Shown here piece after piece: positions 1 through 64,000 of a DNA stretch of 64,000 nt. The number at the start of each line of letters is the position of its first letter. Position 1 is the first letter of the stretch. The position numbers were made by a program, and so were the translations under genes. The notes under the pieces were generated by a model. The model was given only the letters and a program-made list of their open reading frames with translations. It did not search any database and was not told where the DNA came from. Origin of the DNA: Nitrospinota bacterium (GTDB lineage: Bacteria > Nitrospinota_A > UBA7883); the NCBI GenBank assembly GCA_029881335.1, contig JAOUMU010000001.1:35172-99171 (forward strand). The letters are read 5' to 3'.

Positions 1-1441
1 CATCATTTTCCATTTCGTCATTACCATCCATGCCGCCACCTCCGGCGCCCTTGGCCTTTTCAGCCTCGCGCTCATGGGACACCATGCCAGCCAGGTTGTT
101 TCTTTTTATCATTCTATACAGCGACATGCGGGCGATTCCCGCATTCTCGGAAGCCTGGGTTATGTTCCCCTTGCAAGTGTAGAGCAGGTTCTCCAGAAAA
201 TCCTTCTCAAACTCGCCCAGGCACGATTCTCTGGCCTTTTTATAGGTCATGCCCCGCATGGCTCCCTGACGGCGAATGTTATCCGGCAGGTCCGCCGAGG
301 TCAACTCGTTTGTGTTTGCTCCCGCCACCGCGGTCTCCAGCGCTCCCATCAGCTCCCGCACATTGCCTGGCCAGTGATACTCCGCCAAAATCCGCATAAA
401 GTCATTCCCCACGGTTGTCGGCTCGGCGCCATCCCGCTTGGCCATGGCCGCCAGAAAGCTCTCGGTAAGCGCCGGTATATCCTCCGTCCGCTCCCGCAAG
501 GGTGGTATATGGATATTCACCACGTTTAGCAGAAAGTAGAGATCCTGGCGGAATTTCCCCTCGTTCACCATCCCCTTCAGATCGGCGTCGGTGGAACAGA
601 TCACCCGAGCGTTCAGCGGAGCCGATTCCCTCCTGCCCGGCAAGTCTGCCCCCTTGTTTTGCAGAATCCTGGCCAGTTGCGCCTGGGCATGAGGAGCCAG
701 CCGATCCACTCCGTCCATGTATAAGGTTCCCCCCTCCGCAGCCAGGAAAAAGTACTCAGGGCCTGCCTTTTCTCCAGCGATTGTGGCCGCTGGCGGCTGG
801 GCCAATAGCCGCTCCTTGGTCAGCTCGGCGCAATCCACCACCACAAAAGGCGCGCCGTCCCGGCCACCGTGGACATGGATGGCCATGGCCGCCGTCCGTT
901 TGCCGGTTCCCGTCTCCCCCTGGATCATGACACAAGTCCTGGAGGACGCCACCTTGGTTATTATCTGGGTTATCTGGGCCATGGCCCGGCTCCGCCCCAC
1001 GAAATTGTTACGCAAAAAGTCTTCGCGCACCTTTTGGCGCAGCATGTCGTTTTCGTTCACCAGCCTGCTTTTTTCCAGGGCGCGCCGAACGGTGATCACG
1101 AACTGGTCTGGCGAGAATGGCTTTGTGACGTAATCGAAAGCGCCGCTTTTCACAGCTTCCACCACCCCCTCTATAGTGGCATAGGCGGATATCATGATGA
1201 CAGGCATTTCGGGAAACTCCCCCTTTATCGCCGCCAACAGCTCCACACCGTTCATCCCTGGCATCTTGAAGTCGGTCACCACCGCCTCCGGCCGCAAGGC
1301 GCGGATCATCCGCAGGGCCTCGAAAGGGTCCGTGGAGCCTATGCAGGATATCTCTTCATCCTCCAGGATCCTCACGCACGACTCCAGGAGATCCGGCTCG
1401 TCGTCCACCAGCACCACACGCGCGCTTTCCTGTTCATGCAT
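1..1441 (-). CDS. sigma54-dependent response regulator (NtrC/Fis family), partial; the C-terminus runs off the window
   Basis: The reverse complement from 1441 translates MHEQESARVVLVDDEPDLLE (REC), then a VMIQGETGTGKR Walker A typical of sigma54 AAA+ activators, then a C-terminal Fis-type HTH (GNITQASENAGIARMSLYRMI) near coordinate 100. No stop occurs before position 1. The ATG overlaps the stop codon of the upstream kinase (ATGCATGA). Confidence 0.85.
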   Translation of the reverse strand, partial: MHEQESARVVLVDDEPDLLESCVRILEDEEISCIGSTDPFEALRMIRALRPEAVVTDFKMPGMNGVELLAAIKGEFPEMPVIMISAYATIEGVVEAVKSGAFDYVTKPFSPDQFVITVRRALEKSRLVNENDMLRQKVREDFLRNNFVGRSRAMAQITQIITKVASSRTCVMIQGETGTGKRTAAMAIHVHGGRDGAPFVVVDCAELTKERLLAQPPAATIAGEKAGPEYFFLAAEGGTLYMDGVDRLAPHAQAQLARILQNKGADLPGRRESAPLNARVICSTDADLKGMVNEGKFRQDLYFLLNVVNIHIPPLRERTEDIPALTESFLAAMAKRDGAEPTTVGNDFMRILAEYHWPGNVRELMGALETAVAGANTNELTSADLPDNIRRQGAMRGMTYKKARESCLGEFEKDFLENLLYTCKGNITQASENAGIARMSLYRMIKRNNLAGMVSHEREAEKAKGAGGGGMDGNDEMEND

Positions 1442-3404
1442 CGGCGATCACCCCCCTGGCTGGCTTTTTCATGGCCTCAAAGGCCGAGCGCAGGCTAACG
1501 GTGAACGAGGCGCCGGCGCCTGACCGGCTCTCCACGCTGATTGTTCCGCCGAAGTCTTTCACCAGGCCATAGCTGATGGAGAGGCCCAGTCCGCTTCCCT
1601 GCCCCACCTCTTTGGTTGTGAAAAATGGTTCGAACAGATGGGCCATCACCTCCTCGGTCATTCCTGGACCGGTATCCGATATCCGCAAATCCACCATCTC
1701 CGTCCCCTTACGGGCGGTCGCCACGGTGATCACCGCTCCTTTTTCAGAAGCCTGGAATGCGTTGAATACAATATTGTAGATTACCTGTTCCATCCCGGCG
1801 GCGTCGGCCCACACGAAGGGGATATCCTTATCAAGCTCAAGTTTTAGGACTATCCCCTTTTTCCTGACCGGGTAGTCGATAAGATCCAGCACCCGGCGGG
1901 TTATCTCGTTCAAGTCTACGGAAGACAGATCCCCTGGCTTGGAGCGGGAAAAAGTGAGCAGGTTGCCGGCGATTCTGCCGATACGCAGAGCATGGTGGGT
2001 CACCACCTCCAGGTCTTTCCTGGCTTTTTCAATCTCCCCTCTATCCACGGCCCTGCGGATAAGCTCCAGACGGGTGACCACTACCGAGATAGGGTTGTTT
2101 ATCTCGTGGGCCACTCCAGCGCTCAAAAAGCCTATGGCCGCCATCTTCTCCGCCTCCATCAGTTTCCGCTCCACCTCCTTGATCTTTTGGGAACGATCCT
2201 CCACCTTCTTTTCCAGCGATATACCATACTCGGTCAGCGATTCTGCCATGGCGTTAAAGGCGTCGGCCAGCGCTTCTATCTCATCCCCGGAGCGGATGAC
2301 GATCTTCCCGGAGCCCTCGCGGGTATCGGCGAAGCGCTCCACTCCCATGCGCAGAGCCCTGATGTTCCGAGTAAGCGCCCGGGAGAGGGCTATGGCCACA
2401 AGAGTCGCCAGAGCCAGGGCTCCCACGGCGCCCAATGCGTATTTTCTATTGATCACTCCAGCTTCAGGTCGCATCAGCTCCCTTGGGTAGCGGTCATACA
2501 CCACGAAGAAACGAGACCTGTCATCCGGCTCCGGAAAGACTGCTGCATAGGCGAACAGGGCGTTTGGGTCGTCATAAATTATACCTGTCCGACCGGAAAG
2601 AATCTGGCGGGACACGTTGCGGGGGTAGGCGGCTTTAACGTTCTCCTTCTCCATGGCAAAGAGGGTGGACTGGGTGGTCTCTTTTTCCATAAAAGGGTTG
2701 AAAAGATACTTCCCCTCGTGGGTCACCAGGGCTGCGGCGCGCCGGTTCTCCAGTGACATTCGGGAAAGCCCCTCCATCACCTCCGAGCCGTTCAGGTCCA
2801 GGTATATGATCCCCGTGGCGATCCCCTTTTCATCGAACACCTTTGTGGCGTATCTGGTGAGGGTGACGGAGCTTAGTTTCACGTCCTGGGGCACGATAGC
2901 CTGCATGGTTATGGCCGCCACCCCGAGGCCTTTCTGTTTGGCCGCCTCTACAAAATGAGGGGAGGTGACGTGGTTTCTTTTACTGAAATTATCCAGCGCC
3001 GCGACCCTGTTTCCAGACCGATACACGGTCACCACCTCGTCGCCGTATTCATCCAGCAGCCCGGCGGCAGAGTATCCTCCTTTGTTGGTCATAAACCTTA
3101 TAAACTCCCTTTCCACCAGTTCCGTCCAGAACACCATATCCTCTGGTCGATCCCTGGCGGCCACCATCAGGGAGGTGACGGCGTATCCGTGGCGAAGGTT
3201 TTTAATATCGACCTGGGCATTGATGAATGCGCGTTCGATCTCCTTGCTTCGGATCATGGAGTTCAGGAAAATAAGGCGCACCGCTTCCTCCGCCAGAGAA
3301 CCCTGGGCCATTCGCAAATCCTGCAGGCCGAAGTACGCCATGGGTGCAAACGCCACTAGCAGCAGGGCCACCATGAACCTTTTCCAGAGTTTGTTGAACA
3401 CCAT
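1434..3404 (-). CDS. sensor histidine kinase: N-terminal TM, about 300-aa periplasmic sensor, second TM/HAMP, HisKA, HATPase
   Basis: 656-aa ORF with an H-box (AHEINNPIS) and G-boxes (DTGPGM, GSGLGLSI). Two hydrophobic segments flank a long extracytoplasmic domain. It is translationally coupled to the downstream response regulator. Confidence 0.85.
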   Translation of the reverse strand: MVFNKLWKRFMVALLLVAFAPMAYFGLQDLRMAQGSLAEEAVRLIFLNSMIRSKEIERAFINAQVDIKNLRHGYAVTSLMVAARDRPEDMVFWTELVEREFIRFMTNKGGYSAAGLLDEYGDEVVTVYRSGNRVAALDNFSKRNHVTSPHFVEAAKQKGLGVAAITMQAIVPQDVKLSSVTLTRYATKVFDEKGIATGIIYLDLNGSEVMEGLSRMSLENRRAAALVTHEGKYLFNPFMEKETTQSTLFAMEKENVKAAYPRNVSRQILSGRTGIIYDDPNALFAYAAVFPEPDDRSRFFVVYDRYPRELMRPEAGVINRKYALGAVGALALATLVAIALSRALTRNIRALRMGVERFADTREGSGKIVIRSGDEIEALADAFNAMAESLTEYGISLEKKVEDRSQKIKEVERKLMEAEKMAAIGFLSAGVAHEINNPISVVVTRLELIRRAVDRGEIEKARKDLEVVTHHALRIGRIAGNLLTFSRSKPGDLSSVDLNEITRRVLDLIDYPVRKKGIVLKLELDKDIPFVWADAAGMEQVIYNIVFNAFQASEKGAVITVATARKGTEMVDLRISDTGPGMTEEVMAHLFEPFFTTKEVGQGSGLGLSISYGLVKDFGGTISVESRSGAGASFTVSLRSAFEAMKKPARGVIADA

Positions 3405-3432
3405 GGCGCTTACTGTTGGCGTCGTCGGCCGG

Positions 3433-4233
3433 TCAGTTGATGTCCTTTACACAGCGAAAACCGATGACATGACTTTTGAAATGCTTGTTGACGAACTCGC
3501 GATGGGAGCCACGAGCCACCAGGTTCAAGTCCACCCAGGAGCCCCCCTTGACGACTTTCATTACAGGATGTTCCGGATCGGCGGAAGAAGTCCATTCCCG
3601 CACGTTGCCTGCCATGTCCATGGCGCCGTAGGGGCTCTTGTCCCCTGGGGCGTGACCGGTTTGGTTGGCGGAACTGGAGTTGCACAAGGCGTGGCCCATC
3701 AGGCGCATGTCGGAATCTGCCGTGGCCGCCTTCTCCACATCAAATTCGTTTCCCCACGGAAAGATCAATCCGTCCGGGCCCCTGGCGGCTTTTTCCCATT
3801 CCTCCTCGGTGGGGAGCCTTTTGCCCGCCCACTTGGCGTAAGCCTGGGCGTCTTCCCAGGTGACGTACAGGACGGGAAATTCATCCAGTCCTTTCATGTA
3901 GGTTCCGTTCTCCCAGTGCATCGGGGGCTTGGCGCCAGTGGTTTTGACGTATCTGGCGTATTGACGGTTGGTAACCTCGGTCTTGTCGATATAAAAGCTT
4001 TTCAGGCGTACTTTCCTTTTGGGAGTTTCCCAATCGAACCGGTACGTTCCATACATTCGGTGGCCTGCGTATTGCTCCGCCATCTTTTTGGCTTCTTCCC
4101 GAGAGGCGCCCATCCAGAATTCACCCTCCGGCGCCAGGACCATCATTGGTGGGGCTTCCTGGGCGTGAGAGGCTCTGGCCAGAGCGCAGAAGGCCGCAAT
4201 GACCGACACCAGAACCAGGCTCGCGTTTCTCAT
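3433..4233 (-). CDS. secreted FGE-sulfatase (SUMF1/NirV/EgtB-like) domain protein
   Basis: Motifs VTNRQYARYV, RLPTEEEWEKAARG, FPWGNEF, GGSWVD and GFRCV. Signal peptide MRNASLVLVSVIAAFCALARASHA. The start is moved to M22 of the track ORF: this gives a GGAGAG RBS and avoids overlap with the upstream substrate-binding protein gene. Confidence 0.7.
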   Translation of the reverse strand: MRNASLVLVSVIAAFCALARASHAQEAPPMMVLAPEGEFWMGASREEAKKMAEQYAGHRMYGTYRFDWETPKRKVRLKSFYIDKTEVTNRQYARYVKTTGAKPPMHWENGTYMKGLDEFPVLYVTWEDAQAYAKWAGKRLPTEEEWEKAARGPDGLIFPWGNEFDVEKAATADSDMRLMGHALCNSSSANQTGHAPGDKSPYGAMDMAGNVREWTSSADPEHPVMKVVKGGSWVDLNLVARGSHREFVNKHFKSHVIGFRCVKDIN

Positions 4234-4270
4234 TCTCGCAGTCTCTCCTTTTTTCCTTTCCTGACAAAGG

Positions 4271-5536
4271 TTATTTTCCGCCGTGGATATATTCAAATCC
4301 GTATTCGTGCCCAGTTTTCCTCAATTCAAAAATAAAAGCGGTTTTGTCCGCCTCCCGGGTGGAGCCGATGCTGGTGATACCTGTCACGCCCTGATATTTA
4401 TCGATATTCATTAGCGCGGCCCGCACATGGCTGGGGCGCAATGACTCTGCCTTTTCCAGGGCAATGGCCAGGATATGCAGGCTGTCGTATGCCAGAGCGG
4501 CCATTATGGTGGGTGTCTGGCCGAAACGCTCGGTGTAGTTCTTTACAAAAGCCTCCGTCCTGGGTAGTTTCGAGTTTACATCGAATCCGCTGAAGACTAA
4601 AGTCCCCTCTGCGTCTTTTCCCAATTCAGTGAAGGCCTCGGTCATCAGGTCCTCGCATCCTATCACGGGGATTTTGAGCCCCAACTTTTTCATCTCCGTC
4701 ACCAGCTTGACCCCTTCCTCGTCGCCGCCGGTATACACAATCGCGTCGGGAGGGTTTTTTATCATCTTTTTGATCTGGGCCTCAACGCCTCTCTCACCAG
4801 GTATGACGCTATCCATGCCGTGGGACCAGATGTAATACTCATCAATGATTTGAAGATTTCGCTTTATAAGCTCCATCTTGAATACGGCGTTTAGCTGGAT
4901 AGAATAGTCATTGACCACGGAGGAGAAGAGCGCGAATTTTTTCCATGGTCTCTTCTGTTGTATGAAGTCGACCATGGATGATACGCCGTTGGAATCCGTG
5001 AGCGAGTTGCGATAGTTATAGGGCCCCGTGTCCCCCAGCCTTCTTCTTGACCCGGAGGAGATCAGGGGCAACTGGTTGTCGTTTATCATTTTGTTGGCCG
5101 CGAAGCTGACCTCGCTGGTGGCGGCGCCCACCACGGCCACGGCCCTGTGCTTCAGGAAGGTCTCCACTCCGACCCTTGCTCCAGCCACAGATCCGGCGGT
5201 GTCGAAGATAAGCAGGTCAAATTCCTTTCCTCTTATCCCGCCCTTGCCGTTCACTTCATCGGCGGCCAGCTCCGCGCCGTTGGCCGCTTCCTTGCCGAAC
5301 CGGGAAAGTTCGCCACTCATGTCGCCCAGAACGCCGATTTTGGCTTCCCTGGGCTTCTCTTTCATTATTTCTACCTCAGTTTTCTCGCCGAATCCGTATT
5401 CGGGCGAGGCTGCGTCGTTGGTTCCAGCATAGGCGCCGGGACCGGAACCCGCAGCCAGAAAGAAAAACAGGGAATATATTGCCGCATTTATGATAAAGTA
5501 TGGCGTCATCTTGGATTCTTTTTTTTCAGTCATCAT
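4271..5536 (-). CDS. periplasmic ABC-transporter substrate-binding protein (LivK/Peripla_BP_6-like)
   Basis: 421 aa with an N-terminal hydrophobic signal/anchor. It has a type-I periplasmic binding fold signature (IGVLGDMSGELSRFG...AVVGAATSEV...). No permease or ATPase gene is adjacent. Confidence 0.65.
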   Translation of the reverse strand: MMTEKKESKMTPYFIINAAIYSLFFFLAAGSGPGAYAGTNDAASPEYGFGEKTEVEIMKEKPREAKIGVLGDMSGELSRFGKEAANGAELAADEVNGKGGIRGKEFDLLIFDTAGSVAGARVGVETFLKHRAVAVVGAATSEVSFAANKMINDNQLPLISSGSRRRLGDTGPYNYRNSLTDSNGVSSMVDFIQQKRPWKKFALFSSVVNDYSIQLNAVFKMELIKRNLQIIDEYYIWSHGMDSVIPGERGVEAQIKKMIKNPPDAIVYTGGDEEGVKLVTEMKKLGLKIPVIGCEDLMTEAFTELGKDAEGTLVFSGFDVNSKLPRTEAFVKNYTERFGQTPTIMAALAYDSLHILAIALEKAESLRPSHVRAALMNIDKYQGVTGITSIGSTREADKTAFIFELRKTGHEYGFEYIHGGK

Positions 5537-5605
5537 TCCATGGCCTTGTTGTTGCTGTGTTTTATTATGACTTTATAGTAAACAGTCATTTGAGGGGGAT
5601 ATATT

Positions 5606-6256
5606 TTGAAAATAGGGCATCTTAAATCAAGCACTGTGTTATTTGCTTTTTGCTTCATGGCATTTTGCATTTCAAAGGCAGGCGCCGCCGAATCCGACAT
5701 GGTGAAAGTTGCTGCGGGGGAGATTAAGCAGGACCAGAACGGCAAGGCCGTGAAAGTGGGCGCTTTCAAGATCGATAAGCACGAGGTCACCTTCGCGCAA
5801 TTCAACAGCTTTAACAAGGAATTCGAAATCCCCGAGGGGAAAGAGGACCATCCCATAACTGAAGTTACTTTTTTTGACGCCGAGGAGTATTGCAAGCATG
5901 TAGGCAAGAGGTTGCCCACCGGCGCTGAATGGGAACTGGCCGCCAGTGGGACAGATGGAAGGCTGTATCCCTGGGGAAACGAATTCGACTCCACCAAAGC
6001 CAACACTCTCGAGTCCGGGCGTAACGGCACCTCTCCGGTGGGCGCATACCCTGACGGCGCCAGCCCCTCCGGCGCGCTGGACATGAGCGGCAACGTGTGG
6101 GAGTGGGTGGACCAGTACGAGTCCTCCGAGAAGCGTTATCGCCTGGTGTTGGGAGGATCTTTCTTTGATAAAAAGGAGAATTGCACGAACAAGTCCTCTC
6201 TTAAAAGCATTCCCGACGATTCCCACACCTACATCGGCTTTCGATGCGCCAAATAG
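5606..6256 (+). CDS. secreted FGE-sulfatase (SUMF1-like) domain protein, paralogue 2
   Basis: Signal peptide, then RLPTGAEWELAASG, YPWGNEFD, GGSFFD and GFRCAK. It is divergent from the substrate-binding protein gene. Confidence 0.7.
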   Translation: MKIGHLKSSTVLFAFCFMAFCISKAGAAESDMVKVAAGEIKQDQNGKAVKVGAFKIDKHEVTFAQFNSFNKEFEIPEGKEDHPITEVTFFDAEEYCKHVGKRLPTGAEWELAASGTDGRLYPWGNEFDSTKANTLESGRNGTSPVGAYPDGASPSGALDMSGNVWEWVDQYESSEKRYRLVLGGSFFDKKENCTNKSSLKSIPDDSHTYIGFRCAK

Positions 6257-6272
6257 CATCCACCCAGGGTAA

Positions 6273-6746
6273 GTGATGAACAAAACGATATCGGAGAGTA
6301 AATCGATGAAGGCCGTTCGTACCACGTTTTCGGTGGTGGTGCGGGCGGTTGCCCTGGTTTTCATGTTGTTCCTGGTCGTCGGCTGCGAGCAGAGCGGCCC
6401 CACCAGCTTCATACAGTCTTCCGCGGAAGGAGGAGGAAGTAGTTTTTTCGTTCCCAAACCGGAAGACCTGGTGGAGGACCCTGAAACGGGGCTTATGATT
6501 ATCCGCGGCGCCCTAAACATTCACTTTTCCCCTAAGCTTGCCAGGGAGGAGGCGGAAAAAGTCATCGCCGCCTCCGGAGGAGAAATAATCGGCTATGACT
6601 ATTCCGTCAATTTCTTTCAGGCCCGGTTCAAACTGGACGGAGCCGAACTGGAGAAAAAGCGCATCGAGCTTTTGTCCCGCAAGCATGTGGAAACAGTGTC
6701 CCGCGCCAGCGTTTCCGTTCATATCGACCCCTATTACGTAAAATAG
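6273..6746 (+). CDS. hypothetical lipoprotein
   Basis: Signal peptide with a lipobox-like LVVGCEQ. No recognisable domain. Confidence 0.4.
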   Translation: MMNKTISESKSMKAVRTTFSVVVRAVALVFMLFLVVGCEQSGPTSFIQSSAEGGGSSFFVPKPEDLVEDPETGLMIIRGALNIHFSPKLAREEAEKVIAASGGEIIGYDYSVNFFQARFKLDGAELEKKRIELLSRKHVETVSRASVSVHIDPYYVK

Positions 6747-6759
6747 GCCTGCCCTCCTC

Positions 6760-7131
6760 TTACTGGGCGGGCTTCCCCCCGGAGCGCTGCAAAGGTATTA
6801 TCTCCATCTTACGGACTACAGTGCCCGTTTTGGCGTCAAAGAAATCTATGTACCCTTTGAATTCAGGATCCACAGACTGGATCGCCTCCACCGCCTTTTT
6901 GGCGTCCTGGAAGTTTACTATTTCCTGAGCCTCCACCTTGATTGTCACCGCGCCCCGGCTCTCTGCGATTTCATAAAGAATCCAATCCGGATTCACGGCA
7001 GATACGGCGCTGGCAAATTTATCTTCCATATTGGAGCCATCACTCCCCTGCGTACATGCGCCAGCCATCGTCAGAACCAACGCCAGCAGACATGCGGTCC
7101 AGGCCGTGGGCGACTTTTTCACTTCAATCAT
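6760..7131 (-). CDS. hypothetical lipoprotein
   Basis: Signal peptide plus TMAGACTQ lipobox. It is the last gene of the minus-strand operon that begins with the ABC ATPase at 12872. Confidence 0.4.
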   Translation of the reverse strand: MIEVKKSPTAWTACLLALVLTMAGACTQGSDGSNMEDKFASAVSAVNPDWILYEIAESRGAVTIKVEAQEIVNFQDAKKAVEAIQSVDPEFKGYIDFFDAKTGTVVRKMEIIPLQRSGGKPAQ

Positions 7132-7135
7132 TTCC

Positions 7136-7501
7136 TTATTCCCCTCCTCTTTTCTTGTCGTTTTCCTTCAGGTAATCAATTATCAGACGCCTGTTCTTCT
7201 CGTCCTTCATGGCATCCACACTCTTCATTACCTTCTTAAACTTATTTACCAGCTCCAGGGCGTCGGGATCGCCTTTCTTCCACATAGCCTCCGGATCCAA
7301 CAGCCATTCATGTAGCCATTCATCCGACCGCCGGATGGTCACCCCCTCCAGCCCGGGACCCACTTTCGGATCGGCGGAGAGCCGATGACACATGTAGCAT
7401 TTTCTCTTGAACAGCCTTTCCGCCGCCTGAAAATCCTCACTGGCGGAGGGGCTGGCGAACACCCCCAAAGCTATAATAACCAATACTACTTTTTTCAACA
7501 T
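7136..7501 (-). CDS. small periplasmic monohaem cytochrome c
   Basis: Signal peptide and a single CxxCH (KCYMCHR). 121 aa. Confidence 0.7.
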   Translation of the reverse strand: MLKKVVLVIIALGVFASPSASEDFQAAERLFKRKCYMCHRLSADPKVGPGLEGVTIRRSDEWLHEWLLDPEAMWKKGDPDALELVNKFKKVMKSVDAMKDEKNRRLIIDYLKENDKKRGGE

Positions 7502-7524
7502 CTAAAACCTTCTCACGTCGATGA

Positions 7525-8184
7525 TTACTCCAGAAACAACGTTCTGAGGCCCACCCCCATGCTGCTCCAGGATATTTTTCCTTTTTTCACATCCGGAAAT
7601 TTGGCCTTGACCAGTTCCACTGTCTGCTTGCTCTTCTTGAAATCAATTCTTGGTGTCAACTCGGAGTTGTTCGATTCCCTGACATCAATCTCCACCACCA
7701 GCGCGCCATCCTCACCAAGTTCAAAGGTGTTCACCCGCCACTGGTTATCCCCCATGGCGGAGATCTCCTTCTTGACCTTCTCCACCGCCTCCGGGTCCAG
7801 CGATGGCCCCTGCTGCGCTTTCATGACGTTCATATATGTGGCTCTCACGGCGTTTAGAAGCCGATCATCCCCCGTCTGCTCCGCATAATACTTGGACATC
7901 GTCCCGGCGATATTGAAAATGAAGTCCCTTGCATCCGGTGGGGCTTCCGGGCTGGCGGCGTATTCCACCATCTCTTTCACTTCCCCAGGCACTTGGTCGG
8001 CGTGGGTTTTTATCAATTCCTTCATCTGCTTCTCATCCTTCTGGTCGTAAGCCTTGATGAAAAGCTGGCCCACGGAGGGCCCATCCTGCGCCATGGCAGG
8101 AGCTATTGTAACCAGAGCGGCCAGAAGAGTAAACACCGCCCATGCGGACGGCTTGATATGCGTAAGCATTTTGTTCTCCATCAC
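7525..8184 (-). CDS. hypothetical periplasmic protein
   Basis: Signal peptide. No recognisable motif. It overlaps the DUF4340 gene by 4 nt, so it is probably co-transcribed. Confidence 0.4.
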   Translation of the reverse strand: MMENKMLTHIKPSAWAVFTLLAALVTIAPAMAQDGPSVGQLFIKAYDQKDEKQMKELIKTHADQVPGEVKEMVEYAASPEAPPDARDFIFNIAGTMSKYYAEQTGDDRLLNAVRATYMNVMKAQQGPSLDPEAVEKVKKEISAMGDNQWRVNTFELGEDGALVVEIDVRESNNSELTPRIDFKKSKQTVELVKAKFPDVKKGKISWSSMGVGLRTLFLE

Positions 8185-9533
8185 ATAAAAATATTCAGTA
8201 TCCCCTTTACGCCTTCATCTACAGCTAGAATCGATTTTTCAGCTCCTGACTGCGCGTAAATATATCCCGCCGGTGTCCTGCCCCCCAGGCTCAGATACAT
8301 CGGCTCTATACTGGAGTCTTCAAATAGCAATATCTGTGCGAAAGGTGGATACAGCCCGTACTCCATCAAGTTCTTCGGATTGTCGGTGACGAAATCCCTC
8401 ACCCTGATGCTCGCCAATGCGTCGAAAAACTCCTTCACCTGGTTGTAATCGATCTTTTCCCCTTCCAGGCTGTCCATGTGCCATTCCTTTTCCTGATCCC
8501 GCACCAGCATCTGTTTCTTGCCGCGCTGGTGTATCTCTATTCTGGTCAAGCGCTCGGTTTCCATATAGAAAACGTTCCTGCTGCGAAGGTCGGCGGCATC
8601 CCTGGGAATTGCGTTTACAAGATCCTCCTCCACCAGGAAAACGTTCTCCCGGTCGGACATCGATACGTAATAGCCCCGCTTTTCCGGATTGCGGGCGCCG
8701 ATGGAGATGGATACGGTCTCCTCGGAATCTCCCGCCTGCCACAGCGATAGCTTGGCCGCAGGTTTGTCCAAACCGTATTTTGCAACATTAATCCTGGTTT
8801 CGTCAACGAACTCCTTGACTTCCGAATTAAAGAACATACCCATGAGTTCGAACACCCGGTTGTGATCCGCCCTGGCCTTTATCGGTTTTTCTATCGCCCA
8901 TCGCCCATCCCCGGGCAACTTCAGCCTGATATCCTTTCCATCCCGGCTCATGGCGAGCTGATCCACCATCACCGGATTAAACCGCAATATTCTCTTGTCC
9001 CTGAAGTAATATACATCCTTATCCGCCTCGCTACGGGCGTCGGCCAATACCCTATACACAGGCTCCTGCCCTTTGAGCCGGGCGAATGCGATGCCCATGG
9101 TGGGGCCTCTTTTACCGAAAAAGACCGTGTGGTGGGTCAGATCTTGCCCCACCTTCATGGTCAATGTCACAAGAGGATTGGCCAGCCCGAATTCGAGAAG
9201 CCGCTCCGCGCTCGGATTGGGGTCCATCACATACTCGGAATCGTTCTTTGAGGCGGTCACATTTCGCAAAAACTTCTCCACAGCCCCAGAGTCCGCCTTG
9301 GCGTTCAGGGGCTTTGTGATCCTCCAGCCATCCTCCCACCGCTCAATCTCTATGAGGCTCCCCTCCTTTTCCAGCACGATGGCGGCCACCTGCGTAGATT
9401 CAAATTTGAAAAGGCGGCTCTCCTCTTCTTTTCGCTGCTTCTCGGCTATGGTCCTCTCCCAGTCGATATAGCTATATCCGGCCACAGCGGTCAGGATCAT
9501 CACCCAAATGAATGTGGTCTTGTAATATCTCAT
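8181..9533 (-). CDS. DUF4340-like protein, the usual partner of GldG-type ABC auxiliary proteins
   Basis: 450 aa with an N-terminal TM. It sits immediately downstream of the GldG-like gene, which is the arrangement known for this family. No catalytic motifs. Confidence 0.5.
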   Translation of the reverse strand: MRYYKTTFIWVMILTAVAGYSYIDWERTIAEKQRKEEESRLFKFESTQVAAIVLEKEGSLIEIERWEDGWRITKPLNAKADSGAVEKFLRNVTASKNDSEYVMDPNPSAERLLEFGLANPLVTLTMKVGQDLTHHTVFFGKRGPTMGIAFARLKGQEPVYRVLADARSEADKDVYYFRDKRILRFNPVMVDQLAMSRDGKDIRLKLPGDGRWAIEKPIKARADHNRVFELMGMFFNSEVKEFVDETRINVAKYGLDKPAAKLSLWQAGDSEETVSISIGARNPEKRGYYVSMSDRENVFLVEEDLVNAIPRDAADLRSRNVFYMETERLTRIEIHQRGKKQMLVRDQEKEWHMDSLEGEKIDYNQVKEFFDALASIRVRDFVTDNPKNLMEYGLYPPFAQILLFEDSSIEPMYLSLGGRTPAGYIYAQSGAEKSILAVDEGVKGILNIFM

Positions 9534-9564
9534 CTTTCAGATTACTCCGCCCCAGGCCCCGGGC

Positions 9565-11160
9565 CTATGACTGTCCCTCCTGCCGGAACCAGCGCCGTCG
9601 GCTGTATATTCCCACTCCGGTCATCAGCACCATGGCTGGGACCATTACCACCGGCACCCAAAACACGGCTCTGGCCTGGGACGCGTCGAGCGTAACCGGG
9701 CTGATGTTCTTCTGCTTTGCCCGCACTCCCACGAAATCCGCCTTCTCCGACAGCCAGTGCACCGTGTTCATGAACAGATCGCGGTTGCCCACCAGGTTGA
9801 AGTTTGTGTTGCTCGCAAAATCGGAGTCGCCGATCAGAATGATTTTCCCGTATCGGTCCTTCACGGACCCGGTTTCGTCCTTTGCCCCCTTGGCGGCGTG
9901 GGTGGAAACCGCCATGACGGGAACAGGGCCGCGCTTCTCGTAGCCTTCGTTGTACTCGACGTTTCCATTCTCCAGCTGATCCTTGTCGGTCTCCGTCCAG
10001 CTGCTCGGGCCGGTCATCGCCAGCTGGTAGCGGCCCAATTTAGGATCCTCGTCTATATACACGGAATTGACTATGGGAAAGTAGGACGCCAGGGTGAAAT
10101 CCTGGGTCAACGGGTGCTTCTTGTTGTATGCGTAGACCGCCGGGGTCATGGCGTTTCCCCCATAAATCTGGGTCTGCCGGTCGATTATCACATCGCTTTG
10201 CAGTTTGAAGCCATAGCTCTCCAGCCAAGTCCGCAACGTCGGCGGATGGCCGGGGTCCAATTGAACGAAGAGAGCCCCGCCTTTTTTGTAATATTCGTCC
10301 AGCCGAATATATTCCTCCGCAGAGAGATCCTTCTGGGGGCTCGACAGAACCACCAGCGAGGCGTCCTCGGGCACCTCCTGCACCCGCATCAGGAATAGCT
10401 CCTTGATCTCATAGCTCTCCTGGAGCATGGCTTCGCGGGCGGCCGAATAGCCATCCTTGCCGGTGAAGCCCAGCTCCTTCTCCCCATGCCCTTTCACCCA
10501 GTAGATATAATTCTTTTCCTTGCTCACCAGGTTCAACAGGCCATTGGTAAGTTTCTCTTCGGTCTCCGTCCCCACCTTGAACTCCCGCCCCTGGCTCATC
10601 AACAGGATGAGCCGGAATTCCGATTGGCCATACTTTGAGGCCAGGCCGGGATTGCGCTCCGGATCTACGAAAGAGAAGGTGAATTTATCCGTCACACCGG
10701 CGTAGGACTCCAGAAGATCTCGGGCCATCTGCCTCTGCACGGCGTGCATGGTACCAGACTCGAAGCGGTAGAAAGCGACCGCTTTTACCGGGTGCTCCAG
10801 GTTCATCAATATGTTTTTAGTTTGGGTGGACAAGGAAAACCGCCCAGTCTTGGTCAGGTCGAACCTCTTGTTGTTGCCTGCGCCCCAGACAGCCACAGCC
10901 ACCATCACGCCGATGAAGATGATTATCATCACCACCATGTTCGCGCCGTACCTGGCGCTCTTGCCGCCGAGCAGCCTCTTGAACTCATTGAGGCGGATGT
11001 ATATCAGGAAAAGGGCAAGCATGGAGCCTACCCATATCAGGCCCGCCGCCGCCAGGCTCATTGTCCCGTCTATGGCGTAGAGGCTGAAGCCCCCCGCCAG
11101 CAGAATGCCCGCTATCAGCGTTATTATTATAATTGCCAGCATATTGTTTATCCCCTCCAT
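9565..11160 (-). CDS. GldG-like ABC-transporter auxiliary component (ABC_transp_aux family)
   Basis: 531 aa with N- and C-terminal TM helices flanking a large extracytoplasmic domain. It follows an ABC-2 permease, giving the canonical gldA/gldF/gldG-type order. Confidence 0.6.
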   Translation of the reverse strand: MEGINNMLAIIIITLIAGILLAGGFSLYAIDGTMSLAAAGLIWVGSMLALFLIYIRLNEFKRLLGGKSARYGANMVVMIIIFIGVMVAVAVWGAGNNKRFDLTKTGRFSLSTQTKNILMNLEHPVKAVAFYRFESGTMHAVQRQMARDLLESYAGVTDKFTFSFVDPERNPGLASKYGQSEFRLILLMSQGREFKVGTETEEKLTNGLLNLVSKEKNYIYWVKGHGEKELGFTGKDGYSAAREAMLQESYEIKELFLMRVQEVPEDASLVVLSSPQKDLSAEEYIRLDEYYKKGGALFVQLDPGHPPTLRTWLESYGFKLQSDVIIDRQTQIYGGNAMTPAVYAYNKKHPLTQDFTLASYFPIVNSVYIDEDPKLGRYQLAMTGPSSWTETDKDQLENGNVEYNEGYEKRGPVPVMAVSTHAAKGAKDETGSVKDRYGKIILIGDSDFASNTNFNLVGNRDLFMNTVHWLSEKADFVGVRAKQKNISPVTLDASQARAVFWVPVVMVPAMVLMTGVGIYSRRRWFRQEGQS

Positions 11161-11927
11161 CTTTTAGATTCCAGCGACCGCATGCTAAGGAATAAAAACA
11201 GCGCCATGAATATCAGGTAGTAGATTATATCGGAAGTGTCCAGGACGCCCTTTGCGAACTTTTCGAAATGAAACATTATCGACAGGTACTCCAGCACCTT
11301 GCCGGTGGTTTCACCCACCAGCCCTGCCGTATATCCCACCATGTACAAGAGCAGAAGCGCCGCGAAGCTGAGCGCCGCCGCGATCACCTGGTTCTCCGTG
11401 ATCGACGACATGAATATCCCCAACGACACAAAGGCGCCTCCCATCAGAAATAGCCCCATGTAGCCTGTCACCACCACTTCCCATTCCGGGTCCCCAAAAT
11501 AGCCCACCAGCGCCACCGATGGCAGGGATAACAGAAGCATCATAGTAAAGATGCCCATGCACCCGGCGAATTTTCCCATGATCGCCTCTTCGTCACGCAC
11601 GGGGAAGGTTAGCAAAAGCTCCATGGTGCCCGCCTTCCACTCCTCGGCGAAGGCCCTCATGGTCAGCATGGGAAGCATGATCAGCATCACCACAGCCACC
11701 ACGTTGAAAAACGGGCGTATCACCATTTCCGTCACGTTAAGCGCCCCAAACTGGCTGGCTATGGTGGGGTTTGTCTGCACCTCAAAGCTCAGCTGGCTGA
11801 ACTTGGCGAAGATCACGTAGAACTGGTATCCGGTGAGCACCGCGAATATGGTGGCCACCACGAAAGCTACCGGCGAGTTGAAGTATGATCTTATCTCCTT
11901 AACCAGGATAAATATGAAATTCTTCAT
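11148..11927 (-). CDS. ABC-2 type transporter permease (GldF-like)
   Basis: 259 aa with six predicted TM helices. It lies between the ATPase and the GldG-like gene, with overlapping or adjacent stops and starts. Confidence 0.65.
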   Translation of the reverse strand: MKNFIFILVKEIRSYFNSPVAFVVATIFAVLTGYQFYVIFAKFSQLSFEVQTNPTIASQFGALNVTEMVIRPFFNVVAVVMLIMLPMLTMRAFAEEWKAGTMELLLTFPVRDEEAIMGKFAGCMGIFTMMLLLSLPSVALVGYFGDPEWEVVVTGYMGLFLMGGAFVSLGIFMSSITENQVIAAALSFAALLLLYMVGYTAGLVGETTGKVLEYLSIMFHFEKFAKGVLDTSDIIYYLIFMALFLFLSMRSLESKRWRG

Positions 11928-11930
11928 CCC

Positions 11931-12872
11931 CTAATTCCCCTCCTCGGTGACGATCTTGATGAATATATCCTCCAGGCTCATTTTCACCGGCATCAGCTCG
12001 TACAGGTCCCATCTTTTCTCCACGATGGCCCGCGCCACCTGGCTGCTGCGGTCGATGGTCCCGTCAGAAAACTCCACAACGTACGGCAGGCTATCCTCCG
12101 CCCCGGCGCCCGTCTCCACGTTTTTAACTCCTTCCATAGCCCACAGGGCCTTCACCACATCCTCCTTCGGGCCGCCGATCCTGGCGCGCACCTTGTCGGA
12201 GACGCGCAACTGGGTGGTGAGGTTCTCTGGAGTGTCTATCGCCTTCACCCTGCCTTCGTCTATGATGATAATGCGCTTGCATATGGCGCTCACCTCCGGC
12301 AGGATGTGGCTACTCAGGATGATGGTGCGCTCCCCGGCCAGCCCCTTGATCAGAGATCTGATTTCTATTATCTGTTTCGGGTCCAGCCCGATTGTCGGCT
12401 CGTCGAGTACCAGCACTTCAGGATCATTGATCAGAGACTGGGCCAGGCCCACCCTCTGGCGGTACCCCTTGGAGAGCTCGCCGATGAACTTGTGAGCCAT
12501 GTGGGTCAAACCCACTCGCTCCATCAGTTCGCCCACGCGGCTGTTTATCTCCCTATAGGGCACATCCTTGAGTCCCGCCACGAACTTCAAGTAGGTCGGC
12601 ACCTGCATATCCGTGTAGAGCGGCACAGTCTCCGGCAGATAGCCTATTCTCCTGCGGACATTGAGCGAATCCTCGAACACATCGTATCCCGCCACTCGGG
12701 CCGTGCCACTGGTGGCAGGCATAAAGCAGGTGAGAATACGCATAGTGGTCGTCTTCCCGGCGCCGTTAGGCCCCAAAAAGCCCAAGATTTCCCCCTTTTC
12801 GACGCTGAATGTCACATCGTTGATGCCTCTTGCCTCGCCGTATTTCTTGGTAAGATGCTCCACTTCTATCAT
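11931..12872 (-). CDS. ABC transporter ATP-binding protein (GldA-like)
   Basis: Walker A GPNGAGKTT, signature LSKGYRQRVGLAQSL, Walker B LVLDEPT, and an H-loop. Confidence 0.85.
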   Translation of the reverse strand: MIEVEHLTKKYGEARGINDVTFSVEKGEILGFLGPNGAGKTTTMRILTCFMPATSGTARVAGYDVFEDSLNVRRRIGYLPETVPLYTDMQVPTYLKFVAGLKDVPYREINSRVGELMERVGLTHMAHKFIGELSKGYRQRVGLAQSLINDPEVLVLDEPTIGLDPKQIIEIRSLIKGLAGERTIILSSHILPEVSAICKRIIIIDEGRVKAIDTPENLTTQLRVSDKVRARIGGPKEDVVKALWAMEGVKNVETGAGAEDSLPYVVEFSDGTIDRSSQVARAIVEKRWDLYELMPVKMSLEDIFIKIVTEEGN

Positions 12873-12987
12873 TCGAAAACTTTCCTTATTAGCGAAATAT
12901 TGGATTTTTCTGCTTGATACCTGTTTTGGCCGGATTGGCGCTGTACCGTCAAGGGGACAGTATATGCAAAAAACGGACTAAATCACT

Positions 12988-13028
12988 AGAAAAATAAAAG
13001 GCCCCGACCATTCACCGGCCGGGGCCCT
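12988..13028 (-). terminator. rho-independent terminator downstream of the cytochrome c gene at 13074-14264
   Basis: GC stem GGCCCCG...CGGGGCC at 13001-13027. On the minus strand it is followed by TTTTATTTTT (12990-12999). Confidence 0.6.
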
Positions 13029-13073
13029 GATTATCAACCCCGATAGGGCGCTTTCACGCCTTATCCTGATTTC

Positions 13074-14264
13074 TTACTTGTCGTATTCCATGCTTATCGC
13101 ATTGTCGCCCACCTTGGCGTCCGGGTTCGAATCGGAAGTGGTCTTCACGTCCACGCCGACCCTTTGGGAAGCCAGCCTGCCGCCGCCGATGGAGTTGTAG
13201 CCGCCTTCGTTGTGGCCACGGCCAGCCATCACGCCCGCAAGCTCCAGCTCCTCGTTCATATCCTGGAAGGCGGAGTTGCTGCGGGAAGAAGCAGCTGTCA
13301 CATCGTCCGGATCCATCTCGTAGGCCGGCTTGGCGGCCAATGTGCGGATAAAGGAGACAATGTTCCAAATGTCCTGATCCTGCAGGATGTTGCCCCAGGG
13401 AGGCATGGCCGCAGACATGTTACGAGCCTCGCCGCCGCCCTTGATCACCTTGAACATCTCCAGGTTGTCGATGTAGTTGGCGTACTTCCCGTTGGTCAGG
13501 TTACGCGGGCGAGGATCCAGCTCAGCGGCTGTGGGGCCGTCACCCTTGCCGCCCCAGCCGTGGCAGTGGACGCAATAAAAGGAGAAATAATGCGCGCCCT
13601 GATCAGGATCGGTCCCGGCGATCGGGGTCTTTCCGCCATGCCTCGGGCGAGTTATGTTGTTCCACTGGTTCACCCACTCGTTGTAGTCGCCGCCCAGCTT
13701 GGAGCCGGAATCATGCTTACGGAACCAAACCTCGGTCACGCCAGATTTTTCAGCCCAACCGGACTGGGTGTCGCCCAACTGGCCGGTCCACTTGTTTTTG
13801 AAGCGCTTCTCGATGGAGGACGCCAGCGGGCTTTTGTTCTGCGAGGTCAGCTTGCCGCCGCCGAGGGCCGCAGGCAGGTCCGCGCCTATTTTGCCAGGGC
13901 TGGAAGCAACCTTACCAACACCGGTCAGATAATCGAAGCCGGCCACGCCGTAGGTCGAGTGGCCCGAGCCCGTGCCCTTGGTCTTGGCGTCATCGCCCCA
14001 TCCGGCCACGTTGGCCGCTTCGGCCTCCCTCAAAAAAGCCTCCTGGGCTTTATCAGCGGCTTCCTGTGACAGGTCGCCCTCTTTTTTCGCCGCATCGAGC
14101 TCGGCTTTCGACTTGGTCCGCTTGGCCATCGCCTCGTTGGACGTCACCAGCGAGCCTGTGAAGGCAAACGCCAGGAACAACGCAAGAATAATCCTGAATT
14201 TCATAGATCCCCTCCAAATTAAAAATAAAGAGTTATTGAATATCACCCCTAAGGATTTACGCAA
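13074..14264 (-). CDS. periplasmic monohaem cytochrome c with a long N-terminal extension
   Basis: Signal peptide (an alternative start MKFRIILALFLAFAFTG is likely). About 230 residues of Lys/Glu/Gly-rich low-complexity sequence follow. Then a class I cytochrome c domain, YCVHCHGWGGKGDG...MPPWG. It is monocistronic, with promoter and terminator regions on both sides. Confidence 0.7.
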   Translation of the reverse strand: MRKSLGVIFNNSLFLIWRGSMKFRIILALFLAFAFTGSLVTSNEAMAKRTKSKAELDAAKKEGDLSQEAADKAQEAFLREAEAANVAGWGDDAKTKGTGSGHSTYGVAGFDYLTGVGKVASSPGKIGADLPAALGGGKLTSQNKSPLASSIEKRFKNKWTGQLGDTQSGWAEKSGVTEVWFRKHDSGSKLGGDYNEWVNQWNNITRPRHGGKTPIAGTDPDQGAHYFSFYCVHCHGWGGKGDGPTAAELDPRPRNLTNGKYANYIDNLEMFKVIKGGGEARNMSAAMPPWGNILQDQDIWNIVSFIRTLAAKPAYEMDPDDVTAASSRSNSAFQDMNEELELAGVMAGRGHNEGGYNSIGGGRLASQRVGVDVKTTSDSNPDAKVGDNAISMEYDK

Positions 14265-14564
14265 AATAAATCACGACACCCAATCAAGCATAAACCATAC
14301 CTGCAAAAACACCTAACGCATTATTTTTTAAGCAGATAGAGCCGAACCAATCGTGTTACACCCCGCCAGGCTATTTCCCCATGTTTTTTAACGCCCACGG
14401 ATTCCTCTCCAAAGCAAGTGACAATTAATGTCAGCATGCCAAGAATTAATTATTTTTCGGTCGCCGGAGGGCTTTCTTGACTGGGGGTGGAAGCGGGAGC
14501 CATTCTCTTAATCATTACGTTAAATATAGCTGGCCGCCAAGCTATATCGATTAAACGAAACGAA

Positions 14565-15188
14565 TCATTGATGGTAGGTGGTTTTCCCCATATTGACAAT
14601 GCAACCGCCGAAAAACCATTTGTCATCGTGGGAGTAGACTGTAACGTTTTGCCCCTCCCGGATCTTTTTCATGGAGCAGTCATAGCTCGCGCTCCTGACC
14701 TTTTTCCCATCATGCTCGGGGGCCGCGGTCTTATCTGGATACGACACATCCACTGGCACGTATACGTTGGTGGCCCTTTCGTATTCGGCGTTCACCGGGT
14801 CATCTTCCAGCGCGACCTGGTAGTATGGGTCCCCCACCTTTGTTTGGGCCCCGGGGGGGAAAAATCCTTTCTCGGCCCAGGTGATACCAATCTGGAAAGT
14901 GGGGGTCACATTCAGATATATCTCCTTGTACTGTTTATAGCTCCCCTCCAGGGACCTTTCCTTGTCCCCCTTGTTCATCTGGCGCATGAATTTCAGTTGC
15001 CTGGCTGTGACATGGTTAATGTCGAAAATGGTCTTGTAGTCGGACTCCTGAACCGCCTTGATATACCTTTCCAGTTCCTTGTCAGGATCACCAGGGATTT
15101 TATCAACGCATCCGGCGGCCAAAACCAAAGCCAGCCCAGCTAGCATCAGCGAGCGGGCCATCGGCTTACCAAACAACTTGCGGTTCAT
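14565..15188 (-). CDS. hypothetical lipoprotein
   Basis: Signal peptide plus LAAGCVDK lipobox. It overlaps the cytochrome b gene by 23 nt. Confidence 0.4.
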   Translation of the reverse strand: MNRKLFGKPMARSLMLAGLALVLAAGCVDKIPGDPDKELERYIKAVQESDYKTIFDINHVTARQLKFMRQMNKGDKERSLEGSYKQYKEIYLNVTPTFQIGITWAEKGFFPPGAQTKVGDPYYQVALEDDPVNAEYERATNVYVPVDVSYPDKTAAPEHDGKKVRSASYDCSMKKIREGQNVTVYSHDDKWFFGGCIVNMGKTTYHQ

Positions 15189-16437
15189 ACCAATGCCTCA
15201 TCATCCAGCGGTTGTCCACCACCAGGGGGTTCCTTAGCGTATCCTTGTAAGTCACGGGGGGGATGCCCATCCTGTCCCCCATTGACGCGTTATGGCAACA
15301 ATTGCACCCCATCCAGGGTGATTTCACACTACCCAATGTGAATCCAAAGAGCAGCAATCCGCAAAGCGTGGCTCCGACTCCCGCATATGCCACCGCTTTG
15401 AGCTTTCGACGGCCAGCTGGAACCCTGGCCAGCTCCTCTTTGCGCTTCCGCTTGACAATGAAGGGGAGAGCCAGAGCCATGACCAGCATCACGAAGGGAA
15501 TCCAGAAAAGGTAGAAACCCCAGTCTCTGGGGGGATAGTACCAATATGGCATCAGGAAAGTGACAAAATACCACTCCGGCGCGGGGATGAATTGACCCTC
15601 CATCGGCAGAGGTATCTGCTGTGGATCCTGGCTGGGGATGGGGAACAGCACGCTGAGAGAGACCAGCGCCACCACAAAGGGGAGGAACGCCACAAGCTGG
15701 CGGGCCGCGTAATCCCAAAAACCCCGCTTTCGCAGACGGGTAAGGCAATGGATCTCCAGCAGGACGAACGCCGTTATTGGAAGAACAATGTCATGGATTA
15801 CAAAGTTTCTGGTGGGGGTGTAGCTTTCCATGAAGAATGAGTACATCCAATCCCCAAAAAGGGGAATGTTTTTCAGCCAGTTGTTGAACATCTCCATCAT
15901 CCAGTAGCCTTTCCACTCCCATGGCAGGATAGTGCCGCTGATCAGAAAGCCCATATAGACGATGGACATGGCCACTCCGGTGATCCAGTTGAGCTTCCGG
16001 CCTCCCTGGAAATCCTTACGGAAATATCCACGCCAGAGATGAACGAAGATGGCCACGCCCAGCAGAAACGCTCCGTATCGGTGGAGATTGCGGGTGAAGG
16101 CGCCCAGGTATGTTTCGTTGTTGAAATACTGGACTGTCTTGTATGTATCCCGCAGGCTTGGCTCGTAATAGAAGATCATGTATAGCCCGGAGAGAAGCTG
16201 CAGGATAATCAGAAGCAGGGCCGCGCCTCCGAAATAATGGCGCCAGTTGAGCCGACGGGGTTTTATCCAGCCCCAAAAACCTCTGTTTCTCTCGAAATCA
16301 TAGTGATGGGGTCGGCCTGGCTGGCTTGTTCTTTTTCCCCTGGCATAAAGATTACCAGGAGCATGACTTGTTTCTTCAATCACTGGGTCGGACATAGCTT
16401 TGTTTAACACCGAGATACTGCAATTAAACCGGCCCAC
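15166..16437 (-). CDS. fused cytochrome b6 / subunit-IV (cytochrome b of a bc or b6f-type complex) with a C-terminal CxxCH motif
   Basis: N-terminal half has cytochrome b helix A/B signatures (YFGGAALLLIILQLLSGLYMIFYY, FVHLWRGYF). C-terminal half is PetD/SUIV-like (PEWYFVTFLMPYWYYP). After the last TM comes a short tail containing GCNCCHN, which is a CxxCH motif. The start may lie 14 codons downstream (MSDPV...). Confidence 0.75.
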   Translation of the reverse strand: MGRFNCSISVLNKAMSDPVIEETSHAPGNLYARGKRTSQPGRPHHYDFERNRGFWGWIKPRRLNWRHYFGGAALLLIILQLLSGLYMIFYYEPSLRDTYKTVQYFNNETYLGAFTRNLHRYGAFLLGVAIFVHLWRGYFRKDFQGGRKLNWITGVAMSIVYMGFLISGTILPWEWKGYWMMEMFNNWLKNIPLFGDWMYSFFMESYTPTRNFVIHDIVLPITAFVLLEIHCLTRLRKRGFWDYAARQLVAFLPFVVALVSLSVLFPIPSQDPQQIPLPMEGQFIPAPEWYFVTFLMPYWYYPPRDWGFYLFWIPFVMLVMALALPFIVKRKRKEELARVPAGRRKLKAVAYAGVGATLCGLLLFGFTLGSVKSPWMGCNCCHNASMGDRMGIPPVTYKDTLRNPLVVDNRWMMRHWYEPQVVW

Positions 16438-16492
16438 CGAGCGGCGAGCCTTTACTGCAGATGAAGTAAATTCTGAATGGATTCAGAAACCG

Positions 16493-17056
16493 CTAAAAAA
16501 GTGGATGCATAGGCCTGTCAAACCAAAGCCTCTTTCTTTTTGTTCCAGCCGAGCCGACCAGCTTCCATTTTCCTTTTTCCAGGGTCAGAATGTGCTCCTC
16601 GTTGGTCCAAGTATCCACCGGCACACGATCCGCCTCCCCCTTCCGCTTGCCAAGCAGGATTCCGGAGCAGCCGATAACCACCAGCCCGCCATCCGGGGAG
16701 TAGTTGACAAGCTTCATATTATGCATGGTGCTCATGCCGTCGAAGTTGCTGAATATCCTTTCCCATATCCTCCTGGCGGCATCCTTGTCATGATCCCCGT
16801 TCTTATAGCTGTCGGAGTACAAGTTCATCAGCGATTCCAGGTTGCCCGTTTTTATGGCGTCTTCGGCGTCCTCGAAGAACCGGGTCACATCAGCCAAGGT
16901 CTCCTTGCTGATTTTTCCCTTCATCTCCGGAGAAACCCTGATGGTGTGGAAGCCGTGACCAGTGTCAGCGCCCCAGGCCGGAGTGGCAGGTGAACTGGCG
17001 AAAAGAAAGATAGCCAGGAATATTGGCAACGCGCCAAGGTTTGCGCTGTGTCTCAT
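16493..17056 (-). CDS. periplasmic NTF2/SnoaL-like protein of unknown function
   Basis: Signal peptide. Its size and secondary-structure pattern fit DUF4440/SnoaL-like proteins. No cofactor motifs. Confidence 0.35.
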   Translation of the reverse strand: MRHSANLGALPIFLAIFLFASSPATPAWGADTGHGFHTIRVSPEMKGKISKETLADVTRFFEDAEDAIKTGNLESLMNLYSDSYKNGDHDKDAARRIWERIFSNFDGMSTMHNMKLVNYSPDGGLVVIGCSGILLGKRKGEADRVPVDTWTNEEHILTLEKGKWKLVGSAGTKRKRLWFDRPMHPLF

Positions 17057-17202
17057 ACATTACCTCCGAAGGGGATTTTTTCCGCTAGACGGCATCGACG
17101 CCCGCCCCGCAGCACTACTATACCAGATCAGGGCTCAAAAGATAACCCACCTCCCACCACATAAACTACTACTGCAAGCCCCCTCAAATCGACACGCTTT
17201 AT

Positions 17203-17242
17203 GGTAAAAAACGTGCGGCGCGTTTTTTATGGGACGCGCCGC
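17203..17242 (-). terminator. rho-independent terminator after the monohaem cytochrome c gene; it separates the bd-like/cytochrome c operon from the cytochrome b unit
   Basis: 8-bp GC stem GCGGCGCG/CGCGCCGC (17215-17242). On the minus strand it is followed by TTTTTT (reverse complement of 17205-17210). Confidence 0.6.
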
Positions 17243-17274
17243 AAACCCATTATGCTTCCGAAACAGCGGTCAGG

Positions 17275-17652
17275 CTATTTTTTGCCTTCGCATTTGCACA
17301 TACCACGCAGGTGCTTGACTAAGTCCGTTACCTCCTCATCGGTGAGGATCCCGCCCCAGGGAGGCATTTGGGTGGACTTGCCCACGGCTACGCCACCTTC
17401 CTTAATCGACTTGAAAACGCTTTCGTCAGTCAGCGAGCTCATATCCTTGGCGCTGGTATGGTTGCGCGGCTGGACAGAGAGCGCCGGGGCGTTTATCCCG
17501 CGTCCAGTCCCCTTGGAGCCATGGCACTGAACGCAGTACAAGCTATAATTATCCGCAGCCTTTTCCTTGGCGACCGCGACATCAGCCTGGCCCAGAAAGC
17601 CAACGGCCAATATCGCGAAAAACAGTATCGAAGCTAATCTAGTCATAATCAT
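17275..17652 (-). CDS. periplasmic monohaem cytochrome c (c553/c551-like)
   Basis: Signal peptide, CVQCHGSKGTGRG and a distal MPPWG methionine ligand region. Confidence 0.7.
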   Translation of the reverse strand: MIMTRLASILFFAILAVGFLGQADVAVAKEKAADNYSLYCVQCHGSKGTGRGINAPALSVQPRNHTSAKDMSSLTDESVFKSIKEGGVAVGKSTQMPPWGGILTDEEVTDLVKHLRGMCKCEGKK

Positions 17653-17669
17653 TTATCCTATCTCCCCGG

Positions 17670-18341
17670 TTAATCAGCCGTCATCAGAAAGTTAACCATC
17701 AGTTGCAAGGTGGCATCGTCAAAATCCCTCTTGGCCATCCAGACCTTCGGATCCCAATGCTTCGGATCCTGAATGAAGCTGTACATCCAGTCAGGATTCA
17801 GCCTCTCGCCGATCCCCTCGAATGTGGGGCAGGAAATGCCGCCGCCCTTACCCGGGAACACATGGCAGGCGTTGCACGCCTCATCCTTCATCATCACCAC
17901 GCGGGCCCTGGCTTTTTTGACCTTACCCGGTTTAAACACACCAGTCTTCATACTGGCGTCTTTTAAGGTCATCAGGTAATCCGCCACAGCGGCCGCGTCC
18001 CCCGCAGAGAGCTTAGACGCGCATTTCGGCGGATCCTTCACTACATCCGCCTCGCCGTTCAGAGAAATGCTGTTCAAATAAACCACTCCACCAGCCCTTA
18101 ATGTAGTCGGGCTCTGAATATACTTTACCAGCCAATCCTTGTTGAACTTGCTGCCAGCGTAAAACAGATCGGGCGCCTTGCGTTTCATAACTTCCGCGAT
18201 CGTCTGCGCCGACGGACCCACCATCTTGTGACAGGAACCGCACTTGTTGCTTTCCACCAGCGCCTTACCATCCGCGGCCATCGCCGACGGAGCTGCCACC
18301 GCCATCAACGCGGACACGGCTAAAGCCAAAATCCTTGTCAT
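17670..18341 (-). CDS. periplasmic dihaem cytochrome c
   Basis: Signal peptide. Two CxxCH motifs (CGSCHKM, CNACHVF). Confidence 0.7.
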   Translation of the reverse strand: MTRILALAVSALMAVAAPSAMAADGKALVESNKCGSCHKMVGPSAQTIAEVMKRKAPDLFYAGSKFNKDWLVKYIQSPTTLRAGGVVYLNSISLNGEADVVKDPPKCASKLSAGDAAAVADYLMTLKDASMKTGVFKPGKVKKARARVVMMKDEACNACHVFPGKGGGISCPTFEGIGERLNPDWMYSFIQDPKHWDPKVWMAKRDFDDATLQLMVNFLMTAD

Positions 18342-18389
18342 ACCGAAACCTCCTTTATCTAATTAATCGCAATTATGCGTGTTCGACAA

Positions 18390-19958
18390 TCAGTCTTCTT
18401 TTCTTCCCACCACAGAGAAGATAAACTGCCCTGCGACCAGCAGGACGAAGACCATCAAAGGAACCATTACCACGGCGGAGCCGGTCTCCGGCTTGAGCAG
18501 AAGCCAGCGCCAGGTGGTCAAGGTGTGCTTGGAGCCGATTTCGCCATTGGAACCGTCCCAATTGGCGAATGCGATGGGAATATACTTGCCCGCCGCGAAC
18601 TGGGTGTCCTTATCCTTGGCGTCGGTGACCAGGTTTCTCCTCATCATCACCTTCCATGTGCCGTCCTTGTACGAGCCAGTGGAAACAAAGCCCGCCGCCG
18701 CCGCGTCCGAAACGTCCTTCTTGCCGGAGCCGATGGTGGAGAACATGCTGCCCGATTGTCCCTTTTCCACATCGCCGCTGTTCCAATACATCATGCTCAC
18801 CGGCCTGGAAGCGTCTCCATGACCGAAATAAGGCTTGCCGGACGCCAGATTGTCCAAATCCAGCGGAGTCTGAATGGCCACGCCATCTGAGCCAAGTGCG
18901 CCCCAAGCCAGCATGGCGGAGGTTGGATCCCCTTTCACGCTCCTTGTCCTGTCGTCCCACTCCAGCAGAAAAGCCACTTCCTTATCGGTAAATGTCGACT
19001 TCACCAGGATGCCGTTGTTGGATGGATCGTAAATCCTCTCATCCTGGATTATCTGAGGCACCAGGAAAAAAGTAGTCCCTTCAGCAATGTCCCAGGCCGG
19101 ATCATTCTCATCCGTGGGCAAAGTCTCCCGGTAGACCCCTTTAACCACGATCTCGCCCTCTTTGACCTCCATGCGGGAATCCGCCAGCGACATCACGTAG
19201 TTGACAACATGCCAGCGATCCTCCACCGAAAGCTTCCCCGCGCCGGTCTTCTCCGCCGCATGGGCCGGCATCGGCGTATTCGGGATACCTGAGGTGATTC
19301 TGGCATAGATATCCTTCGGATCATTTCCACCACGGAAGGTCCAGGGCTGGGTCAGGTTCCGCGGCCACAGTTTGGCGCCGCTCTCCTCTTTCAGCTTCTT
19401 GATAGTGTTCCCCTTGCCACCCTCGCCATGACACTCAAAGCACTTGGCGTCCTTGAACAGCTGCTTGCCTTTGGCGATACTGTCAGGAGAGCTGGGCGCG
19501 GGAGAAGGGTAGGCCATCTCCGGAGGATTTTCCATATCCTCAAACATATCGGTCAGGCTCTTTATATAGGCCACCAGATCCCACCGTTGTTTCTCATCCA
19601 AAACCTTGCTCCACGCCGGCATGCTGGTGCCTGGCATCCCGTCGGAGATCATTCTGAAGAGATCCTCGTCTCTGGGCAGATCCGAATCAGGAGCGCTGGA
19701 CCTGTATTTATATACGCCGTCCGCGAAATTGCGCGGAGGTGGTATCATAAAATCGGCTCCGGGCCCATCGGCCTCTCCCTCTTTCCCATGACACCACCAG
19801 CACTTTTTCATGTAAACGGTCTCGCCGTTTTTCACGTCACCTGCAGCGGCAATTGCCGGACCCGTGAGGGCCGCGAAATACACAGCCAAGGCCACTGCGG
19901 CTGCAACCGTCATTATTCCTTTTGTTGAACGCATCGCTATCCCTTGCCTATAAATCAA
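18390..19958 (-). CDS. dihaem cytochrome c fused to an approximately 260-aa Cys-free domain, with a C-terminal membrane anchor
   Basis: Signal peptide. CWWCHGKEGEADG and CFECHGEGGKGN, each followed by a MPxxxMP-type ligand region. Then a large domain without Cys or His motifs. The protein ends in a hydrophobic helix (VVMVPLMVFVLLVAGQFIF). It overlaps the upstream gene by 4 nt. Confidence 0.65.
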   Translation of the reverse strand: MIYRQGIAMRSTKGIMTVAAAVALAVYFAALTGPAIAAAGDVKNGETVYMKKCWWCHGKEGEADGPGADFMIPPPRNFADGVYKYRSSAPDSDLPRDEDLFRMISDGMPGTSMPAWSKVLDEKQRWDLVAYIKSLTDMFEDMENPPEMAYPSPAPSSPDSIAKGKQLFKDAKCFECHGEGGKGNTIKKLKEESGAKLWPRNLTQPWTFRGGNDPKDIYARITSGIPNTPMPAHAAEKTGAGKLSVEDRWHVVNYVMSLADSRMEVKEGEIVVKGVYRETLPTDENDPAWDIAEGTTFFLVPQIIQDERIYDPSNNGILVKSTFTDKEVAFLLEWDDRTRSVKGDPTSAMLAWGALGSDGVAIQTPLDLDNLASGKPYFGHGDASRPVSMMYWNSGDVEKGQSGSMFSTIGSGKKDVSDAAAAGFVSTGSYKDGTWKVMMRRNLVTDAKDKDTQFAAGKYIPIAFANWDGSNGEIGSKHTLTTWRWLLLKPETGSAVVMVPLMVFVLLVAGQFIFSVVGRKED

Positions 19959-20725
19959 TGATGTTCCGCCATTACCCGAGGCTTATGCCCCGTGTAATCG
20001 TACAGAAAGATGATGACCTTCCAGACTTCCTCTTCACTTAGCAGATGGTGCCAAATCGGCATGGCCGATATCCAGGGAGTTCCCTCCGAAGGCAAGCCCG
20101 GACCGCCCGTGCTTATACGCCAGAAGACGAAAGACTCCGTCAACTGGGCGATGGTGCCGATATCCACAAAATTGGCCGGCATTGGGTTGAATCCTTCCGC
20201 ATAGGGGCCCTTGCCCAGCATCATGTCGCCATGGCAGAAGTAGCAGTTCTGGTAATAAACCTTACCGCCCTCTTCCGAGTGCTTGGCCAAATTCGCCGTA
20301 TCCTCGCGGAAGGGATTTTTTAAAGTCTGCAGGTTGTAGGATTTCCCCCACGCCTTTGCGGCGGATGGCGGCGCAGGATGCACCGACCGCAGTTCCACTG
20401 GCGCGTCGAAAGTGGGCTTAACGTATTGGTACGCCACGTAGGCCCCGAATAGCCCCACCACCAGTATGACTCCCATCCGGAGCCTTCCCTTCGCAGGATT
20501 GGTGTAAAGATCCATGACTGGACCGATCGAGGCGTTATAGCCCTCCTCCGAGAAAGAATTGATCAGCAACGCTCCGGCCACCATGAAGAACACATACATC
20601 TTCATGACCGAAGTGGGAACCACCGGCCAAGTCCCAGGATGCAGCACAGACCCCACCAAGGGGACTCCGAATTTAAGCAACAGGTACCCAACAAGCACCG
20701 TTATCCAAGGTTTCAGTAATTTCAT
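19955..20725 (-). CDS. membrane-anchored (3 TM) monohaem cytochrome c
   Basis: Three N-terminal hydrophobic helices, then NCYFCHGDMMLGKGP with a methionine ligand region (WISAMPIW). Confidence 0.65.
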   Translation of the reverse strand: MKLLKPWITVLVGYLLLKFGVPLVGSVLHPGTWPVVPTSVMKMYVFFMVAGALLINSFSEEGYNASIGPVMDLYTNPAKGRLRMGVILVVGLFGAYVAYQYVKPTFDAPVELRSVHPAPPSAAKAWGKSYNLQTLKNPFREDTANLAKHSEEGGKVYYQNCYFCHGDMMLGKGPYAEGFNPMPANFVDIGTIAQLTESFVFWRISTGGPGLPSEGTPWISAMPIWHHLLSEEEVWKVIIFLYDYTGHKPRVMAEHH

Positions 20726-20742
20726 CAGATAAACCTACCCCC

Positions 20743-21582
20743 TTATTTCTTGCCCGCCAGGGCGTCGACGATCATATTCATTTCCGCAACCGTCATCTTC
20801 CCCGCGTAATCGTCAGGCATCATGTCGGCATCGAACTCTTCCACAATAAAATCATTGGGCTTCAAGATCGATTCGACTATATACTTCTCCGCGGACAAAC
20901 CCTTCACTCTTTTGCCTGCCGTGGAACTCATCTTCGTCAGATCGGGGCCGATATCGCCTCCTTCTTCCACACCAGGCACTATGTGGCAGGAGAGACAGTC
21001 GAACTTGGCGAAAGCCTCCGCCGCGTTCTCCGCCACCCTGATCTCCTCTGGAGCATCATCAGCCGGCGCTCCCTCATCCCCCGTAGGCAGAGGCACTGTC
21101 ACCTCCACGCCAGCCGTATTCTGGAGAAACGCGATAACCGCGTTTATCTCCACTTCTGAAAGCCCGATGGCGCCCTTGCTGACGTCCGGCATGGGGCTAA
21201 TGGTATCGTTTGACCCCTTCTTGCCGAACCCCTCCACCACCATCGCCGAAACGTCTATCATCGATTCGCGGATATACTCCTCAATGTTCGTGGCCTTTCC
21301 CTTGTAGCGGGGATCCTTGATCCGCTCCATGGATACGGAAGCCACCGGCTCCAGAAGCGGGGCGCGACCGCCCACAGGATTGTGGCACAGGGTGCATGTC
21401 CCCTTGCCGTTGTAGATCTTCTCGCCAACGGCGATAAACTGATCCATGGTAATGTCTCCGCCCAGCTTCTCCTCCACGGGAGGCGCCTCCGGCACGATCA
21501 GCGGAAGGCCGAACGTGGTGTATCCGGCGAACCCGCAAATAACCGCCAGGCTGAAAACAACAATTTTAAGTAAAGCTTTCAT
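20743..21582 (-). CDS. dihaem cytochrome c with an N-terminal anchor or signal
   Basis: CTLCHNPVGG and CLSCHIVPGVEEGGDIGPDL. 279 aa. Confidence 0.7.
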   Translation of the reverse strand: MKALLKIVVFSLAVICGFAGYTTFGLPLIVPEAPPVEEKLGGDITMDQFIAVGEKIYNGKGTCTLCHNPVGGRAPLLEPVASVSMERIKDPRYKGKATNIEEYIRESMIDVSAMVVEGFGKKGSNDTISPMPDVSKGAIGLSEVEINAVIAFLQNTAGVEVTVPLPTGDEGAPADDAPEEIRVAENAAEAFAKFDCLSCHIVPGVEEGGDIGPDLTKMSSTAGKRVKGLSAEKYIVESILKPNDFIVEEFDADMMPDDYAGKMTVAEMNMIVDALAGKK

Positions 21583-21592
21583 CTATACCCCC

Positions 21593-23536
21593 TCAGTGCC
21601 CCGCCTCTTGCTCTTCCTTATTCTTGGCGGCCAGAATCGGCATCCAGAACATGAAGAACACGAGCGCCATGAATATCATAACTATGATGGTTACCACCCA
21701 TGCCGCGTAGGGCAGAGTGGGAGTGAACGCCTCTATAGAGTTATCGCGGAACACGGTGTACACGTGCCAGTGCTGACGGATGGCGGACCGGCAATAGCCC
21801 ATCAGCCCCATCAGCCACGTAAAGGAGACCGCAAGCATGAACAGGGCGTACTGCGCCCGGTCCGGCATATGGCCCCACCGGAACACTCCGATATCCTTGG
21901 CCCCCCTGAATTCCAGCGTCTGGAAAACAATACCCAACACACAGACCACCGCCGTGGTGCTCACCTGCGGTATCGACAGCCCGATCCGGATGTTGGCGGG
22001 AATCCAGTAGCTGTATACACCAAGAAACACAATATTGACAATGGCTGCCGTAAAGAGCGCAATCTGGATCGGCAGTCCGTTTCTGGCCCAGAAACCGTCA
22101 CCCGCAGGTCGTGAATTGCTCCGCATGAACAACTGGAAGCTTAAAAACGTGGACAATATCAGGATATTGACCGCCGTATTTTTCGCCGCCATGACTCCCA
22201 GCGGACCCAACACGGAGTGATGCGCCCCGCCGATCTGCGAAAGCTCCTTACTGTTCATGATCAGCGTATGGGGAGTGAACCACGTGAGAAACGCGATCAC
22301 GATAATGATCCCCAGCGGTTGAATGATGTAGTAGAACCTCTTGGAAGCTTCCGTGCGGCCCAAAGAGCACCAGAGGTAGTAGTTGGCCGACAGGAATATG
22401 GCCCCGATCAGCACCGCCTGCAGAATAAAGAGCCAGGCAAAGACACCACCCATCAGGGTGATACCCATCTGCTGCGAATAGTCATAAACCTCCTTGGTGA
22501 GCCAGTATCCCGCGAATGGCAACGGCAGAAGGCCGGCCATGGCGATAATGAACGAGGTGTACCCCATCCAGTCGTAGTGGGCCTTCTCCTCCGCCGAGCT
22601 GGTGGTAATAAACTTGAACGCCGCATAGGCCGCCGTCAGAGAACCACCGTAGGCGATGTTGGCTATGAACCGGTGCAGGTTCAGCGGATTCCAAAGCTTG
22701 CCATGAATCGCCGCCCAGGAGTCGCCCAGGAACTGGCCCTCCGGCCCAATCCCCGAGGGCGCCATCATGAACGAGGCCCAGGAGTTGGAAAGAACCATCA
22801 ACACCATGCCGGAGCCGTTAAGCCCCAAGCCCAGGCCCAGGTGCAACCACTTCAGACCCGGCGAGGAACTCATCTTGTCCCACCCGTAATAATAGGTGTA
22901 AACAAAGAAGCTCTCCGCGAAGAACATCAAGGCGTAAATGATCATCGTCTTGCCAAAGACAGAGGTCATGTACGCCATAAAATCCGGATAGAAGACCACC
23001 AGCAGGATCGAAAGCAAGCCTCCAAAAGAAGCCGCCAGTGAAAACCCGGTCATGGTCACCTTCATAAACTCGTGCGCCATATGGTCGTATCGCTTGTCCC
23101 CGGAGAGGACACCGATAAGCTCGATCACCCACACGAAGATGGGCACTCCCAGCACGAAGGCGGCGAAGAACAAATGAAGTTGCGCCGCAATCCAAACAGC
23201 CAGGCGGCCGTCAACCCCCGCCACCCGGGGATAGTCCTTCTCCTCCAGAGCGGGAGTGGTCATCGGCTTCCAACCCTCGTCGGCCGCCTCCTCCCCTTCC
23301 GTCGCGGCCCCTTCGGCAGGCGCCATCTCTGCGGAGGCTTCATCATGTGCAGGCTGCGCGGCCTCATTGGCCCACGCCTGCCCGGCAAAGAATCCCGCGC
23401 CATCGGACATGGGAGCCAGGCCCCCAGCCAGAACGACCATGAGGAACAGGCTCCCCACAAGCGCGAGAAACCGGCCTCCCTTGTTTTTTTCCTTCAGCCG
23501 GTCACAAACGCCGGCGCTCTTGGTCAGCTTTGACAA
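21593..23536 (-). CDS. cytochrome bd-like (CydA-related) polytopic membrane protein; first gene of the cytochrome operon
   Basis: 647 aa with about 14 predicted TM helices. The first helices resemble CydA helix 1-2 (W..AAQLHLFFAAFVLGVPIFVWV...). The CydA GRQPW signature is absent and no cydB is adjacent. Residues 40-110 are an Ala/Glu-rich extension. The call rests on topology and partial motif similarity only. Confidence 0.5.
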   Translation of the reverse strand: MSKLTKSAGVCDRLKEKNKGGRFLALVGSLFLMVVLAGGLAPMSDGAGFFAGQAWANEAAQPAHDEASAEMAPAEGAATEGEEAADEGWKPMTTPALEEKDYPRVAGVDGRLAVWIAAQLHLFFAAFVLGVPIFVWVIELIGVLSGDKRYDHMAHEFMKVTMTGFSLAASFGGLLSILLVVFYPDFMAYMTSVFGKTMIIYALMFFAESFFVYTYYYGWDKMSSSPGLKWLHLGLGLGLNGSGMVLMVLSNSWASFMMAPSGIGPEGQFLGDSWAAIHGKLWNPLNLHRFIANIAYGGSLTAAYAAFKFITTSSAEEKAHYDWMGYTSFIIAMAGLLPLPFAGYWLTKEVYDYSQQMGITLMGGVFAWLFILQAVLIGAIFLSANYYLWCSLGRTEASKRFYYIIQPLGIIIVIAFLTWFTPHTLIMNSKELSQIGGAHHSVLGPLGVMAAKNTAVNILILSTFLSFQLFMRSNSRPAGDGFWARNGLPIQIALFTAAIVNIVFLGVYSYWIPANIRIGLSIPQVSTTAVVCVLGIVFQTLEFRGAKDIGVFRWGHMPDRAQYALFMLAVSFTWLMGLMGYCRSAIRQHWHVYTVFRDNSIEAFTPTLPYAAWVVTIIVMIFMALVFFMFWMPILAAKNKEEQEAGH

Positions 23537-24294
23537 TATAGCCCCCTTTTATGTATCTGTATCGGTATCGTTTTTAATGATTGCGCCGCTATTAATGACC
23601 TTCAGGCTGGAATAACCACAGCCCCTGCCACCTTTGCGCTGTTTCGTCCAAAACATAGAAACAGACTAGAAACACACACAAAGCGATCGCGAACACAATT
23701 ACCTTCTGTCCAGTCAAAAGATTCCCCTTTGCAAATAGTTTGATATTCCATCAAGGCAGACAATGCGCCAATACCCCCGCCCCTATTAAGAGAGGTTTAT
23801 CAAGCAAAAACCATGCCCCGAAAAACCATCATCGCGCCATACCCCGTAATTACAACAGGTTGCGTTAATCCCTCAACCACTAATCCTCGATATAAGGCGA
23901 TTTGCCTAGCCTTGGCAGCCGATTTTGCCAGTTACGTTGCATTCGGATAACAAAACATCATAACGCTTTGTTGAATTCCGATCACAATATGGATTCATGG
24001 TTCCATCTCCTCCGTGAAACCATACTCCTTGAGCGTCCCGATATACAAAACCGCCGAACTTCCCCGAATCCCCAAAGGCTCCAAACATAATACTAGAAAA
24101 TATATGCAAACAAAAGGACTTTCCAGGCCTCCATGCCAAAAATCGAAAGCATTTCTCATTTAGGCGTATACATTTCGTGCAATTCGCGCCGAATCATGTA
24201 AGGTTTCATGTTGACAAACTATTCAAAAAGTTGCATTTTAATAAAACGTTAGTGGTTCCATTCTCAAACTCATTTAACCTATTTGGAGATACCT

Positions 24295-24393
24295 GTGAAG
24301 AATTTTACCTTTCTTGACTGGTTTATTCATTTCGCCATAGGAATAAACCTTTTTGTTTGCGCATTTATCGTATGGTTTGTGATGATGCGATGA
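24295..24393 (+). CDS. possible small hydrophobic peptide ORF (32 aa) in the long intergenic region
   Basis: GTG start preceded by GGAGA 7 nt upstream. It encodes VKNFTFLDWFIHFAIGINLFVCAFIVWFVMMR, a single TM-like helix. A TTGACA -35-like hexamer lies about 80 nt upstream. There is no homology evidence. Confidence 0.2.
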   Translation: MKNFTFLDWFIHFAIGINLFVCAFIVWFVMMR

Positions 24394-24501
24394 CCTGTTA
24401 ATGGAAAGCACTCAAGATTTGCGCCTTTCCCCTCCCGGGCGACATGGCGCCGATACAGCGGATAGCGCAACACTATAGTATACGGAGCGGTAAATAACGG
24501 C

Positions 24502-25968
<1,467 letters not shown>

Positions 25969-25980
<12 letters not shown>

Positions 25981-26645
25981 AAGAGCTTTCCCTGCTGGTG
26001 CAGCATGGCGAGAACGTCCAGGCCGTTTCCTGCGCCGAGAAACTTTTGGCCCAGTCGTGCCCCATGGAAGATATCGTAAAGGCTCTCTCCGATGGCCTGG
26101 AAGTTCTCCGCAACAAGTGCACCATAGAAAACTTTCAGTTGCTCGACGTTTTACTTGCCACCAGGGCCATGGTGGAGGTGGTGGATGAATGCCTGGCCAG
26201 AAAGCTCCAGAACGAATTGGACAATCTGGCCACCACCCACGAAGCCACCCAAAGCGCAGAGCCGACCAGGACTTTGGTCATCGGCACTATCCAGGGGGAT
26301 ATCCACGATCTTGGAAAGCATATTGTGGCCACCTTGTGCAGATTCAAAAACTTGCGGGTAATAAATCTGGGCAAGGATGTTTCCGTGGAGCAGTTCGTGG
26401 ACACAGCCATCGCCGAGAATGCCGATTTCATTGGCGTCTCCAGCCTTATGACAGTCTGCCTCTCCAGGATAAGCGAGATAAAAAATGAGCTGGCGCGGCG
26501 GGGACGAAACGAGATTACGGTCGTGGCAGGGGGTGGCGCCGCCCAACAAAGCTCGCCTGACAGGCTCAATGTCGATTATGTCGCACACGACGCTTTCGAC
26601 GGGCTCGATTATTTTCTCAGCGACATCCTTCCAGTTAAAAGTTGA
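25969..26645 (+). CDS. cobalamin-binding corrinoid protein (MtaC/MtbC-type: helical cap plus Rossmann B12-binding domain)
   Basis: DxHxxG motif (GDIHDLGKHIV), SxL (SSLMT) and GG (VVAGGGA). The ATG at 25969 overlaps the last codons of the regulator. The longer track ORF from 25767 is rejected because it lies inside the regulator gene. Confidence 0.75.
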
Positions 26646-29383
26646 ATTCCACAGAGAGAATACAAGCTGTCATCGGCTTTGGCCGGGTGGATAGGCCACC
26701 CGTGGCCCCGGAGCTTATCGCGGTCACGGCCACCATCTGTGGCGCGGCGGTGGGCGATTATGTCAAGGATGGCGCCGTTATCGCCCAATGCCAGATGGAA
26801 GCCGCACGCATAACCGGCTCTGATGCTTTATTCGCCGCCGCCGACCTGTGTGTGGAGGCGGAAGCCCTGGGATGCGAAGCCCATTTTCCCCGGAACAACT
26901 ACCCGCATATAAAAAGCCCTATCGTCCACTCCTATTCAGACCTGAAACAGCTTCGCCTTCCAGATCCCACCTCGGATGGAAGGATGCCCCAGATACTGAA
27001 AGCCGTGCGGCTTCTGGCTGACGATTCGGATGGCCGCCTGGTCCTCGGCAACGCCGTAGGACCCATCACCATGGCTTCCAGAATCATGGATATAGAGAAG
27101 ATGCTCTATATGATAGTGGATCAGCCAGATAAATTCAGGGAGATAATCGAGTTTTGCGAAGGTGTCGCCAGCCGGTTCGTCGACGCGATCCTGGAGGCCG
27201 GCGCCGACGGAATATTGATCTTTGATCCTTCAGCTTCCCCGGCGCTCCTGCCACCCAGGATTTTCCGCGAATTCGAGCTGGAGCCGATCCGCCGCATCCT
27301 GGCGGGGGCCAAGCAAAAAAATCCATCCGTAGTCACCTGGTACTCTGTAGCGGGCCCGGTCCAGACCAACACCGCCATCATCTCCGCAGTGGGGGCCGAT
27401 GTCACCACGGTGGATTACCCCGTACCGCTGCAAACCGCCATGGAATACTCCGGCCACACAGTGATAAACGGCAACATCAGGCCCGCCCTCTTTCTGGAAG
27501 GGACGCCCTCGCAGGTATATGACGAGGCGATGACACTTTTAGACCAAACTCGCCTGTCGGAGCGATTCATACTCGGAAGCGGCTGTGAAATCCCGATCAA
27601 CTCACCGGCAAGGAACATAATGGCCCTGCGACGCGCAGCCAATGATCACGCCTCCCAGATTACCCAGATCAACGAACCAGCGGCAGGGAAAGTCCGGGCG
27701 ACGTTTCACCCCCACAACCGCGCCATTTATGTGGAGACAGGCCAGACCATTCTGGAGGCGGCCGCCATGGGGGGCGCCCCCATCACCACATATTGCGACC
27801 TCACCGGTGTATGCGCCGAATGTGTGGTGACCGTGTGCAATGGGAAGGTCTCCGCGCTGGACATGATTGAAGAGGCCCAACTGGGAAGCCTGGGCGAAGG
27901 GGGAGGAAGGCTGGCCTGCCTCGCCAAAATCCAGGGAGACGTGGAGATCTACGTTCCCTTTTCCTCGCGCCGCATCCCGGACAAGGCTTGCGCCCCTGCC
28001 CAACTTTTCGACGAATCGACCTGTGCCGATTCCCACTCGTCGGATTTCGACCCCGTGTTCCCCCCCATGCGGGAGAAGGCCAGGATCTCCGCCGCCGATC
28101 ATGGCTCCAGGCTGCTTCATCAGGATAATTTGGGCGCAGGGGCACCTTGCGGGGGCAATTTGCCCTGTCATGGGGCGATGTCCCGCTCCTCGTTCGCCGT
28201 GGCGGTGGATATGTCTGGTGAAAACGCCGTGGCCTATGTCCACGACATTGGCAGCGCTGAATTCCGCCACGCAGGCTCCTTCCTGGGCCCGGTGGCCGCC
28301 GTGGGGCTCAATTCCGCTGAAATCGATACCAGAAGAGCCTTGGACCCTCCAATAAGCCGCAAACTGCGGGAAGAGTCCACCCGGCTTTTCAATTCCATAG
28401 TCAACTGGCTTTACGAAAGCCACTCTATAATGCCGGAGCGAGTACGGGGCCTTCTGGTCACCGGCTGCCCCATGGCCGACGATACCTTGCGGCCCCCCGG
28501 CGAGTCCCTGCCTGGAGAATGGGCGCAAATCACCTGCGGAGGGATCGCCGAAGCGCGGATGTCCGACTATCCCGGCCTGAAGGTGCTTATGTGGCCTAAA
28601 CCACCCCACCGATTCGGCGGCGCATCCAGAGATGCCGCATTCATCCTTGCCACCATGCCCTCCCCCGCTGCTGAACCTGCGCTGTTTATACACCTGGGTT
28701 CATCCGGTTCGATAACCGCCCACTACCAGGGGCGATATTACACCCATCGATTCCCCTTTGGTAATTTGCTGGAGCGCCCTATCCCCGGCGTATCCCGGGG
28801 ATTTTTCAACTTCCTGATTCATGAGGCGCAAGTCGATGGGCGGGGTGTAACCAGTTTCAAAACCTTCAACGGCTCGGCCCCCCTGGGATTGCTGGGTACG
28901 GCCATGGTGGGAGCGGCCGCCGGAATGAAACGCCACGGAATCATCGACGACAAGGGCTTTGTCCAGGGCAAGTGGGCCCCTGTGGTGGAAAACCGATTTG
29001 TGGTGGTTCCCAAGCAAAAGACCGCCGGATACAGCCCTATCACCATCGGCTGGGAAGATATCGACAAGCTGATGATAGGGACGGGAGCATGCTCTCGGGC
29101 CGTATCGGATGTCCTGGACGCTGTCCATCTTTCCCCGGAGCAGGTGGAACGGGTTTTCGTCTCCGGCCCGTTTGGCGTGGTGGCGGACCCGGCGGACCTG
29201 ATTGAACTCGGCTTTATCCCGGATTCGTGGAAGGGGAAAATACAGTTTGTTAAAAACGCCGCAGGGCTGGGTGCGCGGAAGGCGCTTTTCTCTTCCCGGG
29301 CCAGAAAAAGGGCGGTGGTCATAGCATCCTCCATGGCGCCCCTGTCCCAGGCCCCAGGCGCCAGATATGGAGAATCCAAATGA
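26642..29383 (+). CDS. three-domain fusion: MtaA/CmuA-family (URO-D fold) methyltransferase, plant-type [2Fe-2S] ferredoxin, and RACo-type ASKHA ATPase (DUF4445), i.e. a reductive activator of corrinoid proteins
   Basis: Residues 1-340 match the URO-D/MtaA pattern (PVQTNTAIISAVGADVTTVDY, ...GSGCEIP). Residues 350-440 contain C-x5-C-x2-C...C (YCDLTGVCAECVV...RLACLA). Residues 450-913 are Gly-rich ASKHA-like. Start and stop overlap the neighbouring genes by 4 nt (ATGA). Confidence 0.7.
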   Translation: MNSTERIQAVIGFGRVDRPPVAPELIAVTATICGAAVGDYVKDGAVIAQCQMEAARITGSDALFAAADLCVEAEALGCEAHFPRNNYPHIKSPIVHSYSDLKQLRLPDPTSDGRMPQILKAVRLLADDSDGRLVLGNAVGPITMASRIMDIEKMLYMIVDQPDKFREIIEFCEGVASRFVDAILEAGADGILIFDPSASPALLPPRIFREFELEPIRRILAGAKQKNPSVVTWYSVAGPVQTNTAIISAVGADVTTVDYPVPLQTAMEYSGHTVINGNIRPALFLEGTPSQVYDEAMTLLDQTRLSERFILGSGCEIPINSPARNIMALRRAANDHASQITQINEPAAGKVRATFHPHNRAIYVETGQTILEAAAMGGAPITTYCDLTGVCAECVVTVCNGKVSALDMIEEAQLGSLGEGGGRLACLAKIQGDVEIYVPFSSRRIPDKACAPAQLFDESTCADSHSSDFDPVFPPMREKARISAADHGSRLLHQDNLGAGAPCGGNLPCHGAMSRSSFAVAVDMSGENAVAYVHDIGSAEFRHAGSFLGPVAAVGLNSAEIDTRRALDPPISRKLREESTRLFNSIVNWLYESHSIMPERVRGLLVTGCPMADDTLRPPGESLPGEWAQITCGGIAEARMSDYPGLKVLMWPKPPHRFGGASRDAAFILATMPSPAAEPALFIHLGSSGSITAHYQGRYYTHRFPFGNLLERPIPGVSRGFFNFLIHEAQVDGRGVTSFKTFNGSAPLGLLGTAMVGAAAGMKRHGIIDDKGFVQGKWAPVVENRFVVVPKQKTAGYSPITIGWEDIDKLMIGTGACSRAVSDVLDAVHLSPEQVERVFVSGPFGVVADPADLIELGFIPDSWKGKIQFVKNAAGLGARKALFSSRARKRAVVIASSMAPLSQAPGARYGESK

Positions 29384-30417
29384 AAGAAGGTTTTTTCAAA
29401 AAGCTCCTGGACAACGCTTCCGACCTGATCTGGGCCGTGGACATGGAGGGGCGCTTCATATACATAAACGACAACATCAAGGAATGGGGCTACGACAAGG
29501 AGGAGTTGATCGGCCAGCCGCTGTTGAGCATTCTAAACGCCCAGCGGATAGGGAAACGGGAGACCCGCCGCTCCATAATGGGCATCCACCAGACTTACGA
29601 GATGGAGATCGTGGACAAGAAGGGAACCGCCCACAAAGTGGTGGTCAAATCCTCGCCGCTGGAGGAGGAGGGGACAATCGTGGGAGTCATGGGGATCATC
29701 CGCGACATCACGGAGCTGGAGCGACTGGAGAGAAAACTGAAGGATGAGGAACGGCTCGCCTCCCTGGGCCGACTGGCCACCGGCATCGCCCACGAAATCC
29801 GCAATCCCCTTTCATCTGTGAAGATGAACCTTTCGATCCTGAAAAAGCGACTCAGCCCCAAGGGAGTGGATGTGGAGCATTTCGAGATCGCCCAGGAGGA
29901 GGTATTCCACCTGGAGAAGATCGTCAGCGAGCTTCTCGATTACGCCAAGCCGATCACGCTGGATCTGAAGATATGCGACCTGACCCAGTTGATCGATGTC
30001 GCCATTGCCGCCGTGGCGGCCCCTTGCGCAGAAAAAGGTGTCACCATCAGGACGGAGTATGACGGCAGAGGGCACATGGCGCTGCTGGACAAGACCAAGA
30101 TCACCCAGGCGCTGATCAATATATTGCTCAACTCGGTGCAGGCCTCCCTGGAAAACTCGGAGATTTTCGTGGGCGCGGAGACTGTGAAGTTTCCCTCGTC
30201 CGACAGGGCCAGGGTGGTGATTCGCGATCAGGGGTATGGAATCCCGGAGGATAACCTGAAATATATATTCGATCCGTTCTTCACCACCAGAAAGGATGGC
30301 ACCGGCCTGGGACTCTCCATCGTCCGCAACATCGTGGACAACCACGAAGGCTCGATCACTATAGAAAGCGAACAGGGCAAAGGCGCCACCGTGTCCATAG
30401 AGCTTCCCGCGCCGTAG
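29380..30417 (+). CDS. cytoplasmic PAS-domain histidine kinase
   Basis: No TM helix. PAS domain (LLDNASDLIWAVDMEGRFIYIN), H-box (AHEIRNPLS), and N/G boxes (GTGLGLSIV). Confidence 0.8.
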   Translation: MKEGFFKKLLDNASDLIWAVDMEGRFIYINDNIKEWGYDKEELIGQPLLSILNAQRIGKRETRRSIMGIHQTYEMEIVDKKGTAHKVVVKSSPLEEEGTIVGVMGIIRDITELERLERKLKDEERLASLGRLATGIAHEIRNPLSSVKMNLSILKKRLSPKGVDVEHFEIAQEEVFHLEKIVSELLDYAKPITLDLKICDLTQLIDVAIAAVAAPCAEKGVTIRTEYDGRGHMALLDKTKITQALINILLNSVQASLENSEIFVGAETVKFPSSDRARVVIRDQGYGIPEDNLKYIFDPFFTTRKDGTGLGLSIVRNIVDNHEGSITIESEQGKGATVSIELPAP

Positions 30418-30441
30418 GGGGAATGCAACCACCTCGCTCGG

Positions 30442-30460
30442 CGGGGTGTTCTTCACCCCG
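30442..30460 (+). terminator. hairpin downstream of the kinase gene, possibly a terminator
   Basis: CGGGGTG-TTCTT-CACCCCG stem-loop. It is followed by an A-rich rather than a U-rich tract, so it is weak. Confidence 0.3.
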
Positions 30461-30622
30461 CCTTAAAAAAGATTTGATAGATTTTGTAAGGGCGATTCAT
30501 GAGTCACCCTTACCGGCGCCACCCCGGCATGAATAGATGCCGCCCCTCCTTGCAAATGAGGGGAGAGGAGCAGAGGCCCAGGCTCGGAGGCCGGCGTGAC
30601 AGCCAAAGAAGCTCTCGCACGT

Positions 30623-30730
30623 TGTCATTTCGAAGCGAAGCGAGAAATCTCATAAGGACGGCGGGCAATGGCAGCTGGACATAGCGGACAGGCGTTCATG
30701 CTGGTATATGAGCCCCGAATGTCATTTCGA
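30623..30730. repeat. pair of 11-nt direct repeats (TGTCATTTCGA) 97 nt apart in a 338-bp convergent intergenic region
   Basis: Exact copies at 30623-30633 and 30720-30730. Confidence 0.5.
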
Positions 30731-30755
30731 CTCCACCGCAGGCGGGGGAAAGCAC

Positions 30756-31250
30756 TCACTTGCCGGTGATATCCCCATACCCGGCGTAAAGGATCTCTTT
30801 TGTGATTCTGCCCATGTGCCGGTTCAGTATCACGCCGTTTTTATCTATGAAATAAGTGCATGGCAGGCCGAACACCTGGAACTCATCTGTGGCCTTGCCA
30901 TCCTCGTCCAGGGCCACCATGAAGGTGAAGTTGTTTTTTTTCACAAACTTTTCCACCAAAGCCTTCGACTCCTTGACGTTTATCATCAATAGCTCCAGCC
31001 CCTCGCCTTTTTTCAGATGATAAAACTTCTCCAGCTCCGGCATCTCCTCGATGCAGGGGACGCACCATGTGGCCCAAAAGTTGATTATCAGGGGCTTGCC
31101 CGCATAATCGCCCAGCTTGATCGGCTTGCCGTTCAATCCATCCAGCTCAAAAACGGGGGCTGGAGCGGGCTTCGGTTTTGGCGGAGCCTCCATGGGCGCT
31201 TCCGGCTGGCAGGCGGCCGTCGTCAGCGCCAGGAACAGCAGGGAGGCCAT
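30756..31250 (-). CDS. TlpA/ResA-like periplasmic thiol:disulfide oxidoreductase (lipoprotein)
   Basis: WATWCVPCIEEMPELE thioredoxin CxxC motif. The start is moved to MASLLFLALTTAAC, which has a signal peptide and lipobox; the track ORF begins upstream at 31370. Confidence 0.7.
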   Translation of the reverse strand: MASLLFLALTTAACQPEAPMEAPPKPKPAPAPVFELDGLNGKPIKLGDYAGKPLIINFWATWCVPCIEEMPELEKFYHLKKGEGLELLMINVKESKALVEKFVKKNNFTFMVALDEDGKATDEFQVFGLPCTYFIDKNGVILNRHMGRITKEILYAGYGDITGK

Positions 31251-31261
31251 TGATAATTTCC

Positions 31262-32128
31262 TCACTGTCCCACCCCCTCCTCGATCTCTTTGGGATATTG
31301 AATGGGCAGCTCCCAGCGGAACACCCTGGTCTCCGGCCCCCCCACGTTCTCTATGCCCAGTTCCACCCACTTTGGGGCGTGCTTCCCGCCGGTGACTTTC
31401 CTGAACCTAATGTCCGCTTCGTAGTGGTGTTTGTCGGCGGTCTGAAATCGCAGCCGCCATGGCGGTATGGTGGACGCCTTTCCATCGGGGGTACGTAGCC
31501 AGGCGATATTATCCAGCTCGGCCAAAGCTACTTCCCCCTCGTGAACGGTGAAGGCGACAATAAAGACATCGTAATCTTTCAGCTGATATTCGTCGATCAG
31601 GTGTTCGGCGCCGATACTTTTCAGGTATTGGGGCGTGGCGAGCACCACATCGCAATATATATCACCCTGCCCCATATCGTTGCGCCACACGGCGTGGTGG
31701 ATCGCCTTGCGCACTTCGTAGGAGTATCCGGACTTGGTGGTGGGATACTTTTCCTCCAGGTAGCGGATTATCACATCCGCCTCCCTCCCGGAGATTTCCA
31801 CCTTCTCCTTCATCCTCATCCGCTCCACCACCTGGATCCACCCGGAAGGGGAGAGAATGGCGGTTATCATGGCAGACTCGCCGTGGCATTGCCGATAGCA
31901 GCGTTTCTGGTACACATATCGCACATCGTCCGTTCCCAGCTCCCTGATGTATCCCAGGTTGAAAAGCTCCAGCCTGACCGCCCGCACATAGGTTCGAGCG
32001 TCCGAATCGAAATCCTCGCGGGAGTCGTAAAACGCAAGGTAGACCAGAGCCACCGCGGCGAAAGCCAACGCGACAACGGCCACTGTGGCTACGGCCATCC
32101 ATTTGACGAGTTTAATTATTATCCTCAT
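31262..32128 (-). CDS. membrane-anchored hypothetical protein with a CX3CH motif
   Basis: N-terminal TM helix. Motif QKRCYRQCHGES is C-x3-C-H, not canonical CxxCH. No other recognisable domain. Confidence 0.35.
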   Translation of the reverse strand: MRIIIKLVKWMAVATVAVVALAFAAVALVYLAFYDSREDFDSDARTYVRAVRLELFNLGYIRELGTDDVRYVYQKRCYRQCHGESAMITAILSPSGWIQVVERMRMKEKVEISGREADVIIRYLEEKYPTTKSGYSYEVRKAIHHAVWRNDMGQGDIYCDVVLATPQYLKSIGAEHLIDEYQLKDYDVFIVAFTVHEGEVALAELDNIAWLRTPDGKASTIPPWRLRFQTADKHHYEADIRFRKVTGGKHAPKWVELGIENVGGPETRVFRWELPIQYPKEIEEGVGQ

Positions 32129-32904
32129 TGACCGGAGGGATATACACAGCGAAATCCGTAATCGTTGAACAGCCTGGCGCCATCGTCGCCCAGCCTGGCG
32201 GCCGCCCGCAACGAGGTACGGGGAGTCAGCCAGGAACCGCCCTTCAAAAGCCGCAGCTTCTTATTCTCGTCATACCATCCATCCTGCCATTCCCACACGT
32301 TGCCTGCCATGTTCAGCGCGCCGAAAGGGCTGGCGCCCTGGGGCCGGGAATCCGCCGGGATCGTGCCGCCGGTCATATTCTCGCCACTCTGTTCCAGGGC
32401 AAAGGAGCCTACCTTCAGCCGGGAAACACCGGTGGACCCCATGAACATCGCCTTTTCAGGATCGAATTCGTTCCCCCAGGGGTACACCCGCCCGTCATCC
32501 CCCCTGGCCGCCCGCTCCCACTGTCGCTCGGTAGGGAGGACACCACCCGCCTTTTTGCAAAACTCGTCGGCTTTGGCCCATGTCACATTCACCACGGGAT
32601 GATCCACCAGGTTGGGAGGATACAGGTGGTCTGCGAATATGGATTTGAACCTCCGGTTTGTCACTTCAGTTTTGTCGACCAGGAATGCCGGGACGAACTC
32701 CTCTCGCTCCGGAGTCTCATCCTTGTACCAAGAAATCCTGGCGCCGGAGCCAGCCAGCAGCTCGGCAAGTTGAGCCTCGTCCGTGCCCAAGGTGGCCTGG
32801 CCGGCGGGAATAAGGATGCGGCCGGAATCGACTTCCTCTGCCCAGACATGGGGGATCACGGCGAAGGCAAGGGTAATTGTTATCAACGCAGGGGCGCCCC
32901 TCAT
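32125..32904 (-). CDS. secreted FGE-sulfatase (SUMF1-like) domain protein, paralogue 3
   Basis: VTNRRFKS, GGVLPTERQWERAARG, YPWGNEFD, GGSWLTP and GFRCVYP. The start is moved to MRGAPALITITLAFAV (signal peptide). That ATG overlaps the upstream stop as ATGA. Confidence 0.7.
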   Translation of the reverse strand: MRGAPALITITLAFAVIPHVWAEEVDSGRILIPAGQATLGTDEAQLAELLAGSGARISWYKDETPEREEFVPAFLVDKTEVTNRRFKSIFADHLYPPNLVDHPVVNVTWAKADEFCKKAGGVLPTERQWERAARGDDGRVYPWGNEFDPEKAMFMGSTGVSRLKVGSFALEQSGENMTGGTIPADSRPQGASPFGALNMAGNVWEWQDGWYDENKKLRLLKGGSWLTPRTSLRAAARLGDDGARLFNDYGFRCVYPSGQ

Positions 32905-33350
32905 TGCTCTGCTCCCTTTCTGCGCGCCTGGATCCAGTCCATTCCGGTCATGATGAATGTATAGACAAGCGCGGTCCATACCAGCGTCACCAGGGTGAAC
33001 AACACCATGTCCTTGACTGGGTAGCCGCCCCTGGAGACCTGATACCACTTTCCGGCCATTCGCTGGGCAGGGGTGAGCATTGCCTCTCCACCGTATCTCT
33101 TAAAGAAATAGGCCATGATTTCCTCTTTGGACATGCCAGCCATCAGTTTGTCGCCAATATTGTTCTTCCATTGCAGGCCGCAGCTCATATGGCAATCCTC
33201 CAGCACCATGGGACACTCGCAGGGGCAGGCAAGTGAATGGGAGACTCCCATGACGGAGTTGTCCGACGCGGAGACCAGAAAGATATATCTGGCGGCCAGG
33301 ATGGTGATTACAACACCCAAGGAGACAGCCCCGACTATGGCCCTGGTCAT
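32901..33350 (-). CDS. small membrane protein with a CPCEC (CxCxC) motif between an N-terminal signal/TM and a C-terminal TM; CcmH-like topology
   Basis: LACPCECPMVLEDC is periplasmic and lies between two hydrophobic segments. It resembles CcmH/PCYCGC-type metal or thiol-handling proteins. Assignment is tentative. Confidence 0.35.
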   Translation of the reverse strand: MTRAIVGAVSLGVVITILAARYIFLVSASDNSVMGVSHSLACPCECPMVLEDCHMSCGLQWKNNIGDKLMAGMSKEEIMAYFFKRYGGEAMLTPAQRMAGKWYQVSRGGYPVKDMVLFTLVTLVWTALVYTFIMTGMDWIQARRKGAEQ

Positions 33351-34111
33351 GACGAAGCCTTCTTCCCCCTATTGCGGCGAAACACCCACACGCCCAGGAA
33401 TCCCAAGGCGCCGATAGCCAGCAATATCTCCCCGGTATGTCCGGCAAACATCCCTGGTGTCGCCATGGCGCTAAACTGCTTTTCCACAGAAGGCATTATG
33501 TCCTCCTTGGAGTAGGAGACAGATATTTCCTTGCCCTGCCCGGCCTTCACCTCCTTGAACAGGTACTTGTAATATTCGAACCCCTCTTTTTCATATGTCC
33601 CGACCCAGCCGGGGCTAATTTCAAAACGCCCTGCCCTGGCGGGCTTTTGCACATGCACTTCCAGAGTGTTGATCGCGTACAGCGCCGGAACCTTGTGGAC
33701 GAATTTGCGGACTGCCCCGCGGATGGGGGAGAAGGGGGCGTATTGGTAGTCGATAAAGAAATCGGAATATGGCAGCTTCACGTCCACCATTTTTTCCGCG
33801 CCTTCGGTCTTTATGTCGAAAAGCTGACAGAAGTGATGCCCGCTCGGCGACAGGCTGCACACATCGGTGAGCTTCGTCACCTCCATCGGCAGACCGAAAC
33901 GCGCCTCGGCGGGGAACTTATTCTTGTCGGCGAACTTGCCCTCCATTATCACCAGCACCTGGCTGCTGTCATACTCCGGCATCAGGGTTACCTTCATGCG
34001 GCCCACCACCAGCCCCTTTTCATAGGCCGCTGCCGCAGGTGACACCACCAGCGCAAAAACCGGTCCCATCGAAACCAGCGCCAGGACCAACAATCTTTTT
34101 ATAGCGCTCAT
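33347..34111 (-). CDS. hypothetical periplasmic protein with a C-terminal TM anchor
   Basis: Signal peptide, CSLSPSGHHFC, and a C-terminal hydrophobic helix. No assignable domain. Confidence 0.35.
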   Translation of the reverse strand: MSAIKRLLVLALVSMGPVFALVVSPAAAAYEKGLVVGRMKVTLMPEYDSSQVLVIMEGKFADKNKFPAEARFGLPMEVTKLTDVCSLSPSGHHFCQLFDIKTEGAEKMVDVKLPYSDFFIDYQYAPFSPIRGAVRKFVHKVPALYAINTLEVHVQKPARAGRFEISPGWVGTYEKEGFEYYKYLFKEVKAGQGKEISVSYSKEDIMPSVEKQFSAMATPGMFAGHTGEILLAIGALGFLGVWVFRRNRGKKASS

Positions 34112-34112
34112 A

Positions 34113-34892
34113 CTATTTCTCCTTCCCCTGGGCGCCGTGGTCCATCTGGCCGTGGTCCATCTGGCCGTGGTCCATCTGGCCGTGATCGTGGCCCGGCTGA
34201 TTTACGAACCTGCCCACCAGGTAGCTTTTATATATTGTCATGTTGTCCGTCAGGATCATCACGCTGATAGCCATCATCACCGCGGCCGCCGCGATCCGGA
34301 CTCCTTTTCGCGCGCCGGATCTACCGGATTTCAGCGCAATCGCCATCAATCCCGCCGCCAGCGCCGAGATGGCCGTTAACTCCCCCACCGTATACATCAC
34401 CAGCAACAGCCCGCCGCGGACCACGGTCTGATCCGCCTGAGTGAGGCCGTATATATAAGTCAGCGTGGGGGTGACGCATGGCTTGTATGCCAAGGCCAGG
34501 GCCCCGCCGTAAATGAAACCCAACACCCTGCCGCCGATCTTGACCGCTGTGGAGGTTCTGTCCAGAGTCAGCGCACCGGCGATATATAGAGCCAGCAGGG
34601 CTATGATCACGCCACCGAACTGGTTTGCTATCGCCACATGCTCAAACACCGCCTTCGAAAACGCCGTGGCGCTCATCCCCATGGTGGTAAAAACCACTAT
34701 GAAACCCGCCGCCGCAAGGGCCAGATTCACGCAAAAGGCCCTCCATGGGCTGACCGATTTCTCCTGGCCACTTTCCAGCAGGGCCGAGCCCATGACATAG
34801 GCCACAAAGAATGGGATCACCTGCATGAGGCAGAAGACCCACACGGAAAAAAAGGCATGTACGCCACCGGCGTACGCTTCGATCAGGGACAT
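34113..34892 (-). CDS. CcdA/DsbD-like transmembrane thiol-disulfide transporter with a C-terminal His-rich (DHGQM)x3 tail
   Basis: Six TM helices. It has the conserved TM1 Cys (FFSVWVFCLMQVIPFF) and TM4 Cys (AYKPCVTPTL) characteristic of CcdA. C-terminus is GHDHGQMDHGQMDHGQMDHGAQGKEK. Confidence 0.65.
   Translation of the reverse strand: MSLIEAYAGGVHAFFSVWVFCLMQVIPFFVAYVMGSALLESGQEKSVSPWRAFCVNLALAAAGFIVVFTTMGMSATAFSKAVFEHVAIANQFGGVIIALLALYIAGALTLDRTSTAVKIGGRVLGFIYGGALALAYKPCVTPTLTYIYGLTQADQTVVRGGLLLVMYTVGELTAISALAAGLMAIALKSGRSGARKGVRIAAAAVMMAISVMILTDNMTIYKSYLVGRFVNQPGHDHGQMDHGQMDHGQMDHGAQGKEK
34137..34190. repeat. 3.6 copies of a 15-bp in-frame tandem repeat encoding the His-rich tail
   Basis: GTGGTCCATCTGGCC repeated exactly at 34137, 34152 and 34167, then a degenerate fourth unit. 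Confidence 0.9.
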
Positions 34893-34912
34893 AGGTAAAT
34901 ACTACTCCGTCT

Positions 34913-35566
34913 TTACGCTGATGGCGGCGATGCGCCGGGTTGGCCTTGCGGCATTATGCTTTTCAGGCCATCCTCCAGCTGGCCGAGCCGTTCCACCTTC
35001 CCCACGAAGAACGATTGGATCACTCCATCCCCGTCCACGAAGACCGTGGTGGGCGTGATACTGACCCCCACCCGGTCGGCGAACATCTGGCCCCCTTCCA
35101 CAGCCACGGGGAATTCTAGCCTGTGGGTTCTGGCGAACTTTTCCAGGTTCTCCTGGGAGTCCTGGATTCCCACGAACATGACGTTTAGCCCGGAGGCTTT
35201 TCCCTCCTCCACGGCCTTTCGAATATTCGCCACCGACTCGTGGGAGCATGGGCACCAGTTGGCGTAGAAGTAATAGAGCATCGGCTTGCCCATAAATCCC
35301 TGGCGCGACGCCTGGCCGCCACCCAGCAAGCTCAGGTTGAACTCAGGAAGGGCGTCCCCATGGTCCAGCAGCCTGGCTTCCACGGGGCGTGCGGAATAGT
35401 CATATACAGCGTTTAATAGCACAGCCGCGGCGGCCAGCAGGATCAGCCTGTTCACCTTCCGCGAAAAGTCAACCGTCGCCGCTGTCCCGGCGGGGGTGTC
35501 CAGCTCCCCCACGCCCTCAATGCTTGTGGTTCGGGTCGTCATGATTATGTTGATTCGCTCCGCCAT
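34913..35566 (-). CDS. thioredoxin-fold (TlpA-like) periplasmic protein with an atypical WCPC motif
   Basis: Its length, the anchor, and ANWCPCSHESV where a TlpA CxxC would sit. The track ORF overlaps the upstream gene by 50 nt, so the start is uncertain. Confidence 0.5.
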   Translation of the reverse strand: MAERINIIMTTRTTSIEGVGELDTPAGTAATVDFSRKVNRLILLAAAAVLLNAVYDYSARPVEARLLDHGDALPEFNLSLLGGGQASRQGFMGKPMLYYFYANWCPCSHESVANIRKAVEEGKASGLNVMFVGIQDSQENLEKFARTHRLEFPVAVEGGQMFADRVGVSITPTTVFVDGDGVIQSFFVGKVERLGQLEDGLKSIMPQGQPGASPPSA

Positions 35567-36164
35567 CGGAAGGGTTCATCTCCATGGCCGGAGGCTGGAC
35601 AGGCTGCGGATTATTCTCCGGTGTCCCCAGCTTCCTTTGCATCTGATCCAGTCCGGTCATGTGTCCGATCTTCAGCTCCTCCCTGCCAGAGAGGTAAGCC
35701 TCAATTGGGCGTTGATCCACCGGCGTCAGGAACAACGCCTTGAGCCTGTCGTAATGGCCAATGAGCTTCAATATATCCTGCTCCCGGAAGTCCTTCTCCC
35801 AGTTGCCCACCAAAGCGTTCCACACCTGCACAATGGCCACTGCCTGGGGCTCTGTTATATTTGTGAACTCCACGTTAGGCTTAGTCTTGCGATAATTTTC
35901 TATGAACGTCTGCATATGAGGAACCACCGCCACGAATGGTGGACCACACCTGGGACAGTACATTTTTATCCGTTCGTCGGAATGACACTGGGTGCATATC
36001 CTCCTGGCCATGTCATAGGCCTCCAGCGGTTGATATTTTATATAACCGTTCGCCTTGGCCTCGCTGACTATCCGCTGGCTAAGCGGATTCGGAATGAATA
36101 TTACACCCAGAACCAGCAGCGTCAACACGCCCAGCGTAATTAACACAATGCGTTTTTTCTTCAT
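35517..36164 (-). CDS. membrane-anchored monohaem c-type cytochrome with an additional CPRC pair
   Basis: N-terminal TM, CTQCHSDERIKMYCPRCGPPF, and a His-rich C-terminus (HNHDDPNHKH). It is the first gene downstream of the sigma54 promoter. Confidence 0.5.
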   Translation of the reverse strand: MKKKRIVLITLGVLTLLVLGVIFIPNPLSQRIVSEAKANGYIKYQPLEAYDMARRICTQCHSDERIKMYCPRCGPPFVAVVPHMQTFIENYRKTKPNVEFTNITEPQAVAIVQVWNALVGNWEKDFREQDILKLIGHYDRLKALFLTPVDQRPIEAYLSGREELKIGHMTGLDQMQRKLGTPENNPQPVQPPAMEMNPSDGGANQHNHDDPNHKH

Positions 36165-36336
36165 AGGATGCTTTCTCTCTCCACCGGTTTAGACTTCCTG
36201 AAGTTTCATTCTATATAAGTTTTCCCTTTTGTTCAACCAATTGAGGGAGCAGACATAGCACCAATCATGTTACACAGAGAAATATTGCCTTTATTATTAA
36301 TGCGCAATCATGACGACTTTTGACACTCACAAGATG

Positions 36337-36352
36337 AGCAATATTTGTGCCG
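36337..36352 (-). promoter_or_regulatory. putative sigma54 (-24/-12) promoter driving the minus-strand cluster 36164->30756
   Basis: The minus strand reads CGGCAC-AAATA-TTGCT. The invariant GG and GC have canonical spacing and it matches TGGCAC-N5-TTGCW at 10 of 11 positions. It lies about 175 nt upstream of the start at 36164. Two sigma54 EBPs are encoded in the window. Confidence 0.45.
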
Positions 36353-36492
36353 GCTTACCATAATTCCAAATCCTGAACGCCACCGCGGCCATTGAGTTGA
36401 TTACCCAGCCCAGCGAAAGTATAATCAGCCAAAAGGCGCTCCCTCTTGTATATTCAGCCAGACGACACGGTGGCGCCGGTTGCTGGAGGCAA

Positions 36493-38253
36493 ATGAATCC
36501 CGACACGAAGAGAGTGGAAATAGAAGACAAGCCCCTGGGCTGGGCGATCTGGCCAAATCCCTGGGTGAACCTGGCGGCGGGGGTGGTCATGGTAGCCTTG
36601 GCGTTGGCGCTAATTTCCTTTAACGAGACGAGGGCTGTGGCTGGTGTTCAGGCGCTCACCAGCGGAGTGCTCCGCGCCGTCTCCCTTCCGGACAACGTCA
36701 TCTTTCCCGCTTATGAGGGGAAGCTGACCCATGTCACGGGCCGGCTATCAGGTCCCGCGGAAGTGGTGGATCCAATTTTCAAGGTAAAGGCTGAGTGTGT
36801 GTGCCTGATCCGGCGGGTGGAAACCAACTTGTGGGTGGAACTGGAGGAGACAGGTAAGGGTGGCCTGACCGGCTACAGCTACCAAACCCGCTGGACGGAG
36901 AAATGGATCGACTCCACCCGCTTCGTCAAGAGGGGGCACGATAATCCGGACAAGAAATTATTTCAATCCATGGGCTTCACCTCGAAAAAAGCCGGTCTGG
37001 GGGTGTTCAAGATCGATCCGCAGCTTTGCGCTGTTCACGATAGCCCCAGGCCCTTTCAGCTGACAGAGACTGATTTTGCGAATATGCCGGATAAAATGCG
37101 GATGCGCATGAAATTAAGGGCGGGAGCGCTGTACCAGAGTTTCAATCTGGACCACCCCGCCATAGGCGACACCAGAATATCCTATTGGCTGGTTGAGCCT
37201 GGCCCCGTCACCGCTCTGGCTTTGCAGACCGGCGACACGCTTTCCCCCGCAAAGACCGCCTCCGGCGAATTGGTGATGGGTCTTAAGAAAGGGGAGGCGC
37301 CGCTGGAGCAGATGTACAATCCTCCTTCGGCCCACGGAGTGGGGATGGGTGTTATCCTTCGGCTGGCCGGGTTGTTTGCGGCCTGGTTCGGGCTCATGCT
37401 GGTTATGGATCCCCTCTATCTGTTCATATCGCTGGCCCCGAGACTTCATGGCCTGCTGGAAAGAAGCTCTGGAAGGGAAACCGGCCTGGCCTCGCTCGGC
37501 TCCGGGCTTGCCGTCATGGCGCCTGCATGGATATCGTTTCAGCCTCTTGTCACCGGTGGATTGGCGCTGGCCGCGGCGGCGTCCCTGGGACTGATCGCGT
37601 GGGATATAAAAAAGGCCACGCCTAAGCCGCCACCACCACCGCCCGTCAAAAAGTTTATCCCGGAGGGCGTTACCGGCCCATATATAGACGGCTCCGGCTT
37701 GCCGGGTGGCGCCAGCTTGCCTGATGATGGGGTCTATAAACCTAGAAAACCGGCTTTTTTCGCGGTTCCGGCAGACGCTCCCGCAAAAGGCGCGGAGGAG
37801 CCTGCGGGGCCAGGCGGGGTATACAAGCCAAAACGGCCTCCATCTTTCAACGCGGCGGCCCCACGGGGAGAGATGGACCCATCCCACCCGGAGAACCAGT
37901 GGCCCGAGGCCTGGCCGAAGAGCGGAAGGAGCCATAGGATCGAGCGGGCGTTCGTGTTTCATGAACGCGACAGAATGGATAAAGGGAAAACCGCCGAGAT
38001 GATCCGCCGCAGGGAGACAAACCCTGGTGGTCTGCCACCGAAGGTTGGAAACATCACAGGTGTCCATGTGGGCGCATGGCCCAATGAAAAGGAGAAGCTC
38101 AACTTGCTGATCCGAAAAAGTGTGCCCGCTTATCTGAAGAAACATCCAGATGCTCCCCGCTATGACGACAAAGCCATCTACTCAATGAAAGTTTGGACAG
38201 GTAGCGATGACTTGTTGGGAAGGTACGCCGTGCTTCTGGTCATCCCCAAGTGA
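36493..38253 (+). CDS. polytopic membrane protein of unknown function with a Pro-rich linker and a duplicated GVYKP(R/K)(K/R)P motif
   Basis: The start is moved to the ATG at 36493, which has GGAGG 4 nt upstream. It has an N-terminal TM, an approximately 300-aa extracytoplasmic domain, three TM helices, then PPPPPPV and two GVYKPRKP/GVYKPKRP motifs. Topology resembles the TMEM43/DUF1625 family, tentatively. Confidence 0.4.
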   Translation: MNPDTKRVEIEDKPLGWAIWPNPWVNLAAGVVMVALALALISFNETRAVAGVQALTSGVLRAVSLPDNVIFPAYEGKLTHVTGRLSGPAEVVDPIFKVKAECVCLIRRVETNLWVELEETGKGGLTGYSYQTRWTEKWIDSTRFVKRGHDNPDKKLFQSMGFTSKKAGLGVFKIDPQLCAVHDSPRPFQLTETDFANMPDKMRMRMKLRAGALYQSFNLDHPAIGDTRISYWLVEPGPVTALALQTGDTLSPAKTASGELVMGLKKGEAPLEQMYNPPSAHGVGMGVILRLAGLFAAWFGLMLVMDPLYLFISLAPRLHGLLERSSGRETGLASLGSGLAVMAPAWISFQPLVTGGLALAAAASLGLIAWDIKKATPKPPPPPPVKKFIPEGVTGPYIDGSGLPGGASLPDDGVYKPRKPAFFAVPADAPAKGAEEPAGPGGVYKPKRPPSFNAAAPRGEMDPSHPENQWPEAWPKSGRSHRIERAFVFHERDRMDKGKTAEMIRRRETNPGGLPPKVGNITGVHVGAWPNEKEKLNLLIRKSVPAYLKKHPDAPRYDDKAIYSMKVWTGSDDLLGRYAVLLVIPK

Positions 38254-38326
38254 ACGCCTCTCCATTGGGCTCTGGTTCCTTCTCCCCCCAGGAGAGGGGA
38301 GCGTGAGTGCCGAAGTGGGCGACTAC

Positions 38327-40468
38327 TTATCTGATGAACTTGCGGACCCTGGGCAAAAGCTCTTTGGTAAGGGATTCCTTCGTGATGAAGTCGTCGGAAC
38401 CCTTCCTGATCGCCCGCTCGCGGGATTCCATTCGTGGGTCGGAGGTGATTATGATCACGGGGGAGGATTTGGTCTCCGGGGCCCGCTTGAGGGTATCCAG
38501 CGCTTCAAAACCGTCAACATCCGGCATGTTCAGGTCCAGGCAGATCAGGTCCGGCGCCCGGGAAATCGCAAGCGATATGGCCTCCGTGGCCGATTTTGCT
38601 TCAACTATCTCCGCGCCCAACGGCTCCAACAGCCTGCGGATCTCTCTTCTGGCCAGCCTTTCGTCGTCCACCACCAGGATGATGGGTCTTTTTTCCGGAA
38701 GCCTGGCGTAAAAAACGCTTCCTTTTCCCTTGGTGGACTCCACGGACAGATCCCCACCATGAGCGCGCATTATCTCCCGGCATAAGGGAAGGGCCAGTCC
38801 GGTTCCCCTCTCCCCATCGGTCCCTTCCTGCGAGGTTTTTACATCATGCCGAAATATGTTTGGCAGGGTGTCGTCGTCGATCCCCACTCCGTTATCCCGG
38901 ATGGCCACGGTGGTGGGCTGGCCCTGGGGGATGAAAAAGACAACCTCCCCTCCCCGATGGGTGAACTTTATGGCGTTGGACAAAATGTTGGAGAGTACTT
39001 CGCCGAAAAGGATAGAGTCGGCGTATACCCTGGTTCCCGGCGGGATGTTATTGACGATCCCGACCTTTTTGACCTGGGCGATGCTCCCCAAAAGGGAGAT
39101 GGCGGAGTCGGCGGTCGTGCTGGCGTCCTGAAAACTGGTGGCAAGTTTCACGGCCCCAATCCCCAGGCGGGAAAGGGAGAGGACTTCATTGATCATTTTC
39201 GTGGCCCTCTCCGAGCTTTCTATTATGGAATCGAAAAGCGGCCTGTTGTCAGGCTCCAGCAGGCTCACCTTCCCCTTTCCCAGCAGCTTGAGGAAAGCGA
39301 TGATGGAGGTGAAAGGGGACTTGAGGTCGTGGGCGATCAGGGAAATGTATTTGTCCTTGTCCCGGGTGGCCTTCTCCGCGGTCATCCTGGCCTGGACCAG
39401 CCTCTCCTCCGCCCTGCGTCTTTGCTCCTTGCTTTCATAACCATCCAGCAAGCTGGCGCAGGTGGCCAACAGGGGGCGCAAATGCGCCACCAGTTCCTCG
39501 TCATATCCGCCAGGGCGGTTTGCCAATCCTGCCATCCCAACTATCTTTCCGCCCAGGGTGAAGGGGACTCCCAGGTAGTTGGCCAGTTTTGGGTGTCCCT
39601 CCGGCAGGCCCCCTGCTCTTTTATCAGATTCCGGATCGTTGGATATTACCGCTTCCCCGGTCTTCAGGGTATATCCGAACAGGGTGTTCAGGTTACGAAA
39701 CTCCATACCTTCCGTGGAAATCTTGCGGAAGAGCCCGCGGGTGGTCTCGTTCCAGGATATGTCGCTTATGGCATGGGTCTTCATGTATGGCGTGCCGCCG
39801 GGGGTGTACAGCACCCTGCCGACAAAACCGAATTCGCTTTGCGTGAGTCCCAGCAGCTTGTCCAACAGGCTTTTGAAAAGTTGGCCCGCCGGGGCGTCGG
39901 AGATGAAAGCCGCTTGCATCAGGTGTATGGTTTCCATCATCCTGGTTTCCATCGGCTTGTCTACGGCGCCCGACTTCTCGGATGGCGATTCCTCTCCGAT
40001 GCCAGAAAACCTCGCCATGAAGCCGCCATGGCTTACACCGCTTCCCAGCGGCGTGATGACGCCGGTTAGCCGGGGCTCCCCAGCTCCAGTCCCTGGGGGG
40101 ATGTGGAACGTCACTGGCCGTCCGACGAGCTCGGCTTCATTAATCTGAGATCGCAGCCGCAGCAATGCGTTTTCGATTCCTTTTTCGCCTCCCAGAGCCG
40201 AATCAAGGGATCTGCTGGCCATAAGGAGTTTCCTCTCCTTGCTCATCAGGGCTAAGGGTAGGCCATCCGCCTTTAGGGCGCTTTCCATAAGGGCCGCCCT
40301 GGAGTATCCTTCCTCTATCCGGCTATGCAATTGGCGGGTTTCATTTTTCAGGCGGAAATATTCCTTGAGGATGGCCGCATATTCCAGCTTGCCACCCTTG
40401 TTGGCGGCAGGGTCGCTTTCGCCTTTCAAGTCCTTGGCGATATCATCATCCATTGGGCAGGATCCCAC
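38327..40468 (-). CDS. hybrid sensor histidine kinase: coiled-coil, GAF, HisKA, HATPase, C-terminal REC
   Basis: H-box IAHDLKSP. G-boxes DNGVGI and GTGLALPL. C-terminal receiver (ILVVDDERLARR...DLNMPDVDG). Confidence 0.8.
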   Translation of the reverse strand: MGSCPMDDDIAKDLKGESDPAANKGGKLEYAAILKEYFRLKNETRQLHSRIEEGYSRAALMESALKADGLPLALMSKERKLLMASRSLDSALGGEKGIENALLRLRSQINEAELVGRPVTFHIPPGTGAGEPRLTGVITPLGSGVSHGGFMARFSGIGEESPSEKSGAVDKPMETRMMETIHLMQAAFISDAPAGQLFKSLLDKLLGLTQSEFGFVGRVLYTPGGTPYMKTHAISDISWNETTRGLFRKISTEGMEFRNLNTLFGYTLKTGEAVISNDPESDKRAGGLPEGHPKLANYLGVPFTLGGKIVGMAGLANRPGGYDEELVAHLRPLLATCASLLDGYESKEQRRRAEERLVQARMTAEKATRDKDKYISLIAHDLKSPFTSIIAFLKLLGKGKVSLLEPDNRPLFDSIIESSERATKMINEVLSLSRLGIGAVKLATSFQDASTTADSAISLLGSIAQVKKVGIVNNIPPGTRVYADSILFGEVLSNILSNAIKFTHRGGEVVFFIPQGQPTTVAIRDNGVGIDDDTLPNIFRHDVKTSQEGTDGERGTGLALPLCREIMRAHGGDLSVESTKGKGSVFYARLPEKRPIILVVDDERLARREIRRLLEPLGAEIVEAKSATEAISLAISRAPDLICLDLNMPDVDGFEALDTLKRAPETKSSPVIIITSDPRMESRERAIRKGSDDFITKESLTKELLPRVRKFIR

Positions 40469-40667
40469 TCATGTATTCATCAGAATTCAATATTACCTTT
40501 AAAGCGCATGGCAAGCATTAGTGTGTAATATAAGTCCTTTCATCCCTTTTAGTGAAGTAATATTCACCTTTTCCAGGCGCCGGACGGCGGGCCGGTCTCA
40601 CGATTTCTTTTCTAGAATATCCTGGCGGGATAGCGCGAAAACCAGAATGCTGATAAAATAACTTCAA

Positions 40668-41924
40668 ATGGCTGAAAGCAATAACAGACACGAACCTAGC
40701 GACAAGGCATACAAGGAGATAGTTCGGTCGCTGCAGGAGATTAACGACCTGAGCAGCGTGGACGCCATCCTGGAAAAAGTGCTTTTGGAAGCGCGGGCTT
40801 TGACCAACGCGGACGCGGGTACCATTTTCCTGGTAGAAAAGGACAGGTTGCGTTTCAGCTATGTGCAGAACGAGACCCTGTTTTCCAGAGATAGCGTCAG
40901 CCCGGAGGTATATAGCAATTACACACTTCCCATAGACATCAAATCGATTGTCGGCTATTCCGCCACAACTGGGGAAACTGTTGACATACCAGACGCTTAC
41001 GCTTTGCCGAAGGGCGCTTCCTTCGGTTTCAACAAGGATTTCGACGTACAGAACAATTACCGCACCCAGTCGATCCTGGCCATTCCGCTGAAAAGCTACC
41101 AGCAAAGGATAGTGGGCGTGCTCCAACTGATCAACTCCAAGAACGAGGAAGGCACGATGGTTCCCTTTTCCTCGGAGCATAGAGACCTTTTGCCGGTGTT
41201 CACCATCAACGCCACCATAGCCATAGAACGGGGCGTCATGACCAGGGAACTGGTGCTGAGGATGATGAAGATGGCCGAACTGCGGGATCCCACGGAAACG
41301 GGCGCCCACGTTCTCCGGGTGGGGGCCTACGCGGCGGAGATATATCACCAGTGGGCGCTAAACCGGGGGGTGAACTGGAAGGAGCGCCGCCGATCCAAGG
41401 ACCTTATCCGTATTGCTGCCATGCTCCATGACGTGGGGAAGGTGGGGATATCGGACTTGATACTCAAAAAACCAGCCAGGCTCACAGACGAGGAATTTTT
41501 GACCATGAAATGGCATACCGCGCTGGGCGCCGGGCTTTTCTCCAACGCCACCAGCGAGCTGGATTCCCTCTCCCTGGACATAGCCCTGAACCACCACGAA
41601 AAGTGGGATGGATCCGGATATCCAGGGGACGTGGATATTGTCAATATGGACGACAACACCATGGGGAAAGGGAAAAAGGGTGAAGAGATTCCCCTTGGCG
41701 CCAGGATCGTGGCCCTGGCCGACGTGTTCGACGCGTTGGTCAGCCGCCGCTCATACAAGGAGCCAATGGCCTATGAACAGGCGTTGGGGATCATCAGGGA
41801 CGAGTCGGGAAGTCATTTCGATCCGGACGTGGTGAAGGCGTTCGAAGAGGTGTTCCACGTCTGCAAGGCGATCCACGCCAGGTACACCGCTGATACCCGT
41901 CTCAACGAAATCCCGACTGAATAA
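40668..41924 (+). CDS. GAF-domain HD-GYP phosphodiesterase (c-di-GMP)
   Basis: N-terminal GAF. HD motif MLHDVGKVGI. HHEKWDGSGYPGD HD-GYP signature. Confidence 0.8.
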   Translation: MAESNNRHEPSDKAYKEIVRSLQEINDLSSVDAILEKVLLEARALTNADAGTIFLVEKDRLRFSYVQNETLFSRDSVSPEVYSNYTLPIDIKSIVGYSATTGETVDIPDAYALPKGASFGFNKDFDVQNNYRTQSILAIPLKSYQQRIVGVLQLINSKNEEGTMVPFSSEHRDLLPVFTINATIAIERGVMTRELVLRMMKMAELRDPTETGAHVLRVGAYAAEIYHQWALNRGVNWKERRRSKDLIRIAAMLHDVGKVGISDLILKKPARLTDEEFLTMKWHTALGAGLFSNATSELDSLSLDIALNHHEKWDGSGYPGDVDIVNMDDNTMGKGKKGEEIPLGARIVALADVFDALVSRRSYKEPMAYEQALGIIRDESGSHFDPDVVKAFEEVFHVCKAIHARYTADTRLNEIPTE

Positions 41925-41942
41925 CGTCGCCACGAACTGCTT

Positions 41943-42404
41943 ATGAGCCTCGATTCACTGGTCACCACCCTCCACATCCTGGGCGGAGCCGCCTTCGCCG
42001 TGACTGTGGCTCTGATGCAGACCGTGTTGGGCCCGGCCATGGCCAGGATTCCCGCGGGCGAGCGAAAAACCGAGGCTGTGGCCATCATCCAGGGCAGAGC
42101 CAGGCTGGCTATGGACATCGTTATAGTAATTCAATCCCTCACCGCGGCGTATCTTCTTTTAACCCGCTGGGAAATGATCTCGGCCAGCCTGTGGCTGATG
42201 ACCAAAATATCCATTGGGACCGTGGCGCTGGCGACGGCTCTGCTCCTGCACTTTTACTGGCGGGGGAAGAAGGCCCGGCTCAAGGCTGCGGGGGAGGCCC
42301 AAAGATTCGAAGCGCTATCTTCCTGGACGCTGAAGATGGAAGGGGTCGTGCTGGCGGCGGCGCCGACGGCTTTTATCATGGGTGTGATCCTGGGCCATTT
42401 GTAA
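41943..42404 (+). CDS. small 4-TM membrane protein of unknown function
   Basis: 153 aa with four hydrophobic helices. No motifs. Confidence 0.35.
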   Translation: MSLDSLVTTLHILGGAAFAVTVALMQTVLGPAMARIPAGERKTEAVAIIQGRARLAMDIVIVIQSLTAAYLLLTRWEMISASLWLMTKISIGTVALATALLLHFYWRGKKARLKAAGEAQRFEALSSWTLKMEGVVLAAAPTAFIMGVILGHL

Positions 42405-42408
42405 GGGG

Positions 42409-45400
42409 CTATGGCGTGAGGGTGAACACCTCGTTTTTGGCCAGCATTTCTTTTATCTTCTCCCTGGAGACCGGCTTGCAAAATATGTAACCCTGCACCT
42501 GGTCGCACTTTATTCCGCTCAAAAAGGAGAGCTGCTCCAGGGTCTCCACTCCCTCGGCCACCACCTTCAGGTTTATCTCATGCGCCATGGAGACCACCGC
42601 CTTGGCCACGCTTTTTGCGTCCGGGTCTTTAAACAAGTCCACTACGAAGCTGCGATCCAACTTCAGATAATTGATGGGGAACTTCACCAGGTAGCTGAGG
42701 GAGGAGTAGCCGATGCCGAAATCGTCTATGGAAATGTTAAAGCCCCACTTGCGCAAAGCCCGCAGTTTTTCCACGGCGCTTTCGATATTTTTCACCAGGG
42801 CGTTTTCAGTAAGCTCCACCTCTATCCGCCTGGGGTTGAGGCCATGTTTTTTTGTGGCGCTTATCAGCTTGTCTACGAAATTCAACTGCTCCAGATCCTT
42901 GGCGGAGAAGTTTATCGATATGGATATCCCGGTCACCTCCTCTCCGGCCAGGCCTTCGGCCAGCAGTTCGTTCATGAAAACGCAGGCGGTGTCCAGCATC
43001 CATTCGTCCAGTTCGCGTATCAGGCCGGTATCCTCGGCCACGGGGATGAACTCTGCGGGCGAAATGGATCGCCCGTCGTGGGTCCATCGCATCAGCCCCT
43101 CTAGGCCCGCCATTTTTCCGGTGGCCAGTTCTATCTTCGGCTGAAAGACCGCCGATATCTCATTCTTTTCCAGCGCCTTTCTCAGCTTGCTTTCCAGTTC
43201 GTGGCGGCGCACAGCATTGTCGTTGAGCGACTTGGTGAAGAACATGAAGCTGTTCTTCCCCACGGTCTTGACGTTGTACATTGCCAGGTCAGCGTTTTTC
43301 AGCAGATCCTCGGCCGTTTGCCCATTTTGGGGATAGAGGGATATCCCCACACTAGAGGAGATGAACAGCTCCTCCTTCTTGTGGACAAACGGCTCGGAGA
43401 GAGAGGCGTTGATGCGCCTGGCCACTGCGGCGGCCTCTTCCTCGCTGGTCATATTCTCTATAATCACCGTGAACTCGTCGCCACCTAACCGGGCCACAGT
43501 GTCCTCCTCCCTGGCGCAACCCACCATGCGGATAGCCACACCTCGCAGCAATAGATCCCCCACGGCATGACCCAGGCTGTCATTGATCAATTTAAATCCG
43601 TCCAGATCCACGAAGAGGACAGCGAAAATGGCGTGGGCCCTTTTGGCCCTCACGATGGCATGTTTCAGCCGGTCTATGAAAAGCTGCCTATTGGGAAGCC
43701 CGGTAAGCGCATCGTGGTACGCCTTGTACTCCACCTCTTTTTCGCTGGCTCGCAATTCGGTGATGTCATAGAAAACCGCTGCGTACTGGGTGGTGGCCCC
43801 GGAAAAGTCCTTAATGGCGGTAATGGTGGTCTTTTGCAGGTATGCCTCCCCGCTTTTCCGCCTGTTCCAAATCTCACCTTTCCATCTCCCAGCCGACAAA
43901 AGCGTGTCCCACATCGACTTGTAAAACTCCTTGTCATGCTTTCCCGACTTCAGGATGCTAGGATTCCCTCCCACTGCCTCCCCGGAGGAATAGCCTGTTA
44001 TCTGGGTGAAGGCCGGATTGATCGACTGGATGATTCCCCTGGCATCGGTGACGACCACTCCTTCAGCGGAGTTTTCAAAGACGCTTGCCGCCAATTCCAG
44101 TTTCTCCTCGGTCTTTTTTCTCTCCGTGATATCCGTGGAGATGTTGCATATGGCGTATGGGTCGCCCGACATCCTGCGCAGAGGAAACTTCATGGAAAGG
44201 TAAACGTGCTTCTGATCACCAAACACAGCCTCCTCCTCCATCTCCCTGGGCTCAGAGCCCATCAGTGCCCGCATGTCGTTTTCCGCCAGACGGTCCGCCA
44301 CCTCCCTGGGAAATATGTCGTAATCGGTTTTCCCTTTGACCTGTTCCTTTCCCATCTTTATCAATCGGGCATATCGCCGGTTCACAAGGATATACTTCCC
44401 CTCCTTGTCCTTCAGGTAGATTATGGCCGTGGTGTTGTCTACGATGGTCTGCAAAAGCTGCTCCTGGCGGCGAACGTCTGTGATGGCTTCGCGCATGGCT
44501 TCATTGACCTTTACCAGGTCTGCGGTGGCCATCTCGGCCACCTCCCGGGCTTTGAGCAGTCCCTGAGAGTAACCTGACTGGATATGGGTGATCGCCAGGG
44601 AAAGCAAAGCCGACAGGGCCACCGTAATACCCAGGATTGTATAAAAAAGAAACCTCATGTTTATATAAGGCCCCAGAGCCTCGGCCTCATCTATCTCAGT
44701 AGCTATCCCCATCTCCAAATCCTTGTCCCACAACCAGCAGCCGATCACCCGCACCCCACGGTAATCACGATATCCGCTCGCTTCGCATCCACCCACCCCG
44801 GCTTTTACCTGTTGGGCCATCAGGGTCAGTGGCTGGGCCTCGCGGTCCATGGAGGGAGTCCATCCATCGACCAGGTCCCCGCCCGGGTCGCGAACCTGGA
44901 CAGATAATATGCCGGTCTCTCCTTCCTTCAGCAATCCAGCGGCCACCAGATGGGCCAGGAACCTGCTGTCTGTGAGCATAAGCCCGTCCCGGCTCAAGGC
45001 ATAGGTTTCGCCGGAGTAACCGATCCTGCCCAGTTGCATGACTCCGGTGAACTCAATGGCGGGATCGACTGTCAGCGCCAGAGCGGCGATCACTTTTCCA
45101 TCCTTATCCCATATGGGGGAGATGGCGAACATGACCGGGTAGTCCTCCACCAGCCTCCCGTCCGAGTCGGCCACCGGGATATGCGGCGTCATTGGAGGGG
45201 TCATTGTCGGCAAACCCTCCCTAAACACCCTCTCCAGCTGATCTTCGTTTTCTCTGGAGATTACGTTTTCCACCCCCAGGTCGTGATCTCCGGATGAGGC
45301 CACATTCAGATAATCTGGGGCAATGATAAAGAATCCCAACCCCTTGTGACGGGAGCGTAGCAGCTTCCTGGCGCCATGGAGTCCGGGACTGGATAGAATC

Positions 45401-45729
45401 GACTTTCTGTCTCTGGACGTCGCCAGCTGGAGCTGCGCAATATCCACCAGGGGGGGAGAAATGGCTATGAGCCTGGCCAAGCCCATGTAGTTTTCTGACC
45501 AGAGATTAATGCCTTGCCTGGTGGAGCCCAGGACGGTTCTCAACGCGGCGGCGGAAGAGGCTCTGGTTTCCCATTCCATAGTCTCCATTCCCTTCCAGGC
45601 GGAGATGGAAACCAGGACAGTAAAAATGGCCAGCAGGATGATCAGATTCCTGAGTTTTATCATGTCAGGGCAAAGGCAAACGGACCGGACACTGGCTGCC
45701 AAACAGGACATCCCCCCCAGCAATGACAC
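42409..45729 (-). CDS. membrane sensor with periplasmic Cache/CHASE-like domain, PAS domains, GGDEF and EAL (c-di-GMP turnover)
   Basis: 1106 aa. Two TM helices flank an approximately 330-aa periplasmic domain. PAS repeats follow. Then GGDEF (RLGGDEFTVII) and EAL (ELTENALV...DDFGIGYSSLSYL) domains. Confidence 0.8.
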   Translation of the reverse strand: MSLLGGMSCLAASVRSVCLCPDMIKLRNLIILLAIFTVLVSISAWKGMETMEWETRASSAAALRTVLGSTRQGINLWSENYMGLARLIAISPPLVDIAQLQLATSRDRKSILSSPGLHGARKLLRSRHKGLGFFIIAPDYLNVASSGDHDLGVENVISRENEDQLERVFREGLPTMTPPMTPHIPVADSDGRLVEDYPVMFAISPIWDKDGKVIAALALTVDPAIEFTGVMQLGRIGYSGETYALSRDGLMLTDSRFLAHLVAAGLLKEGETGILSVQVRDPGGDLVDGWTPSMDREAQPLTLMAQQVKAGVGGCEASGYRDYRGVRVIGCWLWDKDLEMGIATEIDEAEALGPYINMRFLFYTILGITVALSALLSLAITHIQSGYSQGLLKAREVAEMATADLVKVNEAMREAITDVRRQEQLLQTIVDNTTAIIYLKDKEGKYILVNRRYARLIKMGKEQVKGKTDYDIFPREVADRLAENDMRALMGSEPREMEEEAVFGDQKHVYLSMKFPLRRMSGDPYAICNISTDITERKKTEEKLELAASVFENSAEGVVVTDARGIIQSINPAFTQITGYSSGEAVGGNPSILKSGKHDKEFYKSMWDTLLSAGRWKGEIWNRRKSGEAYLQKTTITAIKDFSGATTQYAAVFYDITELRASEKEVEYKAYHDALTGLPNRQLFIDRLKHAIVRAKRAHAIFAVLFVDLDGFKLINDSLGHAVGDLLLRGVAIRMVGCAREEDTVARLGGDEFTVIIENMTSEEEAAAVARRINASLSEPFVHKKEELFISSSVGISLYPQNGQTAEDLLKNADLAMYNVKTVGKNSFMFFTKSLNDNAVRRHELESKLRKALEKNEISAVFQPKIELATGKMAGLEGLMRWTHDGRSISPAEFIPVAEDTGLIRELDEWMLDTACVFMNELLAEGLAGEEVTGISISINFSAKDLEQLNFVDKLISATKKHGLNPRRIEVELTENALVKNIESAVEKLRALRKWGFNISIDDFGIGYSSLSYLVKFPINYLKLDRSFVVDLFKDPDAKSVAKAVVSMAHEINLKVVAEGVETLEQLSFLSGIKCDQVQGYIFCKPVSREKIKEMLAKNEVFTLTP

Positions 45730-45990
45730 TGTACGAAGGAGTATTTAGAATGAAGATCAAGCTTTCCACGAAAAATTCCACTTTGTTGGTTTGATTGTGC
45801 CCTAACCGGGATTATACGTCAATCATTCCATGGACGCTCGCAGCCTGCGCTCCAGGGCTCGCAGGCAACGGGATGGACAGCCGATTCAGTTATGGTCAAC
45901 TCGCCCTCCACGGCCAAGCGGATTGGGAGGCCAAGGGCCGATCGGAAGTGTTCCTCCCTCATGCGATGGCCAATCGGGCAAATGAATAAA

Positions 45991-46066
<76 letters not shown>

Positions 46067-46079
46067 CCATATATAATCT

Positions 46080-46155
46080 TGGCGTCCCCAGCGGGAGTCG
46101 AACCCGCGTCGCCGCCGTGAAAGGGCGGTGTCCTGGGCCACTAGACGATGGGGAC
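46080..46155 (-). tRNA. tRNA-Glu (UUC)
   Basis: The reverse complement is GTCCCCATCGTCTAGTGGCCCAGGACACCGCCCTTTCACGGCGG...GGGGACGCCA. It is near-identical in pattern to E. coli tRNA-Glu. Confidence 0.9.
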
Positions 46156-46186
46156 GTCTTAATGCCAATACAATCGCGTATATTTT

Positions 46187-46262
46187 TGGTGAGCCGCGAA
46201 GGACTCGAACCTTCGACCCACTGCTTAAAAGGCAGTTGCTCTACCTCCTGAGCTAGCGGCCC
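46187..46262 (-). tRNA. tRNA-Lys (UUU)
   Basis: The reverse complement is GGGCCGCTAGCTCAGGAGGTAGAGCAACTGCCTTTTAAGCAGT...GCGGCTCACCA. The anticodon loop is CTTTTAA. Confidence 0.9.
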
Positions 46263-46353
46263 ACGCAAAAGAATCTGGTAGAGTAAAAATTCGCGGGCCT
46301 TTTGTCAAGCTATTAAGAGAAACCAGGCTGATTCTACCACATCCCGGCCCAAC

Positions 46354-46605
46354 CTATTCATCAGACAGCCTGTTAGCTTTCTCCAGTTCTTCGGCGTTAT
46401 CGGCGGCGCTATCAACTATCCCCACCAGGTCTTTCTCCAGGTGGCTCGTAAAGGTCTTGTCGCCTAATTTCCCGACTTTCTCGGCTCTCTCCCTCACGGT
46501 TTCCGGGGCCTTGGCCTCCGGCTCCCTGGTTTCGGTGCAGCCCGTGGCCATCATCAGGGCCACCGCCAGGGGCAGGGCCAGAAACGCTTTTCCAATGCCG
46601 CGCAT
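46354..46605 (-). CDS. small hypothetical lipoprotein
   Basis: Signal peptide plus MATGCTE lipobox. 83 aa. Confidence 0.35.
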   Translation of the reverse strand: MRGIGKAFLALPLAVALMMATGCTETREPEAKAPETVRERAEKVGKLGDKTFTSHLEKDLVGIVDSAADNAEELEKANRLSDE

Positions 46606-46686
46606 GTTTTTATCCTTTGAATTTTCGTATCGGATAATGATATCCGAAAGGAGCCGATGGATGGGGCGGAATCGGCCGCAATGCGG

Positions 46687-48483
46687 TTAACCACCAGAAT
46701 TGTGGCTTGCGCCCACTGTTCCTATCTGGCCGCTTTTCCCCAGCGGGAACACGATGTCCTCCCCATCCTTGATATCGAGCAGCGATTTCTCTTTTTCTGT
46801 TTTTCCTCCGTTATCTGTGTAATCCGGCCCTACGCTGTAGATTAATATCCCATCTTCAACGGAAACCATCTTCAACGGCTTGCCGTCGAAAGGATCGATG
46901 GGAACTGAGGTTATATAATCCGGCGCCAGATCATCCAACGATGCCGGATATCGCTCGGCCCTGGCGTGGTAAATCTGGGCCGCCAGCGCCGTCTTCGCCA
47001 GATAATATCGGGCTTCGGTGACGAAATTCCTTTTAACATAAACCTTATAATCCATCATACCTTGAAGCGCCCCGCCTAACAGGGATGGCTTTTTACCAGA
47101 CATTCCTTTAAATTCAACTGTAAAATCATCGGCGTATTGCCCAAACATGCCTTCGAATAACTTATCAAGCCCTTTCAGGAATTCAGGCGGGGACTTTTCC
47201 GCAAGCCGCAAAACTCTCCTGTGAAAAATGTCGTCAAAATCAATGTCATACTCCAGACCGAAAATCACATAGAGTTTCAGCGCCAGCCTTTCGGCGATGT
47301 TTGGCCCATTATCACGGCTCCAGATCCTCTCCGGGTCTCTCACAGGCTCACCCCTGCTCTCCTTGACGATGTTATATAAAAACTCCAGATCGAAAGCTAT
47401 CTCGGCCAAGCTGGCCCGTCTCCAGACGAATTCCCCAGCCAATCCTGTTTTAATATACTTCCCATCGATGACCTGATACCTGACAGGCGCAGCCCCCTTG
47501 GCGAAGATTAAAGACGGATTCTCTTCAATAATCTTTTGCACAGCGCCGCTTCCGATATCAGTTATCCACACACCAAGCAATGTGGAGACCAATGATGGAG
47601 GGGAGGCGGCAGTATGACCGCCAAGGTTATAAACCAATTCCACATTATCAACCGCCTCCATAATCAGTTTCTCCCGCGCCAGAAGCCTCGCCTCCAGCGC
47701 CAGGGCCGCCGCCATCTCTTTTTTATCCACGTACCTGGGCATTGCGGATTCCCAGCCGGGCCATCCTGGGTCGAGGGCTGGATTGTCTGCGTATGAGTAT
47801 CCAGCCATTGCGGCGCCTTTTTTGACCAGGTCAAGATAATCCTTCCTCTCCCCTATATACGCCCGCGCTTTCGCCCAGGCTTCATCGTCCTCCTTGTCCA
47901 GAAGTTTCAACATTTCCACAAACTCACCGTCATTTGCGGCTTGCCCCTCCCCAGCAATATCCCAGGCCTTGTCATAATAAGTGGCGGCGTTTTCCTCCTC
48001 CAGCGGGCGCGGAGGAAGTATGCGAATCATCGTGTCGGCGGCCATGCTTTTTATCATGGCGAACCTGGGAAGGCTGAACTGATATGACACCTCAACGGTG
48101 ACCCAGATCATTACCATCATGACCGCGCACGCCCCGGCAAGAAGAGAGATGGGCCATCTGGCCGCCGCCATGCTGCCCACCAGACTTTTTTTGCCACCAG
48201 CTGCGAAGATAAAAGCGCCACCCGCGGCCAAAAATATGGTCATGGAGAAGAAGAAAGGATAAAGCCATCCAGGCTCAAGATCTAAAAGTCCCCCAATATC
48301 CATAACCCTGGCCATGAACGCCGCCCAGGCCGCCGACGCCACGAGCAACACCACCCAGGCTCCCGAAACCACATCCCGGAAAAACTGGCTTGACATCCGG
48401 CCAAGGGTGGCGCGGACCATGGCCGTCAGCAGCAAGGCCAGTCCAGCCATCTGAGCCCATAACAGAATCGCTGTCATATCCAT
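46687..48483 (-). CDS. hypothetical membrane protein (4 N-terminal TM helices plus an approximately 450-aa soluble domain)
   Basis: 598 aa. No recognisable catalytic motif. Confidence 0.4.
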   Translation of the reverse strand: MDMTAILLWAQMAGLALLLTAMVRATLGRMSSQFFRDVVSGAWVVLLVASAAWAAFMARVMDIGGLLDLEPGWLYPFFFSMTIFLAAGGAFIFAAGGKKSLVGSMAAARWPISLLAGACAVMMVMIWVTVEVSYQFSLPRFAMIKSMAADTMIRILPPRPLEEENAATYYDKAWDIAGEGQAANDGEFVEMLKLLDKEDDEAWAKARAYIGERKDYLDLVKKGAAMAGYSYADNPALDPGWPGWESAMPRYVDKKEMAAALALEARLLAREKLIMEAVDNVELVYNLGGHTAASPPSLVSTLLGVWITDIGSGAVQKIIEENPSLIFAKGAAPVRYQVIDGKYIKTGLAGEFVWRRASLAEIAFDLEFLYNIVKESRGEPVRDPERIWSRDNGPNIAERLALKLYVIFGLEYDIDFDDIFHRRVLRLAEKSPPEFLKGLDKLFEGMFGQYADDFTVEFKGMSGKKPSLLGGALQGMMDYKVYVKRNFVTEARYYLAKTALAAQIYHARAERYPASLDDLAPDYITSVPIDPFDGKPLKMVSVEDGILIYSVGPDYTDNGGKTEKEKSLLDIKDGEDIVFPLGKSGQIGTVGASHNSGG

Positions 48484-48581
48484 CCTTTTCCCAAGGTATT
48501 ATTATATCGTTATGGGGCTTAGCTTGTCTGTCAGGACAGAAGCCCCATATTCCACCAAATCAGGAGGATCTCATCACCTGA

Positions 48582-48610
48582 TGGCCTGAACCGCCCCGAG
48601 GCTGTATAAT
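48582..48610 (+). promoter_or_regulatory. putative sigma70-type promoter upstream of the PFK gene
   Basis: Perfect TATAAT at 48605-48610, with a weak -35 (TGGCCT) 17 nt upstream. This implies the PFK start is the ATG at 48636, which has an AGGATGG RBS. Confidence 0.3.
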
Positions 48611-48635
48611 GTTCCAATTAACTAAAGGATGGAAA

Positions 48636-49928
48636 ATGAACAATCTGACGGCTGGCATTCTGGTGGGCGGAGGCCCCGCGCCCGGCATCAACGGCGTAAT
48701 ACGAGCGGCCACCATTAAACTTAGAAACCATGGGGCCAAAATCATCGGCATATACGATGGCTTTTCACACCTGATGAAAGGGGACATATCCCACGTCAGA
48801 GATCTTCAAATTGACGATGTCTCCGTCATCCATTTTGATGGTGGTTCCATCCTGCGCACCAGCCGAGCAAATCCCACCAAGAAAAAGGATGATCTGGAGC
48901 TTGTGGTGGAGGGATTGCAAAAGCTGGGCATAAACTGCCTTATCACTATAGGAGGAGACGACACCTGCTTTTCGGCTCACAAAATCGCCAAGCAGGCGGA
49001 AGGGCGGATCCAGGTGATCCATGTCCCAAAGACCATAGACAACGATATCAACCTCCCCCACGGCATCCGCACTTTCGGCTTCGCCTCGGCCCGCAGTTTC
49101 GGCGTAAAGATCGTAAAGAGTGTGATGAACGACGCTAAAAGCACCGGCCGCTGGTACTTTGTAATCGCCATGGGGCGCAAGGCGGGCCACCTGGCCCTGG
49201 GGATCGGCAGCCCCGCCGGCGCCACCCTCACCGTCATCCCGGAGGAGCACCTCGAGGAGAAGATGGATATATCCTGGCTGGTGGATACCCTGGTTGGCGC
49301 CATCATCAAAAGGATCTCCGTGGGGCGTGACTATGGCGTGGCGGTGCTGGCCGAGGGCCTGGCCGAAAAGCTGGACGCCGCTCAACTGGCCGCCATGGGC
49401 CAGCTGGAATACGACGAACATGGGCATCCGCGCCTTTCCGAGATAGATTTTGGAAGGGTAATAAAAAACCGGGCGCGCCAGGAGCTGGAGAAGCTGGGGA
49501 TCAAGATGACGATTGTGGACAAGGACATAGGCTACGAACTGCGCTGCGCAGACCCTACCCCCTTCGAAATGGAATACGTAAAGGAACTCGGCTTCTCAGC
49601 GGCCAAGCACGCGCTGATGGGCGGCTCGGGCGACATGGTCTCCATTCAGGACGGCGCCTTTGTCCCCATCCCCTTCTACGCCATCATGGATCCGGCCACG
49701 GGCCGCACAAAGGTGCGCATGATGGACATCCATTCGGAAGCCTATGAAATGGCCCTTGAATATATGATCCGTCTGAAGAAGGAGGACTTTGACAATGAGG
49801 ACTCGGTGAAAAAACTGGCGGCCTGCACAACCCTGGATCCGGAGCAGTTCCGCCAGAGGTTCGAGAAAGTGGCGGTGAAGTTTGAGGGTTCTTCCGTGGT
49901 TATCCCCTACCAGCAGCCGAACGCCTAG
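48636..49928 (+). CDS. 6-phosphofructokinase, probably the PPi-dependent type
   Basis: GILVGGGPAPGING, ITIGGDDT (GGDD rather than GGDG) and PKTIDND. The track ORF starts 9 codons earlier, at 48609. Confidence 0.75.
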   Translation: MNNLTAGILVGGGPAPGINGVIRAATIKLRNHGAKIIGIYDGFSHLMKGDISHVRDLQIDDVSVIHFDGGSILRTSRANPTKKKDDLELVVEGLQKLGINCLITIGGDDTCFSAHKIAKQAEGRIQVIHVPKTIDNDINLPHGIRTFGFASARSFGVKIVKSVMNDAKSTGRWYFVIAMGRKAGHLALGIGSPAGATLTVIPEEHLEEKMDISWLVDTLVGAIIKRISVGRDYGVAVLAEGLAEKLDAAQLAAMGQLEYDEHGHPRLSEIDFGRVIKNRARQELEKLGIKMTIVDKDIGYELRCADPTPFEMEYVKELGFSAAKHALMGGSGDMVSIQDGAFVPIPFYAIMDPATGRTKVRMMDIHSEAYEMALEYMIRLKKEDFDNEDSVKKLAACTTLDPEQFRQRFEKVAVKFEGSSVVIPYQQPNA

Positions 49929-50801
49929 ATGTCATACGATCATACGCCAGAGGAGGTATCGGGCCAACCTCCGGAAGATGAAAAGCGCGTCATCCGGGTG
50001 GGCGCCTCCGGCTTTTCTTACGACGACTGGATAGGGCCTGTCTATCCCCAGGGTACCAAGCGCGCAGACATGCTCTCCTATTACGCCAACGAGCTGAAGT
50101 TCGACCTGGTGGAGCTCAATTATACCTATTACACCATGCCTGCGCAAAAGGGCGTTGAAGGGATGCTCTCCCGGGTGGAGCCGGACTTTACCTTCATCGC
50201 CAAGGCCCACCAATCGCTGACCCACAAGATCCGCGACGAATCCGGCGGGTATATCCGAGATGAGACCGCCGTGGCGACTTTCAAGGAGGGGCTGGCCCCC
50301 ATGATCGACGGCGGGCGGCTGGCCTGTGTGCTGGCTCAGTTCCCCATGAAGTTCGGGCGGGGGACACCGGGGAAGGAGCATATAGCCTGGTTGGCCGAGC
50401 GTCTGGCGCCGACGCGATTGGTGGTGGAATTCCGCAACAAGGCATGGATCGCCCAGTCGGTGTTCGATTTTTTAAAAAATATCGGCGTCGGTTACTGCGT
50501 GGTGGACGAGCCGGACCTTCCCTCCCTCTCCCCTTTCATGCCGGTGGCCACCACGGATATCGCCTACTTCCGCTTCCACGGGCGTAATAAAAAATGGTTC
50601 GGTGTCTCCGCCGCCCAAAGACATAACTATGAGTACTCCGACCCGGAGCTGCGCCAGTTCATCACACCGATAAACAAGGTAGCCAGGCAGACAAGGACCA
50701 CTTTGATCCTCTTTAATAATCACTTTGGGGGCCAGGCCGTGCGCAACGCCATGGCCATGAGAGAGCTGCTGGGTCTTGCAGGGCAAAAGGCTGTCGGCTG
50801 A
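49929..50801 (+). CDS. DUF72 (UPF0759) family protein
   Basis: Its length and conserved pattern (FSYDDWIGPVYP...FRFHGRN) are characteristic of DUF72. It starts directly after the PFK stop. Confidence 0.6.
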   Translation: MSYDHTPEEVSGQPPEDEKRVIRVGASGFSYDDWIGPVYPQGTKRADMLSYYANELKFDLVELNYTYYTMPAQKGVEGMLSRVEPDFTFIAKAHQSLTHKIRDESGGYIRDETAVATFKEGLAPMIDGGRLACVLAQFPMKFGRGTPGKEHIAWLAERLAPTRLVVEFRNKAWIAQSVFDFLKNIGVGYCVVDEPDLPSLSPFMPVATTDIAYFRFHGRNKKWFGVSAAQRHNYEYSDPELRQFITPINKVARQTRTTLILFNNHFGGQAVRNAMAMRELLGLAGQKAVG

Positions 50802-50844
50802 GAGGGCGTTGCTTTCGGGCAATGCGGGAGTATAATCAAAATCC

Positions 50845-51705
50845 ATGACCGAAGAAATCCAGACAGAAACCGGGGAGCAGCCCTCCGGCCCCATAAGCGC
50901 GGGGGTGGAGAGCGGAAACACCCATGCTCGAAAGAGGGTGTTGCGCAAGGTGGACCCGGAGGAGCGCCTGCCAATCACCGCGCACCTGGAGGAACTGCGC
51001 TGGAGAATCATTTACAGCGCCATTACTATCATGGTCATCTTCATTCCCATGTACGCCGTATCCGAGGAGCTGCTCATATTCCTGCGGCGCCCTCTGCCGC
51101 CGGAGGAGAAACTGTTTTTCAGCTCCCTTCCGGGAGCTTTCTTTATCTACCTGAAGATATCGTTTTACAGCGCGGTAATCATCTCGGCCCCGATAATCAT
51201 ATACCACGTCTGGGAGTTTATCGCACCGGGCCTTTTGCAGGTGGAGCGAAAGTATACAAAACTTTTCGTCCTCTTCGGCACTCTCTCCTTCGCCGCCGGG
51301 GCCGCCTTCTGCTACTTTGTGGCGATGCCGGTGGCGATCCCGTTTCTCATTGGATTCGGTGGAGACACCTTACAGCCCTGGTTGACCGGGCAGGAGTATA
51401 TCTCCTTTTTCTTTATGATAATCATTGGTTTTGGGGTGGCTTTCGAGCTGCCCCTGGTCCTCATCTTCCTGATGGCCACCCGGATAACCAACTACAGGGC
51501 GCTGGCCCGCCACCGGGGATATGCGCTGATCGGCTCGGTGACTGCAGGAGCGGTTCTCACTCCCACCCAGGACCCGTTCAATATGATGGTGCTGGCTGTT
51601 CCCTTATACCTTTTCTTCGAGATGAGCCTGCTGGTAGGCTGGATTTTTTTCAAACCCCCGCCTGAGGCGCCCCAGGAGCATGTGAATGAACCAGCCGAAG
51701 GATAA
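50845..51705 (+). CDS. tatC: twin-arginine translocase subunit TatC
   Basis: Six TM helices with TatC motifs (HLEELRWRIIYS...PMYAVSE...FELPLV). Confidence 0.85.
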   Translation: MTEEIQTETGEQPSGPISAGVESGNTHARKRVLRKVDPEERLPITAHLEELRWRIIYSAITIMVIFIPMYAVSEELLIFLRRPLPPEEKLFFSSLPGAFFIYLKISFYSAVIISAPIIIYHVWEFIAPGLLQVERKYTKLFVLFGTLSFAAGAAFCYFVAMPVAIPFLIGFGGDTLQPWLTGQEYISFFFMIIIGFGVAFELPLVLIFLMATRITNYRALARHRGYALIGSVTAGAVLTPTQDPFNMMVLAVPLYLFFEMSLLVGWIFFKPPPEAPQEHVNEPAEG

Positions 51706-52405
51706 ATTAATCGCGGCCCTGGACGTGGACTCCCAGGAAGAGGCGATGGCCGCGGTAGGGCGGATGGATGGCGCCCTCGCCTGGGTGAAGGTGGGCGCCA
51801 GGCTCTTCTCCTCCACCGGGCCGTCCATGGTGACGTTGCTCAAGCAGCAAGGGCTGAAGGTGTTCCTGGATTTAAAGTTCCACGATATCCCGGCCACCGT
51901 GGCTTCCGCCTGCAAAAACGCAGTGGCCACCGGAGCGGACATGATCAACGTCCACGCCTTGGGAGGCCGCGCCATGATGGCTGAAGCCGCCGCCGCCGCC
52001 CGGAATGGAGCAAAGACCGCCGGATTGCCTCCCCCCATCGTCATCGCCGTCACCGTACTCACCAGCATGGGGCCGGAGGACTTGATCCAAATGGGTATCA
52101 CCGGGACTCCAGAGGAACTGGCCCTGCACCTGGCCCGCGAGGCGAAGGCCGCCGGGCTCGACGGTGTGGTGGCCTCCGCTCATGAAGTGACCGCCATAAA
52201 GAGTGCCAATGGCGCCGATTTCCTGGTGGTGACTCCCGGCATCCGCCCCGCTTGGGCCTGCGCCGATGACCAAAAAAGGATCATGACCCCCGTCCAGGCT
52301 CTGAGGCTGGGGGCGGACTTTCTGGTGGTGGGCCGCCCTATATTCGGCGCAGCGGACCCGAAAGCCGCGGCCCTGCTAACAATGAAGGAGATGGCGGAAG
52401 AGTAA
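51686..52405 (+). CDS. pyrF: orotidine-5'-phosphate decarboxylase
   Basis: LIAALDVDS..., KVGARLF, and FLDLKFHDIPATV with the catalytic Lys/Asp region. Confidence 0.85.
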   Translation: MNQPKDKLIAALDVDSQEEAMAAVGRMDGALAWVKVGARLFSSTGPSMVTLLKQQGLKVFLDLKFHDIPATVASACKNAVATGADMINVHALGGRAMMAEAAAAARNGAKTAGLPPPIVIAVTVLTSMGPEDLIQMGITGTPEELALHLAREAKAAGLDGVVASAHEVTAIKSANGADFLVVTPGIRPAWACADDQKRIMTPVQALRLGADFLVVGRPIFGAADPKAAALLTMKEMAEE

Positions 52406-52456
52406 CGGCGATCATTCCCCATGGGCCTGAGTCCTCCATTGAGATAAAATAGAGAT

Positions 52457-54427
52457 ATGATACGACTTGAAAATATATCCAAAGCGCACGGCGGGACCCC
52501 TGTATTCTCTGATCTGTCGCTGCATATCCGGCCTGGCCGCCGTGTGGGCCTGGTGGGGGACAATGGCGCGGGGAAAACCACCCTGCTAAATATCCTGGCA
52601 GGTGACCTGGCGGCGGACGATGGGCGGCGGATTGTCTCCCCTGGTGTGCGCATCGGCATCCTACGCCAGGAAACCGGCGGAGGGGATGATGTCCCCTTGC
52701 TGGAAAACGTCATCGCCGGGGCGGATCATCTGGTCGCCATGCAGGATGAGATGACCAGCATAACTGATCGTCTGCATGAAGCGGAGAGCAGGAGGGACAT
52801 TAAAACCGTTGAGCGGCTGGCCCACGATCTGGCCGAAGCCCAGGAACGGTTTCACGATGCGGGCGGGTATGCCATTGAGGGGCAGGCCCGCGCGATTCTG
52901 GCGGGGCTCGGATTTACTCCGGACCAGTTCGAGCGCCCCACAGGCGCCTTTTCCGGCGGCTGGCGGATGAGAATGAGCCTGGCCAGGCTGCTCCTGTCCC
53001 ATCCGGGGCTTCTGCTGCTCGACGAACCGACCAACCATCTTGATCTGGAATCCTCCATCTGGCTGGAGAGTTTTCTCACAAGCTACGATGGCTCGCTGCT
53101 GATAATCAGCCATGACAGGTTTTTCCTGAATCGAATGGTGGACTCCATCGCCGAAATTGAGTTTGGCAAGCTGACCCTATACCCCTTTCCCTACGATAAA
53201 TATGTGGAGGAGAAACAGATAAGGCGGGAGCATCTGCAGTCCGCCGCCAATCGCCAGCAAAAAGAGATCGCCCATCAGGAACGGTTCATAGAAAGGTTCC
53301 GGGCCAAGAATACAAAAGCTACACTTGTCAAAAGCCGGGAGAAGGCGCTCAGCAAGATCGAGCTAATCGAGACCGTGAAGCAGACCCGGGGCATCGGATT
53401 TAAATTCGTGGAGACAGGGCGCATCGGCCACACTCCGGTGGAGGTTATAAAGGCCACTGTGGCCTATGGCGATAACGTGGTGTATCGCGACCTGGATTTC
53501 TCCATCAGAAGAGGGGACCGGATAGCCCTGGTGGGGCCCAACGGCGCGGGTAAATCAACCCTCATCAAGCTTCTCTCCGGCCTCTTGTCGCCGAAAAGCG
53601 GCATGTTGAAAATCTCCGAAAGTGTGTCTATGCGCCATTTTGCCCAGCATCAGGTCGAGGCGCTGAATCCGGAGAACACCGTCCTGGACGAACTGATCTC
53701 CGGAATCCCTTTCGACGCCATCCCCAGAGCCCGAGGGATCCTGGGCGCCTTTCTATTCCGCAAGGACGAGGTGGAAAAACTGGTGAAGGTTCTCTCCGGC
53801 GGGGAGAAGAGCCGCCTGGCGCTGGCCAAGATCGCGCTTAATCCCACCAACCTTATGCTGCTGGACGAGCCGACAAACCACCTGGACTTGAAAAGCCGCC
53901 AAGCCCTGGAAAAGGCCCTGGCGGGGTATGGCGGATGTATCGTCCTCATCTCTCACGACCGCGCCTTCATAGACGCCGTGGCCAACAAGATAATCCATGT
54001 GGAGCATGGCCAGCTCACCGAGTTTCTGGGTGACTGGATGTATTACGAGCGCACGAAGGAGCAGAAGCTGGGAACCGCCGCCGCCATGCCCGATGCAGTT
54101 ATCCAGCGGAGCGCTCCGCCGCCTGCCAAGGAGAGGAAATCGAAAAAGGAAGCCCGCCAGGAAGCGGCCAGGCAAAGAAACGAGCGGCGGGGAAACGCCG
54201 GCACGCTGAGAAAAGATCTCTCCACCGTGGAGGCGAGGATCGCGGCGGTGGAAGTCCGTAGCGGCGAGGTGGAGTTATTGCTGGCCGATCCGGATACTTA
54301 CAAGGACCCGTCTGCGTCCGTGGAACTGGCTCGTGAACTGGCGGCTCTTAAAAACGAGAACGAAAAGTTGCTTCTGCGTTGGGAGTCGTTGTCGAGCCAG
54401 CTAGAGTCCATCGTTTCAGGTGGGTGA
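52457..54427 (+). CDS. ABC-F family ATPase (two tandem ABC domains, no TM)
   Basis: Two Walker A motifs (GDNGAGKTT, GPNGAGKST) and two signature motifs (FSGGWRMRMSLA, LSGGEKSRLALA). Confidence 0.85.
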   Translation: MIRLENISKAHGGTPVFSDLSLHIRPGRRVGLVGDNGAGKTTLLNILAGDLAADDGRRIVSPGVRIGILRQETGGGDDVPLLENVIAGADHLVAMQDEMTSITDRLHEAESRRDIKTVERLAHDLAEAQERFHDAGGYAIEGQARAILAGLGFTPDQFERPTGAFSGGWRMRMSLARLLLSHPGLLLLDEPTNHLDLESSIWLESFLTSYDGSLLIISHDRFFLNRMVDSIAEIEFGKLTLYPFPYDKYVEEKQIRREHLQSAANRQQKEIAHQERFIERFRAKNTKATLVKSREKALSKIELIETVKQTRGIGFKFVETGRIGHTPVEVIKATVAYGDNVVYRDLDFSIRRGDRIALVGPNGAGKSTLIKLLSGLLSPKSGMLKISESVSMRHFAQHQVEALNPENTVLDELISGIPFDAIPRARGILGAFLFRKDEVEKLVKVLSGGEKSRLALAKIALNPTNLMLLDEPTNHLDLKSRQALEKALAGYGGCIVLISHDRAFIDAVANKIIHVEHGQLTEFLGDWMYYERTKEQKLGTAAAMPDAVIQRSAPPPAKERKSKKEARQEAARQRNERRGNAGTLRKDLSTVEARIAAVEVRSGEVELLLADPDTYKDPSASVELARELAALKNENEKLLLRWESLSSQLESIVSGG

Positions 54428-54451
54428 CCATTACATGAGGCGCCTTCCCCC

Positions 54452-54676
54452 TCACACGGCGTCTATAAACTCCACTGCGGAGTAGCCCGCTTTTTCGATC
54501 GCGTCGGCCATCATCTCGTTTGTGACGCGAACCTCGTCGAAGCTCACCCGGGCCTGTTGCCCCTCCAGGTCCACTTTCGCCGTCTCCACTCCATCGATCT
54601 TTGCTAGCGCCTGCGATAGCCAGTTGACGCAGTGCCCGCAGCTCATACCCTCAATGCGAATCACCCGCGTTGTCAT
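54452..54676 (-). CDS. heavy-metal-associated (HMA, CopZ-like) metallochaperone domain protein
   Basis: GMSCGHCVNWLSQALAKIDGV MxCxxC motif. The start is moved to MTTRVIRIEG, whose ATG overlaps the CBS gene stop as ATGA. The track ORF extends an implausible 46 codons upstream. Confidence 0.65.
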   Translation of the reverse strand: MTTRVIRIEGMSCGHCVNWLSQALAKIDGVETAKVDLEGQQARVSFDEVRVTNEMMADAIEKAGYSAVEFIDAV

Positions 54677-55071
54677 CCGCCCTTCGCGAATCCGGAGACG
54701 GAGCGCACCAGGTCCGACAGCGACACTATCCCCACCAGCTTTCCCCCCTCCGTGACGATCAGCTTGGAGACTCCCAGTTTGACCATCATCGCGGCGGCGT
54801 AGCGGATATCCCATTCCGGCTCGGCGGAGTATGCTGGGCGGCTCATCACGTCGAAGACGTTGAGCATGGATATCTGCTCATCCTCGGCCAGCACCTTGCG
54901 GGCGATATCCGTGAAGGTGACGATGGCGTATGGATCGTGATCGTGCCTGGGGGGCGCCACGGCGGATTTCACCTTGCGCGCCAGCATCAGCTCCAGGGCC
55001 TCCATCAATGTGGCGGAACCTTCGATGGTCACCACATCGGTGATCATCATGTCCTTTACTCTTGTAACCAA
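54673..55071 (-). CDS. CBS-domain pair protein
   Basis: Two CBS repeats (MITDVVTIEGSATLMEALELM..., VFDVMSRPAYSAEPEWDIRYAAAMMVKLGVSKLIVTEGGKLVGIVSLSDL). Confidence 0.7.
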   Translation of the reverse strand: MVTRVKDMMITDVVTIEGSATLMEALELMLARKVKSAVAPPRHDHDPYAIVTFTDIARKVLAEDEQISMLNVFDVMSRPAYSAEPEWDIRYAAAMMVKLGVSKLIVTEGGKLVGIVSLSDLVRSVSGFAKGG

Positions 55072-55122
55072 ACCTTCCTCCCTTGCTTTCCTGAGCCTGT
55101 ATTCTATCAGGCTCAGGAACGG

Positions 55123-55467
55123 TTATAAATACTCCTCGGCTTCCTTTTTCAGCGTGGTCAGCTGGCTCTCCAGCCCCACCACAGACTCAATGGGCATCGA
55201 GAATGATATCCCGTTGCCTGGGTGTCGCATCTCCCCCGCGTCGTATATGGCTTTCATAATCTTCTGGCATGTCCTTTTTTCCACCAGGGTGATGAACGCC
55301 TCCTGGGGCTTGTCCAGGGTTAGCCCAAAGAATGTCTTCGCCTCATTGCTACCAGTGCCCCGCACGTGGATGATGGTGGCGCCGGTGGCGCCGGCAGCTT
55401 TCGCCGCGTCCACCACCTCCTCGGTTTTGTCCGCCGGGCAGATAGTGAATACCAGGTTGAATTTCAT
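55123..55467 (-). CDS. P-II-like (GlnB superfamily) small protein
   Basis: 114 aa. Its fold signature and its context, directly downstream of two DUF1538-type membrane proteins, fit the known P-II-like/DUF1538 association. Confidence 0.5.
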   Translation of the reverse strand: MKFNLVFTICPADKTEEVVDAAKAAGATGATIIHVRGTGSNEAKTFFGLTLDKPQEAFITLVEKRTCQKIMKAIYDAGEMRHPGNGISFSMPIESVVGLESQLTTLKKEAEEYL

Positions 55468-56201
55468 TTTCTATCTCCTCTCTTTCTATACATGATTATT
55501 GTTTTCATCGATACGGCGTAGCCTAGCACCGTGATCATGGGAAACACGGAGGCAAACGCGATCAGCCCGAATCCATCCACTAGCGGATCTCTGCCGGGAG
55601 TGTTGGCGGCCAAGCCAAGCCCCAGGGCGGCCACCAGCGGCACGGTGATGGTGGATGTGGTCACTCCGCCAGAGTCGTAGGCCAGGGGAACGATTTCCCT
55701 TGGCGCGAACCAGGTGAGAGTCAACGCCACGGCGTACCCGGCCATGATATAAACCCACAAAGGGGCGCCGGTGGATATGCGATGCACCCCCACCGATAGC
55801 CCTACAGCCACCCCCAGGGCCACGGCGTTGCGCAACCGGAAGCTTTTCAGTCCGCCGGATGAAACCTCCTCCGCCTTCTGTGTCACGGCCAAAAGCGCCG
55901 GTTCCGCCATGGTGGTGGCATAGCCGATGCAAAAGGCGAAGAGAATGGTCCATCCTTTGTGATCCGGGTGGGAGAACTTTTCCGCCATCGCCTCCCCTAT
56001 GGGGAATATTCCAATATCCAGGCCAATCATGAAAAGGTAGAGCCCCGCCACCAGAGCCAGGAAACCACCCGCTATCCGCCGGGCGTTGGGCAGACGGGCG
56101 CGCAGCACGGCGAACTGGAAAAAAAGCGCCACCAACAGCACCGGCGCCACATCCCGAAACACCGACAGCATATCCTTTATAATCACGCCATGTTCAGCCA
56201 T
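55464..56201 (-). CDS. polytopic membrane protein, DUF1538-like (paralogue B)
   Basis: 245 aa with about 7 TM helices. It is clearly paralogous to the upstream gene; shared motifs include [16 protein letters not shown] and GGVTTSTITVPLV. Confidence 0.5.
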   Translation of the reverse strand: MAEHGVIIKDMLSVFRDVAPVLLVALFFQFAVLRARLPNARRIAGGFLALVAGLYLFMIGLDIGIFPIGEAMAEKFSHPDHKGWTILFAFCIGYATTMAEPALLAVTQKAEEVSSGGLKSFRLRNAVALGVAVGLSVGVHRISTGAPLWVYIMAGYAVALTLTWFAPREIVPLAYDSGGVTTSTITVPLVAALGLGLAANTPGRDPLVDGFGLIAFASVFPMITVLGYAVSMKTIIMYRKRGDRK

Positions 56202-56893
56202 TACATCACCACAATTCCGTAAATCATGACGGTTACCATGGGAGTCATCGCCGCAAAGGCAACCAACCCGAATCCATCGATCAAAGGATTACGGCCGGAG
56301 ATGGAGCTCGCCAGCCCTACACCCAGGGCCGTGACCAGAGGCACGGTCACCGTTGATGTGGTCACCCCCCCGATATCATAGGCAAGACCGATTATCCTGG
56401 TTGGCGCCATCGAGGTCAACGCCATCACCACCACGTATCCGCCTATGAAGTAGTAATGAATCGGATGACCCAGGATTATCCGGATGCAGCCAAGAGCAAT
56501 CCCTATCGCCACTCCTCCGGCCACGGTGTTTCGCAGTGTAAACGCCTGCAAGCCCCCCCCGGTTATCTTCTCCGCTTTTTCCGCCACCACAATAAGGGCC
56601 GGCTCCGCCATGGTGGCCGTATATCCTATGGCCACCGCGAATGCCAGCAGCAGCTTTATATCCCCCTTTTTAGCGAAGGAGTATGCCAGAGACTCTCCCA
56701 GCGGGAAAAGCGCCATTTCCAGCCCGCGCATGAAGAGGAAGAGGCCGGTAATGACCAGGGCTATTCCCGCCAACATCCTGGGTGTGTTGGGAAAACTCTC
56801 CCCGATGACCACGAACTGGAAGAAGAAGATGACGGCGAGCAGCGGGGTCACGTCCATGACGGAGCGGAAGAATAGCTGGAAGAAATATTTCAT
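56201..56893 (-). CDS. polytopic membrane protein, DUF1538-like (paralogue A)
   Basis: 230 aa. Shares the motifs of paralogue B. Its stop overlaps the start of paralogue B. Confidence 0.5.
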
Positions 56894-56971
56894 ATTTTCC
56901 CTGGCGCATCTTATCGGTTAATCCCTGGGTCTCCTGATGGCGAACCCTTCTGCAGCGGGCAATTGAAATGT

Positions 56972-57048
56972 TGGTCGGGGCGAGAGGATTCGAACCTCCG
57001 GCCCTCTGCTCCCAAAGCAGATGCGCTACCAGGCTGCGCTACGCCCCG
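56972..57048 (-). tRNA. tRNA-Pro (UGG)
   Basis: The reverse complement is CGGGGCGTAGCGCAGCCTGGTAGCGCATCTGCTTTGGGAGCAGAGGGCCGGAGGTTCGAATCCTCTCGCCCCGACCA. It matches the bacterial tRNA-Pro pattern. Confidence 0.9.
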
Positions 57049-57139
57049 ACGATAATCAACCAACCCCACACTCTACACTTAACTAAGGTCAGATATCAAC
57101 TTTATCTTTGAAAGATATTGGCGCGGGATTCGCGCGCGC

Positions 57140-59026
57140 CTACTTGCGCAAGAAACCTCGGTAGAGATCGTCCCTGGAGATAGACAGAGCCACTGGCCGA
57201 CCATGAGGGCATGTGTATGGCAGACGACATTGGTCCAGCCTCCGGACCAGTGATTCCATCTCCCTGACATCCAGCCTCTCCCCCGCCATCACCGAAGCCC
57301 GGCACGCCATGGAGCTTATCACCGGCTCCAGCATCTCGTCGAACCCAGACCTCTCTTCCATCCCGGACGCCTTCTCCAGCGCGTCGAGAATCACCGCCGC
57401 ATGGTCCGCTCCGGCGATGAGCCTGGGGACGGCCCTGATGTTGAAATCATTGGAGCCGAACTCCTCCAGCGAGAAACCCAGCTTCTCCAGCCATCCCATG
57501 ATCCGGCGCAAAAGATCCGCCCGGGGCGCCGTAAGTTCCAATGGCAGTGGAAATAGAAGCTCCTGACTGTCCACCTTTCCCTCACGATACCTGACGCAAA
57601 GGGCCTCATAGTTGATCCTCTCGTGGGCGGTGTGCTGATCCACCAGGAATAGCCGCTCCCCAGCCTCCAGCAATATGAATGTCCTGAACACCTGCCCCAC
57701 CACCCGCGCGTTCTCAGGGATATCCAGCCCAGCCTCCAATGGCCGGGCCTCCTTCGCTATATCCTCGGGGGTGGAATGGCCCGCTTCCGCTCTGCCCGGA
57801 ATAACAAAAGGAACGCCTCCGTCCACGGCGCCCGCGCCAGAGTATGGAGCGCCCGGATATGGAGCCAATGGCGCCACGGTCTCCCGAAGATCCATGCGGC
57901 GCGGCGGAACATATGGCCCCGCCGAAGGAGCGAAGAAAGCCGCCGAATGGACAGACGGATTCCCGGAGGTTGTGGATCTCTCCTCCAGGGCCAGCGAAAG
58001 ACCACCCCGGACCAGGTTGATCACGGCGCTGTTATCTGTGAACCGGGCTTCCGATTTGGTGGGGCTCACGTTCACATCCACACCCTCCGGGGGAACTTCA
58101 ATATACAAAAAGAGATAGGGATGAATCCCCCTGGGCAGCAGGGAACGGTACGCCTCGTTGACGGCGTAAATGATAATCTTGTCGCGCATATATCGGCCGT
58201 TCACATAGACATATTGCATGTCCCGGGCGGCCCTTCCACCACCTGGGCGGGATATGAAACCTGTCACTTTCATGCCGTCAAAAGAGTGATCCACCCGAAT
58301 CAGCGGCGCCATGGCCTTCTCCCCGAACAGGGCGCTTATCCTCCCGGCCAGCCCATCCACCCCCGACGCCGCCGAGGGCACATCGAATATCCGCTTGCCG
58401 TCGCGGGTGAAGGTGAATCCCACCGCGGGCGCCCCCAGCGCCTGGCGCAATACCGACTCGTGGCAGTGACCAGCCTCCACGCTTTCACTTTTTAGAAATT
58501 TGCGGCGGGCCGGCACGTTATAGAAGAGGGAGTTGACTGTGATGGAAGTTCCCAACACCGGGGCGCAATCGCGAATCTGCTGCAGCTTCCCCCCTTCCAG
58601 AGCGATCTCCGTTCCCGCCTCGGCTCCTGCCGGGCTGGTGGCCAGGATCATGCGGCACACGGAGGCGATGGAAGGGATCGCCTCCCCGCGAAAGCCCATG
58701 GTGGCGATAGCGGCCAGGTCTTCATGACCGCGGATCTTGCTGGTGGCGTGCCTCTCCAGGCAGAGGAGGGAGTCGTCCCGGTTCATGCCGACTCCGTCGT
58801 CTATCACACCGATGGTGGATTTCCCCCCATTGCGGATGGAGACGCGAATATGGGAGGCTCCGGCGTCCACCGAGTTTTCGATCAGCTCCTTGATGATGGA
58901 GGCGGGCCGCTCCACCACTTCGCCGGCGGCGATCTGGTTAGCCACCTTCTCCGGAAGGACTCTGATCCTCCCCGGTGTGGTCTCTGCGTAGACGGTTTCC
59001 ATTATCTTACCTGGGTTGGCTATCAT
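57140..59026 (-). CDS. mutL: DNA mismatch repair protein MutL
   Basis: N-terminal GHKL ATPase motifs (VVERPASIIKELIENSVDAGA, GFRGEAL-like) and a C-terminal dimerisation domain. Confidence 0.85.
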   Translation of the reverse strand: MIANPGKIMETVYAETTPGRIRVLPEKVANQIAAGEVVERPASIIKELIENSVDAGASHIRVSIRNGGKSTIGVIDDGVGMNRDDSLLCLERHATSKIRGHEDLAAIATMGFRGEAIPSIASVCRMILATSPAGAEAGTEIALEGGKLQQIRDCAPVLGTSITVNSLFYNVPARRKFLKSESVEAGHCHESVLRQALGAPAVGFTFTRDGKRIFDVPSAASGVDGLAGRISALFGEKAMAPLIRVDHSFDGMKVTGFISRPGGGRAARDMQYVYVNGRYMRDKIIIYAVNEAYRSLLPRGIHPYLFLYIEVPPEGVDVNVSPTKSEARFTDNSAVINLVRGGLSLALEERSTTSGNPSVHSAAFFAPSAGPYVPPRRMDLRETVAPLAPYPGAPYSGAGAVDGGVPFVIPGRAEAGHSTPEDIAKEARPLEAGLDIPENARVVGQVFRTFILLEAGERLFLVDQHTAHERINYEALCVRYREGKVDSQELLFPLPLELTAPRADLLRRIMGWLEKLGFSLEEFGSNDFNIRAVPRLIAGADHAAVILDALEKASGMEERSGFDEMLEPVISSMACRASVMAGERLDVREMESLVRRLDQCRLPYTCPHGRPVALSISRDDLYRGFLRK

Positions 59027-59115
59027 TGTACGGGGGGAAAATGGGATGAGTCAATAGGGGGGAGGAAGGAGTGAATTGCGAAAGGCTGCCGCAAGGTTCT
59101 CCGCTGGCTCAATAC

Positions 59116-60000
59116 TCACCACACCCCGGGGATCAGTCGGCTCCTCACCCTTTCTGTGTATTCCTTGTACTCCTCCAGTTCATCCACCAGTGTCCTCTCC
59201 TCCAGCGATGTACGGACAACCAATAGCGCAGCGGTGATGACCGCTGGGATAAGCGCCCAGTATGAGCCGAGAGCCATCGGTGTTGCCAGGTTGAACAATA
59301 TCGCCCCGGCGTAGCCGGGGTGCCGCACGTATGAGTATGGCCCTCTATCCACCACCTTATGTCCTCGATCAGTCTGGATGCGCACCACGGTGGAAAAGAA
59401 CCGGTTCTCCAACATGGCCCAGTGGACGAAAGCGAAGCTGACAAGATAGACACAAAACCCGGCGCCGCTGAGCCCCATCGGGACCGGCGGCGGCCAGTGA
59501 TATCGCATCTCCACGGCGGAAGCCAGGAGCGTGGCAATCGGCCCCACTCCCGCCACCAGTGGGACCAGAACCCTGTCCCATGGCTTGATCTTCTCCTTGC
59601 CGAAGCCTTGCATCCGCTCAATGATCAGATCAGGGGCTCTCCTGACAAGGCTGCGTGTATGCGCTAGCATCAATACCATTACGAATGCCATATAGACCCA
59701 GGCGTTGGCCCAGTCCAGTCTTCCGGAGGCTCCGAGTAGAATGACAAGGAGGAAAATGAAGTATGCCGAAATCCGCAAGTATATGTTTCGCATGACTCCT
59801 GCCGGCAGACCTGGTTTCTCCTCCACCAGGGCGCATCCCCCGGTTTCGGCCATGGCAAGCTCCTCTTCGGTCAGTTCCTCCGGCGCCTGGTCCGGTTGCG
59901 GCTTGAGGGCGGTGAACATGGCGCCTTTTGTGATGGGGGAGCTGTTATAAACGGGTTGATCCTCCTGGGCTCCGGCCACAAAGCCCGCCGCCTTGATCAT
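59116..60000 (-). CDS. membrane methyltransferase of the isoprenylcysteine carboxyl methyltransferase/PEMT family
   Basis: Multi-TM protein with the C-terminal consensus VVDRGPYSYVRHPGYAG...EERTL. The start is uncertain; the track ORF has a long hydrophilic N-terminus. Confidence 0.6.
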   Translation of the reverse strand: MIKAAGFVAGAQEDQPVYNSSPITKGAMFTALKPQPDQAPEELTEEELAMAETGGCALVEEKPGLPAGVMRNIYLRISAYFIFLLVILLGASGRLDWANAWVYMAFVMVLMLAHTRSLVRRAPDLIIERMQGFGKEKIKPWDRVLVPLVAGVGPIATLLASAVEMRYHWPPPVPMGLSGAGFCVYLVSFAFVHWAMLENRFFSTVVRIQTDRGHKVVDRGPYSYVRHPGYAGAILFNLATPMALGSYWALIPAVITAALLVVRTSLEERTLVDELEEYKEYTERVRSRLIPGVW

Positions 60001-60036
60001 TGCCAGGAAAACCTTTCCCGGTATGGCGCCACCTTG

Positions 60037-60651
60037 TCAACGGCCCCAGTGGGCCGTCATGGTGTCCACATCGCGGGGGGATTCATCGCTCAGGATCTGA
60101 TCGGCTATGGCAAGCCTCCCCCCAGGCCGGAGCACGCGCCACGCCTCGGCCAGCGCCTTTTGCTTGTCCGGGACCAGGTTGAACACTCCATTGGAGATAA
60201 CGGTGTCGAAACACTGGTCCGGGAAGGGGAGCGATTCCGCGGAGGCGCGAGAGAAGCTCACGTTGGTGGCGCCGGATTTCCTTGCGTTGGCGGCTGCGAG
60301 GGCTATCATCTCTGGTGTCATGTCCACTCCGGCAGAGGCGCCCTCCGGCCCGGCCAGCCTTGCGGCCAGGATGGTATCCACTCCGGCGCCGCAGCCTATA
60401 TCCAGGATCTTGCCGCCGAGGGGCACTGGAGCGGAGGCGAACAGGTGGCTGACACCGCAGTAGGTGGCGGCCACATCGCCGGGCAGGGCGCTGGTGAGGG
60501 CTTTATCATAGCCCAGCCCATCCATGCCATCTTTGCCAGTTGGATAGCGAAACAGCTTTCTCCATGCCCCCCCGGCCACTTTTGCGTAGCGGGAGAGGAC
60601 GCTGCGGTTTATTTTGCCGATGTCTTGTGGAGTGAATTGAGTTCTGACCAT
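60037..60651 (-). CDS. class I SAM-dependent methyltransferase (Methyltransf_11/31-like)
   Basis: ILDIGCGAGVD motif I, a post-I acidic residue, and LRPGGRLAIAD. Confidence 0.7.
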   Translation of the reverse strand: MVRTQFTPQDIGKINRSVLSRYAKVAGGAWRKLFRYPTGKDGMDGLGYDKALTSALPGDVAATYCGVSHLFASAPVPLGGKILDIGCGAGVDTILAARLAGPEGASAGVDMTPEMIALAAANARKSGATNVSFSRASAESLPFPDQCFDTVISNGVFNLVPDKQKALAEAWRVLRPGGRLAIADQILSDESPRDVDTMTAHWGR

Positions 60652-60859
60652 GATTGTCCTTTATCGCCTCAGGGTATTGTCGCGCCAAAAAACCGGAATG
60701 TAAAGCCTGAGGCAACGCTGAAACAGCCCCTCTGGAGCCAGTTTGCCGGATCTTGAGTTCCCTGGGGATATCACCACTCCCGCCTTCTTGTGAATGCTCC
60801 ACCATGCATTGTCAATATTCACAACGCGCCTTACCCTTCTGGCGTCGGTGGCCGGTTAG

Positions 60860-61498
60860 CTACAAAAGCTTTCCCACCCTGTCGAAGCGGACTCCCAGCC
60901 CATTGCCGTTCCAGGACCAGTGAATGATGAACGCCTTGCCGTGAATGGAGCCTATATCCAGAACGCCCCATGCCCTTGAGTCCTGGCTATTGTTACGGTT
61001 ATCCCCCATCATGAACAGCTTCCCTTCCGGCACCTTGATCGCCTCGAATCCAGGCAGGCTCCCACGGCCATGCGGCCTTTCGTATATTGCGTACGGCTCC
61101 TCTATGGCTTTGCCGTTGATGTATATGGTGTCGCCTCTCATGGATATGGTCTCCCCAGGCAGACCGATCACCCTTTTCACGAAATCCTTGTCGGGCTCAT
61201 GCGGAGGGCGGAATACGATGATATCGCCGCGCTCCGGCGGCCACAGAAGATACACCATCTTGTTCACCAGCAGGTGATCCCCCACCATAAGAGTCTGAAC
61301 CATCGATTCCGAGGGGATCTTGAAGGGCTGGAACATGAATGTGCGGATGAAAAGGGCCAGCGCCAGGGCGATAGCCGCCGCCTTTGCCAGCTCCGCAACT
61401 CCGGATGCGGCGTGCTCTTCCTCCTGGGTCTCCTTGATCGCCACAGAGCCCTTTGCCGCCACGGCGACCTTCATGTCTCTATTTTCCATCTTCCTCAA
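60860..61498 (-). CDS. lepB: signal peptidase I
   Basis: SESMVQTLMVGDHLLV (catalytic Ser box), KRVIGLPGE, GDNRNNSQDSR. It lies immediately downstream of lepA. Confidence 0.8.
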   Translation of the reverse strand: MRKMENRDMKVAVAAKGSVAIKETQEEEHAASGVAELAKAAAIALALALFIRTFMFQPFKIPSESMVQTLMVGDHLLVNKMVYLLWPPERGDIIVFRPPHEPDKDFVKRVIGLPGETISMRGDTIYINGKAIEEPYAIYERPHGRGSLPGFEAIKVPEGKLFMMGDNRNNSQDSRAWGVLDIGSIHGKAFIIHWSWNGNGLGVRFDRVGKLL

Positions 61499-63292
61499 TC
61501 ACACGCTATCGGATTTTAGCATGGCTAAAAACGCTTCCTGGGGAATTTCCACTCTACCCACGTTTTTCATCCGTTTCTTGCCTTCCTTTTGTTTCTCCAG
61601 GAGCTTGCGCTTTCGCGTGATATCGCCGCCATAACATTTGGCCAGCACGTTCTTGCGCATCGCCTTCACGTCGGCCCGGCTGACGATTTTTCCGCCGATG
61701 GCAGCCTGCACCGCCACGTCGAACATCTGCCGGGGGATCAGCTTGCGCATCTTCTCCGTCAGTTCCCGGCCAAACTGATGGGCCTTATCCTTGTGCACTA
61801 TACAGGAGAGGGTATCCAGCGGCTCGCCATTCACCAGAAGATCCAGCTTCACAAGGTTCGCAGACCGATAGCCGTGATGCTCGTAATCCATGCTGGCGTA
61901 GCCCCGGGTCATGCTCTTGAGTTTGTCGAAAAAATCCATCACCACCTCGTTGAGCGGAGTCAGGAAGATGAACTTGACCCGCTTTGGCGATATGAACTCC
62001 ATGCTCACCTGCTCCCCGCGTCGCTCCCGCAACAGCGCCATCACCGCGCCAATGAACTCGTCCGGACAGATGATCGTCAACTCCATGAACGGCTCCTCGA
62101 TCATGCTTCGAAGGTTTGACTCCGGCAGCTTGGACGGATTGTCCACAATCATAACATCGCCGTTGTTCATGGTGACCCGATACGCCACGGAAGGCGCCGT
62201 GGAGATTAGCTCCAGGTTGAATTCCCGCTCCAGCCGCTCCCGGATGATACCCATATGCAGCAATCCCAAAAAGCCGCAGCGGAACCCGAATCCCAGCGCC
62301 ATGGAGGTCTCCGGCTGATACGCGAAGGATGAATCATTGAGCCTCAGCTTGGCCAACGCGTCGCGCAGCCTTTCGTAGTCGTCGCTATCCACCGGGTACA
62401 TGCCGGAGAACACCATAGGCTTGGCCTCGTCAAAACCGGGCAACGGCTCCTTGGCGCCACCTTTGGCCAGAGTGATGGTATCCCCCACCTTGGCGTCGGC
62501 GACTGTCCTGATGGCTGCGGTGATGTAACCCACCTCGCCGGCCTGAAGGTTTTTTACGTTGACAGCCTTTGGAGTGAACACCCCGGTCTTGTCGATCTCG
62601 TATTGGGCGCCGGTGGCCATGAACCTGATAGTGTCCTTCGGTTTCAACTCACCTTCCACCATCCGGGCCAGAATCACCACTCCCTGGTAGGTGTCGTACC
62701 AGGAGTCGAGCAGCAGCGCCTTGGGTGGAGTATTCAACAATCTTTGGGGCGGCGGGATCCGCTCCACCACAGCCTCCAGCACGGCTTCCATATTCAGACC
62801 GCTCTTGGCGGAGACCGCGATTATCTCCTCGGCGGGAAGGCCGATCACCTCTTCGATCTGCTTTGTCACCGCTTCCACATCGGCGGCGGGGAGATCCACC
62901 TTGTTGATCACCGGAATCATGACCAGATCGTTTTCCAGGGCCAAATTCACGTTGGCCAGGGTCTGCGCCTCGATCCCCTGGGTGGCGTCCACCACCAATA
63001 TCGCCCCCTCACAGGCGGCCAGCGACCGGGAGACCTCGTAGGTGAAATCCACATGGCCGGGGGTGTCTATAAGATTGAGCACATACTTTTTCCCATCCTT
63101 GGCCGTGTAGTTGAGCCGGGCGGTCTGCGCCTTGATAGTGATCCCGCGTTCCCGCTCGATATCCATGGAGTCGAGGGTCTGCTGTTTCATATCCCGGTCG
63201 CTGACGGCGCCGGTGAGCTGGAGCAGCCTATCGGCCAAGGTCGATTTCCCATGGTCGATGTGGGCTATGATGGAAAAATTTCGTATATCCAT
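61499..63292 (-). CDS. lepA: elongation factor 4 (LepA)
   Basis: [22 protein letters not shown]-domain motif, [13 protein letters not shown], and the LepA-specific C-terminal domain. Confidence 0.9.
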
Positions 63293-63484
63293 GACTTCAA
63301 TAATCTAAAACCTACTATGCTAACATTTCTGGCAGAGTTTTGGGAAATCATTCACAGCGTATACTTGTGCCCCAGTGATGTAAAATGGGGGTGCGCGTCG
63401 ATCCTGGGGATTCGGTAACGGCCCTGGACCACTCCCAGGGATCTGCGCAGGGGCGGATATCTTTGAAGCTAGGGGGAGAGCCAT

Positions 63485-64000
63485 ATGAAAGCTTTGATAG
63501 TGTTCGATGGAGGCAACGCGCCGGGATACTCCGCTGTGGCCACGTCGCTGACCGAGGAAGGGGACAAACGCGGCTATGAGGTGTGGGCCGCTTTCGAGGG
63601 ATTCCGCTCCCTCACCGGCGACCATCGGGACCATACGCGCCTGGTCCGCCTCTTAATGAGCCGACGCCAGGCATGGAAGCTGGCTTCCGAACAGCCCCAC
63701 CCCATCCACGCCATGTATCGCGCCATAGACCACCCCGGCTCCGAGTTCCGCTCCGAGCGCTACCCGGAATTCATTCAGCCTGGGAAACAGGCGGCGGCCG
63801 TCCAATTCATGCGGGAGAACGGATTCACACACCTGGTGGGGGTGGGGGGCAACGGCACCATGATGGGGATCAGGGCGCTGGCCGGGCAGGCCCCGGAGAT
63901 AAAGACCGGGTTTATCAACATATCGGTGGACAACGACATCCAGGGGGATATCGCCGTGGGGTACCTCACCGGCGCGGAGGAAGGCGCCAAGATCGCCCGG
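63485..64000 (+). CDS. 6-phosphofructokinase-like protein (second PFK paralogue), partial; the 3' end lies beyond the window
   Basis: ALIVFDGGNAPGYSAV, VGVGGNGTMMG and ISVDNDIQGD (GGxG and DND motifs typical of ATP-type PfkA). No stop occurs before position 64000. Confidence 0.6.
   Translation, partial: MKALIVFDGGNAPGYSAVATSLTEEGDKRGYEVWAAFEGFRSLTGDHRDHTRLVRLLMSRRQAWKLASEQPHPIHAMYRAIDHPGSEFRSERYPEFIQPGKQAAAVQFMRENGFTHLVGVGGNGTMMGIRALAGQAPEIKTGFINISVDNDIQGDIAVGYLTGAEEGAKIAR

Follow-up and report, generated by a model that had tools for sequence, protein, structure and literature searches.

The window, a 64-kb stretch of the MAG of an uncultured Nitrospinota bacterium, contained a minus-strand block of eight co-directional open reading frames (g1 to g8) between positions 30756 and 36164. 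The genes, their candidate promoters and the neighboring loci were as follows, with g8 coordinates taken from a 169-aa gene call:

36338 to 36352, minus strand: candidate sigma54 -24/-12 element cGGCACaaataTTGCt, about 175 nt before the start of g1
36208 to 36236, minus strand: candidate sigma70-type promoter TTGAAC-17-TAGAAT, about 44 nt before the start of g1
35517 to 36164, minus strand: g1, membrane-anchored periplasmic protein with a TM anchor, CTQCH and CPRC motifs and a His-rich C-terminus
34913 to 35566, minus strand: g2, membrane-anchored ResA-like thioredoxin fold with invariant WCPCS (Redoxin/AhpC-TSA Pfam)
34113 to 34892, minus strand: g3, predicted transmembrane electron transporter of the CcdA type whose His/Met tail, (DHGQM)3, is periplasmic
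33347 to 34111, minus strand: g4, signal peptide, all-beta periplasmic domain with invariant DVCSLSPxGHHFCQ, and C-terminal TM anchor
32901 to 33350, minus strand: g5, CcmH-family protein with a C-terminal TM helix (Pfam CcmH, 32.4 bits; cut-off 25)
32125 to 32904, minus strand: g6, secreted FGE-sulfatase-fold protein (Pfam FGE-sulfatase, 2e-41)
31262 to 32128, minus strand: g7, TM anchor, cytochrome-c-like helical domain with CYRQCH, and C-terminal Ig-like beta-sandwich
30756 to 31265, minus strand: g8, TlpA/ResA-type periplasmic thiol:disulfide oxidoreductase with WCVPC
24502 to 30417, plus strand: convergent operon encoding a sigma54 enhancer-binding response regulator, a B12-binding protein, a URO-D/ferredoxin/RACo fusion and a PAS histidine kinase
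6760 to 23536, minus strand: companion array encoding a bd-like protein, several c-type cytochromes, an EB_dh-domain protein, a cytochrome b (15166-16437), a 207-aa protein and a 396-aa cytochrome c
8181 to 12872, minus strand: ABC_tran, ABC-2, ABC_transp_aux and DUF4340 genes, part of the companion array

All motifs listed in the initial annotation were present in the eight genes. Four start/stop overlaps joined the five genes g4 to g8: the previously noted ATGA overlaps g4/g5 (33347-33350) and g5/g6 (32901-32904), and two additional overlaps, g6/g7 (ATGA, 32125-32128) and g7/g8 (GTGA, 31262-31265). The gap between g3 and g4 was 1 nt. The same eight genes occurred in the same order in at least 16 other distinct Nitrospinota loci (g4 identity 46-82%), an arrangement far beyond chance. 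Given the overlaps and this conserved order, g1 to g8 are one operon, in line with the operon-like unit first described. Topology according to the positive-inside rule placed all soluble domains of the set in the periplasm.

The cluster had also been described as sigma54-driven. The candidate element cGGCACaaataTTGCt had one mismatch to the sigma54 consensus; 4.6 such matches are expected by chance per window, so the element alone is weak evidence. It was retained as GGGCATGGAATTTGCT in L009, the one close relative (82% identical) in which promoter conservation was compared, and approximately 8 of 21 Nitrospinota loci carried similar elements no more than 200 nt upstream of g1. Both hexamers of the sigma70-type candidate likewise fell inside blocks conserved with L009. 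A sigma54 promoter for the operon is plausible from these sequences, but sigma54 control was not established because the sigma70-like promoter is equally well conserved. The convergent operon, which was found immediately downstream of g8 in 11 or more Nitrospinota loci, is a candidate regulator of the cluster.

Outside the Nitrospinota, a six-gene core comprised of g4 (a beta-sandwich protein), g5, g7, CcdA (g3) and two thioredoxins (TlpA-like g8 and ResA-like g2 with its invariant CPC) recurred in six or more further lineages, spanning Nitrospirota, Zeta-, Alpha-, Beta-, Gamma- and Deltaproteobacteria, and Magnetococcales. Clusters of Cys, His and Met residues within the core were invariant across lineages. 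Within the unit, conservation was strictest and linkage tightest for the thioredoxins, CcdA, g4 and g5, and g5 and g7 were neighbors in almost every locus, mostly adjacent. As judged from its sequences, the eight-gene set is a real, widely conserved and uncharacterized set of periplasmic thiol-redox proteins.

The periplasmic thiol-reducing pathway proposed in the initial annotation was borne out at g3. Although the single sequence matched Pfam DsbD_TM only weakly, 13 of 18 orthologues matched this family, none of the 18 matched NicO or TauE (the nickel/cobalt and TauE groupings considered as alternatives), and the orthologue profile matched Thermus CcdA (5VKV) over its full length at 7e-19 with both Cys aligned. 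Six TM segments with both termini outside were predicted, placing the tail (DHGQMDHGQMDHGQMDHG) in the periplasm. By these profile matches g3 is identified as a genuine CcdA. The g2 orthologue profile matched ResA (4NMU) at 2e-29; its WCPCS site, invariant across phyla in the 19 loci examined, is a CXC, one residue shorter than CXXC. The CPCEC site of g5 aligned with the LRCPKC region of E. coli CcmH and belonged to a five-Cys motif, ACPCECP...DCxMxCG, that was invariant across phyla. From its sequence, g8 is probably a lipoprotein.

The remaining proteins were less readily assigned. The invariant pattern of g1 was C-x2-C-H-x8-C-x2-C-GPPF plus Met84. The CTQCH motif and the extra CPRC pair of what had been described as a monohaem cytochrome were present, but cytochrome identity could not be demonstrated, as g1 had no cytochrome c family match and no solved relative; a monohaem cytochrome and a Cys4/His metal site are both possible. 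No Pfam match was found for g4, which had invariant C85, H93 and C95 in a C-X9-C/His site; one g4-CcmH fusion protein exists. The helical domain of g7 carried an invariant CX3CH (C77, C81, H82) and Met104, all the ligands expected for a His/Met c-type haem, and its sandwich, which resembled H. pylori CrdA, carried invariant H196, H234, H235, D151, D156 and D160. The argument from g6 to copper failed, because GGSWLTPRTSL replaced GGS-x-x-C-x4-C and the Cu-binding catalytic Cys pair of true FGEs was absent; the best solved match was SUMF2, an inactive paralogue. This gene was inside the cluster only in Nitrospinota and Nitrospirota.

Outside the Nitrospinota, the core repeatedly adjoined SCO1/SenC, PCuAC, a NosFY-like ABC system, cytochrome b, bd-like proteins and L-NosZ, the clade III N2O reductase. 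SCO1/SenC was next to the core in five groups: Gallionellaceae, Rhodospirillales, Magnetococcales, Gammaproteobacteria and one Zetaproteobacterium. PCuAC was next to it in Gallionellaceae. L-NosZ adjoined the core in about 14 genome loci; the core-adjacent protein scored 755 bits against NCBIfam NF052460 (cut-off 700) and carried the CuA motif C-x3-C-x3-H-x2-M. In the reverse search, upstream sequence was usable for 23 metagenomic L-nosZ loci, and 14 of them had core genes directly adjacent. Homologues of g1 recurred downstream of L-nosZ (40-49% identity), just ahead of the ABC-2 system. Families of the companion 6.7-23.5 kb cytochrome/bd-like array flanked the core and L-nosZ in other phyla, upholding the link first drawn between the cluster and respiratory proteins encoded nearby. 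None of L-NosZ, SCO1 and PCuAC was encoded in the 64-kb window. DRJW01 (L010) and nzgw271 (L037) have been reported to encode a lactonase-type NosZ-like gene (PMC11033732); in both, the cluster was not beside L-nosZ within the flanks examined. The Gallionellaceae core had no L-nosZ within 10 kb, and L-NosZ therefore cannot be the sole client.

All functional readings of the cluster, including copper binding, direction of electron flow, haem attachment and client identity, are based on guilt by association. Between the two cargoes first suggested, haem and copper, copper appears better supported because of the His/Met-rich periplasmic tails and the SCO1/SenC, PCuAC and L-NosZ genes beside cores. 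The tails (DHGQM and MDHSKM repeats) were on the periplasmic ends of g1, g3 and g4 and were similar to the tail of the core-adjacent PCuAC in Gallionella; they were sporadic, and missing from proteobacterial versions. A haem-centered role, though less probable, would fit the full haem ligand set of g7.

Classically, CcdA, TlpA/ResA and CcmH serve in cytochrome c maturation. The cluster could accordingly be a dedicated thio-reduction branch, by analogy with NrfF (of NrfEFG) for a CXXCK site, in which CcdA, the TlpA/ResA-like proteins and the CcmH paralogue would reduce the unusual g7 CX3CH and g1 CXXCH-CXXC sites while a housekeeping lyase encoded elsewhere attached haem. The assignments of g3, g2/g8 and g5 to families shared with the CcdA-ResA/CcmG-CcmH branch of systems I and II, the linkage of g5 to g7, the invariant C77, C81, H82 and M104 in a cytochrome-like helical domain and neighborhoods rich in c-type cytochromes all favor this reading. 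However, no CcsBA/ResBC-like haem lyase was found among window ORFs scanned against Pfam, as originally noted, no locus examined had a dedicated lyase (CcmF/NrfE or CcsBA) within the cluster or close to it, and the module has no haem chaperone. The CcmH CXXC is replaced by CPCEC plus CX3C, one thioredoxin is CXC, and the cluster travels with copper proteins and not with ccm or ccs genes. Such a branch leaves g4, the CPC thioredoxin, the five-Cys pattern, the His/Met tails and the recurrent SCO1, PCuAC and L-NosZ adjacency unexplained, and we consider it unlikely.

Still less probable is a copper-stress defense like ScsABCD or CopC/PcoE, in which a DsbD-family reductant and thioredoxin-like copper binders would shield envelope thiols. 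ScsABCD is a copper-tolerance system of Salmonella, Proteus and Caulobacter, and His/Met repeats are typical of copper-resistance proteins (CopA, CopB, PcoA). In favor are such repeats in the cluster, the CrdA likeness of the g7 sandwich and, shared with ScsABCD, a DsbD-family reductant importer accompanied by several periplasmic thioredoxin-like proteins and a link to copper. Yet g3 is of the minimal CcdA type, without the periplasmic domains of ScsB/DsbD, and no DsbG/DsbA-like ScsC was present here. Efflux pumps, multicopper oxidases and CopC/CopD were not seen in the neighborhoods, and the core set lay in respiratory arrays (cytochrome b, cytochrome c, bd-like, L-nosZ) and not in stress-related resistance islands. 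A further alternative is an electron-transfer chain, in which g1 and g7, as membrane-anchored cytochromes, would carry electrons from cytochrome b/bd-like quinol-oxidizing modules to a periplasmic reductase and the thiol-redox genes would be ordinary housekeeping passengers. It would account for the recurrent cytochrome b and bd-like neighbors and for the place of g1 homologues downstream of L-nosZ, where cytochrome genes lie on one side of them and the ABC system on the other, but is very improbable given that the supposed passengers (thioredoxins, CcdA, g4, g5) are the most conserved part and that g1 has no detectable cytochrome c fold signal.

Maturation of respiratory copper centers has a precedent in the TlpA-ScoI/SenC-PCuAC (PcuC) pathway of CuA/CuB assembly in Bradyrhizobium and Rhodobacter. 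In both systems a periplasmic TlpA-type thioredoxin would keep copper-ligand Cys reduced, presumably with electrons from a CcdA/DsbD-family membrane protein; orthologous cores are linked to SCO1/SenC and PCuAC genes, and the His/Met tails are PCuAC-like. Unlike that pathway, the window has no Sco or PCuAC gene and the module adds the uncharacterized families g1, g4 and g7, the CPC thioredoxin and the five-Cys CcmH-like protein. Like NosDFY-NosL (with NosR/NosX) of clade I and II N2O reductases, the module probably assists a multicopper enzyme of the NosZ type, and an ABC ATPase and a NosY-like ABC-2 permease (PF12679) occur in the same neighborhoods. In contrast, no homologue of NosD, NosL, NosR or NosX was seen, the ABC system is paired with GldG-like (ABC_transp_aux) and DUF4340 partners, and nothing in canonical nos clusters corresponds to the thiol-redox core. 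Four clade III nosZ MAGs have been reported without identifiable canonical nos accessory genes (PMC13477213). Another close system is the clade III/L-nosZ gene clusters (He et al., Nature 2025, doi 10.1038/s41586-025-09401-4), as described second-hand in PMC13477213 and PMC11033732. All eight families recur as neighbors of L-nosZ, both in metagenomic loci and in those of Zeta-, Gamma-, Alpha- and Deltaproteobacteria. The Nitrospinota set differs from the clusters so described in being a separate operon with no L-nosZ within 8-30 kb, with an FGE-fold protein and with g1 at its head.

In the copper-maturation mechanism, g3 would move reducing equivalents from the cytoplasm across the membrane and g8 would hand them on, so that the Cys ligands of client copper sites, like the Cys-rich proteins of the cluster itself, stay in the thiol state. 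Copper would be captured by the His/Met-rich tails; g1, g2, g4 and g5 may be Cu(I) carriers or specialized reductases, and g7, with its CX3CH domain fused to a His/Asp-rich beta-sandwich, may reduce Cu(II) or relay electrons. The maturation or metal-insertion role for nearby respiratory proteins proposed in the initial annotation fits the comparative data, but not specifically for the bd-like complex: the likeliest client is L-NosZ, the lactonase-type enzyme of clade III (CuA and CuZ), which in this genome would be encoded outside the window. Because the same genes elsewhere adjoin copper chaperones and L-NosZ, we hold, with slightly better than even confidence, that the eight genes are the Nitrospinota version of a widespread periplasmic module that would supply reductant to, and most likely handle copper for, respiratory copper centers.

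The cluster comprised eight co-directional genes, termed g1 to g8 in order of transcription. All eight open reading frames (ORFs) carried the motifs listed for them in the initial annotation.

Genes of the cluster and companion array in the same window
g1, 35517-36164, minus strand: N-terminal transmembrane (TM) helix, CTQCH and CPRC motifs
g2, 34913-35566, minus strand: Redoxin/AhpC-TSA fold, WCPC motif
g3, 34113-34892, minus strand: weak DsbD_TM match, C-terminal end DHGQMDHGQMDHGQMDHG
g4, 33347-34111, minus strand: no family match
g5, 32901-33350, minus strand: above the Pfam CcmH threshold, CPCEC motif
g6, 32125-32904, minus strand: FGE-sulfatase domain
g7, 31262-32128, minus strand: CYRQCH motif
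g8, 30756-31265, minus strand: TlpA/ResA-like, WCVPC motif
Companion array, 6760-23536, minus strand: one long co-directional run

Both ATGA overlaps previously described among the central genes were real; additional overlaps occurred at g6/g7 (ATGA) and g7/g8 (GTGA), and 1 nt separated g3 from g4. Hydropathy and the positive-inside rule placed all soluble domains, together with the His/Met tail of g3, on the periplasmic side.

Membership of the CcdA/DsbD transmembrane family was defined by six TM helices, conserved Cys in TM1 and TM4 (the second in PC..P) and similarity to CcdA, and g3 displayed these features. Hydropathy resolved five clear TM segments, the Cys-bearing sixth (approximately residues 123-143) being assigned by eye, and the topology was N-out, C-out. 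By itself g3 scored 18.7 bits, below the Pfam cut-off of 27.1. DsbD_TM was matched by 13 of 18 g3 orthologues, both Cys were invariant among orthologues, and a profile built from the orthologues of every lineage matched Thermus CcdA (5VKV, 7e-19) across positions 2-228, both Cys being aligned. Neither the NicO (nickel/cobalt) nor the TauE families were matched by any of the 18 orthologues, which, with the CcdA profile match, ruled out g3 as a transporter of those types and upheld its earlier description as CcdA-like.

The g8 protein had the thioredoxin fold, WCxPC site and periplasmic export of TlpA/ResA proteins, and its site was conserved as WC[VLH]PC. It matched Redoxin/AhpC-TSA at 1e-26 and scored 124 bits against the ResA subfamily (cut-off 170) and 70 bits against the TlpA equivalog (cut-off 230), both below cut-off, so specific TlpA or ResA orthology was not established. 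The fold of g2 was also ResA-like (profile against 4NMU, 2e-29); in place of a CXXC site it carried WCPCS, a CXC motif, in 19 of 19 loci examined. The g5 protein matched the CcmH/NrfF profile PF03918 (32.4 bits, cut-off 25). It lacked the canonical LRCxxC redox motif and instead contained an invariant ACPCECP...DCxMxCG with five Cys in total; this segment aligned to the LRCPKC region (redox helix) of E. coli CcmH.

Families g1, g4 and g7 were without any characterised member. All g1 homologues kept C-x2-C-H-x8-C-x2-C-GPPF and Met84. No Pfam cytochrome c family reached E 0.1 with g1; its sole cytochrome-family match was SorB in NCBIfam (E 0.028), alongside weak zinc-ribbon matches. A profile search of solved structures found no relative of g1, and a sequence search of solved structures found none of g7, a CX3CH cytochrome-like protein with a complete haem ligand set. 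In the g4 model (pLDDT 85) a signal peptide precedes an all-beta periplasmic domain, which is followed by a TM helix at the C-terminus; the predicted-fold matches of g4 were generic. Invariant g4 residues included C85, H93 and C95 in DVCSLSPxGHHFCQ. The g4 superfamily contained 1278 representatives at 50% clustering, and fusion of a g4-like domain with a CcmH domain was found. In distant g4-like proteins (P0272, P0280-P0388) the fusion partner was CcmH, a C-terminal zinc ribbon, a cytochrome c domain or rhodanese.

Named relatives from a word-indexed search were Nitrospinota/Nitrospinae or hydrothermal-vent metagenome proteins, and the neighbourhoods of diverged homologues contained the identical eight genes in identical order. 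A scan at one genome per species yielded 87 relatives, and the eight proteins were searched by tblastn against the 80 loci kept. The order g1-g2-g3-g4-g5-g6-g7-g8 was present in at least 16 distinct Nitrospinota loci. A second arrangement, g4-g5-g7-TlpA-thioredoxin-CcdA (the core), was found in groundwater Deltaproteobacteria, Rhodospirillales, Gallionellaceae/Sulfuricellaceae, Zetaproteobacteria, Magnetococcales and several Gammaproteobacteria. Given these conserved orders in Nitrospinota and other lineages, the genes were therefore not an unconserved assortment of independent units. In Gallionellaceae a CMD/AhpD-like protein, related to NCBIfam 'GroundWater_YciW' (7e-39), lay between g5 and g7 (locus L089, 11320-11901; also loci L062, L065, L068, L071, L077 and L087).

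The cluster had initially been described as sigma54-driven. The features sought were GG-N10-GC with TGGCAC-N5-TTGC, conservation upstream of the cluster and a nearby EBP. An element at 36338-36352 had one mismatch to consensus, a level at which 4.6 matches per window are expected by chance. It was kept in the closest relative (locus L009, 82% identical), where a sigma70-like promoter (TTGAAC-17-TAGAAT) 44 nt upstream of g1 was equally conserved. A scored scan found similar elements less than 200 nt from g1 in approximately 8 of 21 Nitrospinota loci; an exact GGCAC-N5-TTGC search of the first related loci gave nothing relevant. An EBP/kinase operon was convergent with and beside g8 in at least 11 Nitrospinota loci, and in some loci a PAS-EBP lay directly upstream of the cluster. 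Sigma54 control of the cluster is plausible, with the sigma70-like promoter as the other candidate. The operon in the window (24502-30417, plus strand) contained a sigma54 EBP response regulator and a PAS histidine kinase bracketing a B12-binding protein and a 913-aa URO-D/2Fe-2S ferredoxin/RACo (corrinoid activator) fusion; a role in corrinoid-based sensing or regulation is possible. Divergent from g1 was a TMEM43-family membrane protein (36397-38253, plus strand), which was also upstream of the cluster in L009.

The companion array held genes for at least six c-type cytochromes, a fusion of cytochrome c with EB_dh, and a bd-like protein. Its cytochrome b, which had a C-terminal CXXCH, was accompanied by a 207-aa partner; a 396-aa cytochrome c and an ABC-2/GldG-like/DUF4340 transporter were also encoded. 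The bd-like protein shared 56-59% identity with proteobacterial bd-like genes located near the core or near L-nosZ, the gene for the clade III lactonase-type N2O reductase (L-NosZ). Families of the array flanked L-nosZ in other phyla, and L-nosZ itself was missing from the window. Because the array families co-localise with the core elsewhere, the link that had been drawn between the cluster and the cytochrome locus at 15-23.5 kb gained support.

A Pfam scan of 149 flanking ORFs from 18 non-Nitrospinota loci identified the recurrent neighbours of the core: cytochromes c and b, a beta-propeller protein (nos_propeller and cupredoxin matches), Peripla_BP_6, Usp/PCP_red, ABC_transp_aux, DUF4340 and SCO1. 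The propeller-cupredoxin protein, of approximately 600 aa, scored 755 bits (cut-off 700) against NCBIfam NF052460, 'clade III lactonase-type nitrous-oxide reductase', and aligned with solved NosZ, the CuA motif included. L-nosZ adjoined the core in Zetaproteobacteria, Gamma- and Alphaproteobacteria and groundwater Deltaproteobacteria. In the reverse test, the L-NosZ profile retrieved 31 metagenomic loci, 23 of them with usable upstream sequence; core genes were directly adjacent to L-nosZ in 14 of these 23. Recurrent downstream of L-nosZ were genes for cytochromes b and c, a homologue of g1 at 40-49% identity and an ABC ATPase/ABC-2/GldG-like/DUF4340 set. Magnetococcales carried the array cytochrome b - g1 - ABC system - SCO1 - g4 - g5 - g7 - TlpA - thioredoxin - CcdA, without L-nosZ.

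Neither L-NosZ nor NosZ was found in the 64-kb window, and no L-NosZ was found in a further 3 kb of the contig. A 598-aa ORF (46687-48483, minus strand), a predicted membrane protein with no Pfam match, was ruled out as a hidden L-NosZ (hhalign probability 0.8%). Canonical nosD, nosL, nosR and nosX were absent from the window; the only nos-like genes encoded a NosF/NosY-like ABC ATPase and ABC-2 permease (11148-12872), whose partners were GldG-like and DUF4340. Clade III N2O reductases have been recognised only recently, and nos accessory genes are considered necessary for building NosZ copper centres. In four clade III nosZ MAGs canonical nos accessory genes were reportedly not identifiable, with cytochrome and transporter genes nearby (PMC13477213, 2026). 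The Nitrospinota genome DRJW01 and the Nitrospirota genome nzgw271 are reported to encode a lactonase-type NosZ-like protein (PMC11033732); the flanks of the cluster examined in each (loci L010 and L037, respectively) contained no L-nosZ.

Upstream of the eight-gene cluster in L007/L021 (approximately 1850-5500) were genes for a Usp protein, for PCP_red-domain proteins and for a protein combining radical SAM/SPASM/PCP_red, and Usp-PCP_red fusions recurred beside L-nosZ and the core in other phyla. Zetaproteobacteria, including Mariprofundus, are known for iron oxidation. Among loci L079-L081, L085, L086 and L088 (Zetaproteobacteria, Mariprofundus MAGs) and L069 and L083 (Gammaproteobacteria), clade III L-nosZ lay divergent beside the core in MAGs labelled Zetaproteobacteria, Mariprofundus or Mariprofundaceae, accompanied by genes for a Usp-PCP_red protein and a cytochrome c of 320 aa. 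The potential of this iron-oxidising group for N2O reduction may be under-reported.

Genuine FGE enzymes carry a copper-binding catalytic Cys pair in GGS-x-x-C-x4-C. The g6 protein had the FGE-sulfatase fold (PF03781, 2e-41), had GGSWLTPRTSL at this position and found its best solved match in the inactive paralogue SUMF2 (4e-21). The initial argument from FGE to copper was rejected because this Cys pair is absent. Elsewhere in the window, two FGE-sulfatase paralogues flanked a Peripla_BP_6 protein (3433-4296, minus; 4271-5536, minus; 5606-6256, plus), adjoining a dCache histidine kinase (1434-3404), with a sigma54 EBP just outside the window; a Peripla_BP_6/FGE pair followed the core in Gallionella L089.

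A connection with copper is indicated by other evidence. Repeats rich in His and Met (DHxxM/MDHSxM) occurred on periplasmic termini that differed among Nitrospinota: the C-terminus of g3 or g1, or the N-terminus of g4. Genes for SCO1/SenC, PCuAC and a third TlpA came after the core in Gallionellaceae, and the Gallionella PCuAC encoded beside the core ended in a similar tail. SCO1 lay beside the core in varying orientations in Rhodospirillales, Magnetococcales, Gammaproteobacteria and one Zetaproteobacterium. In the 64-kb window SCO1/SenC (PF02630) and PCuAC (PF04314) were absent even at E 10.

System II cytochrome c biogenesis, in which CcsBA/ResBC accompanies CcdA and ResA, did not fit the cluster: as initially noted, the window ORFs scanned included no CcsBA/ResBC haem lyase, nor did the 25 commonest families flanking related loci. 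The main rival, a thio-reduction system dedicated to g7 as an unusual cytochrome with CX3CH, keeps some probability: all three of the cluster's known families belong to the classical factors of cytochrome maturation, and the haem ligands of g7 are complete. This rival accounts neither for g4 and the altered active sites nor for the His/Met tails and the links to SCO1, PCuAC and L-NosZ. The best-supported reading of the eight-gene set is a reductant-fed periplasmic copper-centre maturation module. We infer copper binding and a role for g7 within it; electrons would pass from CcdA to TlpA and on to Cys-rich carriers. L-NosZ is the likeliest client; in lineages without it, such as Gallionellaceae, the module probably acts on other cuproenzymes. 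More tentatively, the g4-g5-g7-thioredoxin-CcdA core, with g1 and the GldG-like ABC-2 system, could be the maturation machinery of clade III NosZ: a thiol-based system, unrelated to NosDFYL/NosR, that would reduce and metallate CuA and CuZ and possibly deliver the CuZ sulfide. On this view g5 (CcmH-like, with five Cys), the thioredoxin with the CPC site (g2) and g4, a beta-sandwich protein with C-X9-C/His, would be new kinds of copper carrier in the periplasm.

The building blocks (CcdA, TlpA/ResA, CcmH and the FGE fold) are of known kinds. In the accessible literature, which did not extend to the primary L-NosZ paper, the combination, the altered active sites and families g1, g4 and g7 were undescribed, and no paper tied thioredoxin, CcdA or CcmH genes to clade III nosZ. 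The CcdA/TlpA/CcmH toolkit is normally assigned to cytochrome c maturation; here it is re-used with altered sites (CPC, CPCEC) in a context that points to copper. The cluster and its relatives provide a concrete candidate set of approximately six to eight small proteins for L-NosZ maturation, and the gene set is a marker by which L-NosZ-type respiration can be traced in genomes with an unlinked enzyme gene.

Follow-up and report, generated by a model that had tools for sequence, protein, structure and literature searches.

A DUF1538 transporter module with PII-like and CBS partners, and its CopZ-like HMA add-on, in a Nitrospinota bacterium

Results

The five-gene locus described here, from a 64,000-nucleotide stretch of DNA (the window), is the Nitrospinota form of a widespread module in which two DUF1538 membrane proteins are encoded together with a PII-like protein and a CBS-pair protein. 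A gene for a CopZ-like HMA protein is added to it and, among the loci examined, this add-on was seen only in the Nitrospinota-type lineage. Our preferred reading, to which we give a probability of roughly 0.55, is that the module encodes a monovalent cation/proton antiporter gated by the PII-like and CBS sensors, with the HMA protein as a lineage-specific accessory.

The locus occupies 54452-56893 as five co-directional ORFs on the minus strand, at the positions previously assigned to them (Table 1). Their translations match five consecutive NCBI proteins of a Nitrospinota MAG, MDH5508802 to MDH5508798, at 100%, gene bounds included. Direct reading of the sequence, together with the ORFs and the NCBI calls, confirmed the overlaps reported in the preliminary description: 1 nt between subunits A and B (TAATG at 56203-56199), and ATGA at both the subunit B/PII-like junction (55467-55464) and the CBS/HMA junction (54676-54673). 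That description had not mentioned the 51-nt gap (55072-55122) that separates the PII-like gene from the CBS gene. The real HMA gene is that of the NCBI call and not the longest ORF available for it (54452-54814). An Rfam scan of the whole window at gathering thresholds yielded four tRNAs only, and a riboswitch or leader RNA at the module was rejected on this ground.

Table 1. Features of the module and their positions in the window
Feature	Position	Strand	Remarks
DUF1538 membrane subunit A	56201-56893	-	230 aa; first position; NCBI MDH5508802
DUF1538 membrane subunit B	55464-56201	-	245 aa; second position; basic cytoplasmic C-tail
Non-canonical PII-like signaling protein	55123-55467	-	114 aa; PF00543 45.4 bits
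Stand-alone CBS-pair protein	54673-55071	-	132 aa; TTG start; NCBI MDH5508799, start included
CopZ-like HMA protein	54452-54676	-	74 aa; GMSCGHCVNW
PII/CBS intergenic element	55088-55129	-	promoter-like site bracketed by a 12-bp hairpin

The family assignments proposed earlier from the letters alone were upheld for all five proteins in profile searches. Subunits A and B match the DUF1538 profile PF07556 with 221.7 bits (E 8e-66) and 229.8 bits (E 3e-68), far above the gathering score of 22.6, and cover profile positions 2-211. They are indeed tandem paralogues, sharing 51% identity over 214 residues (E 6e-77). A single protein of ~500 aa that fuses both DUF1538 halves is seen in many phyla, and subunit A scores higher against the first-position half-profile (308 bits) than against the second (292 bits). 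Judged from these comparisons, each window subunit is the positional orthologue of one half of the fused proteins.

The view that DUF1538 proteins are uncharacterized, taken over in the preliminary description, is outdated within this family of ~2,700 clusters at 50% identity. UmpAB of Halomonas zhaodongensis is a heterodimer of co-immunoprecipitating DUF1538 subunits, for which Na+(Li+,K+)/H+ antiport was measured in everted vesicles (PMC5484666), and NCBIfam holds models for UmpA and UmpB. The antiporter function comes from this one heterologous study, in which UmpAB was expressed alone and PII-like or CBS partners are nowhere mentioned (PMC5484666). UmpA and UmpB are also the best NCBIfam models for both window subunits (subunit A, UmpA 244.1 bits; subunit B, UmpA 229.0 and UmpB 221.4 bits), at scores well under the equivalog cutoffs of 490 bits (UmpA, NF041627) and 500 bits (UmpB, NF041628), so that the window subunits are relatives of UmpAB but not equivalogs.

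The window subunits resemble UmpAB in that two adjoining paralogue genes occur with A before B, and the acidic residues stressed for UmpAB (PMC5484666) are the conserved acidic residues of the family here. They differ from UmpA and UmpB, whose 14-residue loop insertions they lack, and the HMA gene lies beside none of the UmpAB-type loci. A near-equivalog pair from Nitrincola (locus L080; UmpA 420.8/490 bits, UmpB 489.2/500 bits), to which subunits A and B are 51% and 46% identical, stands in the gene order PII, DUF, DUF, PII, CBS, and PII-like and CBS genes thus follow a near-UmpAB pair also.

The invariant polar residues of the transporter are E100, D176, D209, R124, and R141, with a GGVTTST motif at helix breaks. 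Alignments of DUF1538 relatives revealed no invariant Cys or His, and neither subunit carries a CPC-like or Met-rich motif.

Gene neighborhoods were compared at the 80 best-matching loci listed, which are 49-58% identical to the query and come from Campylobacterota, Gamma-, Alpha-, and Betaproteobacteria, Desulfobacterota, Scalindua, Aureispira, and Peribacteria; the shares given here describe relatives of this kind, not the whole family. A PII-like gene adjoins DUF1538 or is fused to it in 77 of these 80 loci, and a CBS pair lies 3' in 56. The proposed linkage between DUF1538, P-II-like, and CBS genes is therefore very strong and extends over many phyla. DUF-DUF-PII fusion proteins, of which there are 11 among the 80 loci, argue for a physical association of the PII-like protein with the transporter. 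At a further locus (L037), the transporter is fused to a cytidylate-kinase-like P-loop domain in place of PII, which makes a nucleotide-binding regulator a recurring theme. In the papers found on DUF1538, PF07556, and UmpAB, neither a linkage to PII-like/CBS or HMA genes nor a regulation of the module is described.

Next to CBS-less modules, and on their strand, lie genes for RCK-containing K+ channels (TVG[YF]G filter, TrkA_N, TrkA_C). At four loci of Arcobacteraceae, the channel gene is one gene upstream of the transporter; in Desulfobacterales, it lies directly 3' of the PII-like gene (L024, L048) or ~2 kb downstream (L056). Nitrospinota relatives carry, on the flanks of the module and in two different arrangements, genes for the Na+-pumping oxaloacetate decarboxylase (beta and gamma subunits). 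These neighbors would indirectly support a monovalent cation as the substrate.

The PII-like protein belongs to the P-II superfamily, its PF00543 score exceeding the gathering score of 25 (E 1e-11). Its predicted structure (mean pLDDT 83.5) has the beta-alpha-beta-beta-alpha-beta fold, with an additional C-terminal helix and a T-loop (residues 36-54) that is disordered, and Foldseek matched the model to GlnK/GlnB at a probability of 1.0 (TM 0.6-0.7). It is, however, not a canonical PII protein, which would have the ATP/ADP and 2-oxoglutarate contacts R38, Q39, K58, G87-D-G-K90, R101, and R103 and the modifiable Y51. None of the GlnB residues R38, Q39, Y51, K90, R101, and R103 is kept in the window protein, which has S38, N39, E51, I90, G101, and E103 instead. 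The same departures from GlnB/GlnK (K90 to I/L/V, R101 to G, R103 to D/E, R38 and Q39 replaced, no Y51) characterize the family: across 90 module-linked sequences (89 homologues and that of the window), position 90 is I, L, V, or M, G101 is present in 88, and position 103 is mostly D or E. Given the loss of the canonical contacts, the NCBI name "P-II family nitrogen regulator" is a label at the level of the fold, and nucleotide sensing by this protein is an assumption, since the residues that contact ATP and 2-oxoglutarate are missing.

The arrangement is nevertheless like that of AmtB-GlnK and SbtA-SbtB. A small PII-fold gene stands beside a membrane transporter gene, sometimes fused to it, and the protein has a long flexible T-loop, here with a family-specific conserved motif, K-T-F-F-G-L-T. 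In the AmtB and SbtA systems, the T-loop acts as the plug of the transporter. The DUF1538 transporter differs from AmtB and SbtA in being unrelated to them and of a fold without a solved relative, and the second co-conserved sensor, the CBS pair, sets the DUF1538 module apart from the Amt and Sbt systems. A "valve plug" view of PII-family control of transporters has been set out (bioRxiv 10.1101/2023.08.10.552651).

This likeness raises the alternative that the DUF1538 pair transports bicarbonate, another anion, or a small metabolite under carbon, nitrogen, or energy control of the SbtA-SbtB kind, with the antiport of UmpAB a heterologous side activity. The PII-family partnerships described so far are indeed with ammonium and bicarbonate transporters (bioRxiv 10.1101/2023.08.10.552651), the antiport comes from a single study, and many carriers of the module among the matches listed are chemolithoautotrophs (Nitrospinota, Scalindua, Sulfurovum, Sulfurimonas, Thioalkalivibrio, and Guyparkeria). 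No solved structure sharing the transporter fold was found either, which leaves the substrate without a structural precedent. Among the same matches, however, heterotrophs carry the module equally (Marinobacter, Halomonas, Idiomarina, Vibrio, Shewanella, and Hahella), and the PII-like protein lacks the contact residues for 2-oxoglutarate and Mg-ATP. The recurrence of RCK-containing K+ channels as neighbors, the 46-51% identity to the near-UmpAB pair, and the listing of DUF1538 among the ion-transport features with which optimal growth pH was modeled from genomes (PMC13255231) also speak against this alternative, which we consider unlikely.

The fourth protein matches PF00571 in two stretches (78.7 bits, E 4e-22), and its closest solved structure is CBS-CP12 (PDB 5nmu, E 1.3e-23). 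Over 63 homologues, the second CBS motif keeps the ribose-binding signature G-h-h-S/T-x-x-D; the window protein has GIVSLSD in this family-conserved motif 2 and AIVTFTD in motif 1, as expected of a Bateman module. It is presumed to be a sensor of an adenosyl ligand. With the CBS pairs of CBS-CP12, MgtE, OpuA, and ClC, it shares two CBS motifs and a gene encoded with a transporter; it differs from the CBS domains of MgtE, OpuA, and ClC in being a separate 132-aa protein rather than a domain of the transporter, and from CBS-regulated transporters in that the pair is proposed to work beside a PII-like protein. By analogy with PstA/DarA and CbpB/DarB, c-di-AMP was considered as a ligand shared by the two sensors. 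To our knowledge, c-di-AMP signaling is generally absent from Gammaproteobacteria and Campylobacterota. The idea was dropped as a general explanation because the CBS protein scores 17.7 bits against the CbpB/DarB equivalog NF041630 (cutoff 125) and the module is common in such groups, which generally have no c-di-AMP.

The last gene encodes a protein with the HMA fold (PF00403, 59.5 bits, E 4e-16; TIGR00003, 65.3 bits, cutoff 62) and a metal-binding loop of the MxCxxC type, M11-S-C13-G-H-C16, and is named "copper ion binding protein" by NCBI. It is equal in size to the CopZ proteins of Bacillus and Enterococcus and shares the fold, the GMSCGHC loop, and a passing TIGR00003 score with the CopZ-CopA system. 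It differs from CopZ in falling under the CopZ-specific NCBIfam cutoffs (NF033795, 75.1/91 bits; NF033794, 71.6/95 bits) and in a clade-specific Trp three residues past the second Cys.

Homologues of the HMA protein were taken from a metagenome scan, the word-indexed search with this short query having given just 11 matches. Relatives of at least 55% identity all carry GM[ST]CGHCxxW and form a Nitrospinota-type group. In 11 of its 12 contexts, the gene stands at the 3' end of a DUF1538 module, followed by one of at least five different neighbors. A P1B/CopA ATPase stood beside this group in none of the 12 contexts, whereas 58 of 76 ordinary CopZ-like genes, used as a control, have a CopA-type neighbor; the genomic partner of the group is the DUF1538 module. 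Metal-handling genes elsewhere in the window were also considered, and no P-type ATPase was present among its ten largest ORFs. An HMA gene adjoins the module at none of the 80 best-matching loci listed, all from other phyla. The co-conservation of the HMA gene with the other four genes, on which the preliminary description staked its proposal, thus fails outside the lineage and holds within the Nitrospinota-type clade, where the CopA neighbor has been lost. That an HMA group without a CopA neighbor stays with the module through several rearrangements is a pattern for which the antiporter reading offers no mechanism and which a metal-related function would predict.

The gap between the PII-like and CBS genes contains a promoter-like site, found by consensus scan, with a -35 element TTTATA at 55129-55124 and an extended -10 element TGATAGAAT at 55109-55101, in which TG precedes the -10 hexamer. 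Of 10 HMA-linked lineages, 6 have the motif TGnTAnAAT 12-43 nt past the stop codon of the PII-like gene, within intergenic DNA that has otherwise diverged between them, and the motif directly precedes the HMA gene in loci without CBS. Such an internal element suggests that the HMA gene can be expressed independently of the transporter genes. A 12-bp hairpin at 55119-55088 is stable in the window (dG -22.1 kcal/mol, z -4.4). It was discarded as a conserved terminator or attenuator, as it lacks a U-tract and did not reach significance in four relatives; the conserved piece is TGnTAnAAT.

These observations bear on the possibility that the HMA gene is a passenger, that is, an ordinary copZ-type copper buffer with its own promoter, adjacent to the module by descent in one clade and functionally unrelated to it. 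The promoter-like TGnTAnAAT upstream of the gene, the NCBI label, and the lack of an HMA gene at all 80 best-matching non-Nitrospinota loci listed fit this possibility. Moreover, two close relatives (L093 and L094) keep the rest of the module without HMA, and in L099 an HMA relative without the module still lies beside pyrF, the commonest downstream neighbor. Against this, the gene follows the module and not pyrF in the window's close relatives L001-3 (FtsK downstream), in L089 (CoaBC after two unknown genes), and in L095 (multiheme cytochrome), and it outlasts the CBS gene in L004, L005-8, L095, and L100. In the window and L001 it overlaps the CBS stop codon; the promoter-like element also precedes CBS, a certain member of the module; and the HMA group, unlike the control set, has no CopA neighbor. 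A functional tie between the HMA gene and the module within the Nitrospinota-type clade is plausible, and we regard a mere passenger as possible but on balance doubtful.

The preliminary description had gone further and read the MxCxxC gene as a hint of Cu or Zn as the substrate; in its full form, the DUF1538 pair of this clade would move the metal, with the HMA protein as its cytoplasmic metallochaperone, and transport would be gated by nucleotide status through the PII-like and CBS proteins. The position of the HMA group at the module's 3' end before at least five different neighbors, its translational coupling to CBS in the window, and its separation from P1B ATPases agree with such a role. 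A search for clade-specific metal ligands in HMA-linked transporters returned a single enriched Cys, the transmembrane B91, present in 5 of 6 HMA-linked and 6 of 77 other transporters. Yet the same invariant acidic and Thr/Ser motifs occur in HMA-linked and HMA-free transporters, which have no invariant Cys or His and, in the window subunits, no CPC-like or Met-rich motif. The nearest characterized relative exchanges alkali cations for protons (PMC5484666), and the recurrent neighbors are genes for K+ channels and a Na+ pump. The absence of HMA from the 80 loci of other phyla, its occurrence without the module in L099, and a promoter-like element that suggests expression apart from the transporter genes point the same way. 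A metal as the substrate was thus not borne out and appears very unlikely; the HMA gene is probably not a marker of what is transported.

Discussion

The domain identities, the paralogy, the co-occurrence counts, the gene fusions, and the missing canonical PII ligand residues are observations. The mechanism proposed here for the favored antiporter goes further: the substrate, the physical gating by the sensors, their ligands, and what the HMA protein does are inferred. The two ancient DUF1538 paralogues would pair as a UmpAB-type secondary transporter, a heterodimer whose most likely activity is Na+/K+/Li+:H+ antiport. Two dedicated cytoplasmic sensors would control it post-translationally: the T-loop of the PII-like protein (KTFFGL) may dock on the transporter from the cytoplasmic side, in the way that GlnK binds AmtB and SbtB binds SbtA, and the CBS pair may read an adenosyl ligand that reflects energy status. 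The HMA protein would be a clade-specific 3' accessory outside the universal four-gene system, coupled translationally to CBS in the window and probably co-transcribed with it from the internal extended -10 promoter. Its likeliest role would be to connect the module with the Cu(I) or thiol status of the cytoplasm, or to be co-expressed with it.

A bolder version, which we think improbable, would have a CopZ-fold protein recruited, in the Nitrospinota-type clade, from CopA as the third dedicated cytoplasmic subunit of a PII/CBS-gated DUF1538 transporter. Cu(I) or thiol redox status would then directly modulate alkali-cation/proton exchange, or DUF1538 would in this clade itself move a soft metal, and DUF1538 with its PII-like protein would be the third major PII-gated class after Amt and Sbt, with a non-canonical ligand site.

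A PII-like gene that is a dedicated transporter partner without the 2-oxoglutarate and ATP contacts is not to be read as a nitrogen regulator, and the annotation "P-II family nitrogen regulator" is misleading here and in related genomes. The DUF1538/PII-like/CBS set offers a new and testable case of PII-family transporter control, with natural fusions and a transporter fold that is yet to be solved. In marine and alkaline habitats, the module probably serves the homeostasis of Na+, K+, and pH. Nitrospinota are key marine nitrite oxidizers, and the switch of a CopZ-like protein in this lineage from CopA to the DUF1538 module as its partner provides a lead on metal or redox links to ion homeostasis.

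Gene organization of the DUF1538 module

The module consists of five co-directional minus-strand genes, which encode two DUF1538 membrane proteins (subunits A and B), a PII-like protein, a CBS-pair protein, and, at its 3′ end, a CopZ-like HMA protein with a GMSCGHC metal-binding loop. ORFs, junction sequences, and NCBI proteins agree on this arrangement and on its overlaps, as given in the preliminary description, from which the 51-nt spacing between the PII-like and CBS genes was absent. The five translations are identical to the consecutive NCBI proteins MDH5508802 to MDH5508798 from a Nitrospinota MAG contig of 99.5 kb, which supports the gene boundaries independently. The family assignments proposed for these genes held on Pfam HMM search, with matches to DUF1538 for the two membrane proteins (E = 8e-66 and 3e-68), to P-II (E = 1e-11), to CBS in two copies within one protein (E = 4e-22), and to HMA (E = 4e-16). 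The membrane proteins are indeed paralogues, being 51% identical (E = 6e-77).

Other parts of the window hold an ORF that joins a URO-D-type methyltransferase, a 2Fe-2S ferredoxin, and, from the corrinoid protein reductive activator RACo, the C-terminal ASKHA domain; this fusion is unusual for a Nitrospinota genome. Also present are a protein that weakly matches cytochrome bd oxidase subunit I, a protein with dCache, PAS, GGDEF, and EAL domains, and a cluster of tRNA genes.

Features of the module and of other parts of the window, and three loci in relatives (positions preceded by a locus handle)
Feature	Position	Strand	Description
DUF1538 subunit A	56201-56893	-	230 aa; ORF and Pfam
DUF1538 subunit B	55464-56201	-	245 aa; ORF and Pfam
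PII-like protein	55123-55467	-	114 aa; ORF and Pfam P-II
CBS-pair protein	54673-55071	-	132 aa, TTG start; ORF and Pfam CBS
CopZ-like HMA protein	54452-54676	-	74 aa; ORF and Pfam HMA
A/B junction	56203-56199		TAATG
B/PII-like junction	55467-55464		ATGA
CBS/HMA junction	54676-54673		ATGA
Extended -10-like element	55109-55101	-	TGATAGAAT; TTTATA 17 nt upstream; in PII-like/CBS gap
Hairpin	55088-55119	-	perfect, 12 bp
tRNA-Pro(TGG)	56972-57048	-	
Sigma-70-like site	57099-57070		TTGATA-18-TAGAGT
URO-D/ferredoxin/RACo ORF	26642-29383	+	913 aa
Cytochrome bd-like protein	21593-23536	-	647 aa
dCache/PAS/GGDEF/EAL protein	42409-45729	-	1,106 aa
tRNA cluster	45994-46262	-	three tRNA genes
Fusion in Halieaceae MAG	L037:5113-7389	+	DUF1538-DUF1538 and P-loop domain
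Tandem modules in Nitrincola MAG	L080:2483-7457		PII, DUF, DUF, PII, CBS, then fused DUF-DUF, PII, CBS
HMA relative without module	L099:59-1326		1.3-kb contig

The transporter and its relation to UmpAB

The top NCBIfam matches of both membrane proteins were UmpA and UmpB, "Na,Li,K/H(+) antiporter subunits" (244 and 229 bits), and these scores fall below the equivalog cutoffs of the two models (490 and 500 bits). UmpAB, a DUF1538 pair reported in 2017 from Halomonas zhaodongensis, forms a heterodimer by co-immunoprecipitation, rescues the antiporter-less Escherichia coli KNabc, and, in everted vesicles, exchanges Na+, Li+, and K+ for H+ in a pH-dependent manner (PMC5484666). The family, described earlier as uncharacterized, is therefore no longer wholly so, although the evidence on its function comes from this one heterologous study.

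Relatives were sought in one genome per GTDB species, and the best 80 loci (49 to 58% identity) came from Campylobacterota, Gamma-, Alpha-, and Betaproteobacteria, Desulfobacterota, Scalindua, Aureispira, and one Peribacteria MAG. HMMs of the window proteins were then run against the ORFs called in these loci. A single protein of ~500 aa unites the two halves in 57 of the best 80 loci, and this fused type also makes up most of the top-scoring entries among the 2,698 family members (E ≤ 1e-3) found when 1.84 billion cluster representatives were scanned with HMMER. With profiles built from other phyla, the first-position half scored above the second-position half on window subunit A (308 versus 292 bits), and the second above the first on subunit B (334 versus 273 bits). 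This preference of each position-specific profile for the matching subunit argues that the A/B duplication is ancient. The AlphaFold2 model of subunit B is all-helical and confident (mean pLDDT, 90.4), and its most conserved motifs, T-M-A-E-P (residues 97 to 101) and D-S-G-G-V-T-T-S-T (176 to 184), fall at helix breaks, which would be the kind of position where ion sites of secondary transporters sit.

A split pair in a Nitrincola MAG (L080) nearly reached the UmpA and UmpB cutoffs (420.8 and 489.2 bits) and shares 51% and 46% identity with the window subunits. Since this near-UmpAB pair lies in the PII/CBS arrangement, the experimentally studied UmpAB type shares the module.

Substrate of the transporter

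Homology with UmpAB counts as evidence for a putative monovalent cation substrate. The neighborhood of the module is also informative: genes for RCK-domain K+ channels lie on the same strand beside modules without CBS. In Arcobacteraceae (L045, L059, L061, and L069) the channel is upstream, with a separate gene for a 233-aa TrkA-like protein between it and the transporter; in Desulfobacterales it directly follows the PII-like gene (L024 and L048) or lies ~2 kb downstream (L056). Ion_trans_2, TrkA_N, and TrkA_C are present in all these channels, and the TVG[YF]G filter in those of Arcobacteraceae and L056. The Na+-pumping oxaloacetate decarboxylase is represented by its beta- and gamma-subunit genes, which adjoin the module in two arrangements in Nitrospinota-type relatives and were not found in the flanks of the window's module.

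The invariant residues of the transporter are E100, D176, D209, R124, and R141, together with Thr/Ser-rich motifs; none is a Cys or His, and a single Cys is enriched in HMA-linked transporters. DUF1538 is moreover among the ion-transport features of a genome-based growth-pH model (PMC13255231). The UmpAB homology, the K+ channel and Na+ pump neighbors, the invariant residues, and this listing are evidence for a monovalent cation. As no P-type ATPase occurs among the window's ten largest ORFs, the case for Cu or Zn, suggested in the preliminary description, comes down to the presence of the HMA gene. An adjacent HMA gene was found at none of the best 80 loci, even with a broadened HMA profile. 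A metal substrate is unlikely.

Distribution of the HMA gene

Linkage of the HMA gene to the module is stable within the Nitrospinota-type clade and did not extend to the best 80 loci, at one of which a CopA-like ATPase lies at a distance of 1.9 kb. Among the matches listed, all HMA-linked modules belong to this clade, and the module lies beside the HMA group in 11 of 12 contexts. The HMA gene is kept in several modules from which CBS is missing, and is itself missing from two close relatives. All these HMA proteins share GM[ST]CGHCxxW. The one close HMA relative without the module among the matches listed (L099; 56% identity, CGHCVQW) lies between a DUF72 gene and pyrF.

Neighborhoods of the module in the window and in Nitrospinota-type relatives (L handles denote relatives' loci)
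Locus	Downstream of HMA gene	Oxaloacetate decarboxylase beta/gamma genes	Other
Window	ABC-F		
L001-L003			HMA-linked; transporter 91% identical; flanks differ on both sides (sigma factor upstream, FtsK downstream)
L004	pyrF		CBS missing
L005-L008	pyrF	upstream, divergent	CBS missing
L089, L090	two unknown genes, then CoaBC		
L091, L092	pyrF	upstream, divergent	
L093			HMA missing
L094		downstream, convergent	HMA missing
L095	multiheme cytochrome		CBS missing
L096	pyrF		
L097, L098			HMA-linked
L100			HMA-linked; CBS missing

As a control, 76 more distant CopZ-like genes (33 to 53% identity) were taken from the matches listed in the metagenome scan for HMA relatives. A large HMA-domain ORF is adjacent to 58 of the 76, and the three of these ORFs that were checked with Pfam are P1B ATPases; the remaining 18 genes are mostly on short contigs. 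By comparison with these controls, the HMA group has traded its CopA neighbor for the DUF1538 module. Within the module, the HMA gene ranks as a clade-specific accessory; its stable linkage and the loss of the usual CopA neighbor are real. The balance tips slightly toward some functional tie to the module and away from a pure passenger gene.

Expression signals

In most phyla, either the PII-like gene overlaps the CBS gene or the spacing between them is <20 nt. The gap downstream of the PII-like gene is longer in the Nitrospinota-type clade, and in 6 of 10 HMA-linked lineages it holds, 12 to 43 nt past the PII stop codon, TGnTAnAAT, an extended -10 consensus. Among these lineages, L005 and L095 have the element directly before the HMA gene; it is absent in both HMA-less relatives (L093 and L094). 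This element suggests a predicted internal promoter for the CBS and HMA genes, besides read-through from upstream. In the window, TGATAGAAT is enclosed by the hairpin (dG, -22.1 kcal/mol; z, -4.4); in relatives the -10-like element is kept, with only weak, nonsignificant stems. For the hairpin, a role as an operator or mRNA-stability element peculiar to this genome is conceivable. No Rfam family matched the module region.

A tRNA-Pro gene precedes the DUF1538-A start codon by only 78 nt; no tRNA was found at this position in relatives. The single sigma-70-like site upstream of the operon precedes this gene, which raises the possibility that tRNA and operon share a transcript.

The PII-like and CBS partners

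The recurrent linkage of DUF1538 to P-II-like genes, noted in the preliminary description, was borne out across phyla and extends to CBS genes. Among the best 80 loci, a PII-like gene is directly downstream of the transporter, or fused to it, in 77, and a CBS pair then follows in 56; one of the three loci without an adjacent PII-like gene is truncated where its contig stops. Eleven of these 80 loci, from Arcobacteraceae and Sulfurimonadaceae, encode a single DUF-DUF-PII polypeptide, as confirmed by Pfam. The Nitrincola locus carries two complete modules in tandem, the first with an additional PII-like gene upstream, likewise seen in L047 and L057. In the Halieaceae MAG (L037), the two DUF1538 halves are fused to a cytidylate-kinase-like P-loop domain without PII-like or CBS genes downstream, which looks like a swap of both usual regulators for a different nucleotide-binding domain.

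The model of the PII-like protein has a PII fold (mean pLDDT, 83.5) with a disordered T-loop (residues 36 to 54) and an extra C-terminal helix, and Foldseek matched it to GlnK and GlnB with a probability of 1.0. Alignment of this protein and 89 module-linked homologues with E. coli GlnB and GlnK revealed substitutions at the canonical contacts to ATP, ADP, and 2-oxoglutarate: R38 and Q39 give way to variable residues, K90 to I, L, V, or M, R101 to an almost invariant G, and R103 to D or E, while Y51 is missing. The T-loop motif K-T-F-F-G-L-T is specific to the module-linked family. By sequence, the window protein is a non-canonical PII. For the CBS protein, the closest solved relative is CBS-CP12 (5nmu; E = 1.3e-23), and the ribose-binding motif G-h-h-S/T-x-x-D is conserved in the second CBS motif of its family. 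It scored far under the NCBIfam cutoff for the c-di-AMP receptor CbpB.

Transporters gated by PII-family proteins are already known as a kind. What is new is the DUF1538 variant, uncharacterized in detail, the core of which is an UmpAB-type putative heterodimer, putatively gated by a non-canonical PII-like protein and a CBS pair.
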